Assembly (NCBI GenBank): GCA_965246845.1
Contig: CBDFFR010000004.1
Span: 213,361-277,360 of the forward strand
DNA from: Aggregatilineales bacterium
GTDB taxonomy: Bacteria > Chloroflexota > Anaerolineae > Aggregatilineales > UBA2796
DNA length: 64,000 nt
Direction of reading: 5' to 3'
Below, piece after piece: positions 1 to 64,000 of this stretch. The notes under the pieces are model-generated. The model saw only the letters and a program-made list of their open reading frames with translations. It searched no databases and was not told the DNA's origin. The translations under genes and the position numbers were made by a program. Each line of letters opens with the position of its first letter. Position 1 is the stretch's first letter.

Positions 1-865
1 TGATCTCGCCCTGGACTATGCCAATAAAGCCATCGAGATAGAGCCTACTCTTGGCGTGGGATACATATCACGGGCGGATGTGTATTACGAACAGGGTAAA
101 TATGCGTCTGCAATGAAGGACTTGGACACAGCTCAGAGGGCAGACCCAACTCAAGGATACATCTATACGTTACGTGCAAAAATTCTTACGGCGCAGGACG
201 ATTTTGCGGGAGCCGTTGAAGCATACAGACCTGCTCTTCAGTATGATGCCACAAATGCGTGCGTGTTCTATAACTTCGGGTCGTTTCTGGATAAAGACGG
301 ACAATATGAGAACGCAATCGAGAGCTACTCACGTGCAATCGAAATGTTTCCCAAATTCGTTGCGGCTTACGTCAACCGCTCAGTTGCGTACGAAGAACTT
401 GGTCGGTATGAAGATGCACTGGCCGACTTGGGAACGCTGATTGGGTTGAACCCCGGTGCGGCAGCAGCATATCACACGCGCCGCGCACGAGTGTATCAAC
501 GTATTCCTGATTTCGATCAGGCGATTGAAGAGTATTCGCTCGCCATTTCATTTGACCCTTCTGACCCGGACAATTTTATTGAGCGGGCATACGTCTATTT
601 GCTGATCGACAAGGAAGACCTGGCAATTCAGGACTATAGCACAGCCCTCAGACTGAACCCCGGTGATTACAAGGTAGCTGAATACGTTGGGGATTACTAC
701 TACGATCACAAGCTGTATGAGCGGGCGCTATACTATTATGAGCTATTCGTCACTGCCTCTCCGACGCGCAATACGGTTATCGAGCAGCGCGTTCAAGAGT
801 TGAAAATCCGGTTTCGTCCGACACCCACTCCCCGATCCATACCGCCCGTCGCGCCGGGGCAGTAG
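1..865 (+). CDS. TPR repeat protein, 5' end outside the window
   Basis: The frame of ORF 56..865 stays open back to nt 2 (DLALDYANKAIEIEPTLG...). There are repeated 34-aa TPR-like units (YxxRAxxYxxxGxYxxAxxDxxxAxxxxP). Confidence 0.7.
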   Translation, partial: DLALDYANKAIEIEPTLGVGYISRADVYYEQGKYASAMKDLDTAQRADPTQGYIYTLRAKILTAQDDFAGAVEAYRPALQYDATNACVFYNFGSFLDKDGQYENAIESYSRAIEMFPKFVAAYVNRSVAYEELGRYEDALADLGTLIGLNPGAAAAYHTRRARVYQRIPDFDQAIEEYSLAISFDPSDPDNFIERAYVYLLIDKEDLAIQDYSTALRLNPGDYKVAEYVGDYYYDHKLYERALYYYELFVTASPTRNTVIEQRVQELKIRFRPTPTPRSIPPVAPGQ

Positions 866-1159
866 TTGAGCAGTGGCTCAAGTTCTACACCAGCATTGAA
901 TATCTCGTCCATCTGAGTCGCAATTAACTGGTGGTCAGCGGAATGAATCAATAATCCTCAATTTGTCGAGGGTGGGGCATAAGGAGAAGTCAGGGTCAAA
1001 TGGGCTGACGCTTTGACTGGATGCAATCTGCATGGACGGTCTGCCGATGCCTTTTGTGCCAGTTCTGATTTACGCTCCTGCGCAGTGTGGCTCCTTATGA
1101 CCCACCCTCGACTAATTGAGAAAAAGTGTCCTGTTCTATATTTACAGAATGCTGTTCGC

Positions 1160-1828
1160 ATGAAACTTCATCGGGAAGGCTACCCCATAATCGGGCTTGG
1201 AACCATGCTCTGGGGATTACTCTGGGCAGTAACTTCTCGTCGCATTCATCGTCATATTTTTCGTTTGAGTGGTGGCGCAGCCCTGGGGTGTCTAGCGCTC
1301 TTTTTCCGTGTTCCAAAACAACATCGGAGTAACGCGCCAATTGATATAATCGTTGCTCCTGCAAGCGGAATCGTAGTTGCCGTAGAAAACAGTTTTGAGG
1401 ATGAATATTTGTCAAAGGAGGTCTCACGAATTTCCATTTTTCTCTCTATCTTCAACGTTCATATGAATGCAGCGCCCATATCAGGCATCATTCGCTACCG
1501 TGCGTACCACCCCGGTGGGCATATCCCCGCCTTTCGCTCAGACGCATCGTTGATAAACGAACACAGTACCCTTGTTATTGAGACAAAAAGCGGTACAAGC
1601 GTTCTTGTACGTCAAATTGCGGGCATCCTCGCACGCCGTATCAGCACGTATCCCGTTGTCGGAAAAAACGTGACCAGAAGTGACGAGATCGGTTTCATCA
1701 AATTTGGATCGCGGGTGGATGTGTTTCTTCCAATGGATGCCCAAATCCTCGTTCAGGCTGGCGACCGGGTGCGCGTCGGCGTAACAGCAATTGCAGACGT
1801 TCGAGCGATTTCATTGGATGCGGTATAG
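1160..1828 (+). CDS. psd: Phosphatidylserine decarboxylase (short/archaeal-type proenzyme)
   Basis: ORF 1013..1828. Motifs LSIFNVHMNAAPISG and the FGSRVDVFLP cleavage-site region. The likely start is the internal ATG at 1160 (MKLHREGYPI...), because the upstream part looks non-coding. Confidence 0.7.
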   Translation: MKLHREGYPIIGLGTMLWGLLWAVTSRRIHRHIFRLSGGAALGCLALFFRVPKQHRSNAPIDIIVAPASGIVVAVENSFEDEYLSKEVSRISIFLSIFNVHMNAAPISGIIRYRAYHPGGHIPAFRSDASLINEHSTLVIETKSGTSVLVRQIAGILARRISTYPVVGKNVTRSDEIGFIKFGSRVDVFLPMDAQILVQAGDRVRVGVTAIADVRAISLDAV

Positions 1829-2312
1829 GCCAATGACTGAGCATTAGTCCGCTGCTAATCAGCACGAGTGCTGATGCAAATCCTATGGCAGTTTGAGCGC
1901 TTGCGACCAGCACGAGCAACGCAGCGGCAGGCGTGGGCAAACCCTCGAAGTGCGCCTCAGTGCGTTCATTTGCGGCAAATCGCGCCAAACGCAGCGCACC
2001 GCAAAGTACATATATCATGCACACCATTGCACCTGCCACGTCAATAAGTTCGAGATTGCGAGTGTAAAGCAGCACAGCGGGCGCGATACAGAACAAACTC
2101 ATATCTGCCAGATTGTCTAGTTCCTTCCCAAATGCGCTGCAAACTTTGAAACGGCGTGCGAGATACCCATCGAGACCGTCACATAGCATTCCGAGCATGA
2201 TACAAGCTACGGAGACGTCTGCACGGCTATGGTGAATCGCGAGCAGCGCTACGAAGCCCAGGCAAATGTTTGTTGAAGTGATGCAGTTAGGCACAATCGC
2301 GATTAGGCGCAT
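1698..2312 (-). CDS. pssA: CDP-diacylglycerol--serine O-phosphatidyltransferase (CDP-alcohol phosphatidyltransferase family)
   Basis: Signature DGLDGYLARRFKVCSAFGKELDNLADM (DGx2ARx8Gx3Dx3D) in a multi-TM protein. The 3' tail overlaps psd convergently. Confidence 0.75.
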   Translation of the reverse strand: MRLIAIVPNCITSTNICLGFVALLAIHHSRADVSVACIMLGMLCDGLDGYLARRFKVCSAFGKELDNLADMSLFCIAPAVLLYTRNLELIDVAGAMVCMIYVLCGALRLARFAANERTEAHFEGLPTPAAALLVLVASAQTAIGFASALVLISSGLMLSHWPIPHPMKSLERLQLLLRRRAPGRQPERGFGHPLEETHPPAIQI

Positions 2313-2457
2313 GATGAGAACCGCCTGATGAGAATGGCAATACCTTACAATACCGCTGTATTGAGATCAAGCACTCAGGTGTTGTGAATCAGACACCTGA
2401 GCGGCTGCATTCGCTGAACAACTCCTCTACACTGAATCGCGAGTGGAGGAGTAGACA

Positions 2458-3030
2458 ATGGCAGAACAGGTGGCAGGTGATGTGCGATCACGCTCCAGTG
2501 GTGCAGGTCTACGGCGCAACACGCGCCCGTTGACAATCTCGGTATTTTTATCGCTCATGCTGCTCTTTGCGCCGGGGACAATTTTTGTGGCGGCTTTGTA
2601 CGTGCTACGGGAGACAAATCCACGGTTCTCCTGGCTGTATTCTGTAGATCGCTTCCCCTGGCAATTTTGGGGTATCGCAGTTTGCGGGATTATCGCAACC
2701 ATCGGCGGCGTGGGAGATTGGCTTTTCCACAAAGTGTATGTGAGCGTCGGACCGAACGAGCATCACAGCCATCTTATGGCATTGAGTGCAGGCGGCGGGG
2801 TGTTCATTCTGATGGCGGCAGCGTCCATTATAGATGAACCGACTGTACTGCTTGTTCCCGTCATGGTGGCGCTGCTCATCACGACAGTTCTGATTTGTTA
2901 CGACGAATTCGCCTTCCATATCCGGCGTTGTAAAGCCTTTGAGACTATGCTGCATCGGCTGCTGGTGTTCGGCAACTGCGCGGCATTCTTGTGTTGGGTA
3001 CATTGGCTATTCGTGGCGAGGGGCGCATGA
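2458..3030 (+). CDS. Integral membrane protein, unknown function
   Basis: 190-aa ORF with several hydrophobic helices. SD-like ggagga lies just upstream of the ATG at 2458. Confidence 0.5.
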   Translation: MAEQVAGDVRSRSSGAGLRRNTRPLTISVFLSLMLLFAPGTIFVAALYVLRETNPRFSWLYSVDRFPWQFWGIAVCGIIATIGGVGDWLFHKVYVSVGPNEHHSHLMALSAGGGVFILMAAASIIDEPTVLLVPVMVALLITTVLICYDEFAFHIRRCKAFETMLHRLLVFGNCAAFLCWVHWLFVARGA

Positions 3031-3590
3031 TGGCAAGTCAAACTGTTGAGATTACACATGCTCAAGCACTACTTGCCCGCGCTGCAATGCTCTACGACGA
3101 TCCCTGCTTGCCTTTTGCAAAATTGGCGCGTGAGGAAGGCTGGAAACGCGGATTTATATCCGGCGCGGAGTGGATGCGAGTCGCCATGCAGCATGTTCGC
3201 GGCACGCCGATTTTACCTGTAGAGGGACGTTACCAACGGCTTGGTTTCGCCAAGTATGGACTGGCATCGTTTGGCGCACTGGCTTGGCTCCTGTTTTGTG
3301 TCGCCTGTGGTACGTGGCCGCTCATAATTGGTGTGGTCCTCGTCTTTTACGCGATTGAAGCGCAGATGGTGTTTTTGTTTCCATGCGTGATTGATAGCAG
3401 CACGACGCCCTTCCACGAAGGCCGTATGCTCATGCGCCGCGCAGGTGGCACGCTGGGTGCGATGGTTTCGGTGCTTCAATTCGCCGTGTTGATGCTCTTC
3501 GGTGGATTTACTGGACGCGGATTTGTGCGTTCGTGGGCGCTCGGCTGCATGGCGGTGGTGCTTTGGTACGAGGACTTGCGCCGTGCTTGA
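3027..3590 (+). CDS. Membrane protein, unknown function
   Basis: ORF 2991..3590. The ATG at 3027 overlaps the stop of the upstream gene (ATGA), suggesting coupling. The C-terminal half is hydrophobic. Confidence 0.45.
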   Translation: MMASQTVEITHAQALLARAAMLYDDPCLPFAKLAREEGWKRGFISGAEWMRVAMQHVRGTPILPVEGRYQRLGFAKYGLASFGALAWLLFCVACGTWPLIIGVVLVFYAIEAQMVFLFPCVIDSSTTPFHEGRMLMRRAGGTLGAMVSVLQFAVLMLFGGFTGRGFVRSWALGCMAVVLWYEDLRRA

Positions 3591-4266
3591 GATTGGCACA
3601 CACCGACCGCTGCACATACGGCATGAGCGGGTCGCCAATACGGGTTCGGCGCTCCGTTTGCTGTATGTGAGCGACACACATCTTTCAAGGCGAACCGATC
3701 ACGTTATCGATCAAGTCGTAAAGGCGGCACAGTCATGCCAGCCGGAGTTGATCCTGCTGGGTGGTGATCTGGTCGACCGCACCGCTGGATTGACCAGTTT
3801 GCGGAAACTTGTAACTTTGCTTTCAGCGTTCTGTCCGGTATGGGCGGTTCCTGGCAACCACGACGATCATGCCGGACGCGCACGGGTGCAGGCCGTCGTT
3901 GAGGCGGTGGGCGGCGTATGGCTGGCCGGGAAGACACGCCAGTGGGGTGGCATACAAATCAGTGGAGATCGTACTATCGCGCCATATCCGGCCTCGTTTT
4001 CAATTTTGTGCGCGCACTATCCCGCGGACGTTGAACAGGCCGCCCGGCTTGGGTACAACCTTGTGCTGGCGGGGCATTTGCACGGCAGCCAAATCCATCT
4101 TGTGTATAGAAAGGGTCGCTCCTACCCCGGTGCGTGGCTATACCGCTGGAATGGCGAACGTTTTCAATGCGGAAAGACGCTGTTGTTGGTCAGTCGGGGA
4201 GTCAACGATACACTGCCGCTCCGCTGGAATTGCCCGCGCGAGGTGATTTTATGCGAGATCAATTAG
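3583..4266 (+). CDS. Calcineurin-like metallophosphoesterase
   Basis: Motifs LLYVSDTHLS, GGDLVD, VPGNHD and AGHLHGSQ. The GTG at 3583 overlaps the upstream stop; the ORF as listed starts at 3502. Confidence 0.75.
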   Translation: MLEIGTHRPLHIRHERVANTGSALRLLYVSDTHLSRRTDHVIDQVVKAAQSCQPELILLGGDLVDRTAGLTSLRKLVTLLSAFCPVWAVPGNHDDHAGRARVQAVVEAVGGVWLAGKTRQWGGIQISGDRTIAPYPASFSILCAHYPADVEQAARLGYNLVLAGHLHGSQIHLVYRKGRSYPGAWLYRWNGERFQCGKTLLLVSRGVNDTLPLRWNCPREVILCEIN

Positions 4267-4592
4267 CGCAACTCGCGCTGTGGATAGCGTACTTCGCCAC
4301 TGACATTTACGGCCACACCGCCTTCAAAGCGCTTGGAGAGGGAAACCGCGATACGCTGGGTATCGTGTTCAGCGTCGGCGGTATGAGCGCGGTCGCTGCG
4401 TGGGCAGTTTCGGCGCTGCTCTGGATTACTATCCTGTCCGGAAGCAAACTGTTACAGGCAAGTTCGGTTGGCGCGATAACGTATATTTTGATGGTCGCAG
4501 CGGCAGCGTTCGTCTTCAAAGAACCTGTTGCGCCGCGTCAACTGCTCGGCGTCGGCTTGATTCTGGCCGGAGTGTACTTTGTCACGCAATGA
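4251..4592 (+). CDS. Small EamA/DMT-like membrane transporter
   Basis: ORF 4134..4592. The internal ATG at 4251 gives about 113 aa with 4 predicted TM helices (MRDQLAQLALWIAYF...LILAGVYFV). Confidence 0.5.
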   Translation: MRDQLAQLALWIAYFATDIYGHTAFKALGEGNRDTLGIVFSVGGMSAVAAWAVSALLWITILSGSKLLQASSVGAITYILMVAAAAFVFKEPVAPRQLLGVGLILAGVYFVTQ

Positions 4593-5382
4593 GCCGCATC
4601 ACCGTGAGCGGACATTTTCCGTGCTGCTCGCCATTACCATCGACACAGTACGAGTCAATCAAACGACTACGTACATACGCGACGGGCGTGCCTTTCTACT
4701 CAAAAGGCGACGAGTTGGTCGCGGTCCGATCATCGCGGCAGGTAATGTTTTCTTGCGGCTTTCACACAGCCGGATCGTGATGTTCCCCGATGTGCGAGGG
4801 TGGCAGGCGTGGGAACTCGCCAGTTTTCGATTGCTGTACAGAAATCGCTACCGCTGCGAAGTCATTGGGCGCGATGCGGTGGCAACCGAGAGGCTACCGG
4901 GAACCGACATTCGCACATTACTTGCGCGGGACAGGGTGACGGATGCGGCATTGCGGGCAGCGGGGCAGGCGTTCCGCGAGGCACACGCGCTGCACAGCAA
5001 CTATTGGGAGTCGGGTTGGTCGCATGGTGATCCACATCCCGGAAATGTGCTGTATGATTCTCAGCAGGAGCGGGCATTTCTGATCGATTTCGAGACGCGC
5101 CATGAGTTAGCATTGGACGCGAACGAACGTCACGCAGACGATCTCCTGACGTTTTTGCTCGAACTCATGGGCAGTGATCATACAGGCCGTTGGCAGGGAT
5201 GGAGCCAGCAATTTTTGGAAGCGTACAATACTCCTGCCGTCATGTCCTATTTGCAGAAACGACTCACCGTGCCACTCGGTTTGGAGCGCGTGCTTTGGCA
5301 CACACGGACCAACCATTTACCCTTATCTGAATTGAAGACACGCCTGACGCTGCTCAGGGCATTGACTGAAACCCTATGCTGA
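4579..5382 (+). CDS. Kdo/WaaP/RIO-like protein kinase-fold protein
   Basis: Catalytic-loop-like HGDPHPGNVLYD followed by FLIDFE (a DFG-like region). Confidence 0.5.
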   Translation: MSRNEPHHRERTFSVLLAITIDTVRVNQTTTYIRDGRAFLLKRRRVGRGPIIAAGNVFLRLSHSRIVMFPDVRGWQAWELASFRLLYRNRYRCEVIGRDAVATERLPGTDIRTLLARDRVTDAALRAAGQAFREAHALHSNYWESGWSHGDPHPGNVLYDSQQERAFLIDFETRHELALDANERHADDLLTFLLELMGSDHTGRWQGWSQQFLEAYNTPAVMSYLQKRLTVPLGLERVLWHTRTNHLPLSELKTRLTLLRALTETLC

Positions 5383-6113
5383 ACCTATTGATTGTGGAAG
5401 ATAATGATCGGTTGCGCGACGCTTTGAGAATCGGCCTCGAAAACACGGGCGAGGTCAGCGTGATGGGCAGCGCAGCAAGCGGAGAAGCGGCGTTAACAAC
5501 GAGTTTGGCCGTTCCGCCCGACGTGATACTGATGGATGTGCAGCTTGCGGGCGCATGGAATGGCATTCAGGCGGCGGTGGCAATCCGGCGTGAACTCCCG
5601 CGCCTGCCCGTCGTGTTCTACTCTATACAAGATGATGATGCGTTCTACCGGGAGTTCCGGCGCTCAGGCATTTTGAGCAGCTATGCTTATGTCAAAAAGT
5701 CGAATTATTTGCTGCCAGGTATGATCGTTCCGCTGCTGCGCGATGCGGTCAGCGGACGAAGTTTCATCGATCCCGATATTGAAGCACGCATGGTCGAAGT
5801 ACGCGCGAAAGATGACCATTCTCCGATGGCGCTGCTTGAACCTAACGAACAAACCGTTGCACGAATGCTCGCGCAGGGGATGACTAACGAGCAGATCGCC
5901 GCACGGCTTGGCTTTCAGGACAAGCGCACGATCAGCCGCACGAATGGGCAGATTTACGCAGCGTGGGGATTAAACGAAAGCACTGAGGATGAGAAAACCG
6001 CCCGCACGCGCGCCGCGCTGATTGTATGGGAAGGTCGATTAATTACCTGGGATAGTGACGGGACGGCAAAAGTACGCAATGAGCGTGGGGAGTGGGTGAT
6101 ATGGACAGGGTAG
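5376..6113 (+). CDS. Response regulator, NarL/LuxR family (REC + HTH)
   Basis: LLIVEDNDRLRDAL...DVILMDVQL receiver domain. LuxR-type HTH TNEQIAARLGFQDKRTISRTNGQIYAAWGL. Confidence 0.8.
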   Translation: MLNLLIVEDNDRLRDALRIGLENTGEVSVMGSAASGEAALTTSLAVPPDVILMDVQLAGAWNGIQAAVAIRRELPRLPVVFYSIQDDDAFYREFRRSGILSSYAYVKKSNYLLPGMIVPLLRDAVSGRSFIDPDIEARMVEVRAKDDHSPMALLEPNEQTVARMLAQGMTNEQIAARLGFQDKRTISRTNGQIYAAWGLNESTEDEKTARTRAALIVWEGRLITWDSDGTAKVRNERGEWVIWTG

Positions 6114-8206
6114 CGATCACTCTGCTGGAGTGGGCGCTGCTTGCCATTTCGCTGATTAACACCGCCCTGCACTTTTATCTCGCGCTGATGATCGCGCTGA
6201 ATGCCGAACGCCGCTCATGGGGTCTGTGGTTGAGCAGCGGCGGGCTACTGGTCGGCGGGCTGTTCTTTGTCAGCCATACTGCAATATTGGGGCGCGGTCC
6301 GTCTACCTTCGATGATCTCTCCAACGCATGGTGGTATCTGGGTTTGGTCGCGGCGCTGCTGCTGCCTTATGTGTGGTACGTCGCGGTGCTGTGGTACGCC
6401 GGGTTTTGGGATGCAGGTCCGACATATATGCGCCACCGGACCGGATTATCTATCAGCAGCCTGATTACTCTCATTTTGATTGGGCTGTTCATCACGGCGA
6501 ACCCGTTCCCAAGCTATGCGCAGGTGATCCGGCTGGAACTCACGCCTACGCCGTCGATTTTTGGTGTGCCCGTGCTGGTCATTACCTTCGCTCTCAGCAC
6601 GCTGTTGAACATCGGGTTAGCCTCAAATGCGTTGCGCACGCTCAACCTTGCCGATTATCTTGCGCGGCGGCGGGCGCAGCCCTGGATGCAACGTACCACA
6701 ATGATGCTGCTCATCGTCACGCTGCTCATCGCGCTCGTAATGGGGTGGGTGGTTAGTGGCGCATCCGGGTTGATCCCGGAAAAGGTTACAGGACCGACGG
6801 ACTTGCTTGTATCGATATTCGACCTGCTCATTTCTGGTTGCATCATGGTATCGGTTATCTGTCTGGGTCAGGCGATTACATGCTATGAAGCTTTCACCGG
6901 GAAAGCCGTTCCGCGCCGCCGTTTATCACGCCACTGGCGCGCGATGCTCGTCCTGGCAAGCGTTGGAAGTGTGTTGCTGAGTGCCGCTATAAAATTCAAC
7001 CTGCACCCGATTTACATAAGCCTCGGCGTATGTGTTTTGCTGGTTGTCGGCTATACGATACTCAGTCAACTATCTTTTCACGAACGCGAGACTTATCTCG
7101 CCAGCTTACGGCCTGTAGTTGCAGGCGGCGCATTGTATGATCGGATGTTTGCTACACTCCCCGGTCCGGTGGTTGACCTGGAGAGCCAGTTTGTCACCTT
7201 ATGCCGCGATGCACTTGGCGCGCAAATCGGCTACCTTGTGCCGCTGGGTCCGATGGCCTCACTAGTCGGCACCGCACTCAGGTTTCCGGCGACAAGCACA
7301 CCGCCGCTCATTTCGAATACATTACTATCGATTGCTACGCCCCAGACGTTGTGTATTCTGGTCGCTGCTCAGGACTACATGGGCGCTCAATGGGCGGTTC
7401 CGTTGTGGAGTGAGCGTGGGCTAATCGGCGTACTGCTGCTCGGAGACAGGCAAAATGGTGATTTATATGTTCAGGAAGAGATAGAACTTGGGCGGGCGGC
7501 GGCGGAACGGATGATCGACCTCAAGGCCAGCGCCGAAATCACCGGACGGCTGCTTCAATTGCAGCGACAGCATATGACAAGCGGAGCGGCGACCGATCAC
7601 CTGATACGGCGCACGCTGCACGATGACATTCTGCCTCAACTCCATACGACCATGCTCACCTTGAGCGCGTCACCGGACACAATCCAAACCACACTGGAGG
7701 CATTAACCGCTGTACATCGCCAGATAGCGAACCTGCTGCACGTTATGCCGATCAGCGTTGGACCCACTCTTGTGCGTGACGGCTTGCTGTCCAGTTTGAA
7801 GCAGAGCATTACGCGCGAGTTCGCGGATGCCTTTGAGGGCATCATATGGGAAGTGGAAGCCGCTGCCGAGATAGTGACACTCCCGCCACAAGCAGCCGAA
7901 ATTGTCTACCACGCCGTTCGCGAGATAGTACGGAATGCGGCTCGTCATGCGCGCGGTCCGTCACCGACGCCCATTAACAATGTAGTACGCCTCACCATCA
8001 CTGCACGTTGCATAAGCGGTCTTGAGCTATCCATCTCGGATAATGGGATTGGAATAGGCAGCGCTCATCAGAGCGGACATGGGCTTATGCTGCACAGCAC
8101 CATGATTGCCATAATCGGCGGGACACTCAGCGTTTGTGCAGAGACACCACATGGAACACGAGTGACTATTGCTGTTCCGGCATACTTGTTTTCGCCATTG
8201 CCCTGA
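6092..8206 (+). CDS. Membrane sensor histidine kinase (multi-TM N-terminus, GAF-like region, HisKA_3, HATPase_c)
   Basis: H-box-like TLHDDILPQL and ATPase region EIVRNAARHA...DNGIGIG...GHGL. Overlaps the regulator gene by 22 nt. Confidence 0.75.
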   Translation: MGDMDRVAITLLEWALLAISLINTALHFYLALMIALNAERRSWGLWLSSGGLLVGGLFFVSHTAILGRGPSTFDDLSNAWWYLGLVAALLLPYVWYVAVLWYAGFWDAGPTYMRHRTGLSISSLITLILIGLFITANPFPSYAQVIRLELTPTPSIFGVPVLVITFALSTLLNIGLASNALRTLNLADYLARRRAQPWMQRTTMMLLIVTLLIALVMGWVVSGASGLIPEKVTGPTDLLVSIFDLLISGCIMVSVICLGQAITCYEAFTGKAVPRRRLSRHWRAMLVLASVGSVLLSAAIKFNLHPIYISLGVCVLLVVGYTILSQLSFHERETYLASLRPVVAGGALYDRMFATLPGPVVDLESQFVTLCRDALGAQIGYLVPLGPMASLVGTALRFPATSTPPLISNTLLSIATPQTLCILVAAQDYMGAQWAVPLWSERGLIGVLLLGDRQNGDLYVQEEIELGRAAAERMIDLKASAEITGRLLQLQRQHMTSGAATDHLIRRTLHDDILPQLHTTMLTLSASPDTIQTTLEALTAVHRQIANLLHVMPISVGPTLVRDGLLSSLKQSITREFADAFEGIIWEVEAAAEIVTLPPQAAEIVYHAVREIVRNAARHARGPSPTPINNVVRLTITARCISGLELSISDNGIGIGSAHQSGHGLMLHSTMIAIIGGTLSVCAETPHGTRVTIAVPAYLFSPLP

Positions 8207-8211
8207 TAACC

Positions 8212-9900
8212 TCAGACTGGATAATCGTTGATAAACCAGCGTACAATGGCGGCAGCGGCGCGCAATCCCTGCGCACGTCCTTTGGCCGCCATGGCTTGTG
8301 ATGCAGCAAGAAAATTCACCCTGCCCAACAACTCGCCGAAACGACTCAGCATCTGCGCCGGATCGTTGTTTCCTGGTTGATTGAGTTCACCCAACACCGA
8401 CTCGATTTGGTCCTGTCCCGATGTTTCAGCAATTACATATTCCTGTTCGGCGCGGTCTGCAATGGCGCGTAATGCAGTCAGCATTTCGGATGGCGGACGA
8501 GGTGTGTCGAGTAGGGAGTGCACCTTATCGGCCACTGCGGTGAACGCTTGCGCCTGATTACTGTTGTATTCATCACCCGGTCCGATTGCGAGTGAAGTCC
8601 ATATCGCGGCATTTTCGTTTAATTCGGCAATAAGGCCGGACAATTTAGCAGGCAATTGGGATAAATCAAAGTTGGCAGACAATCGTTTTTGTTCCTTTTT
8701 ATTGAGGCCGATCATTATCTCATATTGTGCGTGCATCAAGTCCCAAAATGAGCCGTATCGATCCGCACCTGGTCCCCAATTAGAGAAAAACCACGCTTCC
8801 CACTCGCCTTCTGCGGAAATCACCTGTGGATTGAGCAGCAAGATTGCCGAGTCGCCTACATCGCTAATTTCAAGCGCAGTTTTCATTTCACGGTGTTCAT
8901 GGTCAGGATCGTAATCATCGTCGTTATCCATGCTGTTCCAAATATCGATCCATTCCTTGTTGCGCACCCGGAACCACGTGACTTCCTCTGTAGACCAGAG
9001 TTTGTAGATAAACGGGCTTGTTTCTCTCCATCCATTCGTCACTGCCAGGAACTGCCGATAGGACGGCGGCAACGCAGTTCCCAAGCGCGATTCAAGTGCC
9101 ACAATCTGATCTTCCGTCGCACCTGCATAGCCAAGCCAGCCGGATGCAAGTATGTTGTCAGGCCACTCTTGACCATCCACAGGCTGTCCAGACGCGATCA
9201 AATCACGGCTGTATTGCTCCAGAAATGGTTGCCAGTTATAGTGCAGCGGGACACCTTCGGCGGTCGAACGCCTTGTTTTGCTACGCATAATCAGCTTTGC
9301 CTCACTGGTGAAGCGCGCGTAAAGTGCTTGCATCAAGTCCCAGAACGAGTCGTAGAGTTCGAGATGTTCAGGACGCAACGCCTGCTGAACCAAAGTTTGC
9401 GTTCGGTTGGTCGTCCATGCCTGCCATTCGCCATCGGTGACTTCACGTGGATCGAACAGATACACGCGCTCTTGTACGCCAGTACCGATTTGCGGTGCGA
9501 TACGAAAAGCATCCAGCACATCCGGCATGTAATCGTTAGAGTTACGGTAGCCTCTTATAAGCCGATTCATGAATGCTTCGGACTGTTCGACTTGCGTCAG
9601 CCATGTTAGGTTGCGGGTGCGGAACCAATCAACTTCATCAACTCCCGATAGCACCAGATCAAGCGCGAATCCATCTACCCGCCAGCCATTGGTTATGGCT
9701 AGAAAGTGGCGATACGATGGCGGTAGCGGCGTTCCCAACCGGGCTTCAAGCGCCACGATCTGGTCTTCCGTTGCGCCTTCATAGCCGAGCCAGCCAGACG
9801 TGACTACATCTGAAGACAACCGCTTCAAATCAGCTTGATCAGCAGTGATTACCTCACGACTCCACTGATCCAGAAACGGCTCCCAAGCATAAGTTGGCAT
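8212..9900 (-). CDS. Tandem SMI1/KNR4 (SUKH-1) domain protein
   Basis: Two internal copies of the same module (WLGYEGATEDQIVALEARLGTPLPPSYRHFLAITNGW and WLGYAGATEDQIVALESRLGTALPPSYRQFLAVTNGW). Confidence 0.7.
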   Translation of the reverse strand: MPTYAWEPFLDQWSREVITADQADLKRLSSDVVTSGWLGYEGATEDQIVALEARLGTPLPPSYRHFLAITNGWRVDGFALDLVLSGVDEVDWFRTRNLTWLTQVEQSEAFMNRLIRGYRNSNDYMPDVLDAFRIAPQIGTGVQERVYLFDPREVTDGEWQAWTTNRTQTLVQQALRPEHLELYDSFWDLMQALYARFTSEAKLIMRSKTRRSTAEGVPLHYNWQPFLEQYSRDLIASGQPVDGQEWPDNILASGWLGYAGATEDQIVALESRLGTALPPSYRQFLAVTNGWRETSPFIYKLWSTEEVTWFRVRNKEWIDIWNSMDNDDDYDPDHEHREMKTALEISDVGDSAILLLNPQVISAEGEWEAWFFSNWGPGADRYGSFWDLMHAQYEIMIGLNKKEQKRLSANFDLSQLPAKLSGLIAELNENAAIWTSLAIGPGDEYNSNQAQAFTAVADKVHSLLDTPRPPSEMLTALRAIADRAEQEYVIAETSGQDQIESVLGELNQPGNNDPAQMLSRFGELLGRVNFLAASQAMAAKGRAQGLRAAAAIVRWFINDYPV

Positions 9901-10140
9901 GGTTGAATCCTGTTGAAACCAATAGCTCGTTCAAGTATAGGAAGCTGTCCTTAGTTGCGCATTTGTTAGCAGCAACGGCGTCATATAGGCCATGTGCCAG
10001 CAATGTTCGGCAAGGTGCTATCCCTTGCTGCAAAGTGTTCTGCGTAACAATGTGTCTTGTGGACTGCGATCCGACCATTTGCATAACAGAGCCACTTGGT
10101 GTCCATTTGGACCATAAGTATATCGATAATTTCCGCACGT

Positions 10141-10369
10141 TGCGCTGTGGGCGGCGGGTTGCCCTGCCACAGCGCAGGGCAAGGTGCAGCGTTAGCTGCA
10201 CGCGGTGCGCGGTAGCGGACCGCATCCCCACCTGTAGCGCAGCGCAAGGTGGCGAGCTTTAGCTCGCTACCTACGCGCGCAAAGACTTCTCAAGTCAAAG
10301 CGGGTTTGTGCGCGCGTAGGTCATGCTGTGGCTGCGCCACAGCAGATGGCCGCCTGCGAGGGCGGCCAT
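10141..10369. repeat. Cluster of seven consecutive GC-rich stem-loops
   Basis: Hand-paired stems include tgcgctgtgg/ccacagcgca (10141-10176) and gtgcagc-GTTA-gctgcac (10184-10201). Others are aggtggcgagc-TTTA-gctcgctacct (10247-10272), cctacgcgcgca/tgcgcgcgtagg (10270-10320), gctgtgg/ccacagc (10325-10343) and atggccgcc-TGCGAG-ggcggccat (10346-10369). Confidence 0.6.
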
Positions 10370-10393
10370 ACATCGGCTTCACCGTGAGGGGTT

Positions 10394-11257
10394 GTGATGC
10401 GCTGGACGCAACTCAGTCTTCCACTCGCGTGCTACTATCTCTGCATCAACGTTGCTTGCCAGATTGCTGCTGTTCAAGCGATGACTGAATACCGTATTCA
10501 CGAGCGCCATAGATGGCAATATGTGCAAGACAAAACCCTCATGGAGCAGATTGACTTCCAACGCTTCGTCTCCGCAGGATACTTCCTCATTCGTGCAGGA
10601 AATCCTGGCTGGGAGCAGTTACAAACGGAGTTGCTGCCAACGACACTCCTCAGCTTGTCGCAGTGCATCGCGCCGCGCTTCGATGTTGCCTGGCGCTGGA
10701 TTCCAGGAAACAAACAGGCGGCGCTTGACTTTGGAGTAGCAGAAGCCGACTGGGATGAATTTGTCCATTGGTGCGGATACGAGTACGCATCAGAGATGGA
10801 CGTGTGGAGTATGTTCTACACGCCCGACTCGGCACGACATCTTGCACAGTGGCTTCTTGGCGATACTACAGATTTGCATCTCATCGGCGCTGGTCTTCCG
10901 CGTGAACTTGAATCCGCACACTGGCGCGAGCCTGTTCAGGACAGCGACAAAGTGTATGGCATTGAGAAACGCGTCAAACAACGCCTTCCCATCGCAGATG
11001 GCGGGCGACCACTGGGATTTGATGTAGTGAGCTTCTCATACAGCAACTTTGCACACTCCTGGCTGTGCAGCTCTATGCACGTGGAGATGTACAACCTGTA
11101 CAACATCCGTCCCGGCATGTTTGGACTACTCGAAACCGAAGCAGATGCCAAGCGGATCAACGACTGGATCGTTGAGGATGATATGCGCGGTCATCGTGCC
11201 GAACCTGAGCCGTATGATTATTGGTTGTTGATTGAGTATCCGCTCGACCTCATGTGA
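10394..11257 (+). CDS. Hypothetical protein
   Basis: 287-aa ORF. SD-like gagggg at 10386-10391 precedes GTG 10394 / ATG 10397. No motif recognised. Confidence 0.45.
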   Translation: MMRWTQLSLPLACYYLCINVACQIAAVQAMTEYRIHERHRWQYVQDKTLMEQIDFQRFVSAGYFLIRAGNPGWEQLQTELLPTTLLSLSQCIAPRFDVAWRWIPGNKQAALDFGVAEADWDEFVHWCGYEYASEMDVWSMFYTPDSARHLAQWLLGDTTDLHLIGAGLPRELESAHWREPVQDSDKVYGIEKRVKQRLPIADGGRPLGFDVVSFSYSNFAHSWLCSSMHVEMYNLYNIRPGMFGLLETEADAKRINDWIVEDDMRGHRAEPEPYDYWLLIEYPLDLM

Positions 11258-11419
11258 GACGTAGGGCAAGACAAGCTGATCGAGACGAACTCAGCTGCCT
11301 CCATCCAAAACGCGCAATTTGTAGACTCCGCTTCTTGTGAAATAGTTCAACAGGAATTTGTGAGAGATGACCTTGTTCTGCACTTCGGAAGCATGTCTTG
11401 CGCTAGGTCGTCATGTCTA

Positions 11420-12303
11420 AGAGGCCATTTGAAAATTAGGGCGGAAGGGTTTTGAGAAGGCGGATGGCATCAGCGAACCAAAGCCAGCCTTCGCTGGAAC
11501 GAGGGCAGCGCTCGAAATCCTTGCTGAGACGGCGGAAGTGACCAAACCACGCAAAGGTACGCTCAACGACCCAGCGACGCGGGAGCAAGATGAAGGTAGA
11601 AGCGTCGGGCGGAGGCAAGACGATGCAAAGCACGGCACGGCAAACCTGACCACAATACAGGCTGAGTCTGCCACGATAGCCACCGTCAGCCCAAATGCAG
11701 CGCAAGCGCGTGCGCAGGGTATCGGAGGTGTGTGCCAGAAGTAGCACCGCCCCATCGCGGTCTTGCAAGTCAGCCGGATGGACGACGACACTCAACAAGT
11801 TGCCGAGCGTATCCACTAGAATATGCCGTTTGCGGCCAACCACTTTCTTGCCCGCATCGTACCCGCGCGCTCCACCTACACTGGTCGTTTTCACGCTTTG
11901 GCTGTCGAGGATAGCCGCACTCGGGTGGACGGGACGACCAACCGCATGGCGAGCCTCATAGCGTAAAGCCCGTTGCAAGCGCTCAAGCGTCCCATCTCGA
12001 CACCACTTACGGAAATGATAGTACACACTTTGCCAGGCCGGATAGCACGCTGGCAACGTCGCCCACTGACAGCCTGTTTTCAGCACGTACAACATCCCAT
12101 TCACCACTGCGCGCAGTTCCAGTTTCATCGGTCGTCCGCGTTCGCCTTGTCTATCTGGCAGGTACCTTTTCAGTCGCACCCACTGCTCATCGCTCAACTC
12201 ACTGGTATATTTCTGCCCTTTGCGCCACACTTGCTGTACCTGTTTGGTTTATTGGTCGGTGGTACTTCCAATTCTACCGAACAGGTTTTTTCAAACAGCC
12301 TCT
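11420..12303 (-). mobile_element. IS5-family insertion sequence (about 0.88 kb) with TAA target duplication
   Basis: Terminal inverted repeats agaggccatttgaaaa (11420-11435) and ttttcaaacagcctct (12287-12303). TAA flanks both ends (11418-11420, 12303-12305 region). Contains a single transposase ORF. Confidence 0.8.
11436..12230 (-). CDS. IS5-family DDE transposase
   Basis: N-terminus LSDEQWVRLKRYLP...GRPMKLELRAVVNGMLYVLKTGCQWATLP...YYHFRKWCRDG is typical of IS5/IS427-group transposases. DDE region ILDSQSVKT...ADGGY. Confidence 0.85.
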   Translation of the reverse strand: MWRKGQKYTSELSDEQWVRLKRYLPDRQGERGRPMKLELRAVVNGMLYVLKTGCQWATLPACYPAWQSVYYHFRKWCRDGTLERLQRALRYEARHAVGRPVHPSAAILDSQSVKTTSVGGARGYDAGKKVVGRKRHILVDTLGNLLSVVVHPADLQDRDGAVLLLAHTSDTLRTRLRCIWADGGYRGRLSLYCGQVCRAVLCIVLPPPDASTFILLPRRWVVERTFAWFGHFRRLSKDFERCPRSSEGWLWFADAIRLLKTLPP

Positions 12304-12560
12304 AAGCATGTCCAAAGGTATATTGGACATGATTGGACGTCGAACTCACTGCATCGGCGTTGCACTTGCATTTTGCACAGAGTCCAATCATGTCTAATGA
12401 TGGCTAAACATCAGTTTTGAGCAGTCATGTCCAACATGTCCAGTCATGTCCAATGTAGTCTAACTGTACATCGCCAGATTCATGTCTAATGTCTAGTCCA
12501 AATCCACACACCTTCAGGTGTGGATTAGACTGGACATTGGACTAGACGAACGTGAAGGAC
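12304..12560. repeat. Non-coding iteron-like array of CATGTCCAA / TTGGACATG (and CATGTCTAA) units plus a conserved hairpin
   Basis: Copies at 12307, 12323, 12389, 12426, 12435, 12445 and 12481, plus degenerate TAGAC/TGGAC units to 12550. Hairpin tccacac/gtgtgga at 12503-12524. No ORF of 60 aa or more covers it on the minus strand. The array continues left of the IS5 (catgtcttg, catgtctaa at 11390-11419). Confidence 0.7.
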
Positions 12561-12601
12561 TGAACCTGAATTTACCTGACACAAGCAACGCTCCAAATCG
12601 G

Positions 12602-12660
12602 CTTCAACCCGGATTGTTCCTGGATACCCGGATTGAAGTCGGCTTCAACCCGGTTTGAAG
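12602..12660. repeat. Palindromic TCAACCCGG-type repeats (parC-like)
   Basis: cttcaacccgg (12602-12612), atacccggattgaag (12624-12638) and the near-perfect palindrome cttcaacccggtttgaag (12643-12660). The same motif family occurs at 46495-46546. Confidence 0.55.
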
Positions 12661-12765
12661 TTTCTGTACCCAATCTGGACTGTCTCTGGACGATTGCGCT
12701 TTGCGTCGTCACCTGCACTGAGGCATAGATCATGTCCAGTTCAGTGATCAGGTACGGCAAACGAA

Positions 12766-13098
12766 GTGTTGCTCATATCCAATATGTCTAAGTCATCAAG
12801 CGGTCGCTCTGCACACGCAGACGTTCAGGCGGCCTATGCTTCTCAACAGCGCGCGTATTCCAACAGCTCCACTCCAGCGGCAGCCACAAGCTATCGAGAA
12901 CCATCCAGAGCCAAAGTGCTGCGGTACTCAAGGGCAGTGTTCAAGGATACCGCGACCAGTGATAGCGAACTGGTCAGTGCCTTCACTGCATCCCTGCAAA
13001 CCCTGCTCGTGGCTTATACCCGCAGCCTAAACAGTGTCGTGCCGACCAACGCCCCGGATATTCCTCAAGCGGACACATCGCAAGGGGTGGACGCATGA
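12766..13098 (+). CDS. Small hypothetical protein coupled to the serine recombinase
   Basis: 110-aa ORF whose stop overlaps the recombinase ATG (ATGA at 13095-13098). An alternative start MSKSSSG lies at 12784. No motif recognised. Confidence 0.35.
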   Translation: MLLISNMSKSSSGRSAHADVQAAYASQQRAYSNSSTPAAATSYREPSRAKVLRYSRAVFKDTATSDSELVSAFTASLQTLLVAYTRSLNSVVPTNAPDIPQADTSQGVDA

Positions 13099-14816
13099 CC
13101 GCACGGCGAACTCCTGCTGAAAATAAAAGCGGTGGCGCGGTACTGACAAGTCGGGCCAATGCCTTACTAACAACGAGCCGCAACCTCACACTTGGCTATG
13201 TGCGGCTCTCGCGCAGCCGCAAAGGGGTAGAGAATCTCAGTCCAGAACGGCAGGAGAGCATGATCCGCGAACGCGCGAAGCATGAAGGCTTGGAGTGCCA
13301 TGTCTACCGTGACACGACAGGTCACAAGAGCGGACGCTCGATGAAAGGGCGGCAGGGCATGGATGACCTGCTCTACGAGGTCGTCACCAACCCACGAGTG
13401 AATGCTGTCATTGTCGCTGAGTTCTCCCGCGCACACCGCAGCGTGTTCCTCTCGACGCAGATGATTGAACTGCTCAGACGACACGCTGTGCGACTCATCT
13501 TTGCCAACGAGATGAGCGAACCTGACCTGAACAACCCGACCGACCGCTTTATGCTGGCGATAAAGGCAGCCGGAAACGAGTATTATGCCAACCAGGTTGC
13601 TGAACTGCAACTCATCGCTGTCACCAACCGCCGCGACAAAGGCGAGTGGGTCGGACGTGCGCCGTTTGGGACGGTCAACAAGCGCGGCATCCTCAAACTC
13701 AGCAAAGAGGGCGCATGGGTGCTGCCCGATGGCCGCTACCAGAAAGGAAAGCCCGGCGACTCTCCCGAAGAAGGTGCTATCTACCGCACTTATGCAGAGA
13801 GCCTTGCCCGCATCCTGCACTTCTATCTCAGTCAGCCGCATGGTGTGGGAACAGGTCGCCTCGCACGCTCGCTCAACGCCGAAGGGTATCCGTTCCGCAA
13901 TGAGCGAGGGCTACCCTGTGCCTTCACCGCCGACGATGTACGGCGGGCGCTTGCCGACTGGCCTGCGTACGGCGGGTTTTACGGTATGGGACGGGCAAAA
14001 GACCGACCCGGCTACAAGGATATAGACACAGATGCCATTCCGCTCAATCGCAAACGAGCGTTATTCCCGCTGGAAGACCTCAAGCGTGTGGGTCAGATGC
14101 GCAAGCGGCGCGGCTTCGAGCAGCCCACCGACGACGGTATTATCCACAACGCCAAAGCCTACCCGCTGGCACAGGTAGTACGCTGCGCCGCTTGCGACGC
14201 CAAAGCAGCACAACTTGGCGATGAACGTTATCGCACCCGGCTCGGAGGCCACACACCCAATGCACGCCGCTACCGTCACACGTTGGACAATGCCTGCACC
14301 TGCCGCACCAAGTCCGTACTTGCCGACGATTTGGAAGCGTTGTTCGTCAGGGACGTGCTGACGCGGCTCATCTGCAAGGACGACGCCTTTCATCGGCTGC
14401 TCGCAGAGGCATCAGTTGCAGACGCGCAGCCCGACCCGGAGTATGCAGCACAAGAAGACCCGCAGAATGTCCGGTCACGCCACATCAAGCGCTGCCAAGA
14501 ACAGCTACGTCGGTTGGAACGCTCCTACCAGAGCCTTGCCCTCTCCGACGCCGAGTACGACAAGCAGCGCAGCGCGACGCTGGCACGACTGGCTGAATGG
14601 GAGGGGCGAGTTGTTGTGCCTCGCGCCGCTGACGTGCAACTGGTCGAGTTCATCAGCGCGTTACGTGACCCAGTTCACCTCTGGTTCACACTGGATGATG
14701 AAGGTCGCCGCACGCTGGCACATAGCTTGTTTAGCTACCTGCTTTACGATCTGGACCAGCACTCATTTACTGAGTACCGACTAACTGATTGGGTGGAACA
14801 GTTATTCAAATGTTGA
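13095..14816 (+). CDS. Large serine recombinase
   Basis: N-terminal resolvase-type domain (LGYVRLSRSR...SPERQ...VIVAEFSRAHRS), a recombinase domain, and a Cys-containing zinc-ribbon region (VRCAACDAK...ACTCR). Confidence 0.8.
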   Translation: MTARRTPAENKSGGAVLTSRANALLTTSRNLTLGYVRLSRSRKGVENLSPERQESMIRERAKHEGLECHVYRDTTGHKSGRSMKGRQGMDDLLYEVVTNPRVNAVIVAEFSRAHRSVFLSTQMIELLRRHAVRLIFANEMSEPDLNNPTDRFMLAIKAAGNEYYANQVAELQLIAVTNRRDKGEWVGRAPFGTVNKRGILKLSKEGAWVLPDGRYQKGKPGDSPEEGAIYRTYAESLARILHFYLSQPHGVGTGRLARSLNAEGYPFRNERGLPCAFTADDVRRALADWPAYGGFYGMGRAKDRPGYKDIDTDAIPLNRKRALFPLEDLKRVGQMRKRRGFEQPTDDGIIHNAKAYPLAQVVRCAACDAKAAQLGDERYRTRLGGHTPNARRYRHTLDNACTCRTKSVLADDLEALFVRDVLTRLICKDDAFHRLLAEASVADAQPDPEYAAQEDPQNVRSRHIKRCQEQLRRLERSYQSLALSDAEYDKQRSATLARLAEWEGRVVVPRAADVQLVEFISALRDPVHLWFTLDDEGRRTLAHSLFSYLLYDLDQHSFTEYRLTDWVEQLFKC

Positions 14817-14855
14817 TCAGCTTGTATATTGCAACGAGATGCATGGAATTAGAGA

Positions 14856-16205
14856 CTAAAATGGGCAGAAAGATAAACCGCGTTCGGTCGGAATCCAGTT
14901 TATGTTGTAACTAGAGGACGGCCACATATCTATCGATTGAGGTCCCTTTGGTCCATTTGGTCTAGCACCCTTTGTGATGTCCTCGTTGATTACAGCGTTT
15001 ACTCGGATGCAAGTGTTCGTCAGCATGGATGTTTCACCAACTTGCATGAATAAGCGTCCATACTTAAACCAAAGCGATGCGTTGTCTTTGTCTGATGCAG
15101 AACGACGTATAAAGTCATTGTAAGCTTCTGCTGTTTTGGGGTCGTTGATGCCGTAGAGCGCAACGGTTGTGGTCAAAACTCCATAAGAGGCGAATGCTTG
15201 GACTATACGCCGCGTGTCGTCAGACCAGTCCGTGAGCGTCTGGTCGTGAAAGACTCGCTCGTATAAGCCCAGTGCAACAGCTAATTTACCGTGATTAGCG
15301 GCATAGAGTGCATCATAGGCAGCATGGAGACGATCTGTAGGTGGGTCGGAGACGACACTTAACTCCGTGAACTGCTTACCATTCCAAATATAGGTAATAG
15401 TGTGCTGGCGCTGTGGACCGGATGCAGGACCTGAACCTGAGTATCCTGTTCTCACAATGAGGTTGCGTGAATTACTCGTCATCGGTTCAGTTACCGAGTA
15501 AGAGCCGCTATCTGCCGGATATTCAATTGTTGCATCATCTATTTCAGCGAACTTGCCGAAAGAATCGTCCCAACGCAAAATCTTGACGCTCATCCAAATA
15601 GTTGTTGCTCCCGATACTCCTATATCAAGCACGAGTTCTGCACGGTCATCACCAATTAAATCACCAAAGAAAACCCACTTAGGAGGCCGATCCAAGCCAT
15701 GTACAAGTCCCGTTTTGTTGCTCAAGGGATCCAAGTCGAATAAGGCATTGACTAACTGGTAAGACGTACCAGTGCACAAAAACACAAAAACATTGTAACT
15801 GTTATCCGGTGTACCAAAACTGACCGCGACATCCAGCAACTTATCGCCATTGACGTCACCAATCCTAACGCCACCGCGATTGTAGAACCATGTTCGTGTA
15901 TCCCGCTGTTCAGACGCATCAACACGTTTGGGAATGCGATCTATAGTCATCAGTGCTTGCTCTAAAGCGATAGGTGATCCACCCTCATTCAAGTATGCTC
16001 TGATTGCTTGGGCCTGGGCTTGACCTGTATTCATAGGCTCAAGATGCGACCCCTCGGATTGAGAAACGCATGGTTGCAAAGATTTTTGCGCAGCGTGCGT
16101 CACACGAAGGGGCGTAAATCCTAAGTGAATATTGACTGCTAATATGCACACCATACTAAACAGTCTCAAAGGACATTGGACTGCACCTAACTTCATTTGC
16201 TTCAT
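14856..16205 (-). CDS. Secreted protein with FG-GAP/VCBS-like segments
   Basis: N-terminal hydrophobic signal-like segment. Motifs IGDVNGDKLLDVAVSFG and FGDLIGDDRAELVLDIG. Confidence 0.4.
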   Translation of the reverse strand: MKQMKLGAVQCPLRLFSMVCILAVNIHLGFTPLRVTHAAQKSLQPCVSQSEGSHLEPMNTGQAQAQAIRAYLNEGGSPIALEQALMTIDRIPKRVDASEQRDTRTWFYNRGGVRIGDVNGDKLLDVAVSFGTPDNSYNVFVFLCTGTSYQLVNALFDLDPLSNKTGLVHGLDRPPKWVFFGDLIGDDRAELVLDIGVSGATTIWMSVKILRWDDSFGKFAEIDDATIEYPADSGSYSVTEPMTSNSRNLIVRTGYSGSGPASGPQRQHTITYIWNGKQFTELSVVSDPPTDRLHAAYDALYAANHGKLAVALGLYERVFHDQTLTDWSDDTRRIVQAFASYGVLTTTVALYGINDPKTAEAYNDFIRRSASDKDNASLWFKYGRLFMQVGETSMLTNTCIRVNAVINEDITKGARPNGPKGPQSIDMWPSSSYNINWIPTERGLSFCPF

Positions 16206-16403
16206 TCTTTGGACTCAATCTTCGACTTGCATACTTGCGCCAAATCGATCACAATTCATTTCAAGCGAACGCCGCAGGTGCTGACAACACCGACGGCGCT
16301 CTGATCGAAGCACTACTGAGACTAGCGCAACGACTGCTCAGACTCTAACAGGTCGGGCGGCCTTGTGCTACCCGTACACACGACCTGCACAGGAGTCTGA
16401 CAC

Positions 16404-18416
16404 ATGGCCCGCCGCACCTCTCCCCAACCAGAGCGCAAGATTGCACTCGGCTACATCCGCAATTCATACACCCGCAACAAGACCGATACCGACAGTCCGG
16501 ACCGTCAGCGTGCCAACATTGAGGCTGTAGCTGCTCGCAAGGGTTACGTAGTCGAATGGTACACCGACACCGAAGGCCATAAATCAGGACGGTACGAGAA
16601 GAACCGACCCGGTTGGCTGGCGCTCAAGGACCGCATCGGCGACCCTGATGTGATTGCCATTATCGCCAATGACCTGTCGCGCTTGCACCGTAAACTCTCG
16701 CGCCTGAGTGACCTGCTCGATCTTGTAGACGAACATAAAATGGAGCTGATGCTGGCCGCACCGGGACGGGAGCTGGACACCTCCACGCCGATTGGCCGCA
16801 CGATTGCGCAGTTCATCGCGCTGCAAGATGAGGCATACTCCATCGACATTTCTGTACGCTCGACCGACTTGGCAATATACCGCCGCAAGCTGGGCAAGGT
16901 CAACGGCCAAGTGCCATTCGGCACGATGCGCGATGCAGAAGGATACCTGACTGCCGACGTGGAGGGTGCATGGACGTTGCCGGATGGCACATGGGTAACA
17001 GGCACACAGGAGAACCGACCGGAAGGCGCAACTGACTTCCGCTCGTACTATCGTTGTGCCAAGCGGATGCTCATCCTGTATGCTCGTGGCAACATCGGCT
17101 ACGAGAAAGTTGCCTATCGGCTGAACGAGTCCGCTTGGCTGTTCAGTGACCGCAAGGGTATCCCGCGATTGATTACCAGTGACGATGTGCGGCGGGTGGT
17201 CGCCAACTGGCCGGAGTTCGGTGGCGCGATGCTGGAAAAGAAGGCCAAAACGCGCAGCAAGGACCGCTCCACCCGTTTGGGGACAGACGGCATTTACTTC
17301 AACCCGGCACGAGCGGTCATGCCCATCAAGCTGCTGGTCAGGGTCGGCAACATGCTTAAGGAACGTGCCTTCGACGCTCCCGATAACGGGGTGGTCAGGG
17401 CGGCTCGTGATTACGCACTGAACAGGATTACCTACTGCGCTCACTGCGAGAAATTGGCTGCCGCGCAAAACAACCCAAAACTGCGCACGACGCTCAGTGG
17501 CAATCAGCAGAACGACAAGCTGCGCTATCGTCACAAAGGCGGTGTGAAATGCGGTTGCACCAACCGCTCTGTACCGCTTGCGGTGTACGAACATGATTTC
17601 GGGCGATTGCTCACACTACTCACTATTGCGGACGACAAGCTGAACCTGCTGACTGAACTGAGTATCCAGATGCAGAAAGGCCGTGCCGGGATCGCACAGG
17701 ACGCCGACATCGAGAAGGAAAAGCAAGAAGCAATTGAACTATGCCACCGCCGCATAGACGCCGCAGTCCACCTCTACGGTGATGGGCGCATCAGCCGCGA
17801 GGAATACCTGCGGCGCGTAGACAAAAACGAGCGCGAGATCGCGCATTGGGAGTCGCGCACGACGGATACTCAAAAAGCGGCGATGGACTTGGCATTGGTG
17901 GTGAACGCGGTCAACCAGATTGTGCGGGTGTGGGATAGCAGCAACGAAAAAGCCAAGCAGGACTTCGTTCGCGTCCTGTTCACATCCATCACCTACGACC
18001 TGGACACCCGCCGCATCGTCGACTTCAAGCTGAAACCGTGGGCTGACCAGTTCCTTGTGTTACGCGCAAACTTGTATGTCGATGAAAGCCGCAAAGAGCA
18101 AGAAAACCCGATGGTTGACGCAGAAAATAAAAATGCCCCACACCGTAAAGGCATGGAGCAGGCTTTGCCCCTATCGGGTCGCGGTGCGTATCCTAGATTA
18201 TTCCACGCTCAATTCGCTGTAAATCCGCACATCAAACCTCGCGCTCCACGCCCCAAACCACCTGAGTCGCCCGAAAAGCAAGTTCTTCGCGTGAAAGCCA
18301 AGTTGCTTCGCAAACAGGCCTATAGCTATCCTGAGATTGCAAAGCATCTCGGCATTTCACTTGGTGCAGCATGGGCGCTAATCAATAAACCCTTTGATAA
18401 GCGCAGTGACATATAA
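16404..18416 (+). CDS. Large serine recombinase with C-terminal HTH
   Basis: LGYIRNSYTRN...SPDRQ...IIANDLSRLHRK resolvase domain. Zinc-ribbon region YCAHCEK...KCGCTNRS, a coiled-coil region, and C-terminal HTH YPEIAKHLGISLGAAWALIN. Confidence 0.8.
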   Translation: MARRTSPQPERKIALGYIRNSYTRNKTDTDSPDRQRANIEAVAARKGYVVEWYTDTEGHKSGRYEKNRPGWLALKDRIGDPDVIAIIANDLSRLHRKLSRLSDLLDLVDEHKMELMLAAPGRELDTSTPIGRTIAQFIALQDEAYSIDISVRSTDLAIYRRKLGKVNGQVPFGTMRDAEGYLTADVEGAWTLPDGTWVTGTQENRPEGATDFRSYYRCAKRMLILYARGNIGYEKVAYRLNESAWLFSDRKGIPRLITSDDVRRVVANWPEFGGAMLEKKAKTRSKDRSTRLGTDGIYFNPARAVMPIKLLVRVGNMLKERAFDAPDNGVVRAARDYALNRITYCAHCEKLAAAQNNPKLRTTLSGNQQNDKLRYRHKGGVKCGCTNRSVPLAVYEHDFGRLLTLLTIADDKLNLLTELSIQMQKGRAGIAQDADIEKEKQEAIELCHRRIDAAVHLYGDGRISREEYLRRVDKNEREIAHWESRTTDTQKAAMDLALVVNAVNQIVRVWDSSNEKAKQDFVRVLFTSITYDLDTRRIVDFKLKPWADQFLVLRANLYVDESRKEQENPMVDAENKNAPHRKGMEQALPLSGRGAYPRLFHAQFAVNPHIKPRAPRPKPPESPEKQVLRVKAKLLRKQAYSYPEIAKHLGISLGAAWALINKPFDKRSDI

Positions 18417-18436
18417 ATTCAGTTGACTTCAAGAAG

Positions 18437-18820
18437 TTACGCATATGGTTGGTCAGCGAGTGATCCTAGCAGCGGCTGCATATGTTTCAGATTGTGCGTA
18501 TATAACGGCACTTGCAACCGATATGAGACCGATGCAATCAGACAATCTTCTTTGCCAATGTGATGGCTAAACTGGAATCGTTCAAGTTGCTGCATTCCCC
18601 ACTGCTGATCAGATGGAGCAAGATACAGTAGATCAAATTGACTCAAGACGGTTTTACATTGTAGTTGATTGGCTTTGCTAGTCGTGCCTTCCATAACTTC
18701 CAGCCAAGATGTCGAGCTTAGGCTTAAACGCTGCGACTGTGAGGCGTACCATGTTATGGCAGGTGAATAGTGGCGAAGGAGATGAACAATAGCTGTTGTG
18801 TCAACAAGAGCAGTTGTCAT
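18437..18820 (-). CDS. vapC: PIN-domain toxin (VapC-like)
   Basis: 127 aa with N-terminal LVDTTAIV, a central E, DCLIASV and THNLKH acidic/PIN-like positions. 4-nt overlap with the upstream small gene. Confidence 0.65.
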   Translation of the reverse strand: MTTALVDTTAIVHLLRHYSPAITWYASQSQRLSLSSTSWLEVMEGTTSKANQLQCKTVLSQFDLLYLAPSDQQWGMQQLERFQFSHHIGKEDCLIASVSYRLQVPLYTHNLKHMQPLLGSLADQPYA

Positions 18821-19194
18821 TTACTGCTATCCGTGTTTCCATTAGTCGTATCCCAGTTGCCAAGACGTCGTTGTCTTGATTCACGGCCCATGGTTTGAAC
18901 CCATTCGGTGGGATCTTCAATTTCCGGGTGAGCGAGTTCGATGGGACCAAGCTCGTCAAGTAACTGTAAAAGATTTTGACCCCAGTGTTCATCCGACAAC
19001 AAGGCGCTTTTCGGCTCAGGCTCAATTTCGCTCTCAACAGACGAAGCAATTCGCTCGATCAACTGAATACGCTGCTTGGGGGATAATCGCAGAGCTAATG
19101 TCAATGCCTCTTCAAGCTGTACCATGTTATTCATGAGATGTGCCCCTTCACTTACACTTAACCCGATTATACGATCAGTCTGTATCTTCTCCAT
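18817..19194 (-). CDS. Putative antitoxin of the PIN toxin
   Basis: Small acidic ORF immediately upstream of the PIN gene and overlapping it. An alternative start lies at MNNMVQLEEAL. Confidence 0.5.
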   Translation of the reverse strand: MEKIQTDRIIGLSVSEGAHLMNNMVQLEEALTLALRLSPKQRIQLIERIASSVESEIEPEPKSALLSDEHWGQNLLQLLDELGPIELAHPEIEDPTEWVQTMGRESRQRRLGNWDTTNGNTDSSK

Positions 19195-19570
19195 TGTATT
19201 CTATCTAGCGCACATGTTTTAGCGCGTTCTCCACATACGCTTTTTGTACGTTAAAGCTTGTCGTTTGACCTATACGTTTAACGGCATCTCTATCGGTTCT
19301 GTGCGTCCGTTAACGGAGGCGCTCACCAAGACAACTCAAGATCGATATATTGTAATACGCATCAAGCGTTTTTGATCCGTTGGCTAGTAGCTCACACTTC
19401 GTTTTGCAGGGTGCATCTAACCCAATGTCCACACTTCTACGGCTTGTGTCGGGTAGTTCGCTACGCAAATTTGATCAGTGTTGCCTGACTTGTATGAATG
19501 TTCAATGATGTCGCAGCAATTGCGTACACACGTGGCGCTGATACTTGAACATTCACTTATCTTTAAAGTC

Positions 19571-19599
19571 TTGACAACGCAAAAAAGCAGGATTACACT
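19571..19599 (+). promoter_or_regulatory. Candidate sigma-70-type promoter of the ROK regulator gene
   Basis: TTGACA (19571-19576), a 17-nt spacer, then TACACT (19594-19599). Confidence 0.4.
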
Positions 19600-19605
19600 T
19601 AAAGA

Positions 19606-19626
19606 ACTTATTTCGGTAAACGAAGA
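19606..19626 (+). promoter_or_regulatory. Candidate operator (copy 1) ACTTATTTCGGTAAACGAAGA
   Basis: Nearly identical 21-22-nt motif to 20867-20888. It has a partial TTCG-N5-CGAA dyad and lies just downstream of the candidate -10. Confidence 0.5.
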
Positions 19627-19635
19627 AAGTTTCGA

Positions 19636-20844
19636 GTGTATATGTCGCGGCGTGGCGATAAAAACCTGATACGCGCAATGAACCGCAATCTGGTTCTCAA
19701 TTTGCTGATCACCATCGGGGCGCTTTCCCGCTCGGAGATTGCACGGCGCAGCGGTTTGAGCAACGCCACCGTTACGGAGATTACCGCCGAACTCCTGACG
19801 CGCAGCCTTGTTGAAGAAGGCGAAGAAGGCGAATCGACGGGCGGGCGGCGTCCGCTGCTCTTGCGGCTGAACGCGCGTGCGGGCTATGTCGTCGGCGTCA
19901 AGCTGATGGAGGACGCGCTCACCTGCGCCGTGACCGACTTGCACGCGCAGGTCCTCTTTCACAAGATGTATCCGCTCGGCACGGACCACGCGCTGCCTGC
20001 AATACAACGCGCGTTCATCAAAGCGGTGATGGTGGCGATAGAGCAAGCAGGTATTAAACCAGAGCAAATTCTCGGTATCGGGATTGGCCTCGCGGGGGTC
20101 GTCGATTCGATGCGCGGTCTGATTCGTTATTCGCCATATTTCGGCTGGCGCGATGCCGATTTCGCGAGCGCGATCAGCGCACACTTTGCGCTCCCGGTCT
20201 ACCTGGAAAACGACGTGAATACGCTCACGCTTGCGGAACAGTGGTTCGGGCATGGGCGCGGCGTGGATAACTTCGCGGTAGTAACGGTCGGGCGTGGCAT
20301 TGGGAGCGGCTATGTCCTGAACGGGCAATTTTGTCACGACGCGGCGGGCGAGATCGGCCACACAACATTGATGTACGACGGTCCACTGTGTAGCTGTGGC
20401 AAGCGCGGCTGCCTCGAAGCGCTGGCTGCTGACCCCGCGGTCGTGAATGATTATTCGCTGACCGTGCCGCGTCGCGAGCTAACGCTTGATGATGTAGTCA
20501 GCGCCGCAGAGAACGGCGACGAAAACGCGCGCCGTTTCCTCAAACACGCTGGTACATATCTCGGAATTGGCATCGCGAACCTGATCAATACACTGAGTCC
20601 GCAGTTGGTCGTCATCAGCGGTGAAGGGCTGCGCGCCGGACCGATTCGGATCGAGGCGATGTACGCAGCTATCGCGGAGAACGTCTTCGCCGGGCTTGCC
20701 GAGCGCACGCAGCTCGTTACGGAGCTGATTGCGGATGAAACATGGGCGCGCGGCGCGGCGTGCGTCGTTCTCAATGAAATTTTCAAGTCGCCGATGGTTG
20801 GCGAATCGGAAATTATCGACCGACTAGTCGTGAAGGCAGTTTGA
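19636..20844 (+). CDS. ROK-family transcriptional regulator (NagC/XylR type)
   Basis: N-terminal wHTH (NRNLVLNLLITIGALSRSEIARRSGLSNATVTEI). ROK sugar-kinase-like domain with the CSCGKRGCLEA zinc motif. GTG at 19636 or ATG at 19642. Confidence 0.8.
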   Translation: MYMSRRGDKNLIRAMNRNLVLNLLITIGALSRSEIARRSGLSNATVTEITAELLTRSLVEEGEEGESTGGRRPLLLRLNARAGYVVGVKLMEDALTCAVTDLHAQVLFHKMYPLGTDHALPAIQRAFIKAVMVAIEQAGIKPEQILGIGIGLAGVVDSMRGLIRYSPYFGWRDADFASAISAHFALPVYLENDVNTLTLAEQWFGHGRGVDNFAVVTVGRGIGSGYVLNGQFCHDAAGEIGHTTLMYDGPLCSCGKRGCLEALAADPAVVNDYSLTVPRRELTLDDVVSAAENGDENARRFLKHAGTYLGIGIANLINTLSPQLVVISGEGLRAGPIRIEAMYAAIAENVFAGLAERTQLVTELIADETWARGAACVVLNEIFKSPMVGESEIIDRLVVKAV

Positions 20845-20866
20845 GTGCAATGTTTTTATTTGCCAG

Positions 20867-20888
20867 ACTTATTTCGGTGAGCGAAGGA
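20867..20888 (+). promoter_or_regulatory. Candidate operator (copy 2) ACTTATTTCGGTGAGCGAAGGA
   Basis: Second copy of the motif, immediately upstream of the first ABC permease gene. Confidence 0.5.
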
Positions 20889-20895
20889 TGTAATA

Positions 20896-21780
20896 ATGTA
20901 TCTCGCGGGTGAGCGGCGCTGGCGCAAAACGGGATGGGTGCTGCTCTTTCTCGCGCCGAGTCTGGCGGGATTGATCCTGTTTACGCTAGGACCGATCCTC
21001 GCCTCACTCGGACTGACACTTTTTCAATGGGATTTGATTCGCCTACCGGAATTTGTCGGGCTGGATAACTTCCGTGAGATTTTTGCGAGCAATGAATTCT
21101 GGTCCGCGCTTTCGCATACGCTGCAATTCGTCATCGGCTATATTCCGCTGGTGATGTTGCTCGCGCTCGGCGTCGCGCTTCTGCTCAACCAGCGAGTGCG
21201 CGGCCTCGCACTGTATCGCACGGCGTTTTTCATTCCGGTCGTGTCCTCGTGGGTCGTGATTTCGCTGCTCGGCAAGTGGGCGTTCAACCCGCGCTACGGG
21301 CTGGTGAACTATGCGCTTGGGTTAGTCGGCGTGCAGGGTCCGAACTGGCTGTTCAGTTCGCAATGGGCGATGCCCGCAATCATCCTGACGAGCGTGTGGA
21401 AGGACATCGGCTTCGTGATGGTGATGTTCCTCGCCGGGCTGCAATCGATTCCGCACGAATACCGCGAGGCGTCTTCGCTCGATGGTGCGCAGGCATGGAA
21501 CCATTTCCGCTGGATCACGTTGCCGCTGCTCTCGCCGACTACGTTCTTCGCGCTAATCATCTCGCTCATTGCGTCGTTTCAGGTCTTCGATCAGGTCTGG
21601 ATCATGTCGGAGACGGGAACGAAGAGCGCGACGACGGTGCTTGTCCAGCAAATCGTGCAGAATGCATTCAGTTATGGCCGGATGGGGACGGCGGCGGCGC
21701 TCTCATGGGTGCTGTTCGCGTTCATCTTCGCGATCACGCTCGTGCAATTGCGCTTGCAGCGGCGCTGGGTTGGCCTATGA
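20896..21780 (+). CDS. Carbohydrate ABC transporter permease (MalF/UgpA-like)
   Basis: 6-TM protein with the EAA-type loop (EASSLDGAQAWNHFRWITLPLLSP). Confidence 0.8.
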   Translation: MYLAGERRWRKTGWVLLFLAPSLAGLILFTLGPILASLGLTLFQWDLIRLPEFVGLDNFREIFASNEFWSALSHTLQFVIGYIPLVMLLALGVALLLNQRVRGLALYRTAFFIPVVSSWVVISLLGKWAFNPRYGLVNYALGLVGVQGPNWLFSSQWAMPAIILTSVWKDIGFVMVMFLAGLQSIPHEYREASSLDGAQAWNHFRWITLPLLSPTTFFALIISLIASFQVFDQVWIMSETGTKSATTVLVQQIVQNAFSYGRMGTAAALSWVLFAFIFAITLVQLRLQRRWVGL

Positions 21781-22661
21781 CTAGCCGCGCGCGAACCCTG
21801 CCAATTGCTTCGACAGCGCAGGATATTCATGCGCCGCGCGTAAGACTCTGGTTGCGCCGCGCCGCGCTGTACCTTACACTGACGGCGCTTGCGGGCGTGA
21901 TGCTCGTGCCATTTATCTGGATGGTTTCGACTTCGCTCACACAGGATCAATATGTCCTGAGCGCCACACCGTCGCTCATCCCAAACCCGGCTACGCTCGG
22001 CAGCTATCAGAAGTTGCTCGATTTGCTCAACATCGGCGGGATGTTCGTCAACAGCCTGTTCGTAGCGGTGCTGACAACCGCCGGGCAGGTCCTGACCTCC
22101 AGCATGGCGGCGTATGCTTTCGCGCGGATGCGCTGGCGCGGTCGGGATGTCGTCTTCGCGCTGTACCTGATTACGTTGATGGTCCCCGCGCAGGTGACGA
22201 TTGTGCCGCTGTTCATCCTGATGCGGCTGTTCGGCTGGGTGAACACCTATCAGGCATTGATCCTGCCGGGGCTGTTCAGTGCGTTCGGGACGTTCCTGTT
22301 GCGGCAAGCCTTCCTGACAATCCCGCGCGAAATCGAAGAGGCGGCGTTCATTGATGGCGCATCGCACTGGACCGTCTTCCGGCGCGTGGTCCTGCCGCTC
22401 GTCAAGCCGGGTCTGGCGACGCTGACGGTATTCAGCTTCATGGGGAGCTGGAATGCGTACCTGTGGCCGCTATTCGTCGCGCGGCAGGACTCGATGCTCA
22501 CGCTTCCGGTCGGACTGGCGCGGCTGCACGGCCAATATCTGACGCAGTGGAACCTCGTCATGGCAGGCGCGGTAATCAGCATCATTCCGATCCTGATCGT
22601 CTATCTCTTCGCACAGCGGGCGTTCGTGCGCGGGATCGCGCTCAGTGGCTTGAAAGGTTGA
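21777..22661 (+). CDS. Carbohydrate ABC transporter permease (MalG/UgpE-like)
   Basis: In-frame ATG at 21777 overlaps the upstream stop (ATGA). EAA loop EEAAFIDGASHWTVFRRVVLPLVKP. The listed ORF 21249.. is an upstream extension. Confidence 0.8.
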   Translation: MTSRARTLPIASTAQDIHAPRVRLWLRRAALYLTLTALAGVMLVPFIWMVSTSLTQDQYVLSATPSLIPNPATLGSYQKLLDLLNIGGMFVNSLFVAVLTTAGQVLTSSMAAYAFARMRWRGRDVVFALYLITLMVPAQVTIVPLFILMRLFGWVNTYQALILPGLFSAFGTFLLRQAFLTIPREIEEAAFIDGASHWTVFRRVVLPLVKPGLATLTVFSFMGSWNAYLWPLFVARQDSMLTLPVGLARLHGQYLTQWNLVMAGAVISIIPILIVYLFAQRAFVRGIALSGLKG

Positions 22662-22744
22662 AAGGGGGTGATGCGCGACAAGGTTCTCAGTTGTGAATTG
22701 CACAAACTCTACGTTTTGACGTTTTACCAGGAAAGGTTCTGAAA

Positions 22745-23995
22745 ATGAAGACTCGCCGTTTTATCACCGTGTTGCTGGCCGCGCTGTTGCTACTGGCATT
22801 CGTTCCGGGGTTCCGCGCGCAAGCGCAGACGACCACGATCACCTATTTCACATTCTCCGCCGCGCCTGACCATCTGAAAGACCTCGACTTGATGATCGCG
22901 GATTTCAAGAAGGCAAACGCGGGTATCGATGTAAAGGTACAGACCGCGCCTTTCGCGGATTATTTCACGCTGCTCCAGACTGACCTGAACGGCGGCGCGG
23001 GACCCGATGTGTTCGAGCTGAACTATGAAAACTTCGTAACTTATGCGGCGAAGAATGTCCTGCTCGACCTGAGCAGCCAGACCGCGCAAGACAAGACGTG
23101 GGACGCGAAAGCGTATTACGGACGTGCGCTCGAAATTTTCCAGCAAAAGGGGAAGCAATTCGGGCTACCGGAGAGCTTCTCAACGGTCGTGCTGCTCTAC
23201 AACAAGGCGCTTTTCGACGCGGCCAAGGTCGATTATCCGAAAGCTGATTGGACTTGGCAGGATGCAATCGCGGCGGCCAAGAAGCTGACGGACAAGAGCA
23301 AAGGTGTGTGGGGCTTGTATTCACCCGTGCAGTTCTACGAGTTCTTCAAGAAGGCAGCGCAGGGCGATTGCAAGTTCTTCAATGAGGCGCAGACTGAATC
23401 GCTGCTCAACTCGCCGGAATGCGTCACCGTCCTGAACACGATGCTCAGTTTCACCAAAGAAGGCGTCATGCCGACCCCGGTGGACCTCGGCGGCGTGAAG
23501 GACGACGAACTGTTCAAATCGGGCAAGCTGGCGATGTGGGTCAATGGCATCTGGCAGTTTTCCGCGATGAAAGACGCGCCGTTCGCGTGGGACATCCAGC
23601 TTGAGCCGGGCATCACGCGCAAGGCGCATCACTTTTTCGCGAATGCGGTTGCCGTGAACGCAAACAGCAAGAATGCACAGGCGGCCTACACATGGGCGCG
23701 CTTCTTCACGAGCAGCCCCGCCGCCGCGAGGACGCGCGTCACAGCTAGTTGGGAACTCCCGGCGCTGACCGATAAAACGCTCGTTGCGGATTACCTCAAG
23801 GTGACGCCGCCCGCCAACCGTCAGGCCGTCTTCGACGCGCTGAACTCGGTTATCCCAATCCCGGTGATCGAGCGTCAGAGTGAGATGCAGGATAAAGTCA
23901 CCGCCGCACTCGACAAGGCTGTGAGCGGTGAATTCACACCGCAGCAGGCACTCGATCAGGCGAAGAAGGACGTGGATGCGCTGTTGAAGAAGTAG
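22745..23995 (+). CDS. Extracellular sugar-binding protein of the ABC transporter
   Basis: Signal peptide MKTRRFITVLLAALLLLAFVPGFRAQAQ. 416 aa, with family-1 SBP size and position. Confidence 0.75.
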   Translation: MKTRRFITVLLAALLLLAFVPGFRAQAQTTTITYFTFSAAPDHLKDLDLMIADFKKANAGIDVKVQTAPFADYFTLLQTDLNGGAGPDVFELNYENFVTYAAKNVLLDLSSQTAQDKTWDAKAYYGRALEIFQQKGKQFGLPESFSTVVLLYNKALFDAAKVDYPKADWTWQDAIAAAKKLTDKSKGVWGLYSPVQFYEFFKKAAQGDCKFFNEAQTESLLNSPECVTVLNTMLSFTKEGVMPTPVDLGGVKDDELFKSGKLAMWVNGIWQFSAMKDAPFAWDIQLEPGITRKAHHFFANAVAVNANSKNAQAAYTWARFFTSSPAAARTRVTASWELPALTDKTLVADYLKVTPPANRQAVFDALNSVIPIPVIERQSEMQDKVTAALDKAVSGEFTPQQALDQAKKDVDALLKK

Positions 23996-24034
23996 CAAAG
24001 ATAGATCGGGCGCGGGGCTAAAGCCACCGCGCTA

Positions 24035-24070
24035 TTACGGTCCGGTGTAGCAGCCGCAATCGGACCGTAA
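24035..24070 (+). terminator. Candidate stem-loop terminator after the SBP gene
   Basis: Perfect 10-bp stem ttacggtccg/cggaccgtaa with a 16-nt loop, followed only by TT. The T-tract is weak. Confidence 0.35.
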
Positions 24071-24134
24071 TTGACCGATCTATTCATGGTCGTGCGGCAA
24101 CCAGATAATCAATCAAAGGAAAATGTAGAGCGCT

Positions 24135-25223
24135 ATGACCAATCTGCACACGCGCAGTATCGAAATCATTCTGGAAGGGCAAGCTGCAAGCGGTGCATAT
24201 ATCGCGTCGCCGAATTTCAGCCAGTATGGGGCGTGCTGGCTGCGCGATGGGACGTGGATCGCGTATGCGATGGATTGTGTCGGGCAGCACGACAGCGCGC
24301 GGAAGTTTTACGAGTGGACCGACCGCACGCTGCGACCATTGGCCGGGCAGGTGGACCGTCTGATTGCAAAAATGGAACGCGGGGAGACGCCGGACGAGTC
24401 GGATTATCTGCCGACGCGCTTCACGCTAGATGGTGGGCTGGTTCCCGGCCACTGGGGAGATTTTCAACTGGATGGTTACGGAACGTGGTTGTGGGGGCTT
24501 TTGCAGCACGTCGGGTTAACCGATGACGGCGAATTCTACTCAAATGTATATCCTACGGTTCAGCTTGTGACGCGCTACCTGGCGGCGTTATGGCAGCAGC
24601 CGAATTACGATTGCTGGGAAGAGAACCGCGAGCATATTCATCCTGCGACACTGGCCGCGATCTATAGTGGCTTGAATGAAATAGCATTAGCAGACCCGGC
24701 ATTGAATACGCGCGCTGTCGCAGATGCAGTCCGGCAATTCACGCTTGAGCGCGGCGTCACCGACGGTCATTTCGTGAAATATTTCGGCAATCCGGCAGTC
24801 GATAGTAGTTTGCTCTGGATGGCGGTTCCCTATGGTCTTGTTGGGACGACCGATCCGCTTTTCGAGGAAACATTGCGCCGAATCGAGGATGATCTGCACC
24901 GTCCGGGCGGCGGTGTGTATCGCTACCTCAAGGATGTGTACTTCGGCGGCGGTGAATGGCTGCTGCTGACTGCATGGCTTGGGTGGGTATATGTCATGCG
25001 CGAAGAACGCGAGCGTGCGGCGGCGCTGCTGCACTGGATTGAAACACAGGCTGATGCAGAGGGATTGCTGCCGGAACAGATCACGGACCATTCACTTGCG
25101 CCGGAACATTACCAGACATGGGTAGACAAGTGGGGAGTTGTCGCGACTCCGCTGCTCTGGTCGCACGCCATGTATCTTATTTTTGTCGAGTATTTGAACA
25201 CAAACAGGAACATCGCTCAATGA
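24135..25223 (+). CDS. Glycoside hydrolase family 15 (glucoamylase-like catalytic domain)
   Basis: Motifs ACWLRDGTW, FQLDGYGTWLW and NYDCWEE are typical of the GH15 (alpha/alpha)6 domain. Confidence 0.7.
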   Translation: MTNLHTRSIEIILEGQAASGAYIASPNFSQYGACWLRDGTWIAYAMDCVGQHDSARKFYEWTDRTLRPLAGQVDRLIAKMERGETPDESDYLPTRFTLDGGLVPGHWGDFQLDGYGTWLWGLLQHVGLTDDGEFYSNVYPTVQLVTRYLAALWQQPNYDCWEENREHIHPATLAAIYSGLNEIALADPALNTRAVADAVRQFTLERGVTDGHFVKYFGNPAVDSSLLWMAVPYGLVGTTDPLFEETLRRIEDDLHRPGGGVYRYLKDVYFGGGEWLLLTAWLGWVYVMREERERAAALLHWIETQADAEGLLPEQITDHSLAPEHYQTWVDKWGVVATPLLWSHAMYLIFVEYLNTNRNIAQ

Positions 25224-27460
25224 ATGCCCTGCCTCAATCTCTGGTTCATATCCCATTCGGCAACGAACACCCTTACGAACAGGAACCCATCGAGCGCACG
25301 CCGCGCCATCCGCTGGCCGGGCAACCTGTGCGGCTCGGTGTGCAAGCACAGCCGGAAACAGCGCAGGTGCGGGTCGAATGGCAGGTGAATGGCGTGCCAC
25401 AGACTGCAATCGCGGCGCAAAGGCTGGCAGATCGTGGGGGAGATGAGCGTAATGCGCAATATTCCGACCTGTGGCAGACTGAACTCCCCGCGCAACCTGA
25501 CGGCGCGAATGTGACGTACTGGCTTGTCGATGATACAGGCCATGCAACAGCACAATTTAAATATAAGGTACGCGGCTGGCAGGACGCGCCGCAGCTTGGC
25601 GTGAAGTGGCAGCAGGTGAAGCCGGGTGTTTGGCGCGGCAAGTTGAGCGACAGTGCAATGGGCGAGGTTCCATTATCGTTACTGCGCGCGGAACAGCTCG
25701 ACGGCGATCACGCGGAAACGCAGCGCGCCCGGCTGACCTTCGCCTCTCCAATTGATGAGGCATTTTATGGCTTCGGCGAGCGATTTAATGTACTCGATCA
25801 GCGCGGCCAACGGGTGGACGTGCGTTGCTTCGAGCAATACAAGACGCAATACGAAGGGACACGAACGTATATCCCGATGCCGTTCTTCGTCTCGTCGCGC
25901 GGGTACGGGCTACTGGTCGAGTCGCCGCGCTATATGGCCTTCGATCTGGCGGCGAGCGTAGCGGATACGTGGACACTCGAAGCGGAAACAGACGAAGACG
26001 GCGCGTTGGAATTCGTCTTATTCGTGAATGATCATCTGCTCGCAATCACGGGGATGTTCTGCGATTACACGGGCAAACCGGAGTTGCCGCCCGATTGGGC
26101 GTTCGGGTTGTGGATGAGTGGCAACGAATGGAACTCGCAGGCGCGCGTCGTGGAAGAGGTAAACGCGACCTTGCAGCACGACATTCCTGCAACGGTGCTG
26201 GTGATTGAGGCATGGAGCGATGAAGCGACGTTCTATATATGGAACGATGCGCAATATTTGCCGCAAGCGGGCGCAGAGCGTTTTCGCTATGCCGATTTCA
26301 CCTTCCCACCAGATGGCAAATGGTACGACCCGAAGGCGATGATCGATTGGCTTCATTCGCTCGGTATACGGATCATCCTCTGGCAGGTCCCGGCATTCAA
26401 GAAAGCGGACGCGCCGCAGGCGCAGCACGACGCCGATACCGCGCACTTTATCGAACATGGATACGCGGTCAAGGATGCGAATGGCGAACCGCACCGCATT
26501 CGCCCGTTCTGGTTTCGCGGCGGGATGCTCTGGGATGTGACGAACCCCGCTGCGCGCGAGTGGTGGCTCGGCAAGCGTGAATATCTGCTTGAAGACCTGC
26601 ACATCGACGGCTTCAAGACAGATGGCGGCGAACATCTGTGGGGTTATGATGTGCAGTTCGCGGATGGGCGCACAGGCGCGGAACTCTGGAATGAATATCC
26701 CCTGCAATATATCAAGGCGTATCACGAGTTTGCGAAGCAGCACAACCCGGACTCGCTCACGTTCAGCCGTGCCGGGTTCACGGGTGCAGGGCGCTTCCCG
26801 GCACATTGGGCAGGCGACGAGAACTCGACGTGGGAGGCGTTCCGTGGGTCGATCCTCGCGGGGTTGTCGGCGGGTATCTCCGGCATCCCGTTTTGGGGGT
26901 GGGACATCGGTGGGTTTAGCGGCGACATTCCGAGCGCCGAATTATACCTGCGTGCGGCGGCAATGGCGGCGTTCTGCCCGATCATGCAGTATCACGCGGA
27001 GTACAACGCGCACCAATTGCCGCGCCGTGATCGCACACCCTGGAATATCGCGGAGCGCACCGGAGATGAGCGCGTCATTCCGGTTTTCCGAAAGTTCGTG
27101 AAACTGCGCGAACAGTTGATGCCGTACATTTTGAAGGAGGCAGCATATAGCGCGGAGACGGGTCTGCCGATGATGCGAGCGCTGCCGCTGGTCTACCCGA
27201 ACGATGTGGCTTGCCGAGCATTCCCGTACCAATATCTTTTCGGTCGTAATCTGCTGGTCGCGCCCGTGACGGAGCCGGGCGAGGAAACATGGCGGGTCTA
27301 TCTACCGGTGGGGGAATGGACCAATTACTGGACGGGTGAGCGTGTGGAAGGCGGGCAGGTGATTACGCGCGATGTAGCGCTGGATGTAATTCCGGTGTAC
27401 ACGCGCACTGGTTTCACCCAAACACCTCATACGCAATCAACTCCAGTTCCTCCGCTTTGA
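25220..27460 (+). CDS. Glycoside hydrolase family 31 (alpha-glucosidase/alpha-xylosidase-like)
   Basis: The ATG at 25220 overlaps the GH15 stop (ATGA). Motifs GLWMSGNEW, IDGFKTDGGE and HWAGDENSTWE. Confidence 0.8.
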   Translation: MNALPQSLVHIPFGNEHPYEQEPIERTPRHPLAGQPVRLGVQAQPETAQVRVEWQVNGVPQTAIAAQRLADRGGDERNAQYSDLWQTELPAQPDGANVTYWLVDDTGHATAQFKYKVRGWQDAPQLGVKWQQVKPGVWRGKLSDSAMGEVPLSLLRAEQLDGDHAETQRARLTFASPIDEAFYGFGERFNVLDQRGQRVDVRCFEQYKTQYEGTRTYIPMPFFVSSRGYGLLVESPRYMAFDLAASVADTWTLEAETDEDGALEFVLFVNDHLLAITGMFCDYTGKPELPPDWAFGLWMSGNEWNSQARVVEEVNATLQHDIPATVLVIEAWSDEATFYIWNDAQYLPQAGAERFRYADFTFPPDGKWYDPKAMIDWLHSLGIRIILWQVPAFKKADAPQAQHDADTAHFIEHGYAVKDANGEPHRIRPFWFRGGMLWDVTNPAAREWWLGKREYLLEDLHIDGFKTDGGEHLWGYDVQFADGRTGAELWNEYPLQYIKAYHEFAKQHNPDSLTFSRAGFTGAGRFPAHWAGDENSTWEAFRGSILAGLSAGISGIPFWGWDIGGFSGDIPSAELYLRAAAMAAFCPIMQYHAEYNAHQLPRRDRTPWNIAERTGDERVIPVFRKFVKLREQLMPYILKEAAYSAETGLPMMRALPLVYPNDVACRAFPYQYLFGRNLLVAPVTEPGEETWRVYLPVGEWTNYWTGERVEGGQVITRDVALDVIPVYTRTGFTQTPHTQSTPVPPL

Positions 27461-30400
27461 CCTGCTCGAAGGTGGAGGGGCGCGCGACCTCGCGGTACAG
27501 GTCGTTCTCGATGAAGAACTCGTCAAGCGCGCGGATGAGCGTAAGCGTGTCCTGCTGCTCACGGTTGCTTGCTTGGATGGCCTTCAGGTGCGTGTCCTTG
27601 CGGAACGGATCAAGCGAGACGGTTTGCAGGGTGTCCGTGACGCGCTTGCGCAGCGCGTCCAGCCCGGCCTGACCTTCCGGCGTGTCGATGGGTGCGGAGA
27701 ACAACCCGGTCTGGTTGATAGAGGCGGCCAGATCATTGTTTAGCCTGCCGAGTCGCGGCGGGATGCTGCGCGCCCGAACAGCGCTGTTGATTTCCTTGAG
27801 GACGTCATCGGTGGCGCGCTCAAGCAGGTCGTAGACCTCGAAGCCGGACGGCAGGACACGCTTCTCGTTCATCGGCGTGAGGAGGTAGCGGAAAAGTCGG
27901 CGCTTATCGGAGATGATCTCGCCTTCGTTGGTGTACAGCCGCCAGAAGTGACGGTCGCCCGCTATAAACGCGAAGAACACGCCGGAGGGTCGCGGCGACT
28001 TCGCGATGCCAGAGCCGATTCCTTTCGGGATGGCGCGCACACGCTCCAGGCCGACCTGTTGCAGGAAGATCGTCAGGGGCAGCTTCATCTCGTCGGTGGA
28101 GACGAGTTCGGCATCACGTTCGAGTTCTTCCACGAAGGACGAGTCGCCCGCGCGCAGCTTACGAAGCTGATCCAGCGAGCGCGTGCCAATGACTTCACCC
28201 AGCACACTCGCATCCAGGCCGACGGTGGTATCTATCGCGCGGATACGCTCTTGCAATCGCTCGACCAGACCGAGCAGGCTCTCCAAGCCCTGCTGCGGGA
28301 AGCAGTTGTAGATGTCGAGTTCCGCGAACTGCGTACCGAGTCGGTCGATGCGGCCTGCGCGCTGGATCATGCGGATGGGCGTCCAGTGCAGGTCGAAGTT
28401 GACGATCACGCCTGCATCTTGCAGGTTCTGGCCTTCGGAGAGGACATCGGTAGAGATCAGGATGTCAATTTCAGGTTGATTGCTGAGGACGCTCTGCACC
28501 GTCTCTTCCGCGCCCTTGTTGGCGATGGGAGCGAAACGCCGCACCAGCGATTCACGGTTCGCGCCATCGGAGCCGCCGTGTATCACTTCGATGATGGGTG
28601 CGCGGCTCCATTTCGATTGCCAGTGCGGATCGTTGCGGAGGGCATCGTAGACATACTGTGCGGTATCGCGATAGTAGCTGAACAGGAGGACTTTTCGGTT
28701 CGCGAGTTCGCCACCGAGCAGGGCTTTGACTTCGCTGAGTTTAGTGTCACGCTTGCTTTCGTCGTCGAGGCGCTGGATCAGGTTCACTTTGTCGAGGATG
28801 GCATCCAGTGCTTCAATGTCGCGTTCCAATTCGCGGCGGATTTTGCGCAAGTCGTACTGCCCGATTTCGACCTCTTCCAATGTGTCGATCAGTGTGGCTA
28901 CGTTTTCGCTGCTGTCGTCCTCTGCGCCTTCGATGGCGAGCAGCTTGCGGTTGGCGGCGCTATCGAGCAGACGATTTTGCGAGATCAGGATTTGGTAGAA
29001 GCGTTCCTGATATTCGCGCTGCTTCTCGATGCTCATGCGGAACGCGGTCAGTGAACTTTCGAGGCGTTTCAGGTAGAGCGTTTTGAGGATGGCGATGATC
29101 GCTTCCGAACTTTGCAGCTTCTTCTTCGATTCGGCGTCGCGGTCGCCCTTGCGGTGCTGCTCGATGTTGAAGCTGATCAGGTGCAGGCTATCGATGAGGG
29201 TGGCGATCTGCTCGTAGAAGCCGTCGTAGGTGGTCATCAGGTCGTAGTTGACACTGTGCAAGCGACGCTCCGGGAAGTGGATTACGCCTTTGCCGGGCAG
29301 CCGGATTTCCTCGCCTGCCGCTTGCCGCTGCTTGACATCCTGCCGGGAGCGGCGCACCATCACCTGTTCGAGCAGGGTGAAGATGTCGAGGCCGCCGTCC
29401 TGCACTTCGCGGAAGAAGCCTTTCAGGTTGCGGATGCCGTAGTCGCGGAAGAAAGCGTCCTGTCCGCGCGTGATGAACGAGAGCTGGTTGTAGAGGTCCC
29501 AGATAGAGTTGTTGATCGGCGTGGCGGTCATCAGGATGACCGTTTTTTCGGGTTTACCCGTCGCGAGCAGCTTCATCAGGTTGCCGTAACGACCCGTACC
29601 AGGATTGCGGAAGTTGTGCGACTCGTCCACGAGGATTACATCATAGCCGTTGAACGCCTTCCAATCGAAGTTGGCGCGGCCAAGCGACTCCTGCGAGATG
29701 ACATCGGCTTTGATGCCGTACTCGTTCAGCTTCGGCTCCCAGATCAGTTCGCGAAGCTGCGCGGGACAGATGACCAGCCCTTTCGGAATGAACCCCTTGC
29801 GGCGCTTGCCAAGGACGTAGTGTTCCAGCAAGCCCATCCCGATGTACGTCTTGCCGAGGCCGACCGCATCCGAGACGATGACGCCGCCGTGACGGTCAAT
29901 CAGGCGGATCGCCTCGCGCAAGCCTTCCTGCTGGAAGCTGGCGAGTTCGACGCCGAGCCGCGCCTCGATGCTTTCCGGGAGGATGCGGTCTTTGAAGTAT
30001 TCGTAGAGGACTTTGATGAAGACATCGTGCGGCGTCCAGCGCGCACCGTCGAACTTCGAGTCGCGGAGCATGTCGATCAGCAGGCGCTTCTGGTCCTCGC
30101 CTTCGGACCACATTCCCGCATACCAGTTCTCGCGCAGGTCACGCACGACGGGACCTTCCTGCCGGGTGATGTTGAGTTCGGCGCGGCGCGTCATACCCGA
30201 AGGCGTGAAGTTGCTGCTGCCGACGATGGCAAAATTGGGCATGAGGTAGGCTTTGGCGTGCAGGAACGAGCGCGCATAGAAGCGGACTTCGGCGCTGTCG
30301 CGTTCGAGAAAAGCACACAGGTCGTCAATGAGGCGAGCGTATTCACGGTTGAGCGGCAATTTTTCGAGGTCGCCACGCAGCTTGTCGCGGTAGTAGCGGC

Positions 30401-30647
30401 GCAGGTCCAGCGCGCCTTCGGCGGGGTCGGTGGAGTCAAGTTCGGGAGCGCGTCCAAGGAGCAGACGGAAGCGCTTCAAGCCGCGCAAGCCATCGGCCAA
30501 CATGCGCCATACTTCCGGCTCGAAGAAACCGCTCGCGATGTCAAGTTCATCCTGTCCGACGTTGACGAGCAGTTCATTCAGGACGGTCACGAGGCGACGC
30601 TCTACGGTGGTGTTGTCGATGTAGTCCGGCGGGTAGTATTGGGGCAT
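27414..30647 (-). CDS. PLD(HKD)-nuclease + SNF2-family helicase fusion (DrmD-like)
   Basis: HKD motif FLHAKAYLMPNFAIVGSSNFT. SNF2 motifs DAVGLGKTYIG (I), LVDESHNFRN (II), MTATPINN (III) and QRAGRIDRLG (VI). Confidence 0.8.
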   Translation of the reverse strand: MPQYYPPDYIDNTTVERRLVTVLNELLVNVGQDELDIASGFFEPEVWRMLADGLRGLKRFRLLLGRAPELDSTDPAEGALDLRRYYRDKLRGDLEKLPLNREYARLIDDLCAFLERDSAEVRFYARSFLHAKAYLMPNFAIVGSSNFTPSGMTRRAELNITRQEGPVVRDLRENWYAGMWSEGEDQKRLLIDMLRDSKFDGARWTPHDVFIKVLYEYFKDRILPESIEARLGVELASFQQEGLREAIRLIDRHGGVIVSDAVGLGKTYIGMGLLEHYVLGKRRKGFIPKGLVICPAQLRELIWEPKLNEYGIKADVISQESLGRANFDWKAFNGYDVILVDESHNFRNPGTGRYGNLMKLLATGKPEKTVILMTATPINNSIWDLYNQLSFITRGQDAFFRDYGIRNLKGFFREVQDGGLDIFTLLEQVMVRRSRQDVKQRQAAGEEIRLPGKGVIHFPERRLHSVNYDLMTTYDGFYEQIATLIDSLHLISFNIEQHRKGDRDAESKKKLQSSEAIIAILKTLYLKRLESSLTAFRMSIEKQREYQERFYQILISQNRLLDSAANRKLLAIEGAEDDSSENVATLIDTLEEVEIGQYDLRKIRRELERDIEALDAILDKVNLIQRLDDESKRDTKLSEVKALLGGELANRKVLLFSYYRDTAQYVYDALRNDPHWQSKWSRAPIIEVIHGGSDGANRESLVRRFAPIANKGAEETVQSVLSNQPEIDILISTDVLSEGQNLQDAGVIVNFDLHWTPIRMIQRAGRIDRLGTQFAELDIYNCFPQQGLESLLGLVERLQERIRAIDTTVGLDASVLGEVIGTRSLDQLRKLRAGDSSFVEELERDAELVSTDEMKLPLTIFLQQVGLERVRAIPKGIGSGIAKSPRPSGVFFAFIAGDRHFWRLYTNEGEIISDKRRLFRYLLTPMNEKRVLPSGFEVYDLLERATDDVLKEINSAVRARSIPPRLGRLNNDLAASINQTGLFSAPIDTPEGQAGLDALRKRVTDTLQTVSLDPFRKDTHLKAIQASNREQQDTLTLIRALDEFFIENDLYREVARPSTFEQVKAEELELIAYEVFG

Positions 30648-30740
30648 GGTGTGCGGCTCTGTTCGCGATTAGGACGAAGTTGTGCGTAGTATGACACACT
30701 TCGCTGCGAAGCAGGCTGCGATTGTGATTACAAAAGCATT

Positions 30741-31031
30741 TTAGTCGCCCTGATGCGCAAGCACAATTTGCGATGGCGGTATACCCGCCGCAATAAGCGC
30801 ATCCTCAAGCGGTCTATCGGTCGTGTCCGTCTCAATGATAACCTTCTCGCCGTCGATGCGCGTCAGGAGCATGATGTGCGGTTCAATTTCACGTTTGAGC
30901 GGCACGACAAGCACGGTATCGATCTTCTGCGCGTTATCGTGAAGATAATGCAGTTTCGCATTGAGCGAACGCCCGGCATAGCTCGCTACAACGCGGCTTG
31001 TGGTTGCTTCCAAATCAATTATTCGCTCCAT
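30741..31031 (-). CDS. xisI: XisI-family protein
   Basis: 96 aa. The pattern ...RIDGEKVIIETDTTDRPLEDALIAAGIPPSQIVLA resembles XisI (DGKIWIQxDxTE...L...GVPxxDIVLAF). Overlaps xisH by 13 nt. Confidence 0.6.
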   Translation of the reverse strand: MERIIDLEATTSRVVASYAGRSLNAKLHYLHDNAQKIDTVLVVPLKREIEPHIMLLTRIDGEKVIIETDTTDRPLEDALIAAGIPPSQIVLAHQGD

Positions 31032-31441
31032 CGCACGATCTCCTCTTTTACCAGATCAACTACCAGCAACGCGATCCCGTGTTCCTTGAGAATTGTCACA
31101 ATCGCGTTATTGAAATATTTTGAATACGTGCTTTCCGGGACGGCCATGTAGATCGGTAACGCAAATCCCTCACGTTCCGATATTCCTTTGTACACGACAC
31201 ACTGCCCTATCGCTCGATGAAGTTCCGGTGTTTTCTTCGGGAGCGTAAAACATTTCACCTCAACTCCAATCTCGAATGCCTGTCGTCCGTTGGCAGGACG
31301 TGAAGCTGTCAGATCGATGTGCAGGTCATTCCCAAACGCATCCGTGATATGCAATGGGGTTGGGTCTACAACCCATTCCGCTTTGCTCAATGCACTCGCG
31401 ACCTGAAAATGGCATGTATCGAGTTCCGGCAACGGGTTCAC
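31019..31441 (-). CDS. xisH: XisH-family protein (restriction-endonuclease-like fold)
   Basis: 140 aa. FH..VA.AL.K.EW.V..DP..I......L.IDL.A...., AFEIGVEVKCF, HRAIGQCVVYK and IYMAVPESTY match the XisH family pattern as I recall it. Confidence 0.65.
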   Translation of the reverse strand: MNPLPELDTCHFQVASALSKAEWVVDPTPLHITDAFGNDLHIDLTASRPANGRQAFEIGVEVKCFTLPKKTPELHRAIGQCVVYKGISEREGFALPIYMAVPESTYSKYFNNAIVTILKEHGIALLVVDLVKEEIVRWSE

Positions 31442-31512
31442 TCCACGAATATAGGGATATTCTATCGGGTTTTGTGTAGATTATTCGACGGAACACTTGT
31501 TCAATTATAAGT

Positions 31513-32415
31513 GTGACGTATAATCACAGCACACATAGCCGAGTCAAGCGCTCTATAAACAAGCAAAAAAAGGGAACTGGACGACGGGGCATCGAGTGGA
31601 CCGATTACACATGGAACCCTGTCGGTGGTTGTCAACATCGCTGCCGCTGGACAATGCCCGATGGGACAGTCGCGGAATGCTACGCGGAAACTGTCGCGGA
31701 GCGCATCGCACAGGCATCCTATCCACATGGCTTCGAGCATCATTACTGGCGACCGGAATCGCTCAACGAGCCGCTCAAAGTCAAAGCACCTTCGCGTATC
31801 TTCCTCGACTCGATGTCGGACCTGATGGGGCATTGGGTCCCGGAAGAGCAGATTTTGCAGGTTCTGGATGTCTGCCGCCGCGCACCCTGGCATCAATTCC
31901 AGCTCCTCACCAAAAACGCGCCGCGCCTGCGCGAATTCGAGTTCCCATCGAATGTGTGGGTTGGAGTGAGCGCCCCGCCGACCTCAATGTTTGGAAAGCC
32001 GCTGACCTTTCGGCAGCAGCAGCGAATGGTTGAAACAATGATGTCTGTTCTGGAAAAAGTTGATGTTCCAGTGCGCTGGATGAGCATCGAACCCCTGAGT
32101 TTCGATATTGCGCCGCTGCTCGTCGGAAGCCCGCTTGAATGGGCGGTTATTGGAGCAGCAACCAATGGCGTCGCGACCTACCAGCCGAAAGAAGAATGGG
32201 TGACAAACGTGTTGAGTGTCCTCGACGCTCAGAATACCCAAGTGTTCTTCAAGGGCAATCTGGATTGGCAGCCTTGGTGCGAAAATTTGCCGATTGTTAT
32301 GTCACCGGTGGCAACCTACAACGTTTTCGATAGTAATTCAAAAGTTGTATTTCAATCTCAGAAAAATTTGGACGAATATACGGCCATCCCTCGTCGTCCT
32401 CAGGCGCATGTGTGA
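31513..32415 (+). CDS. Phage Gp37/Gp68 family (DUF5131) protein
   Basis: IEWTDYTWNPVGGCQHRCRWTMPDGTVAECYAE (Cx3Cx10C), FLDSMSDL, LLTKN and SIEPL. GTG start at 13 of 31513. The 3' tail overlaps the convergent HEPN-like ORF by 119 nt. Confidence 0.7.
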   Translation: MTYNHSTHSRVKRSINKQKKGTGRRGIEWTDYTWNPVGGCQHRCRWTMPDGTVAECYAETVAERIAQASYPHGFEHHYWRPESLNEPLKVKAPSRIFLDSMSDLMGHWVPEEQILQVLDVCRRAPWHQFQLLTKNAPRLREFEFPSNVWVGVSAPPTSMFGKPLTFRQQQRMVETMMSVLEKVDVPVRWMSIEPLSFDIAPLLVGSPLEWAVIGAATNGVATYQPKEEWVTNVLSVLDAQNTQVFFKGNLDWQPWCENLPIVMSPVATYNVFDSNSKVVFQSQKNLDEYTAIPRRPQAHV

Positions 32416-33082
32416 CTGGCGCGTGTTCTACAATCAGGTCCAGTAATTTGTCAAGCGGCGTATCTTTTTCAAAACCCGTACCATAACTAAGATAAGCAAA
32501 GGAGCTGTAGGCTGGTGAGCAAAGCAGGTTGAATAGATGTTCAGCAGAGTTCATCAAGGCTCTTAAATTCGACAACTCTATATTGTCGAATTTCTTCTCA
32601 TATTTTGGATTGAGGCTCAGATGTGCAAAACGGTTGTTCCTTAATGCCTTAATTTGCTCACTCAGACTTTGAATTTGCTTGTCAAAACTAGAGCGCTTCA
32701 AATGCTCATTAAATTTGCTGATACTCTCTTGGTCGCGTAGGCGGGAGCTAATCTGGGTGCGAAAGTTCCCAATCGTAAGAACGTCTTTGCGAGGATCGAC
32801 AAAGAGGGTAAATGTGCTAACAATTACATATTCAAGCAGCGTAACTTTAACGACTTTCCAGAAGACGTAATCTTCTGGTACAAGAAATAGACCGAATGGA
32901 AATCTATGCAGACGTTCAAAGATAAGCAGACGCATTTCGAGGGCGATCATTTCCGTATACAACGACTCCTGTAGACGTTCATATTCAGGAGCCCACTCAG
33001 GTTGCAGCAGCGCTCGTATGTCAAGCAGGTTGTCTTCGTCGTCATCTGGAAGAGCGAAAACTATTCCATCTAAGCTGTCCAT
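32297..33082 (-). CDS. HEPN-like (AbiU2-type) protein
   Basis: 261 aa, AT-richer than its neighbours. Rx4-6H motif in IKALRNNRFAHLSL, of the R[N]xxxAH type seen in Abi/HEPN RNases. Overlaps the upstream ORF by 13 nt. Confidence 0.45.
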   Translation of the reverse strand: MDSLDGIVFALPDDDEDNLLDIRALLQPEWAPEYERLQESLYTEMIALEMRLLIFERLHRFPFGLFLVPEDYVFWKVVKVTLLEYVIVSTFTLFVDPRKDVLTIGNFRTQISSRLRDQESISKFNEHLKRSSFDKQIQSLSEQIKALRNNRFAHLSLNPKYEKKFDNIELSNLRALMNSAEHLFNLLCSPAYSSFAYLSYGTGFEKDTPLDKLLDLIVEHAPVTHAPEDDEGWPYIRPNFSEIEIQLLNYYRKRCRLPPVT

Positions 33083-33663
33083 GGATGTGTCTTCGCAATA
33101 TCGATGCCTTGCAAGTGCTTCGAGAGACGACCCAACCGCGCCGCAAACTGCTGATTCATATATGCCCTGATTTCCTGTAGTAGCGTATTTACAGCCAGTG
33201 TCATCGCCTGCTCATTGTTCTCACCCTTTACGTGAACGTGTACATCTCTTTGCCCGAACCCCGCCCCTGAAAGGGTCAAAGATGCAGGCGAGAACGAGCG
33301 AACACGCGGACCAATTGATGAAATGCTTGAAATTTTCAGGGCAACAGGTTGCCCGCGCGCTCCGGGATCGTCGATACCACGCGCGATGAGGCCAAGCGCA
33401 TGAGAATACTGATTTTCAAAAAAGACAACAAAATCATTGTAGAGTGTCATCATCACCTGAATTGTTTGCTCCTGCGTTTGTCCATCGAAAAACACCTTGA
33501 AAGTTGCCTTGTCATTTAGCTCCGTTGAGAAGAAACGCAGTTCGGAGTGCCAGCGCTCCGAAGTTGGTGCATTCTCATTTACGTAGGTTGTGATTTCGGC
33601 TGTTACAGCCTGACTGTTCGCTAATTGCACAGTCGAGACAGGTTTTGCGTTGTGCATCGTCAT
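33070..33663 (-). CDS. Hypothetical 197-aa protein translationally coupled to the methyltransferase
   Basis: The ATG at 33663-33661 overlaps the MTase stop (ATGA). The listed 252-aa ORF is an N-terminal extension into the MTase gene. No motif recognised. Confidence 0.5.
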   Translation of the reverse strand: MTMHNAKPVSTVQLANSQAVTAEITTYVNENAPTSERWHSELRFFSTELNDKATFKVFFDGQTQEQTIQVMMTLYNDFVVFFENQYSHALGLIARGIDDPGARGQPVALKISSISSIGPRVRSFSPASLTLSGAGFGQRDVHVHVKGENNEQAMTLAVNTLLQEIRAYMNQQFAARLGRLSKHLQGIDIAKTHPWTA

Positions 33664-36600
33664 TCCTCGTTGTTTTCGATTGCTGCCAAAGTTTCTGTCA
33701 TCACGCCCGCCGTCCCCTCCACCAGCGCGATCTCCGCCTCCGTCAACCCATAGGCCGTATAGACCGCCGCGTTCAACTCCGCTTCCAGCTTCGACAGCCG
33801 CGCCGCATCGTGCGCCGCCGCGAGGCACGCACGCGCGAGGTCTGCGATTTGCGCGCGGAGTGGGTCGGGTGGGTTGGGGATGGGGAGTTGTTCGACATAT
33901 TGAGTAAAGAAGCGCAAGTATCCGCCTCTTATTTTCTGATCCGACAAATTACGATAGAGCCATTCAACAACGGTTGAATTTAACACGCCTAAAACGTAAA
34001 AATCAGCAATTGGTAGGAAGTAAACAGTATTCGCGCAAAATGTACCTTGTTCATCTATAACAAAACGAAAGTCATTCGCAATGTCTGGATATACTATTTT
34101 GGGCATGTCAAATTGATGGTAAATGCCCATTTGTGGTTGTTGAAGCTCATACCAAGCGTGATTTGCACTGGTGGCTCGTGCCTCCAACTGTGGCTTGAAA
34201 CGTCGCAGGTGTTCTTCTATTGCAGGGTAAGCTATGATGTTCAACCCTCTTTTAGCGAAAATCAAATAACTACCTTGATGACCAATCTTCCAGCGCTTAA
34301 TGTCCTTCCCGACGACAAACGGCTTAATAACTTCCGCGCTCTTCGAGTCGGCGGCGATGAGTTCCGCGCGTTTGTCGCCATCAATGACGAAAGCCTCATT
34401 TAATCCTGTAACTACGCCACGAAATATTTTTCCATCGACGTAAGTTTTAAGTGGCGCTCCTAAATGCTTGATCTTTTCGAGCAACGTAGCATTTCGCTCG
34501 TTGGTGAGCGTCCATTGGGAGCCATTTAGCGCAGTTTGCGGCAGTGATTGGCCTGTTAATTTTATAACGGCACGTAAATCCATATCATCGCGCCAATCTT
34601 CAATTTTCGTGAAGTGTGTTATGTCACCTCGTTGTTTGTGTAGCACCAATACGAGTGGATAGGTTGTCGCGTCTTTGAACACAGGCGCATCATCGAAATC
34701 TGTCAACTGCTGAACGTGAAATTGCGCCAAGTATTTACGCAAATTCGCGCCGTATCCACCTTTGATGAACTTATTCGGGCTGATAAATGCGAGTGTTCCA
34801 CCATCGCGGAGAAGTTGAATTGCACGCGCATAGAAATAGACGTAAAGATCGGCGCGCGCGGAGAACACTTCGGGGTAGGTTTTCTCTAGTTCGGCACGTA
34901 TGCCCTTAAATTTATCCATGCTTACGTAAGGCGGGTTGGCGACCACAATATCGAAGCCGCCGCGAGCCGCGAAAACCGTGTGGAAGTGCAGGCGGTAGAG
35001 GAAGAAGGGGAGCGGCTTCGTCAGGTCGCGCATCTGCGCTTCGATTTCGCCGAGGCGGGCATAGCGGACGGCTGCGGAGTCGAGGGTGCGTTTATCCTTC
35101 GCGGAGAGGACGCCGTTTTGCTGACCGCTTTTCTTTCCATAGATATTGACCTGCTCTTTGGCGGCGTCAATCTTCACGGCGAGGGCGTTGAGGGCGATCT
35201 CGCGTTCGCGGATGACAATTTCGGCGCGCAGTTCGCGGCGTTCATCGGGCGCGGCACGGAAGAAACGGCGGTGCAGCGTATCGAAGTCCTCACGCGAGCG
35301 CTGCACGGCCTTTTCACTCTCAAAGAGCGCCATTTTTCCCTGCACGGCGTCGCCGATCAGGTTTTGCTGGACGAGGGCTTGCGGGTCGGCGGCGAAGAGC
35401 GATTCGGAGCCAGCGGTGAGGATCGACTCGCCATCCAGCGTTTCGATCAGGCTGTCGCCAACCATCAGCTTGTATTCGAGGTTGGGGAGCGGGCGGGCTT
35501 GTTCGAGGGTCTGATCGACGACGAGGGCGAGCCACAGGCGAAGCTGCGCGACCTCGACGGCTTCCGGCTTGAGGTCCACGCCATAGAGCGTGTCGCGGAT
35601 GATGGCTTCCTTCCAATCGGCAACCTGCGCGGGCGTGACGGCGACTCCGTTGGCGAGGGCGCAGGCACGGCGCAGGCGCAGAATTTCGGTCATCATACCG
35701 ATCAGGAAGCTGCCGGAGCCGACGGCGGGGTCGAGGACGGTGAGGGTATCGAGGGCGGCGGAGATGCGGTCGGCTTCGGCGGGGGTCAGCGCGGTGGGTT
35801 GCTCCGCATCGAAGAGGGCTTGCGCACGTTCGCGGGGAACATCGGCGCGGGTCGCGAGGTAGCCGGCGAGCGCTTCCTGACACATATAGGCGACGATCAC
35901 GCGCGGGGTGTAGAAGGAGCCAGATTGCCCGCGATCCTGCGCCTGGAGCTGGTTCTCGAAGACCTTGCCCAACATTTCGGGGTCCACCGCGACATCGAGT
36001 TCGAGGGGCGTGTCTTCACTGACGGTGAAGTTGTAGCGGTTGAGGAAGGCGAGAATGCCCGTGTCGCCCATCGGGTCGAAGAGCGAGTCCGGGAGGATGA
36101 GCGTCCCGGCGGGGTCGCGGGCGGGGTCGAAGAGACCTCCATTGAGGTATGGGATTGTTTCCCAGCCGCGCGTCCATGAGGGCAAGGCGCGGCGGTCGGG
36201 CGGGGTGTTCATCGTCTCGAAGAAGACCGGGGCGAGGACCTCCGTATAATAGTGGAAGGTCTCGACGTTCGGCGGGGTGTTATCCGCGTCGTGGCGCAAC
36301 ATGCAGAGGCGGTATTGTTCGGTGAGGAAGCGCTGCCCGCCCGCAAGCCAGCCCTTGCGCTGGAGGAAGTAGAGGAACATCAGGCGTCCGAGGAGGCGTT
36401 GGGCGAAGGCGCGCAGCTTGTCGGCTTCGTAGAATTCGCGAACGCCGGGGTTGTACTTTCGGGCGGCTTCGATGACGGCGCGGAAGAACTCGCTGTACTG
36501 GCGGTCGAACTTGCGGGTGAGGGCAGTCACGCTGAAGGCGTCGCGTTGCGCATCGTAGACCTGGATGCCGCCCCGGTTCCATGCGGCGAGGGTGCTCAGG

Positions 36601-37019
36601 GTATCGACATCGTGGCGGGTCGCGTCGGTGGTGACGAGTTTGAGTTTGTTGAGGCGCAAGCTGGATTTGGTGGCGGAGCCTGCGAAACGCGGGTCAATGA
36701 AGACGACTTCGCGGTAATCAGCGGTGACGACGAGCAGACAGGTTCCGCGACTGAGCAGGTTATAGGCGATGCCGCGCAGGTGGGATGGGCGCGGATCGCG
36801 GGTTTCGAGCAGGTAAATGGTGTGCAGGTCGCGTTTGGCAAGGATGTACAGCTTCGCGATGTCAGCGCGTTCGGGGGCGGTGAAGTCGAAGGCGTCCAGA
36901 CCGTCGGCCTCGAAAGGGTCTGCGTCACCGGGTTGGTAGCCGAGGCGCTCAAAGAGCGTGACGACATCGGCGGCGGTGTGGAGCGCGAGGTGAGCGAAGG
37001 TGATCGAGTCGTTGGGCAT
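33660..37019 (-). CDS. Large N6-adenine DNA methyltransferase, Eco57I/PglX/DrmMI-like, with no obvious nuclease motif
   Basis: SAM motif VLDPAVGSGSFL. Catalytic motif DIVVANPPYVSM. N-terminal region ...RLMFLYFLQRKGWL... is typical of the type IIG/BREX-PglX-like family. C-terminal TRD-like region. Confidence 0.8.
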   Translation of the reverse strand: MPNDSITFAHLALHTAADVVTLFERLGYQPGDADPFEADGLDAFDFTAPERADIAKLYILAKRDLHTIYLLETRDPRPSHLRGIAYNLLSRGTCLLVVTADYREVVFIDPRFAGSATKSSLRLNKLKLVTTDATRHDVDTLSTLAAWNRGGIQVYDAQRDAFSVTALTRKFDRQYSEFFRAVIEAARKYNPGVREFYEADKLRAFAQRLLGRLMFLYFLQRKGWLAGGQRFLTEQYRLCMLRHDADNTPPNVETFHYYTEVLAPVFFETMNTPPDRRALPSWTRGWETIPYLNGGLFDPARDPAGTLILPDSLFDPMGDTGILAFLNRYNFTVSEDTPLELDVAVDPEMLGKVFENQLQAQDRGQSGSFYTPRVIVAYMCQEALAGYLATRADVPRERAQALFDAEQPTALTPAEADRISAALDTLTVLDPAVGSGSFLIGMMTEILRLRRACALANGVAVTPAQVADWKEAIIRDTLYGVDLKPEAVEVAQLRLWLALVVDQTLEQARPLPNLEYKLMVGDSLIETLDGESILTAGSESLFAADPQALVQQNLIGDAVQGKMALFESEKAVQRSREDFDTLHRRFFRAAPDERRELRAEIVIREREIALNALAVKIDAAKEQVNIYGKKSGQQNGVLSAKDKRTLDSAAVRYARLGEIEAQMRDLTKPLPFFLYRLHFHTVFAARGGFDIVVANPPYVSMDKFKGIRAELEKTYPEVFSARADLYVYFYARAIQLLRDGGTLAFISPNKFIKGGYGANLRKYLAQFHVQQLTDFDDAPVFKDATTYPLVLVLHKQRGDITHFTKIEDWRDDMDLRAVIKLTGQSLPQTALNGSQWTLTNERNATLLEKIKHLGAPLKTYVDGKIFRGVVTGLNEAFVIDGDKRAELIAADSKSAEVIKPFVVGKDIKRWKIGHQGSYLIFAKRGLNIIAYPAIEEHLRRFKPQLEARATSANHAWYELQQPQMGIYHQFDMPKIVYPDIANDFRFVIDEQGTFCANTVYFLPIADFYVLGVLNSTVVEWLYRNLSDQKIRGGYLRFFTQYVEQLPIPNPPDPLRAQIADLARACLAAAHDAARLSKLEAELNAAVYTAYGLTEAEIALVEGTAGVMTETLAAIENNEE

Positions 37020-37169
37020 GGTGTGCTTCGGAGAATATTTGGTGGCGGTAGTTTACCGCGTTCGGCAGGGGCATGTGACTGAGTTGGGGAATCGTTATGA
37101 GTTTAATACGACAGGTGAGCGCAGGTACACATCGCACGCCATAAAATAGGGACAAAACGCGAGTGGAAA

Positions 37170-37919
37170 TTGATGGCATCCGAAACAAGATTTGGCATTC
37201 TACGAAATGTGCTGCGCGCATTCGGGCTTCCGCAAGACGCCGTGGATGATGTTGTGAACTGGATTGTGGACCTGCTCGCGGGTAAGAGCGAATCTGCTGG
37301 GCAACAGTCGCCGGAGTTTCCGTATCATTTGCGTCCGGGGCTGCTGTCGCCTGCGGAGCTGTGTTTCTATGAGACGTTGAAGTTGGCCGTCGATGAGCGC
37401 GCGGTGGTGAATGCGAAGGTCGGCCTGGGTGACATCTTCATGGTCAAAAGCGACGATCAGAGCCGTTACCGTATTTACACAAACAAAATCGACCGCAAGC
37501 ACGTCGATTTTCTGCTGTGTGACCCGAAAACCATGCGCCCGCTGGTGGGCATCGAACTGGATGATAAGAGCCATCAGCGGGCAGATCGGCAAGCGCGCGA
37601 TGAATTCATTGACAAGGTCTATCAGGCTGCGGGACTTCCCATATTGCATGTTCCCGCGAAGCGGAGCTATGAAGCAGGGGAGGTGGCTGCACAGATTGCA
37701 TCCTACTTGAGTGCTGCACCTGTTTCCCTCGTCCAAGTGCCTCCGGTCCGAGCGGAGTTACCTTCCATCTCAGTGCCAACACCGCAAGGGTCGCCACGTT
37801 GTCCCAAATGCGGCGGGGAGATGGTCCTGCGGACGGCCAAGAGCGGCGCGAATGCGGGTGGGCAGTTTTGGGGCTGCGCGAGTTATCCGGGCTGCCGTTC
37901 GATGCTGCCGTACCGGTGA
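37170..37919 (+). CDS. DUF2726 (endonuclease-like) protein with C-terminal topoisomerase-type zinc ribbon
   Basis: LLSPAELCFYETLKLAV...KHVDFLLCDPKTMRPLVGIELDDKSH (DUF2726 pattern). CPKCGGEMVLRTAKSGANAGGQFWGCASYPGC (C4 zinc ribbon). Confidence 0.65.
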   Translation: MMASETRFGILRNVLRAFGLPQDAVDDVVNWIVDLLAGKSESAGQQSPEFPYHLRPGLLSPAELCFYETLKLAVDERAVVNAKVGLGDIFMVKSDDQSRYRIYTNKIDRKHVDFLLCDPKTMRPLVGIELDDKSHQRADRQARDEFIDKVYQAAGLPILHVPAKRSYEAGEVAAQIASYLSAAPVSLVQVPPVRAELPSISVPTPQGSPRCPKCGGEMVLRTAKSGANAGGQFWGCASYPGCRSMLPYR

Positions 37920-38057
37920 AGTGAGTATGCCTGTTTAGCATATTGAACATGGCTAATGTAATCATACCTCGACCAATCGGAAGACGAAGGGGTCTTCTAA
38001 ATTTCTTCCACATCACAACTTCAACACAAATCTCGTTGTACCAATGACAAAGTCGGT

Positions 38058-40100
38058 ATGGTTTGTCACAATGAGCCGCATCGTCCAACACTGAACGTAC
38101 ATAGAGAAAATGCGATGATAACTGGATATTCGGCAACGATTGGCGAAAAACGCCTTGAGCGCTTGCTACAACAGCTTCCTCAAACTGAATTTATAGCGTT
38201 TCCACAACCGCGTATTGATCGCAATGAGCAAACAAGCACAAACCCGGATTTTTTGCTAGTGTGGAAGAGCAAAGGCATCCTCGCTATTGAAGTTAAAGAC
38301 TGGCTTGAAATCACAGGTGGCGACTCACGAAAGGTCACTATTCAACAGCGCTCAGGGGAAAAGCGCTCCACAACAAACCCCTTCCAGACGGCGAGAAGCT
38401 ATGCCCTTGATCTCAAGGAGCGCCTAGAAACATATCGTGATTTCATGACTGAAATTCGCGGCAGTGAAAAGTTGTCTTTTCCATGTGAGGGGCTGGTCGT
38501 TCTATCTGCATTCTCGATGAGTACCGTATCTGGGTTGGAAGATGCAGGTATTTTCCCTGAGAATGCTGTGCTATCTGGAGATGATCTGCTGAATGTAGAA
38601 GCGCTTGTCAAGGCGCTAAACCGGATACGATGGACCTTCCCGCTCTCCCGCCAAATCGCAGATAGCACAATCGAAGCGTTCGAGAAATACCTTAATCTTG
38701 TGCGCGTCGATGTTCCTGTTAAATTACGGGGTGATACTGTACTTGAGACAAAGGGGAATTTAACACCTGACCAAGAGCGGGTACTTTGGCTTCCATTTGA
38801 GAAGATTCGTGCGGGTCACAACATCCACCTGTTACGTGGCCCTGTCGGATGCGGAAAAACCGTCGTGTTAAGTAAGCGAGCTATGCGTTGTGCTGAAGCA
38901 CGACCGGATTGGAAGGTGCTGGTCACATCGTTTCATATCGACATTGCTGATGATCTTCGGCGTAGAATTCCGCAACCCACAATTGATGTGAAGAAGTTCT
39001 ACGCAATTTGTGAAGAAATCCTGGGTGAGAACTATCCGCGAGTAAAAGATTATCGCGGCGAGTTGGGTCCGTTGGCTATTCGGGATTGGACCAAGCAGAT
39101 AGGAGATGAAATTAAAGGGCTTGGACTGACACCGGATTTTATTGCCAGTGAAATTGGTCGTCGGAAGGATGCGCAGCTTTATGATATAGCGGAATACAGT
39201 GAGGATTTGAAGCGACGCCACAAATGGTTGAACGAGGATCAACGTGAGTGGCTTAATGAAATATTCTTTGAACTTTACCAAAGCTATCAGAAGGAAGAAG
39301 CCGCGCATGGTAACGATGCACGCGATTGGGAGGACTTGATCGTGTTGACCAAAGATGCACTGCGAAATCACAAAATGCGGCAGTTATACGACGCCATTTT
39401 CATTGATGAGGCGCAGGATTTTAGCCCTATGATGATGGAAGTCATAAAACGGTTGCTGGTTCCAGGTGGTTACCTGTTTCTCACTGACGATCCCGTTCAA
39501 TGTTTGTGGCGTCGGTTTAACTGGGCAGATCGTAACGTCAAACCAAATAGAACCGATACGTTGGGGACACCGTTGCGAACTACAATCTCAGTTTTCAATC
39601 TCGCTCAGTGTTTGCTTGATGAACACCCAATGATGCGCGCGGAGAATGATACCGACTTGTATCCGGCAACTCCTGGCGAGCAAGTAGAAACGGGCGAAAT
39701 GCCGCAATTAAAACAATTTGATACAGAGGACAGTGAATGTGAGTTCATCGACAAGACACTGCAATCCCTCCTCGACAATGGCATTGACGCAGCACAGATT
39801 GCTGTTTTCTTTCCAAGATACAATGGGTTTAAGGAACGTTGGAAAGAAAGGGATGTTTCGTTTCAGCAGGTTTTCGTGAGTACATTCGGCCGCATCAAAG
39901 GTCTGGAATTTGAAGTGGTGATCATCCCTGAACTCAATCAAATGTTTAAGTTGATGCCAGCCAGAGATCGTGACAATATGGTACTTTCTCTGCGACAGTT
40001 GTTTGTAGCGATCACTCGCGCCAGGAAGCAGGTGTATCTCTCCTACTGTGGCACTCTGCCAGAACAACTCGCCTGCCTACGCTATTTTTGTGTCGAATGA
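38058..40100 (+). CDS. NERD-domain + UvrD/AAA_30-like SF1 helicase (Nhi-like architecture)
   Basis: NERD-like NPDFLLVWKSKGILAIEVKDW. Walker A LRGPVGCGKTVV, Walker B IFIDEAQDF, and C-terminal GLEFEVVIIPE...LFVAITRARKQVYLSY. Alternative ATG at 38115. Confidence 0.7.
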   Translation: MVCHNEPHRPTLNVHRENAMITGYSATIGEKRLERLLQQLPQTEFIAFPQPRIDRNEQTSTNPDFLLVWKSKGILAIEVKDWLEITGGDSRKVTIQQRSGEKRSTTNPFQTARSYALDLKERLETYRDFMTEIRGSEKLSFPCEGLVVLSAFSMSTVSGLEDAGIFPENAVLSGDDLLNVEALVKALNRIRWTFPLSRQIADSTIEAFEKYLNLVRVDVPVKLRGDTVLETKGNLTPDQERVLWLPFEKIRAGHNIHLLRGPVGCGKTVVLSKRAMRCAEARPDWKVLVTSFHIDIADDLRRRIPQPTIDVKKFYAICEEILGENYPRVKDYRGELGPLAIRDWTKQIGDEIKGLGLTPDFIASEIGRRKDAQLYDIAEYSEDLKRRHKWLNEDQREWLNEIFFELYQSYQKEEAAHGNDARDWEDLIVLTKDALRNHKMRQLYDAIFIDEAQDFSPMMMEVIKRLLVPGGYLFLTDDPVQCLWRRFNWADRNVKPNRTDTLGTPLRTTISVFNLAQCLLDEHPMMRAENDTDLYPATPGEQVETGEMPQLKQFDTEDSECEFIDKTLQSLLDNGIDAAQIAVFFPRYNGFKERWKERDVSFQQVFVSTFGRIKGLEFEVVIIPELNQMFKLMPARDRDNMVLSLRQLFVAITRARKQVYLSYCGTLPEQLACLRYFCVE

Positions 40101-40460
40101 GCCATAGCCTCACTCACTCTTATCGGCAAGTGTTGTACCACGATAGTCGCGCTAATCCTCTTGTTCGTAAGCATTATGGTCAGATACTCCATTGTGTTTT
40201 CGTTCCATGTCTGTAGTGCGACCACAAACGCCTCTTTGTGACCCATCGTGCAAGCATGTTTGTAATCGGCGTAGAGCTTCTTAGCTGAGACAAAGCCCAT
40301 TGGCAGGTTACAACGCCAGAGTGTCGGGGATGGGGCGCTCCGGTGGGTCCTGTTTGCGTCGCAGTATTTTCAACGTCAGACAGTTTTCGACGTCCAGCCT
40401 CTGTAATCTTATATGGTTCGCCCTTCTCATGTAGTGCAACGTCCTATAGCGCACCCACTG
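40082..40460 (-). pseudogene. Relic of the 3' end of a primase/helicase gene (paralog of 42027..44942) with an internal deletion
   Basis: The 72-aa ORF GFVSAKKLYADYKHACTMGHKEAFVVALQTWN... parallels NGFVSTEKLYGGYKHACAMGHKLPFLTALHNQN... of the full gene. DNA at 40200-40330 aligns by eye to 42170-42300, and 40370-40460 aligns to 42740-42830. Confidence 0.7.
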
Positions 40461-40463
40461 CCC

Positions 40464-41978
40464 TCAACCTACGTACAAATATGCCGCAGCACTTGACCGT
40501 ATTCCCGCATCGTACCCACCCAAAATCAGTACATCACCCGTCGGGAGCGTCGTCGCTGTCATGTAATACAGCGTCTCGGCTATCTTGCCCGACGCTATGG
40601 TAAACTCCTTTGCCGCGGGATCATATACTTCGACCTGACTCCCACTACCCACCACCAGCACCCGATCATTGTACAGTGTCACCACCGAATCAATGATCTT
40701 ATACCGTCCCTCGCGCAGGGCCGGTGCTTCCCGAAATGTACCCGCTGCTGTATCGTAAATTTCAGCGCTCTTGAACGCCCCCACCGCCCCGTACTCCTCG
40801 ACATCCGCACCGCCTACAACCAGCACGTCGCCATTGGGCAGCGGCCTCGCAGCGTGCTTGTGCCGTCCGGTAAGCAGTGCCCCCGTTTTGGTGAACGTTC
40901 TGCGCGTCTGGTCGTACAGTTCGGCGCTGGCCGTCACCTGTGTGCCATTGCGTCCGCCCACGATCAGAATCTGACCATTAAACAACCATGTGGCGGTGAA
41001 TGAGGCGCGCGGCTCGGTCATGTCTCCAATTGCGGTAAATGTGCGCTTCCGGTAATCGTAGATTTCAGTGCTCGTCAGTGATTGACGATAGCCGTTGGTG
41101 TAGCCACCCATGACCAACACATTCCCGTCATCCAGCAAAATCGCGACGAACCCTTCGCGCGGCGCAGTCAGTGATCCCACAGCAGTAAAGGTGCGTGTTG
41201 CCGGGTCGTAAAGTTCAGCGCTGGAGAGACGCCCACTTTTACCATACCCGCCCATAATCAGCACCGACGCATCATTCAGTTCTACTGCCACATGGCTTAC
41301 CCGCGCATCCGTCATTCTGGTTTCCAGAGCCGTAAATTCGCGCTTCTGCACGTCGTAAAGTTCAGCGCTGTCGAAAATGTTGCCTTCGCCCGCCATGCCG
41401 CCTGTGATCAGCACCGTGCCGTCACGGAGCATAGTCGCGGTATGCCCAGCGCGCGGCGTGGTCATCGTTGTGGCAAGTTTTTCTACCCGTCCGGGCGTCT
41501 GGTCGGCCACACGGAAGACCACTTCACCGGAGTCTTTGCCGTGCTGCACAATCATCCGCCAACAGCCCGCTTTCAGGAAAATAAAGCCCGTTCCATATTC
41601 TGCGCCAGGACGCTCCCAGGTAGAGCTACCGTGCGCTTCCGGTCCCCATCTCGGCAGAACTTCCGTGCCGTCCTCGTGCCGCGCCACAATGCTGAAATTG
41701 CCGAACCCCGTCATGCGCCAGACAATTTTCACCTCATGTCCTGTTTGAAACGGCTTTGGCGGGGTGAACAGGAGCGCCCATAGCTCTTGCGTGGCCGAGG
41801 TCCCTCTTACTTCGGGAAAATTCGTAATGCCGCCCTGAATGGGGGTCGCCACACACGCCGCTTGCAAGGTCTCCGCCCGCACTGCACAACCGCTTGGCAG
41901 AGTCGCACATAAGCACACCATCATACACATCACGTACCGCAGCATTAGCCATTCTCCACTATCTGGATGGTCAGGCAA
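40464..41978 (-). CDS. Secreted/lipoprotein Kelch-repeat protein
   Basis: N-terminal hydrophobic segment with Cys (LCATLPSGCA). At least 6 repeats of the type GHTATMLRDGTVLITGG...SAELYD. Confidence 0.65.
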   Translation of the reverse strand: MPDHPDSGEWLMLRYVMCMMVCLCATLPSGCAVRAETLQAACVATPIQGGITNFPEVRGTSATQELWALLFTPPKPFQTGHEVKIVWRMTGFGNFSIVARHEDGTEVLPRWGPEAHGSSTWERPGAEYGTGFIFLKAGCWRMIVQHGKDSGEVVFRVADQTPGRVEKLATTMTTPRAGHTATMLRDGTVLITGGMAGEGNIFDSAELYDVQKREFTALETRMTDARVSHVAVELNDASVLIMGGYGKSGRLSSAELYDPATRTFTAVGSLTAPREGFVAILLDDGNVLVMGGYTNGYRQSLTSTEIYDYRKRTFTAIGDMTEPRASFTATWLFNGQILIVGGRNGTQVTASAELYDQTRRTFTKTGALLTGRHKHAARPLPNGDVLVVGGADVEEYGAVGAFKSAEIYDTAAGTFREAPALREGRYKIIDSVVTLYNDRVLVVGSGSQVEVYDPAAKEFTIASGKIAETLYYMTATTLPTGDVLILGGYDAGIRSSAAAYLYVG

Positions 41979-42026
41979 TTGTATCCAGCCCCTACGTAGG
42001 CTTCTACAACGCTAAAGGTCACTGCG

Positions 42027-44942
42027 TTACTGTGTCATGGGAATTGGCTTGGCTTCGCGTGGTAAGTGCTGAATGACCACGTACTCGCGGATGTGTTTGC
42101 CGGCGACCAGCTCCTTGAGGTAGTCAATCGCTTTCGTGTTCTGGTTGTGTAATGCGGTCAGGAACGGCAACTTATGACCCATCGCGCAAGCATGTTTATA
42201 GCCGCCGTAGAGCTTCTCGGTAGAGACAAAACCGTTCGGCAGGTAGAGTGCCAAAATATCGGGGATGGGGCGCTCTGGCGGGTCTTGCTCGCACCGCAGC
42301 ACTTCCTCGAAGTAGGGCGTGAAGGCATCACCTAACGCAATCTCAAATGCGGTGCGCAGGTGGCGTGGGACAATCTCTGCAATCTTGTACAAGTCCATAC
42401 CATCCGAGGTTGGATATTGGACCTGGACCTGTTCTGCGTAGCGCGCAATGTCTTGTACCGTCATCGGCGGCAGGGATCGTTCTTCGGCTTGTACATCTTC
42501 GGCATGTCTAATCGGAGGGCTTTGGATATTAGACATCGGGCCTGAATGAGCATCAGTAGCGTCATTCGGCTGGTTGTCTGTCTCATTGGCTGCTGTGTTG
42601 TCTAATGTCAGGTCCGTTCCACACCCATAGGTGTGTGGAACTGGACTAGACATTGGACATGACTCCGGTAGTGTCCAAATGAACGGGGTTGGACATGCTT
42701 TAGACAGGTTGGACTTGACGCTTACGGCTGCACTTTCGGCGTTAGACAGCTTTAGACGTCCGGCTTCGGTGATCTTGTAGGGGTCGCCCTTTTCGTGTGG
42801 CGCGACGTAGCCAAGTCTAATCAGCGCGTTGAGACTGTAATACTTGCTCGCACGCTTTGTACCCGGCGGGAGGATTTCGTCCAACTGGCTGGACTTGATA
42901 CCAGACATGGCGAACATCTCTAACCCGACCGCACGAAGGATTTCTAGTTGCAGTGAGGAGAGCTTGTCGGCTGTCGTCTGCACGCGCTTCTCGGCAGGGA
43001 TGAGGACCGGGACAGGTGCTTCTTCGCCGATGTCGACAAGGACAGGTTTCAAGTACAAGGTATTGAACTCTGCCGAGTCCTTGACCTTTGCACAGGAGAC
43101 GGCGATCAGGTCATCTTCTTTCGAGACCTCCATCATCACGTCCATACCACCGCGTATAACAGTCGAGCCGCGCTCACGTCCGCCTGCGGCATTGGTGTGG
43201 TGGACGGCAACGACGGTTGCGCCTGTCTCGCGACGTACGCAGTCGAGTGAGTCCAGAATGAAGCCCATATCCTTCTGGTTGTTCTCATCCGCGCCGAGGC
43301 TGCACCGCGAAAGCGTATCGAAGACGACGAGCGCAGGTTGCTTGCTCTGGATGGTGGAGATGAACTGCTGGACTGCTTGCGCCTCGAAGAGCTGCACAGG
43401 TTCACGCCAGATGAAGAGTTCACCGCCTGCCTGTTTACGAAACTGCTGCCACGCCTTCTTGCGGCTGCGATAGCCGCGCAGTCCTTCGGCAACCACATAG
43501 ATCACGGTTTTGCCCGTCGCGGCGAGCGTCTGTGCCATATCGAAGACAACCTGCGTTTTGCCTGTGCTTGGAGCGCCATAGACTTCTACAAGGCTGTCCT
43601 CCGGCAGGTAATCATGGATGAGCCAGCGTATCGGCGGTAGGCTATCGAGGTCATCGACGTGCATCAGCATGTCGGAAGTTACAAGCTTGGGTTGCGCTGC
43701 GGGTTGGTTGGATGCAGCGCACTGGTCGCTCGTTACATTTAGTGGCTCAGAGGTGGATGCTTTCACCACGCGAAGCGGCGGCAGCGCTGGTCGCGTCTTC
43801 GGTTGCACATTGAGCATGACCCCTGCAAAGGTCGCGGCCTCCTGTAATGCCTGCCTGAACATCGTGGTATCGTGTTTGTTCCATGACGCGCCAAAGATGC
43901 AGTAGCCCACCAGATCGAGCGTGTCCCCGCCTGCGTGACCCGTGTGGTGATACCAGATGCCCTTCTCGATATTGATGAGCAGCCCGCCGTTTCCCGGTAG
44001 CCGATACTCTTTCCCGCTCTGCACAGCTTGCACACCGAAGTGCTGCTCGGCATAACGCACCATGTCGAAATGAGATTTGATGTCGTCTAGCACATGGCGG
44101 TCTGCTGACTGAGGTGACGCCGCATTGGACGGCAGTTTCGACGGTTGTGGCAGTTCTACTTGCGGAACAGGCAGTAGCCTTTGAAGGGTCTCAACCGAAA
44201 CAGGCGTCGGATTATCCGGTACTTCCAAAATCTGAGAACGACGGTGCGGACGCTCAGGTGTCGAGTCGCCTTTGCACGCCAGCGTGCCGTACAGTTTAAT
44301 GAGATGACTTGCGCCGATCATGCCCGTATCGACCTTCACCCGCTCGTTGCTGAACGTCGAGTCGAGCAACGCCAAAAACGTCTTGATGAGCGCTGTTGCA
44401 GCATCATCGTTCGGCCAGTCGATTGGGATGAGCAGGTGCGCTCCGTTGCCGGAGTCAGCAAGGAGTGCATGAATGCCATGCTGCGCCAGCCACTCGCGGC
44501 AGGCTTTCGCCCGCTCAATGGCTGCCTGATGCTCTTCCTCAGAAGATGAGATGCCCGCCGGACGCATCGGGTCAAAGTCGATGAACAACCAGCGACGGCG
44601 CGGTACGTCCTTGTCTGCCGAGGTCTGTTTGGCGTACTCCTTGATGCGGTTCACGCTTCGGGCGAGCAGTGCGGGCTGTACCGGGTTGATGGTGATGTAA
44701 ATTCCGTCGGCGCGACCCTCATAGCTCGCTGCGGCTTTGGCAAGCGCTTCAAAGTCGTTGAAATACCCGCTGTCGGTCCGCTTACCCTGGATGCCGGGAA
44801 TGCGCAGTTCCAGCGTATCACCCGGTTGGAACATGACCGACAGGGTACGGCGCATCAGCGCGATAGCTTCCGCGCGTGAGGCGGCTTGTGTTTTATGAAT
44901 AGTCGATACGGTAGAAGTCACATCCGCCTCCGGGCAACACAA
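42027..44942 (-). CDS. Bifunctional AEP primase-polymerase + RecA/DnaB-like (AAA_25) helicase replication protein with wHTH
   Basis: AEP motifs LFIDFDP (DxD) and ADSGNGAHLL (sGxGxH). Walker A YGAPSTGKTQV and Walker B LVVFDTLS. wHTH-like LNALIRLGYVAPHEKGDPYKITEAGRLKL. Confidence 0.7.
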   Translation of the reverse strand: MCCPEADVTSTVSTIHKTQAASRAEAIALMRRTLSVMFQPGDTLELRIPGIQGKRTDSGYFNDFEALAKAAASYEGRADGIYITINPVQPALLARSVNRIKEYAKQTSADKDVPRRRWLFIDFDPMRPAGISSSEEEHQAAIERAKACREWLAQHGIHALLADSGNGAHLLIPIDWPNDDAATALIKTFLALLDSTFSNERVKVDTGMIGASHLIKLYGTLACKGDSTPERPHRRSQILEVPDNPTPVSVETLQRLLPVPQVELPQPSKLPSNAASPQSADRHVLDDIKSHFDMVRYAEQHFGVQAVQSGKEYRLPGNGGLLINIEKGIWYHHTGHAGGDTLDLVGYCIFGASWNKHDTTMFRQALQEAATFAGVMLNVQPKTRPALPPLRVVKASTSEPLNVTSDQCAASNQPAAQPKLVTSDMLMHVDDLDSLPPIRWLIHDYLPEDSLVEVYGAPSTGKTQVVFDMAQTLAATGKTVIYVVAEGLRGYRSRKKAWQQFRKQAGGELFIWREPVQLFEAQAVQQFISTIQSKQPALVVFDTLSRCSLGADENNQKDMGFILDSLDCVRRETGATVVAVHHTNAAGGRERGSTVIRGGMDVMMEVSKEDDLIAVSCAKVKDSAEFNTLYLKPVLVDIGEEAPVPVLIPAEKRVQTTADKLSSLQLEILRAVGLEMFAMSGIKSSQLDEILPPGTKRASKYYSLNALIRLGYVAPHEKGDPYKITEAGRLKLSNAESAAVSVKSNLSKACPTPFIWTLPESCPMSSPVPHTYGCGTDLTLDNTAANETDNQPNDATDAHSGPMSNIQSPPIRHAEDVQAEERSLPPMTVQDIARYAEQVQVQYPTSDGMDLYKIAEIVPRHLRTAFEIALGDAFTPYFEEVLRCEQDPPERPIPDILALYLPNGFVSTEKLYGGYKHACAMGHKLPFLTALHNQNTKAIDYLKELVAGKHIREYVVIQHLPREAKPIPMTQ
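42601..42760. repeat. Iteron-like array plus hairpin embedded in the primase/helicase gene
   Basis: T(A/G)GAC(A/T) / TTGGACATG units (ggactagacattggacatgac, gtgtccaaatg, gttggacatgc, tttagacaggttggacttgac, gttagacagctttagacgtcc). Hairpin ttccacac/gtgtggaa at 42617-42640. 42601-42665 aligns to 12486-12550. Confidence 0.65.
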
Positions 44943-45102
44943 AGCTCGGTCGAGACAAACTTGTTCTCAACAAGACTGGAAACATTCTGTTGTGAGCAAA
45001 CGCGAGGCTATGTGTCTCGCGTTCACCTGCTTATGGCAAACGCAGCTTCGCTACGGCGGTCCGCGCGACTGTGGCTTGGTGTTCATCACTAATCTCCCTC
45101 AT

Positions 45103-45387
45103 CTAAAAACCGAACATCTCAGCGGATTGTTCAACGATGCGGCTGGTCGCCTCCGGCTCGGCAGGACTGCTGATGTTCGGACTTTTACCTGTGCGCTTGT
45201 CCGGTCGGGGCATACTGCTGATGGTTCGTCCGGGTGCTGGATGTGTATCACGAAAAAGGTAGGAGACCAGCGCCTGCCGGATGACCTCTCCGGCACGACG
45301 GTGACGCAACAAATCAGCCAGCGCGTCGTAGAGCGCTGCCTCCTGCGGGTTGTCCATGTTCAGCGAGAACTCCACCCGGCGGTTCAT
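45103..45387 (-). CDS. ParR-like small DNA-binding partition adaptor (putative RHH)
   Basis: 94-aa ORF overlapping the 3' end of parM by 4 nt. The position and size are those of parR. N-terminal beta-strand/helix pattern RRVEFSLNMDNPQEAALYDALADL. Confidence 0.45.
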   Translation of the reverse strand: MNRRVEFSLNMDNPQEAALYDALADLLRHRRAGEVIRQALVSYLFRDTHPAPGRTISSMPRPDKRTGKSPNISSPAEPEATSRIVEQSAEMFGF

Positions 45388-46457
45388 GAGGCTGACGCAG
45401 ACTCGCGCTCCCGACGAACCAGAAACCCGAATGCCCCTTCTACATTCCCGCGCCGGGTGTCGGCGGAAAGCACCCAGTGGCTCGCCTTGCCGTTGTTCAG
45501 ATAGGGCTGCAGCAGCGCTGCGCCACCCCCGCCGAGGATGACCGTCCGAATGTTCTTGCCGCGCAGTGTGCTGTTCACGAAGTTCAGGATGCGCTCGGCA
45601 AGCGCGGAGAGTTCCAGATGAACGCTTTGTGTCAGGTCATAGGTTTGGTTGTTGACGATGATCTGCTCGCTGCCCAGCGCCTCATCGACCTGCCACACAT
45701 CCAGGCCGTATGCGCCTTGCCGCCGCAGGTCTTCCAGCACCGCCGCTGCGACTGTCCCCATGCCGATGTCCGCTGACTGCGCGCCACCAACCACATACAC
45801 ACCATCCTGCATCAGCACCACGTCGGTTGTGTAGTAGCCGATGTCTACAATTGCGGTACTGCCGCGTGTGTAGCGCTCGTCCATCGTGCCGTCCTCAAGG
45901 AACGCCGCCAACCAGAACGTGCCGAGTCCTTCCGGGATAATGATCAGGTCGGCGGGTTGAACTTGTGCATACAACGACGCCCCGTTCAGCCCGTGTATCT
46001 GATACTCCCCTTGCAGCAGGTCACGAACTTCTTTGTCTTTCTGGACGTTGAACTCGCCGACCGGGATGGAAATCACTCCACGCGGGTACAGCACGCCGTC
46101 GCCTGTCTTGTGGCCGAAGGTGCGCCACAACGCGCTTGCAAAGAGCAGCCGATAGCGGTCCGAGGTATACCGGATACGACTAGTCAGGGCAGTCGGCTCG
46201 GTATCACAGAGCAAGCGCACGTCGTCACCAAAGACGTACTTTGTATTATCGATCTGGATGACCAGCCGATCTGCAACGCTGACCAGTGTATTCCGTCGAC
46301 TGAGGACACCATAGATAGAACGGTATTCGGCAGACACATCGTAGCTGCGCAGCTTGCAGAAACCATTGCCCAGGTCGAACGAGTACAGCGGCTTGCAGTT
46401 CTCGTCAGGATTCACGATACGCACTTCCTGTTGTATCACTTTGGCTTTCTTTGGCAT
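45384..46457 (-). CDS. parM: ParM/StbA-type actin-like segregation ATPase
   Basis: Phosphate-1 FDLGNGFCK, connect PEGLG, phosphate-2 VDIGYYTTDV, adenosine VILGGGGAA. Confidence 0.75.
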   Translation of the reverse strand: MPKKAKVIQQEVRIVNPDENCKPLYSFDLGNGFCKLRSYDVSAEYRSIYGVLSRRNTLVSVADRLVIQIDNTKYVFGDDVRLLCDTEPTALTSRIRYTSDRYRLLFASALWRTFGHKTGDGVLYPRGVISIPVGEFNVQKDKEVRDLLQGEYQIHGLNGASLYAQVQPADLIIIPEGLGTFWLAAFLEDGTMDERYTRGSTAIVDIGYYTTDVVLMQDGVYVVGGAQSADIGMGTVAAAVLEDLRRQGAYGLDVWQVDEALGSEQIIVNNQTYDLTQSVHLELSALAERILNFVNSTLRGKNIRTVILGGGGAALLQPYLNNGKASHWVLSADTRRGNVEGAFGFLVRRERESASAS

Positions 46458-46460
46458 GAT

Positions 46461-46907
46461 CTAACGCTCCTTTTTGTGCTTCGGGACCTTGCTGGAACCG
46501 GGCTGAACCCGGTTAGCGCGTGTCTGTCCGGGTTCAACCCGGGTTGTGGCCGGGTAGTCCGCAAGCGAGATCGTGTTACGGTCGAGCACGTCGGCCAGCT
46601 TCGCGTTCGAGAGCAAGTGCGCCCGGCACGCTGCTTTGAACTTTTCATCCAGCCGCACGCACGTTTGCAAGCGGAAGCCTGCATCGTGGATCGCGGGTGC
46701 AGTTCGGCTGACGTACTCTTTCAGCTTGCCGCCGTTCTTGAAGCACGCAACCCGCAGCCGACCGATACTCGGCAGCACGACCGTGTCACCCGTTGCAGCT
46801 TCTTCTGCAACACTTTCGAGGTAGAATTCAACTGCTTGGCGGGCGTGTTCGCGTGTAAGACCGCGCACCTGCCGTGAGACGTGAATAATGCGCTCTGTGT
46901 GGTTCAT
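46461..46907 (-). CDS. HU/IHF-like DNA-binding protein with extended basic tail
   Basis: GLTREHARQAVEFYLESVAEEAATGDTVVLPSIGRLRVA resembles the HU fold N-terminus (helix-turn-helix body followed by beta arms). Confidence 0.5.
   Translation of the reverse strand: MNHTERIIHVSRQVRGLTREHARQAVEFYLESVAEEAATGDTVVLPSIGRLRVACFKNGGKLKEYVSRTAPAIHDAGFRLQTCVRLDEKFKAACRAHLLSNAKLADVLDRNTISLADYPATTRVEPGQTRANRVQPGSSKVPKHKKER
46495..46546. repeat. parC-like palindromes immediately upstream of parM
   Basis: ggaaccgggctgaacccggtt (46495-46515). gtccgggttcaacccgggttg contains the perfect palindrome caacccgggttg (46526-46546). Confidence 0.55.
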
Positions 46908-47383
46908 TTCTGCTCCGTCGGTGGTTCGATAAACGCCTGCCTGATGGCGTCCTCAAGTGTTTTGAGGTATGGCATTCCTGAGCGGTGCGCGAACGCCAGC
47001 GCGCGATCCCACGCCTCTTTGAATGAGGTCTGCTGTTTGGTGGTAGCATTCAGGATCGGGTTGAGCATCTGCCACATGAATGCGAGCGTGACCAGATCGT
47101 TCCACAACAATTCGGACTTTGTGGCGTCGATAGTCTCGCGCAAGCCACGCTGAAAGTGGCGGCGTGAGCCGATGATTTCCTCCTCGTTGTCGATGTACAG
47201 CCGGATCGCCTCGCGCACCAAATCTGGTACGGTCGTTTGGGGTCCGCGCTGGTCGCGGAGCTGCTCCAGTTTGCGTTGTATTTCTAAGCTCACGTACACA
47301 TTCAGCCGTGCATCAAATCGTTTGTGTTCGACCACTGTGGTTGATCCTCTCTTGCTACTCGCGTGCGACTCCCATGTATGCAT
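46904..47383 (-). CDS. Ribbon-helix-helix (CopG-like) domain protein
   Basis: Probable start MHTWES at 47383. RLNVYVSLEIQRKLEQLRD fits an RHH beta-strand/helix. The upstream part of the listed ORF (to 47704) covers the hairpin cluster and looks non-coding. Confidence 0.45.
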   Translation of the reverse strand: MHTWESHASSKRGSTTVVEHKRFDARLNVYVSLEIQRKLEQLRDQRGPQTTVPDLVREAIRLYIDNEEEIIGSRRHFQRGLRETIDATKSELLWNDLVTLAFMWQMLNPILNATTKQQTSFKEAWDRALAFAHRSGMPYLKTLEDAIRQAFIEPPTEQK

Positions 47384-47524
47384 TTTGTGATCTGGAATGC
47401 CCGGAAAATCCGGTGATTTACTCAATTCGACACCTGACACCTCACCCCTATGAATAGGTCCAGCCCGCGTCCGCTGTCCCGCGCGTATTGGCATGGGGGA
47501 CCTTGCGCGCAGTCGCGCCGATGT

Positions 47525-55895: not shown

Positions 55896-58800
55896 CTATT
55901 CTCCTATGCGTCCAGCCCAGCGCGTACCGGCATCATCAAGTTCGATTGTTAGCTGCTCATCCACCTCACGCAAGCTGCGCATGGGAGGTGGAATCAGTGC
56001 TTCGGAGACCCACTCAATATGCGAACCTGCTCCAAGAATTTGGTCAATATATTGATCTACCCGCTGCCCGATTTCTTGCTTGAACGCTTTTGGCCCCGGC
56101 GCATCAATATTTGAGACCCGATATGCTTCTTCTAGGAAAGGAATGAACTGTTCTCTTCGTACTTTTCCCTCCCGAATTAGTTTTTTCAGAAGGTCAAGGC
56201 GAGTTAGACTTCCTTTCCCCTTATCTTTCTCACTAATTGCGAGTCCCTGAAGCAACATTGCCATAAATAGACCAGGTAATGTGCGGGTCACACTGAACCG
56301 AGACCAACGATTGATTGCGACTGGTTCTACAAGTTGCCCTAGAAACTCGTGGAACTTGGTGAAGTATCCGTAATGACTTTGATCTCGCTCTCTTGCCGGG
56401 TGGTGGCACACAAAAACCAAGCCAACATGAGATCGTCCCACACGGCTAGAGGACTGGATGTACTCTGCCACTTGGTGTGGCATTCCGTAGAAGATAATAG
56501 AATTTAACCGACTCACATCAACGCCATGACTAACCATACTCGTTGCCAAAATCGTGTCTGGCGCTTCTCCCGGTAGTGGAAGTTGACGTTCAATTCGTTC
56601 AAGAGTTACCGCGACATCTGATGTCGTTACACTGCCAGTTAGTTCCGCGATTTCTAGGGCACGATACCCGCTTCGCTCAAGATCAGTATTCACCGCATCG
56701 CGCAAGTCCGTCTTAATGGACGACAAATCCCGTCCGCTCTGGAAATAAATTAGCGAAGTTACGTAGGGATCAAGCAGTTCTAACCAAGCATCTGTTCCAA
56801 GCTCAACCTCCCCGCCATATGGATTTGGCTGTCCAATCTCCATTACCTGAAGTCCTTGGACAACTTCATGGTAGTACTGAATTAGCTCTAGAATTGCGTT
56901 GAAGATCGTCTTGTTGTGTGGGATGATCCCCAGAAAAAGACGCTGCGGATAGTCAAGCGTTTCTGCATAAAACGACGTTTCAAGAGTTGGTCCAGGGCCA
57001 GGAAAGACCCTTGCTTCACTCGTGGTCCGACCATATAGGTGCTCTACCTGCCGCTCAAAAGCCTCAATGGTTGCCGACGATGCAATAATCTTTATCGGGG
57101 CTTCTTGCCCATATTCCCGTAAAAGGCGCTGTACAAAGGTTTCGTAATGCGCGTCAAACGTTCCCAAGCCTTCTTTTAACAGGTGCAATTCATCTTGAAT
57201 GAAAAGGGTCGGCCCAGATAATCCGTTCGGTACATCGCGTTTCAGCAGTTTCATGTCTTTACATTCCGGTTGGCAGCACTTTTCCGAATAGTACCCATGC
57301 ACCGTACACCATCCATCAACTTTTCCAAATAACAGTGACATATTCTTCTGATTGCCAATCCCAGCCAGCTTATCTATTGTTCCAACAATTACCGAAGGTA
57401 GATAGCGGTAGATTTCATTATCAACGACATAGACGGGGATGTAACCATTATCGAACTTACAGTTGGGATTAGTACAACGATGCCGCAGCCGCACCGCCTT
57501 CTCATCAAAAATGACTTCAACCGAGTTGGTGCGGCAAGACGGGCAGCGAATAATACGCTTCCATTGTTGGCGATCTCTTGCATCTAAAGCGCGGTCCCAA
57601 TCAGGCTCTCCTGGCCTGCCTCCAGTGGGAGGCGATAGCTTATTTGGAGTTCCGCCAGACCCTACAAAATAACCGACCGCAAAACCTGCGACATCGCGCC
57701 CTGACAAGCGAGGTTCTGAGCTTTGTTCTCGCCTCACCAGTTCAGCTAGCCCCATGATGTCTGCGACGCGCTGTGTTTGCTGGAGTGTAAGGAGGCGCAG
57801 GGGAAACCTCGTCCAAGCCGTTACTCCAGCCCGTTTCCCCCGCAGGCGGTCAAAAAAACAGTGAAACACGATTACGCCGAGATATGCCTCTGTCTTCCCA
57901 CCACCAGTTGGAAAATAAACAATATCGACCATTTCGCGTTCATTTGGAGCTGAAAAACTTGGATCAAGTAGCGCGGCTATTCCAGGAATCTGGCTCACCA
58001 GGAACACGATTTGAAATAACCGCCAAGCTTGTTTTTCTGAACGGCTAAAGGTTTCATTCGTTAACATGAAGGCGGTGCGAGTATCATTATTCGTCCGAAC
58101 CAAGTTCAAGCCAGCTTCGAAACGTTCAATTTCTGACTGGAACTCTCGAAAGTTTTTCAGATATTCCTGTTCAAATCGTTCATTCCACCAATCTTGACTT
58201 GCGTAGTAACTGGCACCTTCATCCCAGGTTGCCAGGTAATCACGCATACTCGACAGGATCGCTTCTAGTACTGAAATAGGGTTCGTAGCCAATTCATCAA
58301 ATCGCGCAACAGGATGAGACTGTGTACGGTAGCGTTTTTGGCGGTATAAAGGAACGCTTGTTGTGATCAGCGCGACACCATCATCTTCTTCGCCCCGCTC
58401 AATACTGCAATTGAAGCCTCGGGCAGGAACGGCACGATACTGGCTATATCGAAATCCGCGTGGCGCGAGATCGAACTCAAAAGGTATACAATCGCATTTT
58501 TCGAAGTTGAACCCGGCACCGGTTTCAAAGAAAAACGGCTCAACATTTCGGTTGGTTTCAAGCATGGGCGAATTATTCGCAAACTCTATCGAAATAAGCC
58601 GCTGCCCCTCCCCGTCTGTTAGCTCACTAGCACGAGTGGAGGCGACAACGTTCCATTTCCATTTGGGCACGACCTGTGTCCCCAATTTCTTGCAATAATC
58701 GCGATAATCGTCACCCGCAATATCTGATAAGACACTTTCAGGAACTCTAACTGGCGTGTCCTGATCACTCTGGGTTCGCAGGTTGTCTGGATCGGTAAGT

Positions 58801-59528
58801 GCTACAGTTTGGGCACGTCTCGTTTCTTCATCAACAGCTTCCTGTAGGTTGATCGCATCAACTACCCATTCACTTTGGCTATCTTCCCCAACTACCTTGA
58901 GTCGAACCGATCCGCTAGCGTAGCATGATATTTTCTTGAATTTTACGTAGAGCGTATCTGTAGGCGGTCGGCTTTTGCGCTTTCCTTTTAAGATAGCCGC
59001 TGCGTCTGAGGCATCGTCAGACCGATTCTGGCCGATGTCACTGGCACCTATGGGCTCACTTGTGAAGGTTTCAGTCTCGGTTGATGCGGTAGTTGATCCC
59101 GTCTCTGAGCCATTCCCCGCTGTCTTCGCTTGGTGTTCACTTTGTTGTTCGAAACTGGGGAATACGCGATAGTAACATGCCCATCGCAACCGAACATGAA
59201 CGACAAACTCTGAACTCTGTGGACGAACTCTGAATTCACCGCCAAAAGCGACCGGTGCCAGCTTTGTGAGCAATTCACTCGACAGGAAGGAAGCCGTGGC
59301 ATCCTCATCTTCTGGTGAAGGGCGTAAGTTTCCGATGAAATACTGATCTCTCGGTAGATTTAGTGTACATTCAGCCAAATTGCTGCCACTCGCGCGATTG
59401 CAGACTTCACCTGCAATGTAACTAGCTAAACCTTCTTCTTCAAAACCTCGTTCACTGTCAGTCAGTGATTTCAAGTTATTCAAATAGCGGCCCCCCCTTC
59501 TACCCGACCAAGCATTTCTCTTGTCCAA
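55896..59528 (-). CDS. drmA: Large SF2 DExH helicase, DISARM DrmA-like
   Basis: Motif I FPTGGGKTEAYLG, motif II FIQDELHLL, motif III SSATIE, motif VI QSSSRVGRS. 1210 aa with a long N-terminal domain, followed by DUF1998 and PLD genes. Confidence 0.75.
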   Translation of the reverse strand: MDKRNAWSGRRGGRYLNNLKSLTDSERGFEEEGLASYIAGEVCNRASGSNLAECTLNLPRDQYFIGNLRPSPEDEDATASFLSSELLTKLAPVAFGGEFRVRPQSSEFVVHVRLRWACYYRVFPSFEQQSEHQAKTAGNGSETGSTTASTETETFTSEPIGASDIGQNRSDDASDAAAILKGKRKSRPPTDTLYVKFKKISCYASGSVRLKVVGEDSQSEWVVDAINLQEAVDEETRRAQTVALTDPDNLRTQSDQDTPVRVPESVLSDIAGDDYRDYCKKLGTQVVPKWKWNVVASTRASELTDGEGQRLISIEFANNSPMLETNRNVEPFFFETGAGFNFEKCDCIPFEFDLAPRGFRYSQYRAVPARGFNCSIERGEEDDGVALITTSVPLYRQKRYRTQSHPVARFDELATNPISVLEAILSSMRDYLATWDEGASYYASQDWWNERFEQEYLKNFREFQSEIERFEAGLNLVRTNNDTRTAFMLTNETFSRSEKQAWRLFQIVFLVSQIPGIAALLDPSFSAPNEREMVDIVYFPTGGGKTEAYLGVIVFHCFFDRLRGKRAGVTAWTRFPLRLLTLQQTQRVADIMGLAELVRREQSSEPRLSGRDVAGFAVGYFVGSGGTPNKLSPPTGGRPGEPDWDRALDARDRQQWKRIIRCPSCRTNSVEVIFDEKAVRLRHRCTNPNCKFDNGYIPVYVVDNEIYRYLPSVIVGTIDKLAGIGNQKNMSLLFGKVDGWCTVHGYYSEKCCQPECKDMKLLKRDVPNGLSGPTLFIQDELHLLKEGLGTFDAHYETFVQRLLREYGQEAPIKIIASSATIEAFERQVEHLYGRTTSEARVFPGPGPTLETSFYAETLDYPQRLFLGIIPHNKTIFNAILELIQYYHEVVQGLQVMEIGQPNPYGGEVELGTDAWLELLDPYVTSLIYFQSGRDLSSIKTDLRDAVNTDLERSGYRALEIAELTGSVTTSDVAVTLERIERQLPLPGEAPDTILATSMVSHGVDVSRLNSIIFYGMPHQVAEYIQSSSRVGRSHVGLVFVCHHPARERDQSHYGYFTKFHEFLGQLVEPVAINRWSRFSVTRTLPGLFMAMLLQGLAISEKDKGKGSLTRLDLLKKLIREGKVRREQFIPFLEEAYRVSNIDAPGPKAFKQEIGQRVDQYIDQILGAGSHIEWVSEALIPPPMRSLREVDEQLTIELDDAGTRWAGRIGE

Positions 59529-62104
59529 AGGCCAAATTCTTTGCTCACAGATTTGATTTTCAGCACCATCAAAGAGTCGCGGAAATCCTTGAAAGATAGG
59601 CCAAGTTCTTCGTCAATCATATCGTCTTGGTCATCCGAAGTCCCCCCAAAACCTGGAACCTCACGGCTTAACCAAACATTCAGCCGTCGCGCAAGACTAC
59701 TACGCAAGCCGTGTAAGCGACCACCGGCACGATGGATACGCAGATAATGCTCACGCACAAAATCCATATCCAAGATTATTGCCAAGCGCTTCAAATCTTC
59801 TGGGTCTTGTGGTCGCAACGTTTCCCCATTAAGCCAGTTACGCAAAGGTTGTGCATCAGAGATCTTCGATCCTTGATCCTTCATAGCCGCAAAGAGACTG
59901 TCAAGTGTCCATTGTGATACGTTCCAGGCTCGTGGGACTTTGGCCTTTTTGTAGTGGGCTATTGCGAAATCTTCCTGCCAGCGTTCAACGAGTTTTACGT
60001 GCAAGTTTACCGCAGGATTACGATATACCCTGGAAATTATTAAGTCGAGCAAACTCTGCCGCCGTTGCCCATGAATATATACAATCCGATCTCCGGTGCG
60101 GAGAGAGGCCACATATCTCTCATCGGTGGTAACACCCTTGTTGGTAACCATGACGACGTTCACTTTATCGTCTATACTGAAGTATAGGTATTCGCCTGTA
60201 ATAAATTCAACTCGCAACGCTACTTCTACAAATTCGCTTTTTTGATGAGGTTTGACTGCTCCGGATTCCTCGGTATTCACAGCCAAATCGAAGCTAGACT
60301 CTTCATAATCCAATTCGGCATTCATCAAGAGCGCAGCTTCTTCTCGAAAATCGTAGTGTTGCCAAGCCGCTTTTCTTTCATCACCATTGCTGGTTTTTGT
60401 CGGAGATTGTATGTTGATAACATCTGAACTCCGCACTCTCAGCTTCGGCGGAATGTCAAAGGGATCAACGTTTGGACGTTTTTTCTTCGCTACCAGCGCA
60501 AGCGCGTCTGCACATTCAACAATATTCGGATAGATAAGGGAATTCCAGCGCTCAACACGGCGAACAAGAGCCGTCTCCTGATACGGATACAACACAACGC
60601 GAATGTCTTGCCTTTTCAGCATCGGCGAGAGATAAGATGTTGCCGTCCATGAGGGCAGACCAACCACCAGATACTGCCAATCAAGATCAGCGGATGGTAA
60701 ACCAGACAATAGCCGCATAACTTGGACTTGCTCCGAAGTACTTTGGGATGACAGAGTCAGCAAGTCATAAAGGTCATGAAGCGTAATCAGCCCTACTCGG
60801 AGCTTTTTCAAGTCATCTTCCGTAACATTATGATACGCCAGCAATGCTAGCGAAAACAACTTGCGATTCGCTTGCGTGGGAAAAACGAGCAGTCGAGCTG
60901 TCCCTGACGCGATATTATCCACACATATGTTGGCTAGAGCATTCCAAAGTACAGAATTGCCTTTCTCGAACCACTCGTGTGCATCACGCAAATACCCCTG
61001 GATATCGCCCAGTACGCCATAATAGGATGACTTATTCACTGCCAATGACTGAATATATTTATCGAGTGCTTGGCTGATTCTCGCCAAGTTACTAACGCCC
61101 CAAAAACTTTCGCTTTCTGCCTCAAAGAATTCGAGGGGAACGCAGAGATTCTCCATTGCTCTCAAGTACCTCCAGCAAAGCTGCGTAGTTCCTATAACGA
61201 TCCTACCTGCTTTCTCAATGTTGACTCGCGAAAGCGCGATATATGCCTGATGGAGCAATTCAATACCAATATTGTCACTGGAACTTGAAACGGCAACCGG
61301 CCAGATCGAACGTTCCTGGCTATTGAACAGGGCGTGTAGACCATCATGTAGGGGAGCTTTAATGGACGGAAGGGATCTGCCTTTTTCAGGACTCGGCCAG
61401 ATAAATACTTCCCCGCCACTCTCTTTGAACTCATCTACGACCAGCGATAGAGGGTTCTGAATCCAAGCGATGAGAGGAATGTTATGACTGACGGCGTATT
61501 CTGTGAGCGGTTTGATCCAACGCAGTTTTCCTTTGTCACCACAGTCTACAGCAATCCAGTTGGATTTATTATCACGACACACTGCCGCCGGATCGCCTGG
61601 TGCGTAAATGCATAATACGCTAGGCAAGTTGAAAGACCCAGTATTGCGTTTATCGCTCCTACCTTTGGGAATTTGCGTCGCCTGAAGGCGCTGAGACCTT
61701 TCTTTTTGGGAGAAGACGGAGTCAAGCGGCAATTTATTAAGGCTGACTTTGCCAATATGTTCCCGGATGCCAACCGTCGAGCCAAAGTAGAGTACTTGGC
61801 CGCCACGTATATTGCCCTGAATACGATCTGCGCTATCTATAATCAGGGCCGTCGAGAGCAGGAATGCTCCTCGATTTGGCGCATAGTCGGGAAGTACAAC
61901 CAGAAGTTGACGCCTTTCGGCCAATACTGTGCAAACAAGTTGGGCATTTAGTTTGTCGATGAGATCAGGCTGAACGCCTATCTCTGAAAAGCGCAGTCCA
62001 CCTTTCGCCCAAACGGACTGAAAAACCCGGTCGTTGGCCTTGGGTAACGATGAAAAACTCGACTCCAACCATTGGTACAAGCCAGCTTGGTCCATATTCG
62101 CCAC
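59480..62104 (-). CDS. 874-aa protein of unknown function coupled to drmA (possible DrmE analogue)
   Basis: Long low-GC ORF whose 3' end overlaps drmA by 49 nt. I recognise no Walker or other catalytic motif. The position upstream of drmA matches drmE in class 2 DISARM, but I cannot verify homology. Confidence 0.5.
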   Translation of the reverse strand: MANMDQAGLYQWLESSFSSLPKANDRVFQSVWAKGGLRFSEIGVQPDLIDKLNAQLVCTVLAERRQLLVVLPDYAPNRGAFLLSTALIIDSADRIQGNIRGGQVLYFGSTVGIREHIGKVSLNKLPLDSVFSQKERSQRLQATQIPKGRSDKRNTGSFNLPSVLCIYAPGDPAAVCRDNKSNWIAVDCGDKGKLRWIKPLTEYAVSHNIPLIAWIQNPLSLVVDEFKESGGEVFIWPSPEKGRSLPSIKAPLHDGLHALFNSQERSIWPVAVSSSSDNIGIELLHQAYIALSRVNIEKAGRIVIGTTQLCWRYLRAMENLCVPLEFFEAESESFWGVSNLARISQALDKYIQSLAVNKSSYYGVLGDIQGYLRDAHEWFEKGNSVLWNALANICVDNIASGTARLLVFPTQANRKLFSLALLAYHNVTEDDLKKLRVGLITLHDLYDLLTLSSQSTSEQVQVMRLLSGLPSADLDWQYLVVGLPSWTATSYLSPMLKRQDIRVVLYPYQETALVRRVERWNSLIYPNIVECADALALVAKKKRPNVDPFDIPPKLRVRSSDVINIQSPTKTSNGDERKAAWQHYDFREEAALLMNAELDYEESSFDLAVNTEESGAVKPHQKSEFVEVALRVEFITGEYLYFSIDDKVNVVMVTNKGVTTDERYVASLRTGDRIVYIHGQRRQSLLDLIISRVYRNPAVNLHVKLVERWQEDFAIAHYKKAKVPRAWNVSQWTLDSLFAAMKDQGSKISDAQPLRNWLNGETLRPQDPEDLKRLAIILDMDFVREHYLRIHRAGGRLHGLRSSLARRLNVWLSREVPGFGGTSDDQDDMIDEELGLSFKDFRDSLMVLKIKSVSKEFGLWTREMLGRVEGGAAI

Positions 62105-62195
62105 TTGTTACTAACTGCATTGCTAACGTTCGATTCTGGAAGCACAAGCTAGTTCAACGTAGTGAAATAGACTTTGTCTTCAAGTGAGTGTACCG

Positions 62196-64000
62196 TCATT
62201 TCTCAAAAGAGGCGGCTGCAAATACGGTAAATATAATCACAGTCACGTAACGATTTTCGTCCAGCTCTGGATAGATATCTTTCAATGTTGTTATTAATGC
62301 CTCTCTGTTTGGAAATCCGTCAGCAATTGCATGGTCATGGGTTAACATCTTAAGCTGACGCCATTGTACAGCGGTTACGTTCACAACTTGGCATTCTGCC
62401 CCACACTCTAGTAAGAGCAGCCCTGGTTTGATCGATTGCTTCCCTTTTCGAATTGTGCTGATCTTCTTGCCTTGTCTAATCGCCCGAAGATACTCGCCGC
62501 GAATTCTGAGTGATTGTGGTTGAGACGCGCCACCTTTCTGCGCTTTCACTTGCTCCATGAAGGACTTACCGCCAATAACCGTGTGATCCCACGCCGTCGT
62601 TAGTTGAATAACAATATCCGGTTTCAATGAGTGCAAAAAATACTGGCAATGTGGCGCAGCAGCGATGACGGTAGCACCGCATTTTCTTGCTATCCGCTGC
62701 AACTTGTCCGCTACAACATTGGCTGTTGCTAGATCGAGATTCGCGCAAAACTCATCTATTAGCCAGACATTAGTCCTTGTAGCAATTAATTTCGCCAACA
62801 TTGCTCGAAATTGCTGACCTTTGCTCAGCTCATCGAACCGTTTGAGATAGACATATGCATCTGAAAGCCCGACCAAGCCCATAATGCGAAGGGCCTCCGG
62901 AACACTTCGATCCGCCAAGATTTCAATGAGGGCCTTTTTCGACCGTATCGGCTCAAATATGCCCGGATGGTAGTTGGTCGGCACTGAAAACTGCCCAGTC
63001 GTTTCCATTTCAATCTGCGTGGGGACTTGGCCTGAACGAGCCAGATAGTCGAGCAGCGTGGTCTTTCCCGACCCCGAAGGACCAATGATCAAGGCAATCT
63101 GACCAGGCTTAATGTTCAAGGTCAGTTCGTTAATAACGGTCGTATCAATCTTATCCGGAGAAATACCAAACGCTTGTTGAACCGCATGACTTTGCTGAGT
63201 TCGTCTGACCTGAGAATGATAGGTTAGCGTGAAATCCTTGAGACAAATAGCCGAGCCAAGCATATCAAGAGCGGGAAGGTCGGGCAATGAATACTTGCTG
63301 GTGGGAGCTATCACCGCCACACGTTGGGCAAGAAATGCAGTTGCTTCATCGGTAAGTCCGCGCATATACGTCGGCTTTGGCAAACTTACGATTTCGTGGA
63401 ATAGAGCAAAATCCCGCAGAGCGCCCTCTAGGGAGAGGTTTTGGAGACGCCCCAGCAAATCATCAATAGTTAGCCCCTCTTGTTCGGCCAGCTTGAATGC
63501 ACGTTCCATTCTAGCTACCTGCTGATCCACAATACCACTCGAGTCTTGCCTGACAATTGTTCCCTCCCTTACGAGATCCACGCGGCTAGTAAGGTATTGC
63601 ATATCCTCATAGACGCGGTTTAGGTTTCCCTCAGTTTCTCCCACAAATGTGTAGCCTGCATGTTCTGCAAAGGGGACGAATTTCAGCATATCGGCAGAGA
63701 TTTCAATGAATAAAGGTTTTAATCCAGCAATCTGCCAACGCTGTGCAGCAAAATCGGCAGCATGTCGCATCATCACTTGCCCCAACCCTAGCCCGCGGAA
63801 TTCCGGATAAATCACACAACGCGCCACACGTACAACGAGGTTGATGTACTTTCGCGTCACATCCATATCCCAGTTCTCCCAACTGATCCCATTCTGCTTG
63901 AACGGGGCGTTGAGAAGGCTGGCACGGGCCTTATTCATGTAGAGCGGGGTTGCTAATTCGATATACCCCAAGACTCGTGGGAAAAGTGGATGAAATGCGC
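62196..64000 (-). CDS. GNAT acetyltransferase + ABC-type ATPase + ASCH (PUA-like) fusion protein, 5' end outside the window
   Basis: GNAT motif A CVIYPEFRGLGLGQVMMRHAADFA. Walker A IIGPSGSGKTTLL, ABC signature LSKGQQFR, Walker B VWLIDEF. The C-terminal module KKISTIRKGKQSIKPGLLLLECG...VNVTAV...DGF is ASCH-like. The frame stays open from 63971 to 64000. Confidence 0.6.
   Translation of the reverse strand, partial: AFHPLFPRVLGYIELATPLYMNKARASLLNAPFKQNGISWENWDMDVTRKYINLVVRVARCVIYPEFRGLGLGQVMMRHAADFAAQRWQIAGLKPLFIEISADMLKFVPFAEHAGYTFVGETEGNLNRVYEDMQYLTSRVDLVREGTIVRQDSSGIVDQQVARMERAFKLAEQEGLTIDDLLGRLQNLSLEGALRDFALFHEIVSLPKPTYMRGLTDEATAFLAQRVAVIAPTSKYSLPDLPALDMLGSAICLKDFTLTYHSQVRRTQQSHAVQQAFGISPDKIDTTVINELTLNIKPGQIALIIGPSGSGKTTLLDYLARSGQVPTQIEMETTGQFSVPTNYHPGIFEPIRSKKALIEILADRSVPEALRIMGLVGLSDAYVYLKRFDELSKGQQFRAMLAKLIATRTNVWLIDEFCANLDLATANVVADKLQRIARKCGATVIAAAPHCQYFLHSLKPDIVIQLTTAWDHTVIGGKSFMEQVKAQKGGASQPQSLRIRGEYLRAIRQGKKISTIRKGKQSIKPGLLLLECGAECQVVNVTAVQWRQLKMLTHDHAIADGFPNREALITTLKDIYPELDENRYVTVIIFTVFAAASFEK

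Follow-up and report, generated by a model that had tools for sequence, protein, structure and literature searches.

What is the large protein encoded directly upstream of the helicase gene drmA in this locus, and what might it do there? In DISARM-type anti-phage systems, DrmE would be an accessory subunit encoded directly upstream of the DrmA–DrmB helicase pair. The DISARM literature that we found assigns neither a function nor a fold to DrmE, although it is reported to be essential for class 2. Class 2 DISARM no longer protects once drmE, drmA or drmB has been deleted (Ofir 2018, summarised in bioRxiv 10.1101/2021.12.28.474362), and as far as this summary goes, the requirement of DrmE for anti-phage defence is known from the Bacillus system only.

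A divergent DrmE protein and its cassette

The gene lies on the minus strand of the window, by which we mean the whole stretch of 64,000 nucleotides that was analysed. Its frame runs without interruption over 874 codons (59480..62104), as described in the initial annotation, and starts with GTG at 62104. A version of 871 residues, starting from ATG 62095, is present in a public protein collection and is 100% identical to the window protein; the residue numbers of the DrmE domains are counted from this ATG. Promoter and terminator sites predicted in 52900-64000 are no more numerous than those in shuffled sequence.

The initial annotation labelled the product an orphan, but homologues are plentiful and curated DrmE models match it. 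There are 67 full-length homologues at 29–51% identity, and a profile search of 1.84 billion representatives has revealed 775 relatives with E ≤ 1e-3, of which 229 reach E ≤ 1e-30; the plasmid collection contains only two relatives, both distant and haloarchaeal. Alignment against DrmE profiles, proposed as a check in that annotation, gave two passes and two failures. Pfam DrmE_C (PF24957) matches residues 627–815 well above its gathering score (149.4 bits against a cut-off of 27, E = 1.1e-43) and matches the isolated C-terminal fragment again with 153 bits, and the NCBIfam subfamily model NF038316 "DrmE family protein" is passed over residues 308–853 with 90.9 bits against a cut-off of 80. 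The NCBIfam equivalog NF038323 for the Bacillus-type DISARM DrmE fails, with 64.5 bits against a cut-off of 250 in the C-terminal region only, and Pfam DrmE_N (PF24955) finds nothing in the first 275 residues even at E ≤ 10; a Haloplanus DrmE is recognised by this DrmE_N model at 1.7e-36. A profile–profile comparison by hhalign with an independent set of 31 proteins carrying both DrmE_N and DrmE_C aligns residues 170–826 over 562 columns (probability 99.0, E = 7e-18), and homology to DrmE_N-bearing proteins is thereby found from residue 170 onward. Together with the adjacency of drmA, these matches favour correspondence to DrmE, one of the two options left by the initial annotation, over a new component, and the window protein is, on sequence grounds, a member of a divergent subfamily of the DrmE family.

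The protein shares DrmE_C with the class 2 DrmE of the Bacillus paralicheniformis type (NF038323, PADLOC PDLC02635), is of similar size (about 790–870 residues) and is encoded in the same place directly upstream of drmA-drmB-drmC. Only its C-terminal third matches those models, the PADLOC model covering residues 629–856 only, and DrmE_N is undetected. The homology with the haloarchaeal proteins carrying DrmE_N and DrmE_C, such as the "DrmE family protein" of Haloplanus rubicundus plasmid pCBA1112-01, starts at the Walker-B-equivalent strand and continues to the end, spanning about 560 columns, although these proteins are shorter (about 750 residues) and share only about 18% identity with the window family in the profile alignment.

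All genes of the cassette in the window are on the minus strand. The YprA-family SF2 helicase gene drmA (55896..59483) is identified by PADLOC DrmA (3.4e-151), Pfam Helicase_C and DEAD, and NCBIfam DISARM_DrmAS (2.9e-133, under the equivalog cut-off). It is followed by drmB (53995..55893), encoding the DUF1998-type partner of DrmA (PADLOC DrmB, 2.1e-49; NCBIfam DrmB_fam, 1.8e-18, below cut-off), and by drmC (53469..54038), encoding a phospholipase-D-family nuclease (Pfam PLDc_2, 5e-14; NCBIfam DISARM_DrmC_I, 6.7e-22, below cut-off), the start of which is uncertain, homologues aligning from about residue 13–20. The DISARM core triplet DrmA, DrmB and DrmC is hence present. At the head of the cassette (62196..64000) is a gene for a fusion of GNAT, ABC-type ATPase and ASCH domains (Pfam ABC_tran, ASCH and a weak Acetyltransf_1), whose frame recovered from the genome encodes 740 residues in full, with a 5' end about 418 nt beyond the window end. 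The order GNAT-ABC(-ASCH), DrmE, DrmA, DrmB, DrmC is found in all 14 loci for which the upstream sequence is available, representing at least six phyla, and two further related loci keep the cassette genes without DrmC.

The initial annotation placed a 49-nt overlap between drmE and drmA. This length is obtained only if drmA begins at the first possible TTG, at 59528, which the longest possible reading frame reaches. The N-termini of 15 DrmA homologues begin 0–6 residues after an in-frame TTG at 59483, and a putative ribosome-binding site, GAAGGGGGGG (59500-59491, minus strand), lies 7 nt before this TTG. The two genes therefore likely overlap by 4 nt in the TTGA at 59480..59483, where the probable drmA start TTG 59483 overlaps the drmE stop TGA 59482-59480. 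The tight coupling to drmA stands: drmE lies directly upstream of drmA on the same strand in the window and in 22 of 22 related loci examined, a conservation whose absence would, by the initial annotation, have counted against its proposal, and a 4-nt stop/start overlap is seen in 7 of 16 bacterial related loci and also in three archaeal loci. This spacing suggests that DrmE is co-expressed with DrmA.

The GNAT-ABC-ASCH protein stands here in place of the C5 methylase DrmMII of class 2 DISARM. No methylase is present from 47 kb of the window to 15 kb beyond the window end, and the class 2 marker DrmMII (C5 cytosine methyltransferase, PF00145) was not found beside the cassette; the sole PF00145 match in the 5.56-Mb genome sits on another contig (C12). 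A cassette-linked or conserved methyltransferase is found in 0 of 16 related loci; the flanks of these loci contain no methylases other than a single MT-A70 and a single C5 methylase, the latter accompanied by an XcyI-type endonuclease. The window has an IS3 insertion after drmC. Displacement of a methylase by this insertion was considered and rejected, since homologous cassettes that are intact in other places have no methylase either.

Predicted fold and the former ATP site

An AlphaFold2 model of DrmE (pLDDT 84.4, pTM 0.87) and a Foldseek search, both proposed in the initial annotation, suggest an architecture of two RecA-like lobes, a helical insert, a disordered linker and DrmE_C. Foldseek against the PDB gives 49 matches at E ≤ 1e-3, all of them SF2 helicase cores with probability of about 1.0, including MDA5/LGP2/RIG-I, Dicer, Hef (1wp9), FANCM (9el5), XPF (9qec) and SNF2/CHD1/ISWI/INO80, although the TM-scores are low (0.15–0.27 on the query and up to 0.40 on the targets). 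Thus, the core is predicted to fold like an SF2 helicase. Lobe 1 (residues 34–270; 61286..61996, minus strand) is modelled with pLDDT mostly above 85 and is supported by the SF2 matches. The all-helical insert between the lobes (residues 275–392; 60920..61273, minus strand), delimited by model secondary structure and conservation, carries a conserved W-x-YLR-x-LE-x-L-x-VPL-x2-YEAE motif in a stretch that also aligns with the haloarchaeal DrmE profile. Lobe 2 (residues 399–521; 60533..60901, minus strand), assigned from the model, Foldseek and column counts, has the conserved residues F405, G479-L-P-S482 and Y-P-H-Q506-x5-R-R. An acidic linker (residues 570–617; 60245..60388, minus strand) follows, which is of low confidence (pLDDT < 50) and poorly conserved, with a mean pairwise identity of 0.21 against 0.37–0.50 elsewhere in DrmE.

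At the Walker A position the family reads L-P-D-x4-R, with P69 in 61, the following D in 58 and R75 in 61 of 61 sequences. The Walker B position, A-V-D-C-G-D in the window protein, reads D-C-x-D, with D184 in 59, C185 in 56 and the last D in 48. GK[ST] at the structurally expected P-loop site is found in none of the 61 members, the window protein included, and the acidic DE pair at the Walker B site is likewise absent from these sequences. Since both motifs are replaced by other conserved residues, DrmE looks like an ATPase-dead pseudo-helicase as far as the modelled core can tell. The haloarchaeal consensus, read by eye, has a similar proline-rich loop and an invariant Arg at the P-loop position.

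When the N-terminal, middle and C-terminal pieces are searched one by one against Pfam at E ≤ 10, only DrmE_C is detected and no helicase, nuclease, HTH or Hint family, in agreement with the initial annotation, which saw no P-loop, nuclease signature or HTH. Searches of PDB sequences with the single protein and with a 61-sequence profile gave no meaningful match; an integron cassette protein (0.07) and haemagglutinin HA2 (0.49) were discarded as chance. In hhalign, DrmE gives a probability below 1% with the DrmA of its own cassette and no relation to DrmB or the head protein either; the result with DrmA indicates that DrmE did not arise by a recent duplication of DrmA.

DrmE_C (residues 622–858; 59522..60232, minus strand; PF24957), modelled separately with pLDDT 91, is predicted to combine a beta module of five strands with a helical bundle, and a beta hairpin closes the domain. 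The bundle carries a family-wide S/T-L-R-x-W-L-x-G-x2-L-x-P-x-DPEDL motif. Its part S/T-L-R-x-W-L-x-G-x2-L-x-P resembles helix-turn-helix motifs of the MerR/excisionase type, and the sole fold match pointing the same way is one to EspR at rank 11 (E = 0.76).

Proposed role of DrmE

We consider it probable that the window protein is a divergent DrmE whose helicase-like core has lost its ATP motifs and which acts as a non-catalytic pseudo-helicase, probably coupling a variable module to DrmAB. The replacement of the ATP-binding motifs by other strictly conserved residues, with a flexible linker and DrmE_C after the core, would leave a subunit that binds DrmA/DrmB and/or DNA. DrmE would thereby couple a self/non-self module, which in this cassette would be the GNAT-ABC-ASCH protein and elsewhere in the family a methyltransferase, to the DrmAB motor. 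The adaptor role taken by itself is plausible but tentative. There is a precedent in the helicase-like domain of XPF, which has lost its ATPase motifs and is a scaffold that binds DNA and partners, and DrmE may behave by analogy. The predicted lobes and, putatively, the helical insert are shared with XPF, Hef/FANCM and RIG-I-like SF2 helicases, although there is no detectable sequence similarity and the TM-scores are low; moreover, DrmE carries DrmE_C where that group has a nuclease or a C-terminal regulatory domain.

A possible but rather unlikely variant is that DrmE is an ATPase-dead RIG-I/XPF-like sensor that licenses DrmAB, reading DNA ends or junctions, or a non-methyl (e.g. acetyl) mark made by the GNAT-ABC-ASCH protein, in a third DISARM class. 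If so, methylation as the self-marking would be replaced in that class.

Conservation at the old ATP site is strong: P69, R75 and D47 are invariant, D184 and C185 are present at 90% or more, and the site may still serve in ligand binding or catalysis. That few parts of DrmE are as well conserved as this site, that Q506-x5-R-R of lobe 2 stands where helicase motif VI would lie, and that SNF2 ATPases are among the fold matches are each consistent with an active non-canonical NTPase or translocase, in which nucleotide binding and hydrolysis would be retained through Arg75 and Asp184. Such a DrmE would act as a second motor, comparable to DrmD, the real helicase that class 1 systems have as an accessory gene. 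DrmE and the DrmD/BrxHII-like SNF2 helicase (class 1 DISARM, ARMADA) are both accessory SF2-fold proteins beside a YprA-family helicase gene, the former by prediction. However, the catalytic helicase motifs are intact in DrmD, which is recognised by SNF2 profiles, whereas DrmE, with neither GK[ST] nor the acidic pair, matches no helicase or ATPase profile at any threshold, making a second motor improbable.

A two-gene sensor/modifier module, in which the main partner of DrmE would be the upstream GNAT-ABC-ASCH protein and DrmE would not be a subunit of DrmAB, is quite improbable. The GNAT-ABC(-ASCH) gene adjoins DrmE-DrmA-DrmB in all 16 related loci whose upstream sequence is available, and among the five cassette proteins DrmE shows the lowest conservation (31–43% identity to the window protein against 52–61% for DrmA), as would suit a specificity component. 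However, the gap between drmE and the head gene can be anything between -11 and +669 nt, with a divergent orientation in one locus, and other DrmE subfamilies that lack GNAT-ABC still directly precede drmA, often with a 4-nt overlap, so that the partner common to the whole family is DrmA. The haloarchaeal loci, three of which share the 4-nt overlap with the window, are an example: GNAT-ABC is present in none of four, two have an N6_N4 methyltransferase directly before drmE or directly after drmB, another has a C5 methylase at a distance of about 5 kb upstream, and the remaining one has no annotated methylase.

A Hint/intein-like DrmE_C, with a helical insert where inteins carry the homing endonuclease and with self-cleavage or a related acyl-transfer activity, is very hard to credit: weak intein matches do recur in two independent fold libraries (E 0.002–1, probability up to 0.99, about 50–75 residues at an rmsd of 2.2–3.8 Å; e.g. 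7qsu, 7qst, 4o1s, 1am2, 4e2t, and inteins of viral ribonucleotide reductase, terminase and RNA polymerase), but nothing in the PDB or BFVD reaches E ≤ 1e-3, the alignment covers a small beta sub-structure only, no Pfam Hint or intein model matches DrmE even at E ≤ 10, and the family consensus, read by eye, has no conserved N-terminal Cys/Ser nucleophile or terminal His-Asn.

With a helicase-like scaffold whose ATP motifs are dead, the pseudo-helicase reading takes a concrete and testable form, in which DrmE would be a binding or adaptor subunit like the XPF helicase-like domain. The subfamily always occurs with GNAT-ABC(-ASCH) and never with a methylase, whereas the sister branch keeps methylases nearby. 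This contrast suggests that the self/non-self module of DISARM may be exchangeable and that DrmE may be the constant interface to DrmAB.

The drmE product as a member of the DrmE family

The drmE open frame on the minus strand runs from GTG 62104 to a stop at 59480 and contains 874 codons, in agreement with the initial annotation, and a public protein collection holds an 871-residue version of its product that starts at ATG 62095 (P0005). The description of this product as an orphan is refuted by 67 full-length homologues (29–51% identity) from a word-indexed search and by a profile search against 1.84 billion representative proteins, in which 775 relatives pass E ≤ 1e-3, 465 pass 1e-10 and 229 pass 1e-30. 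The accompanying suggestion that it may correspond to DrmE is borne out by three comparisons. Residues 627–815 match Pfam DrmE_C (1.1e-43, exceeding the gathering score), and residues 308–853 match the NCBIfam "DrmE family protein" model NF038316 with 90.9 bits against a cut-off of 80. Pfam DrmE_N finds nothing in the protein, even at E ≤ 10, and its N-terminal two-thirds were compared with 31 haloarchaeal proteins carrying both DrmE_N and DrmE_C. Alignment by hhalign of a 61-homologue profile with the profile of these 31 proteins gives a probability of 99.0 (E 7e-18, 562 columns) and spans residues 170–826 of the window DrmE and 182–754 of the haloarchaeal proteins. Unlike the characterised DISARM DrmE, the window protein does not pass NF038323, the equivalog model of the latter (64.5 bits against a cut-off of 250), and its PADLOC DrmE match is confined to the C-terminal third. 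It represents a genuine but divergent DrmE subfamily, and the drmE product is a member of a known family in a variant DISARM cassette.

Predicted fold and the former nucleotide site

An AlphaFold2 model built from the 61-sequence alignment (mean pLDDT 84.4, pTM 0.87) consists of a first α/β lobe (about aa 34–270, numbered from ATG 62095), an all-helical insert (aa 275–392), a second α/β lobe (aa 399–521), a disordered and poorly conserved linker (aa 570–617) and a C-terminal domain (aa 622–858). Mean pairwise identity is highest in DrmE_C (0.50), ranges from 0.36 to 0.39 in the lobes and insert, and is lowest in the linker (0.21). A Foldseek search of the PDB gives 49 matches at E ≤ 1e-3, every one a superfamily-2 helicase core, including LGP2/MDA5/RIG-I, Dicer, Hef, FANCM, XPF and SNF2-type remodellers. 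Since the TM-scores are low (0.15–0.27 on the query and no more than 0.40 on the target), as expected when multi-domain proteins are compared, the model supports rather than proves a superfamily-2 helicase fold class. At the sequence level, no Pfam helicase family matches DrmE, a PDB sequence search gives no match, and profile similarity between DrmE and DrmA of its own cassette is absent.

The strand-loop-helix at the Walker A position reads L-P(61/61)-D(58)-x4-R(61) across the 61 sequences, none of which has GK[ST] there, confirming that DrmE has no P-loop, as initially reported. The Walker B strand is A-V/I-D(59)-C(56)-x-D(48) rather than DExx, and lobe 2 retains G-L-P-S and Y-P-H-Q-x5-R-R. 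The site is conserved, yet it is not a canonical ATP site, and DrmE is probably a pseudo-helicase. That the same conserved residues serve an active, non-canonical NTPase seems quite improbable.

The isolated DrmE_C model (residues 618–874, numbered from GTG 62104) has a pLDDT of 91 and no significant structural relatives in the PDB or a viral library. Its recurring weak matches are inteins and intein-bearing proteins over about 50–75 residues of a β module, and its helical bundle occupies the position where inteins carry the homing endonuclease; this predicted likeness is no more than a lead. The motif S/T-L-R-x-W-L-x-G-x2-L-x-P-x-DPEDL, common to both DrmE subfamilies, looks like a helix-turn-helix recognition element, and helix-turn-helix profiles give this motif no support.

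Cassette order and the drmE–drmA junction

Downstream of drmE on the minus strand lie drmA (1210-codon frame, PADLOC DrmA 3.4e-151), drmB (632-codon frame, DrmB 2.1e-49) and drmC, which encodes a phospholipase-D protein (189 codons). The longest drmC frame starts at TTG 54038 and overlaps drmB by 44 nt (53995–54038); homologues align only from about residue 13–20, and therefore the real start is probably later. Upstream of drmE, also on the minus strand, the head gene, a fusion of GNAT, ABC-ATPase and ASCH parts with a full length of 740 aa, occupies 62196–64000 and continues past the window to about 64418 (L010:557–2779 in the source genome).

Sixteen related loci were found in Cyanobacteria, Chloroflexota, Thermodesulfobacteriota, Acidobacteriota, Gemmatimonadota, Planctomycetota and metagenomes. 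All 14 loci with upstream sequence have the order GNAT-ABC(-ASCH), DrmE, DrmA, DrmB, DrmC; a further two, which are more distant, retain the GNAT/ABC gene, DrmE, DrmA and DrmB without DrmC, one with a separate ASCH ORF (L026) and the other with a divergent head gene. In every one of the 16 related loci having upstream sequence the head gene is next to DrmE; it lacks the ASCH part in L003, L009, L015, L020 and L027. DrmE also adjoins DrmA in the related loci, so that the conservation beside drmA on which the original proposal depended is found. DrmE is the least conserved of the cassette proteins, with identities to the window proteins of 31–43%, against 52–61% for DrmA, 46–64% for DrmB, 42–62% for DrmC and 38–63% for the head gene. 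In Oculatella sp. LEGE 06141 (L017:12586–16191), DrmA is divided between a 419-aa and a 740-aa frame, suggesting a frameshift or an inactivated copy. In Syntrophobacter fumaroxidans CP000478 (L003:17879–21716), DDE_Tnp_1 transposase genes lie between drmB and drmC and again past drmC.

The 49-nt overlap between drmE and drmA in the initial annotation requires the first TTG (59528) as the start of drmA. An alternative in-frame TTG at 59483 forms TTGA with the drmE stop and lies 7 nt after GAAGGGGGGG, and the N-termini of 15 DrmA homologues fall 0–6 residues past its position. In all but one of the 16 bacterial loci, the spacing between the drmE stop and the first start that drmA could use ranges from a 17-nt overlap to a 2-nt gap; the overlap is exactly 4 nt in seven of the 16, and also in three archaeal loci (annotated or called). 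The tight drmE–drmA coupling is conserved across loci, and the length of the overlap in the window is most likely 4 nt rather than 49 nt.

Acquisition of the cassette and the partners of DrmE

The G+C content is 47–50% across the cassette (53000–64000) against 54–60% further left (40000–53000), and a search for DrmE_C in 40 relatives (3 sharing the genus, 17 the family and 20 the order) found it in none, which together point to horizontal acquisition of the cassette as an accessory island. Between the cassette and a large serine recombinase gene (50084–52039, plus strand), roughly 400 nt downstream of drmC, there is a transposase gene of the IS3 type (rve, rve_3, HTH_21; 52084–53064, minus strand). 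Two further large serine recombinase genes (L010:5522–7249 and L010:8474–10273) lie 3–8 kb past the window end, just upstream of the cassette, and therefore the DISARM-like island has recombinase genes on either side.

DISARM is defined by drmABC, a methylase and drmD or drmE (PMC11529989). No methyltransferase is conserved across the 16 related loci within 6-kb flanks, which contain one MT-A70 and one C5 methylase whose set of flanks also includes an XcyI-type endonuclease. No methylase-like gene is present in the right third of the window or 15 kb past it, and the sole PF00145 match of the genome is on another contig. In haloarchaeal DrmE loci, by contrast, N6_N4 methyltransferases adjoin the DrmE-DrmA-DrmB block or a C5 methylase lies 5 kb away. 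The genes at L028:8238–9476 and L029:17767–19371 are of the N6_N4 type, not the C5 methylase defining class 2 DISARM, and both blocks are without an adjacent PLD nuclease. DrmE thus keeps its place beside DrmA throughout, and it is the gene ahead of DrmE that varies.

According to a preprint (bioRxiv 10.1101/2021.12.28.474362), drmE deletion abolishes class 2 defence and no function is assigned to drmE, and further work on DrmD and DrmE has been called for (PMC9142583); what DrmE does, we infer. A YprA-family survey from 2025 refers to "many uncharacterized DISARM-like classes", and the terms ASCH, GNAT, acetyltransferase and ABC are absent from its text. A literature search whose reach excluded Ofir et al. 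2018 found no paper assigning a helicase-like fold to DrmE. What is new here is the corrected drmE/drmA overlap, the reading of DrmE as a probable pseudo-helicase, and the identification of DrmE, not a modification gene, as the constant partner of DrmAB.
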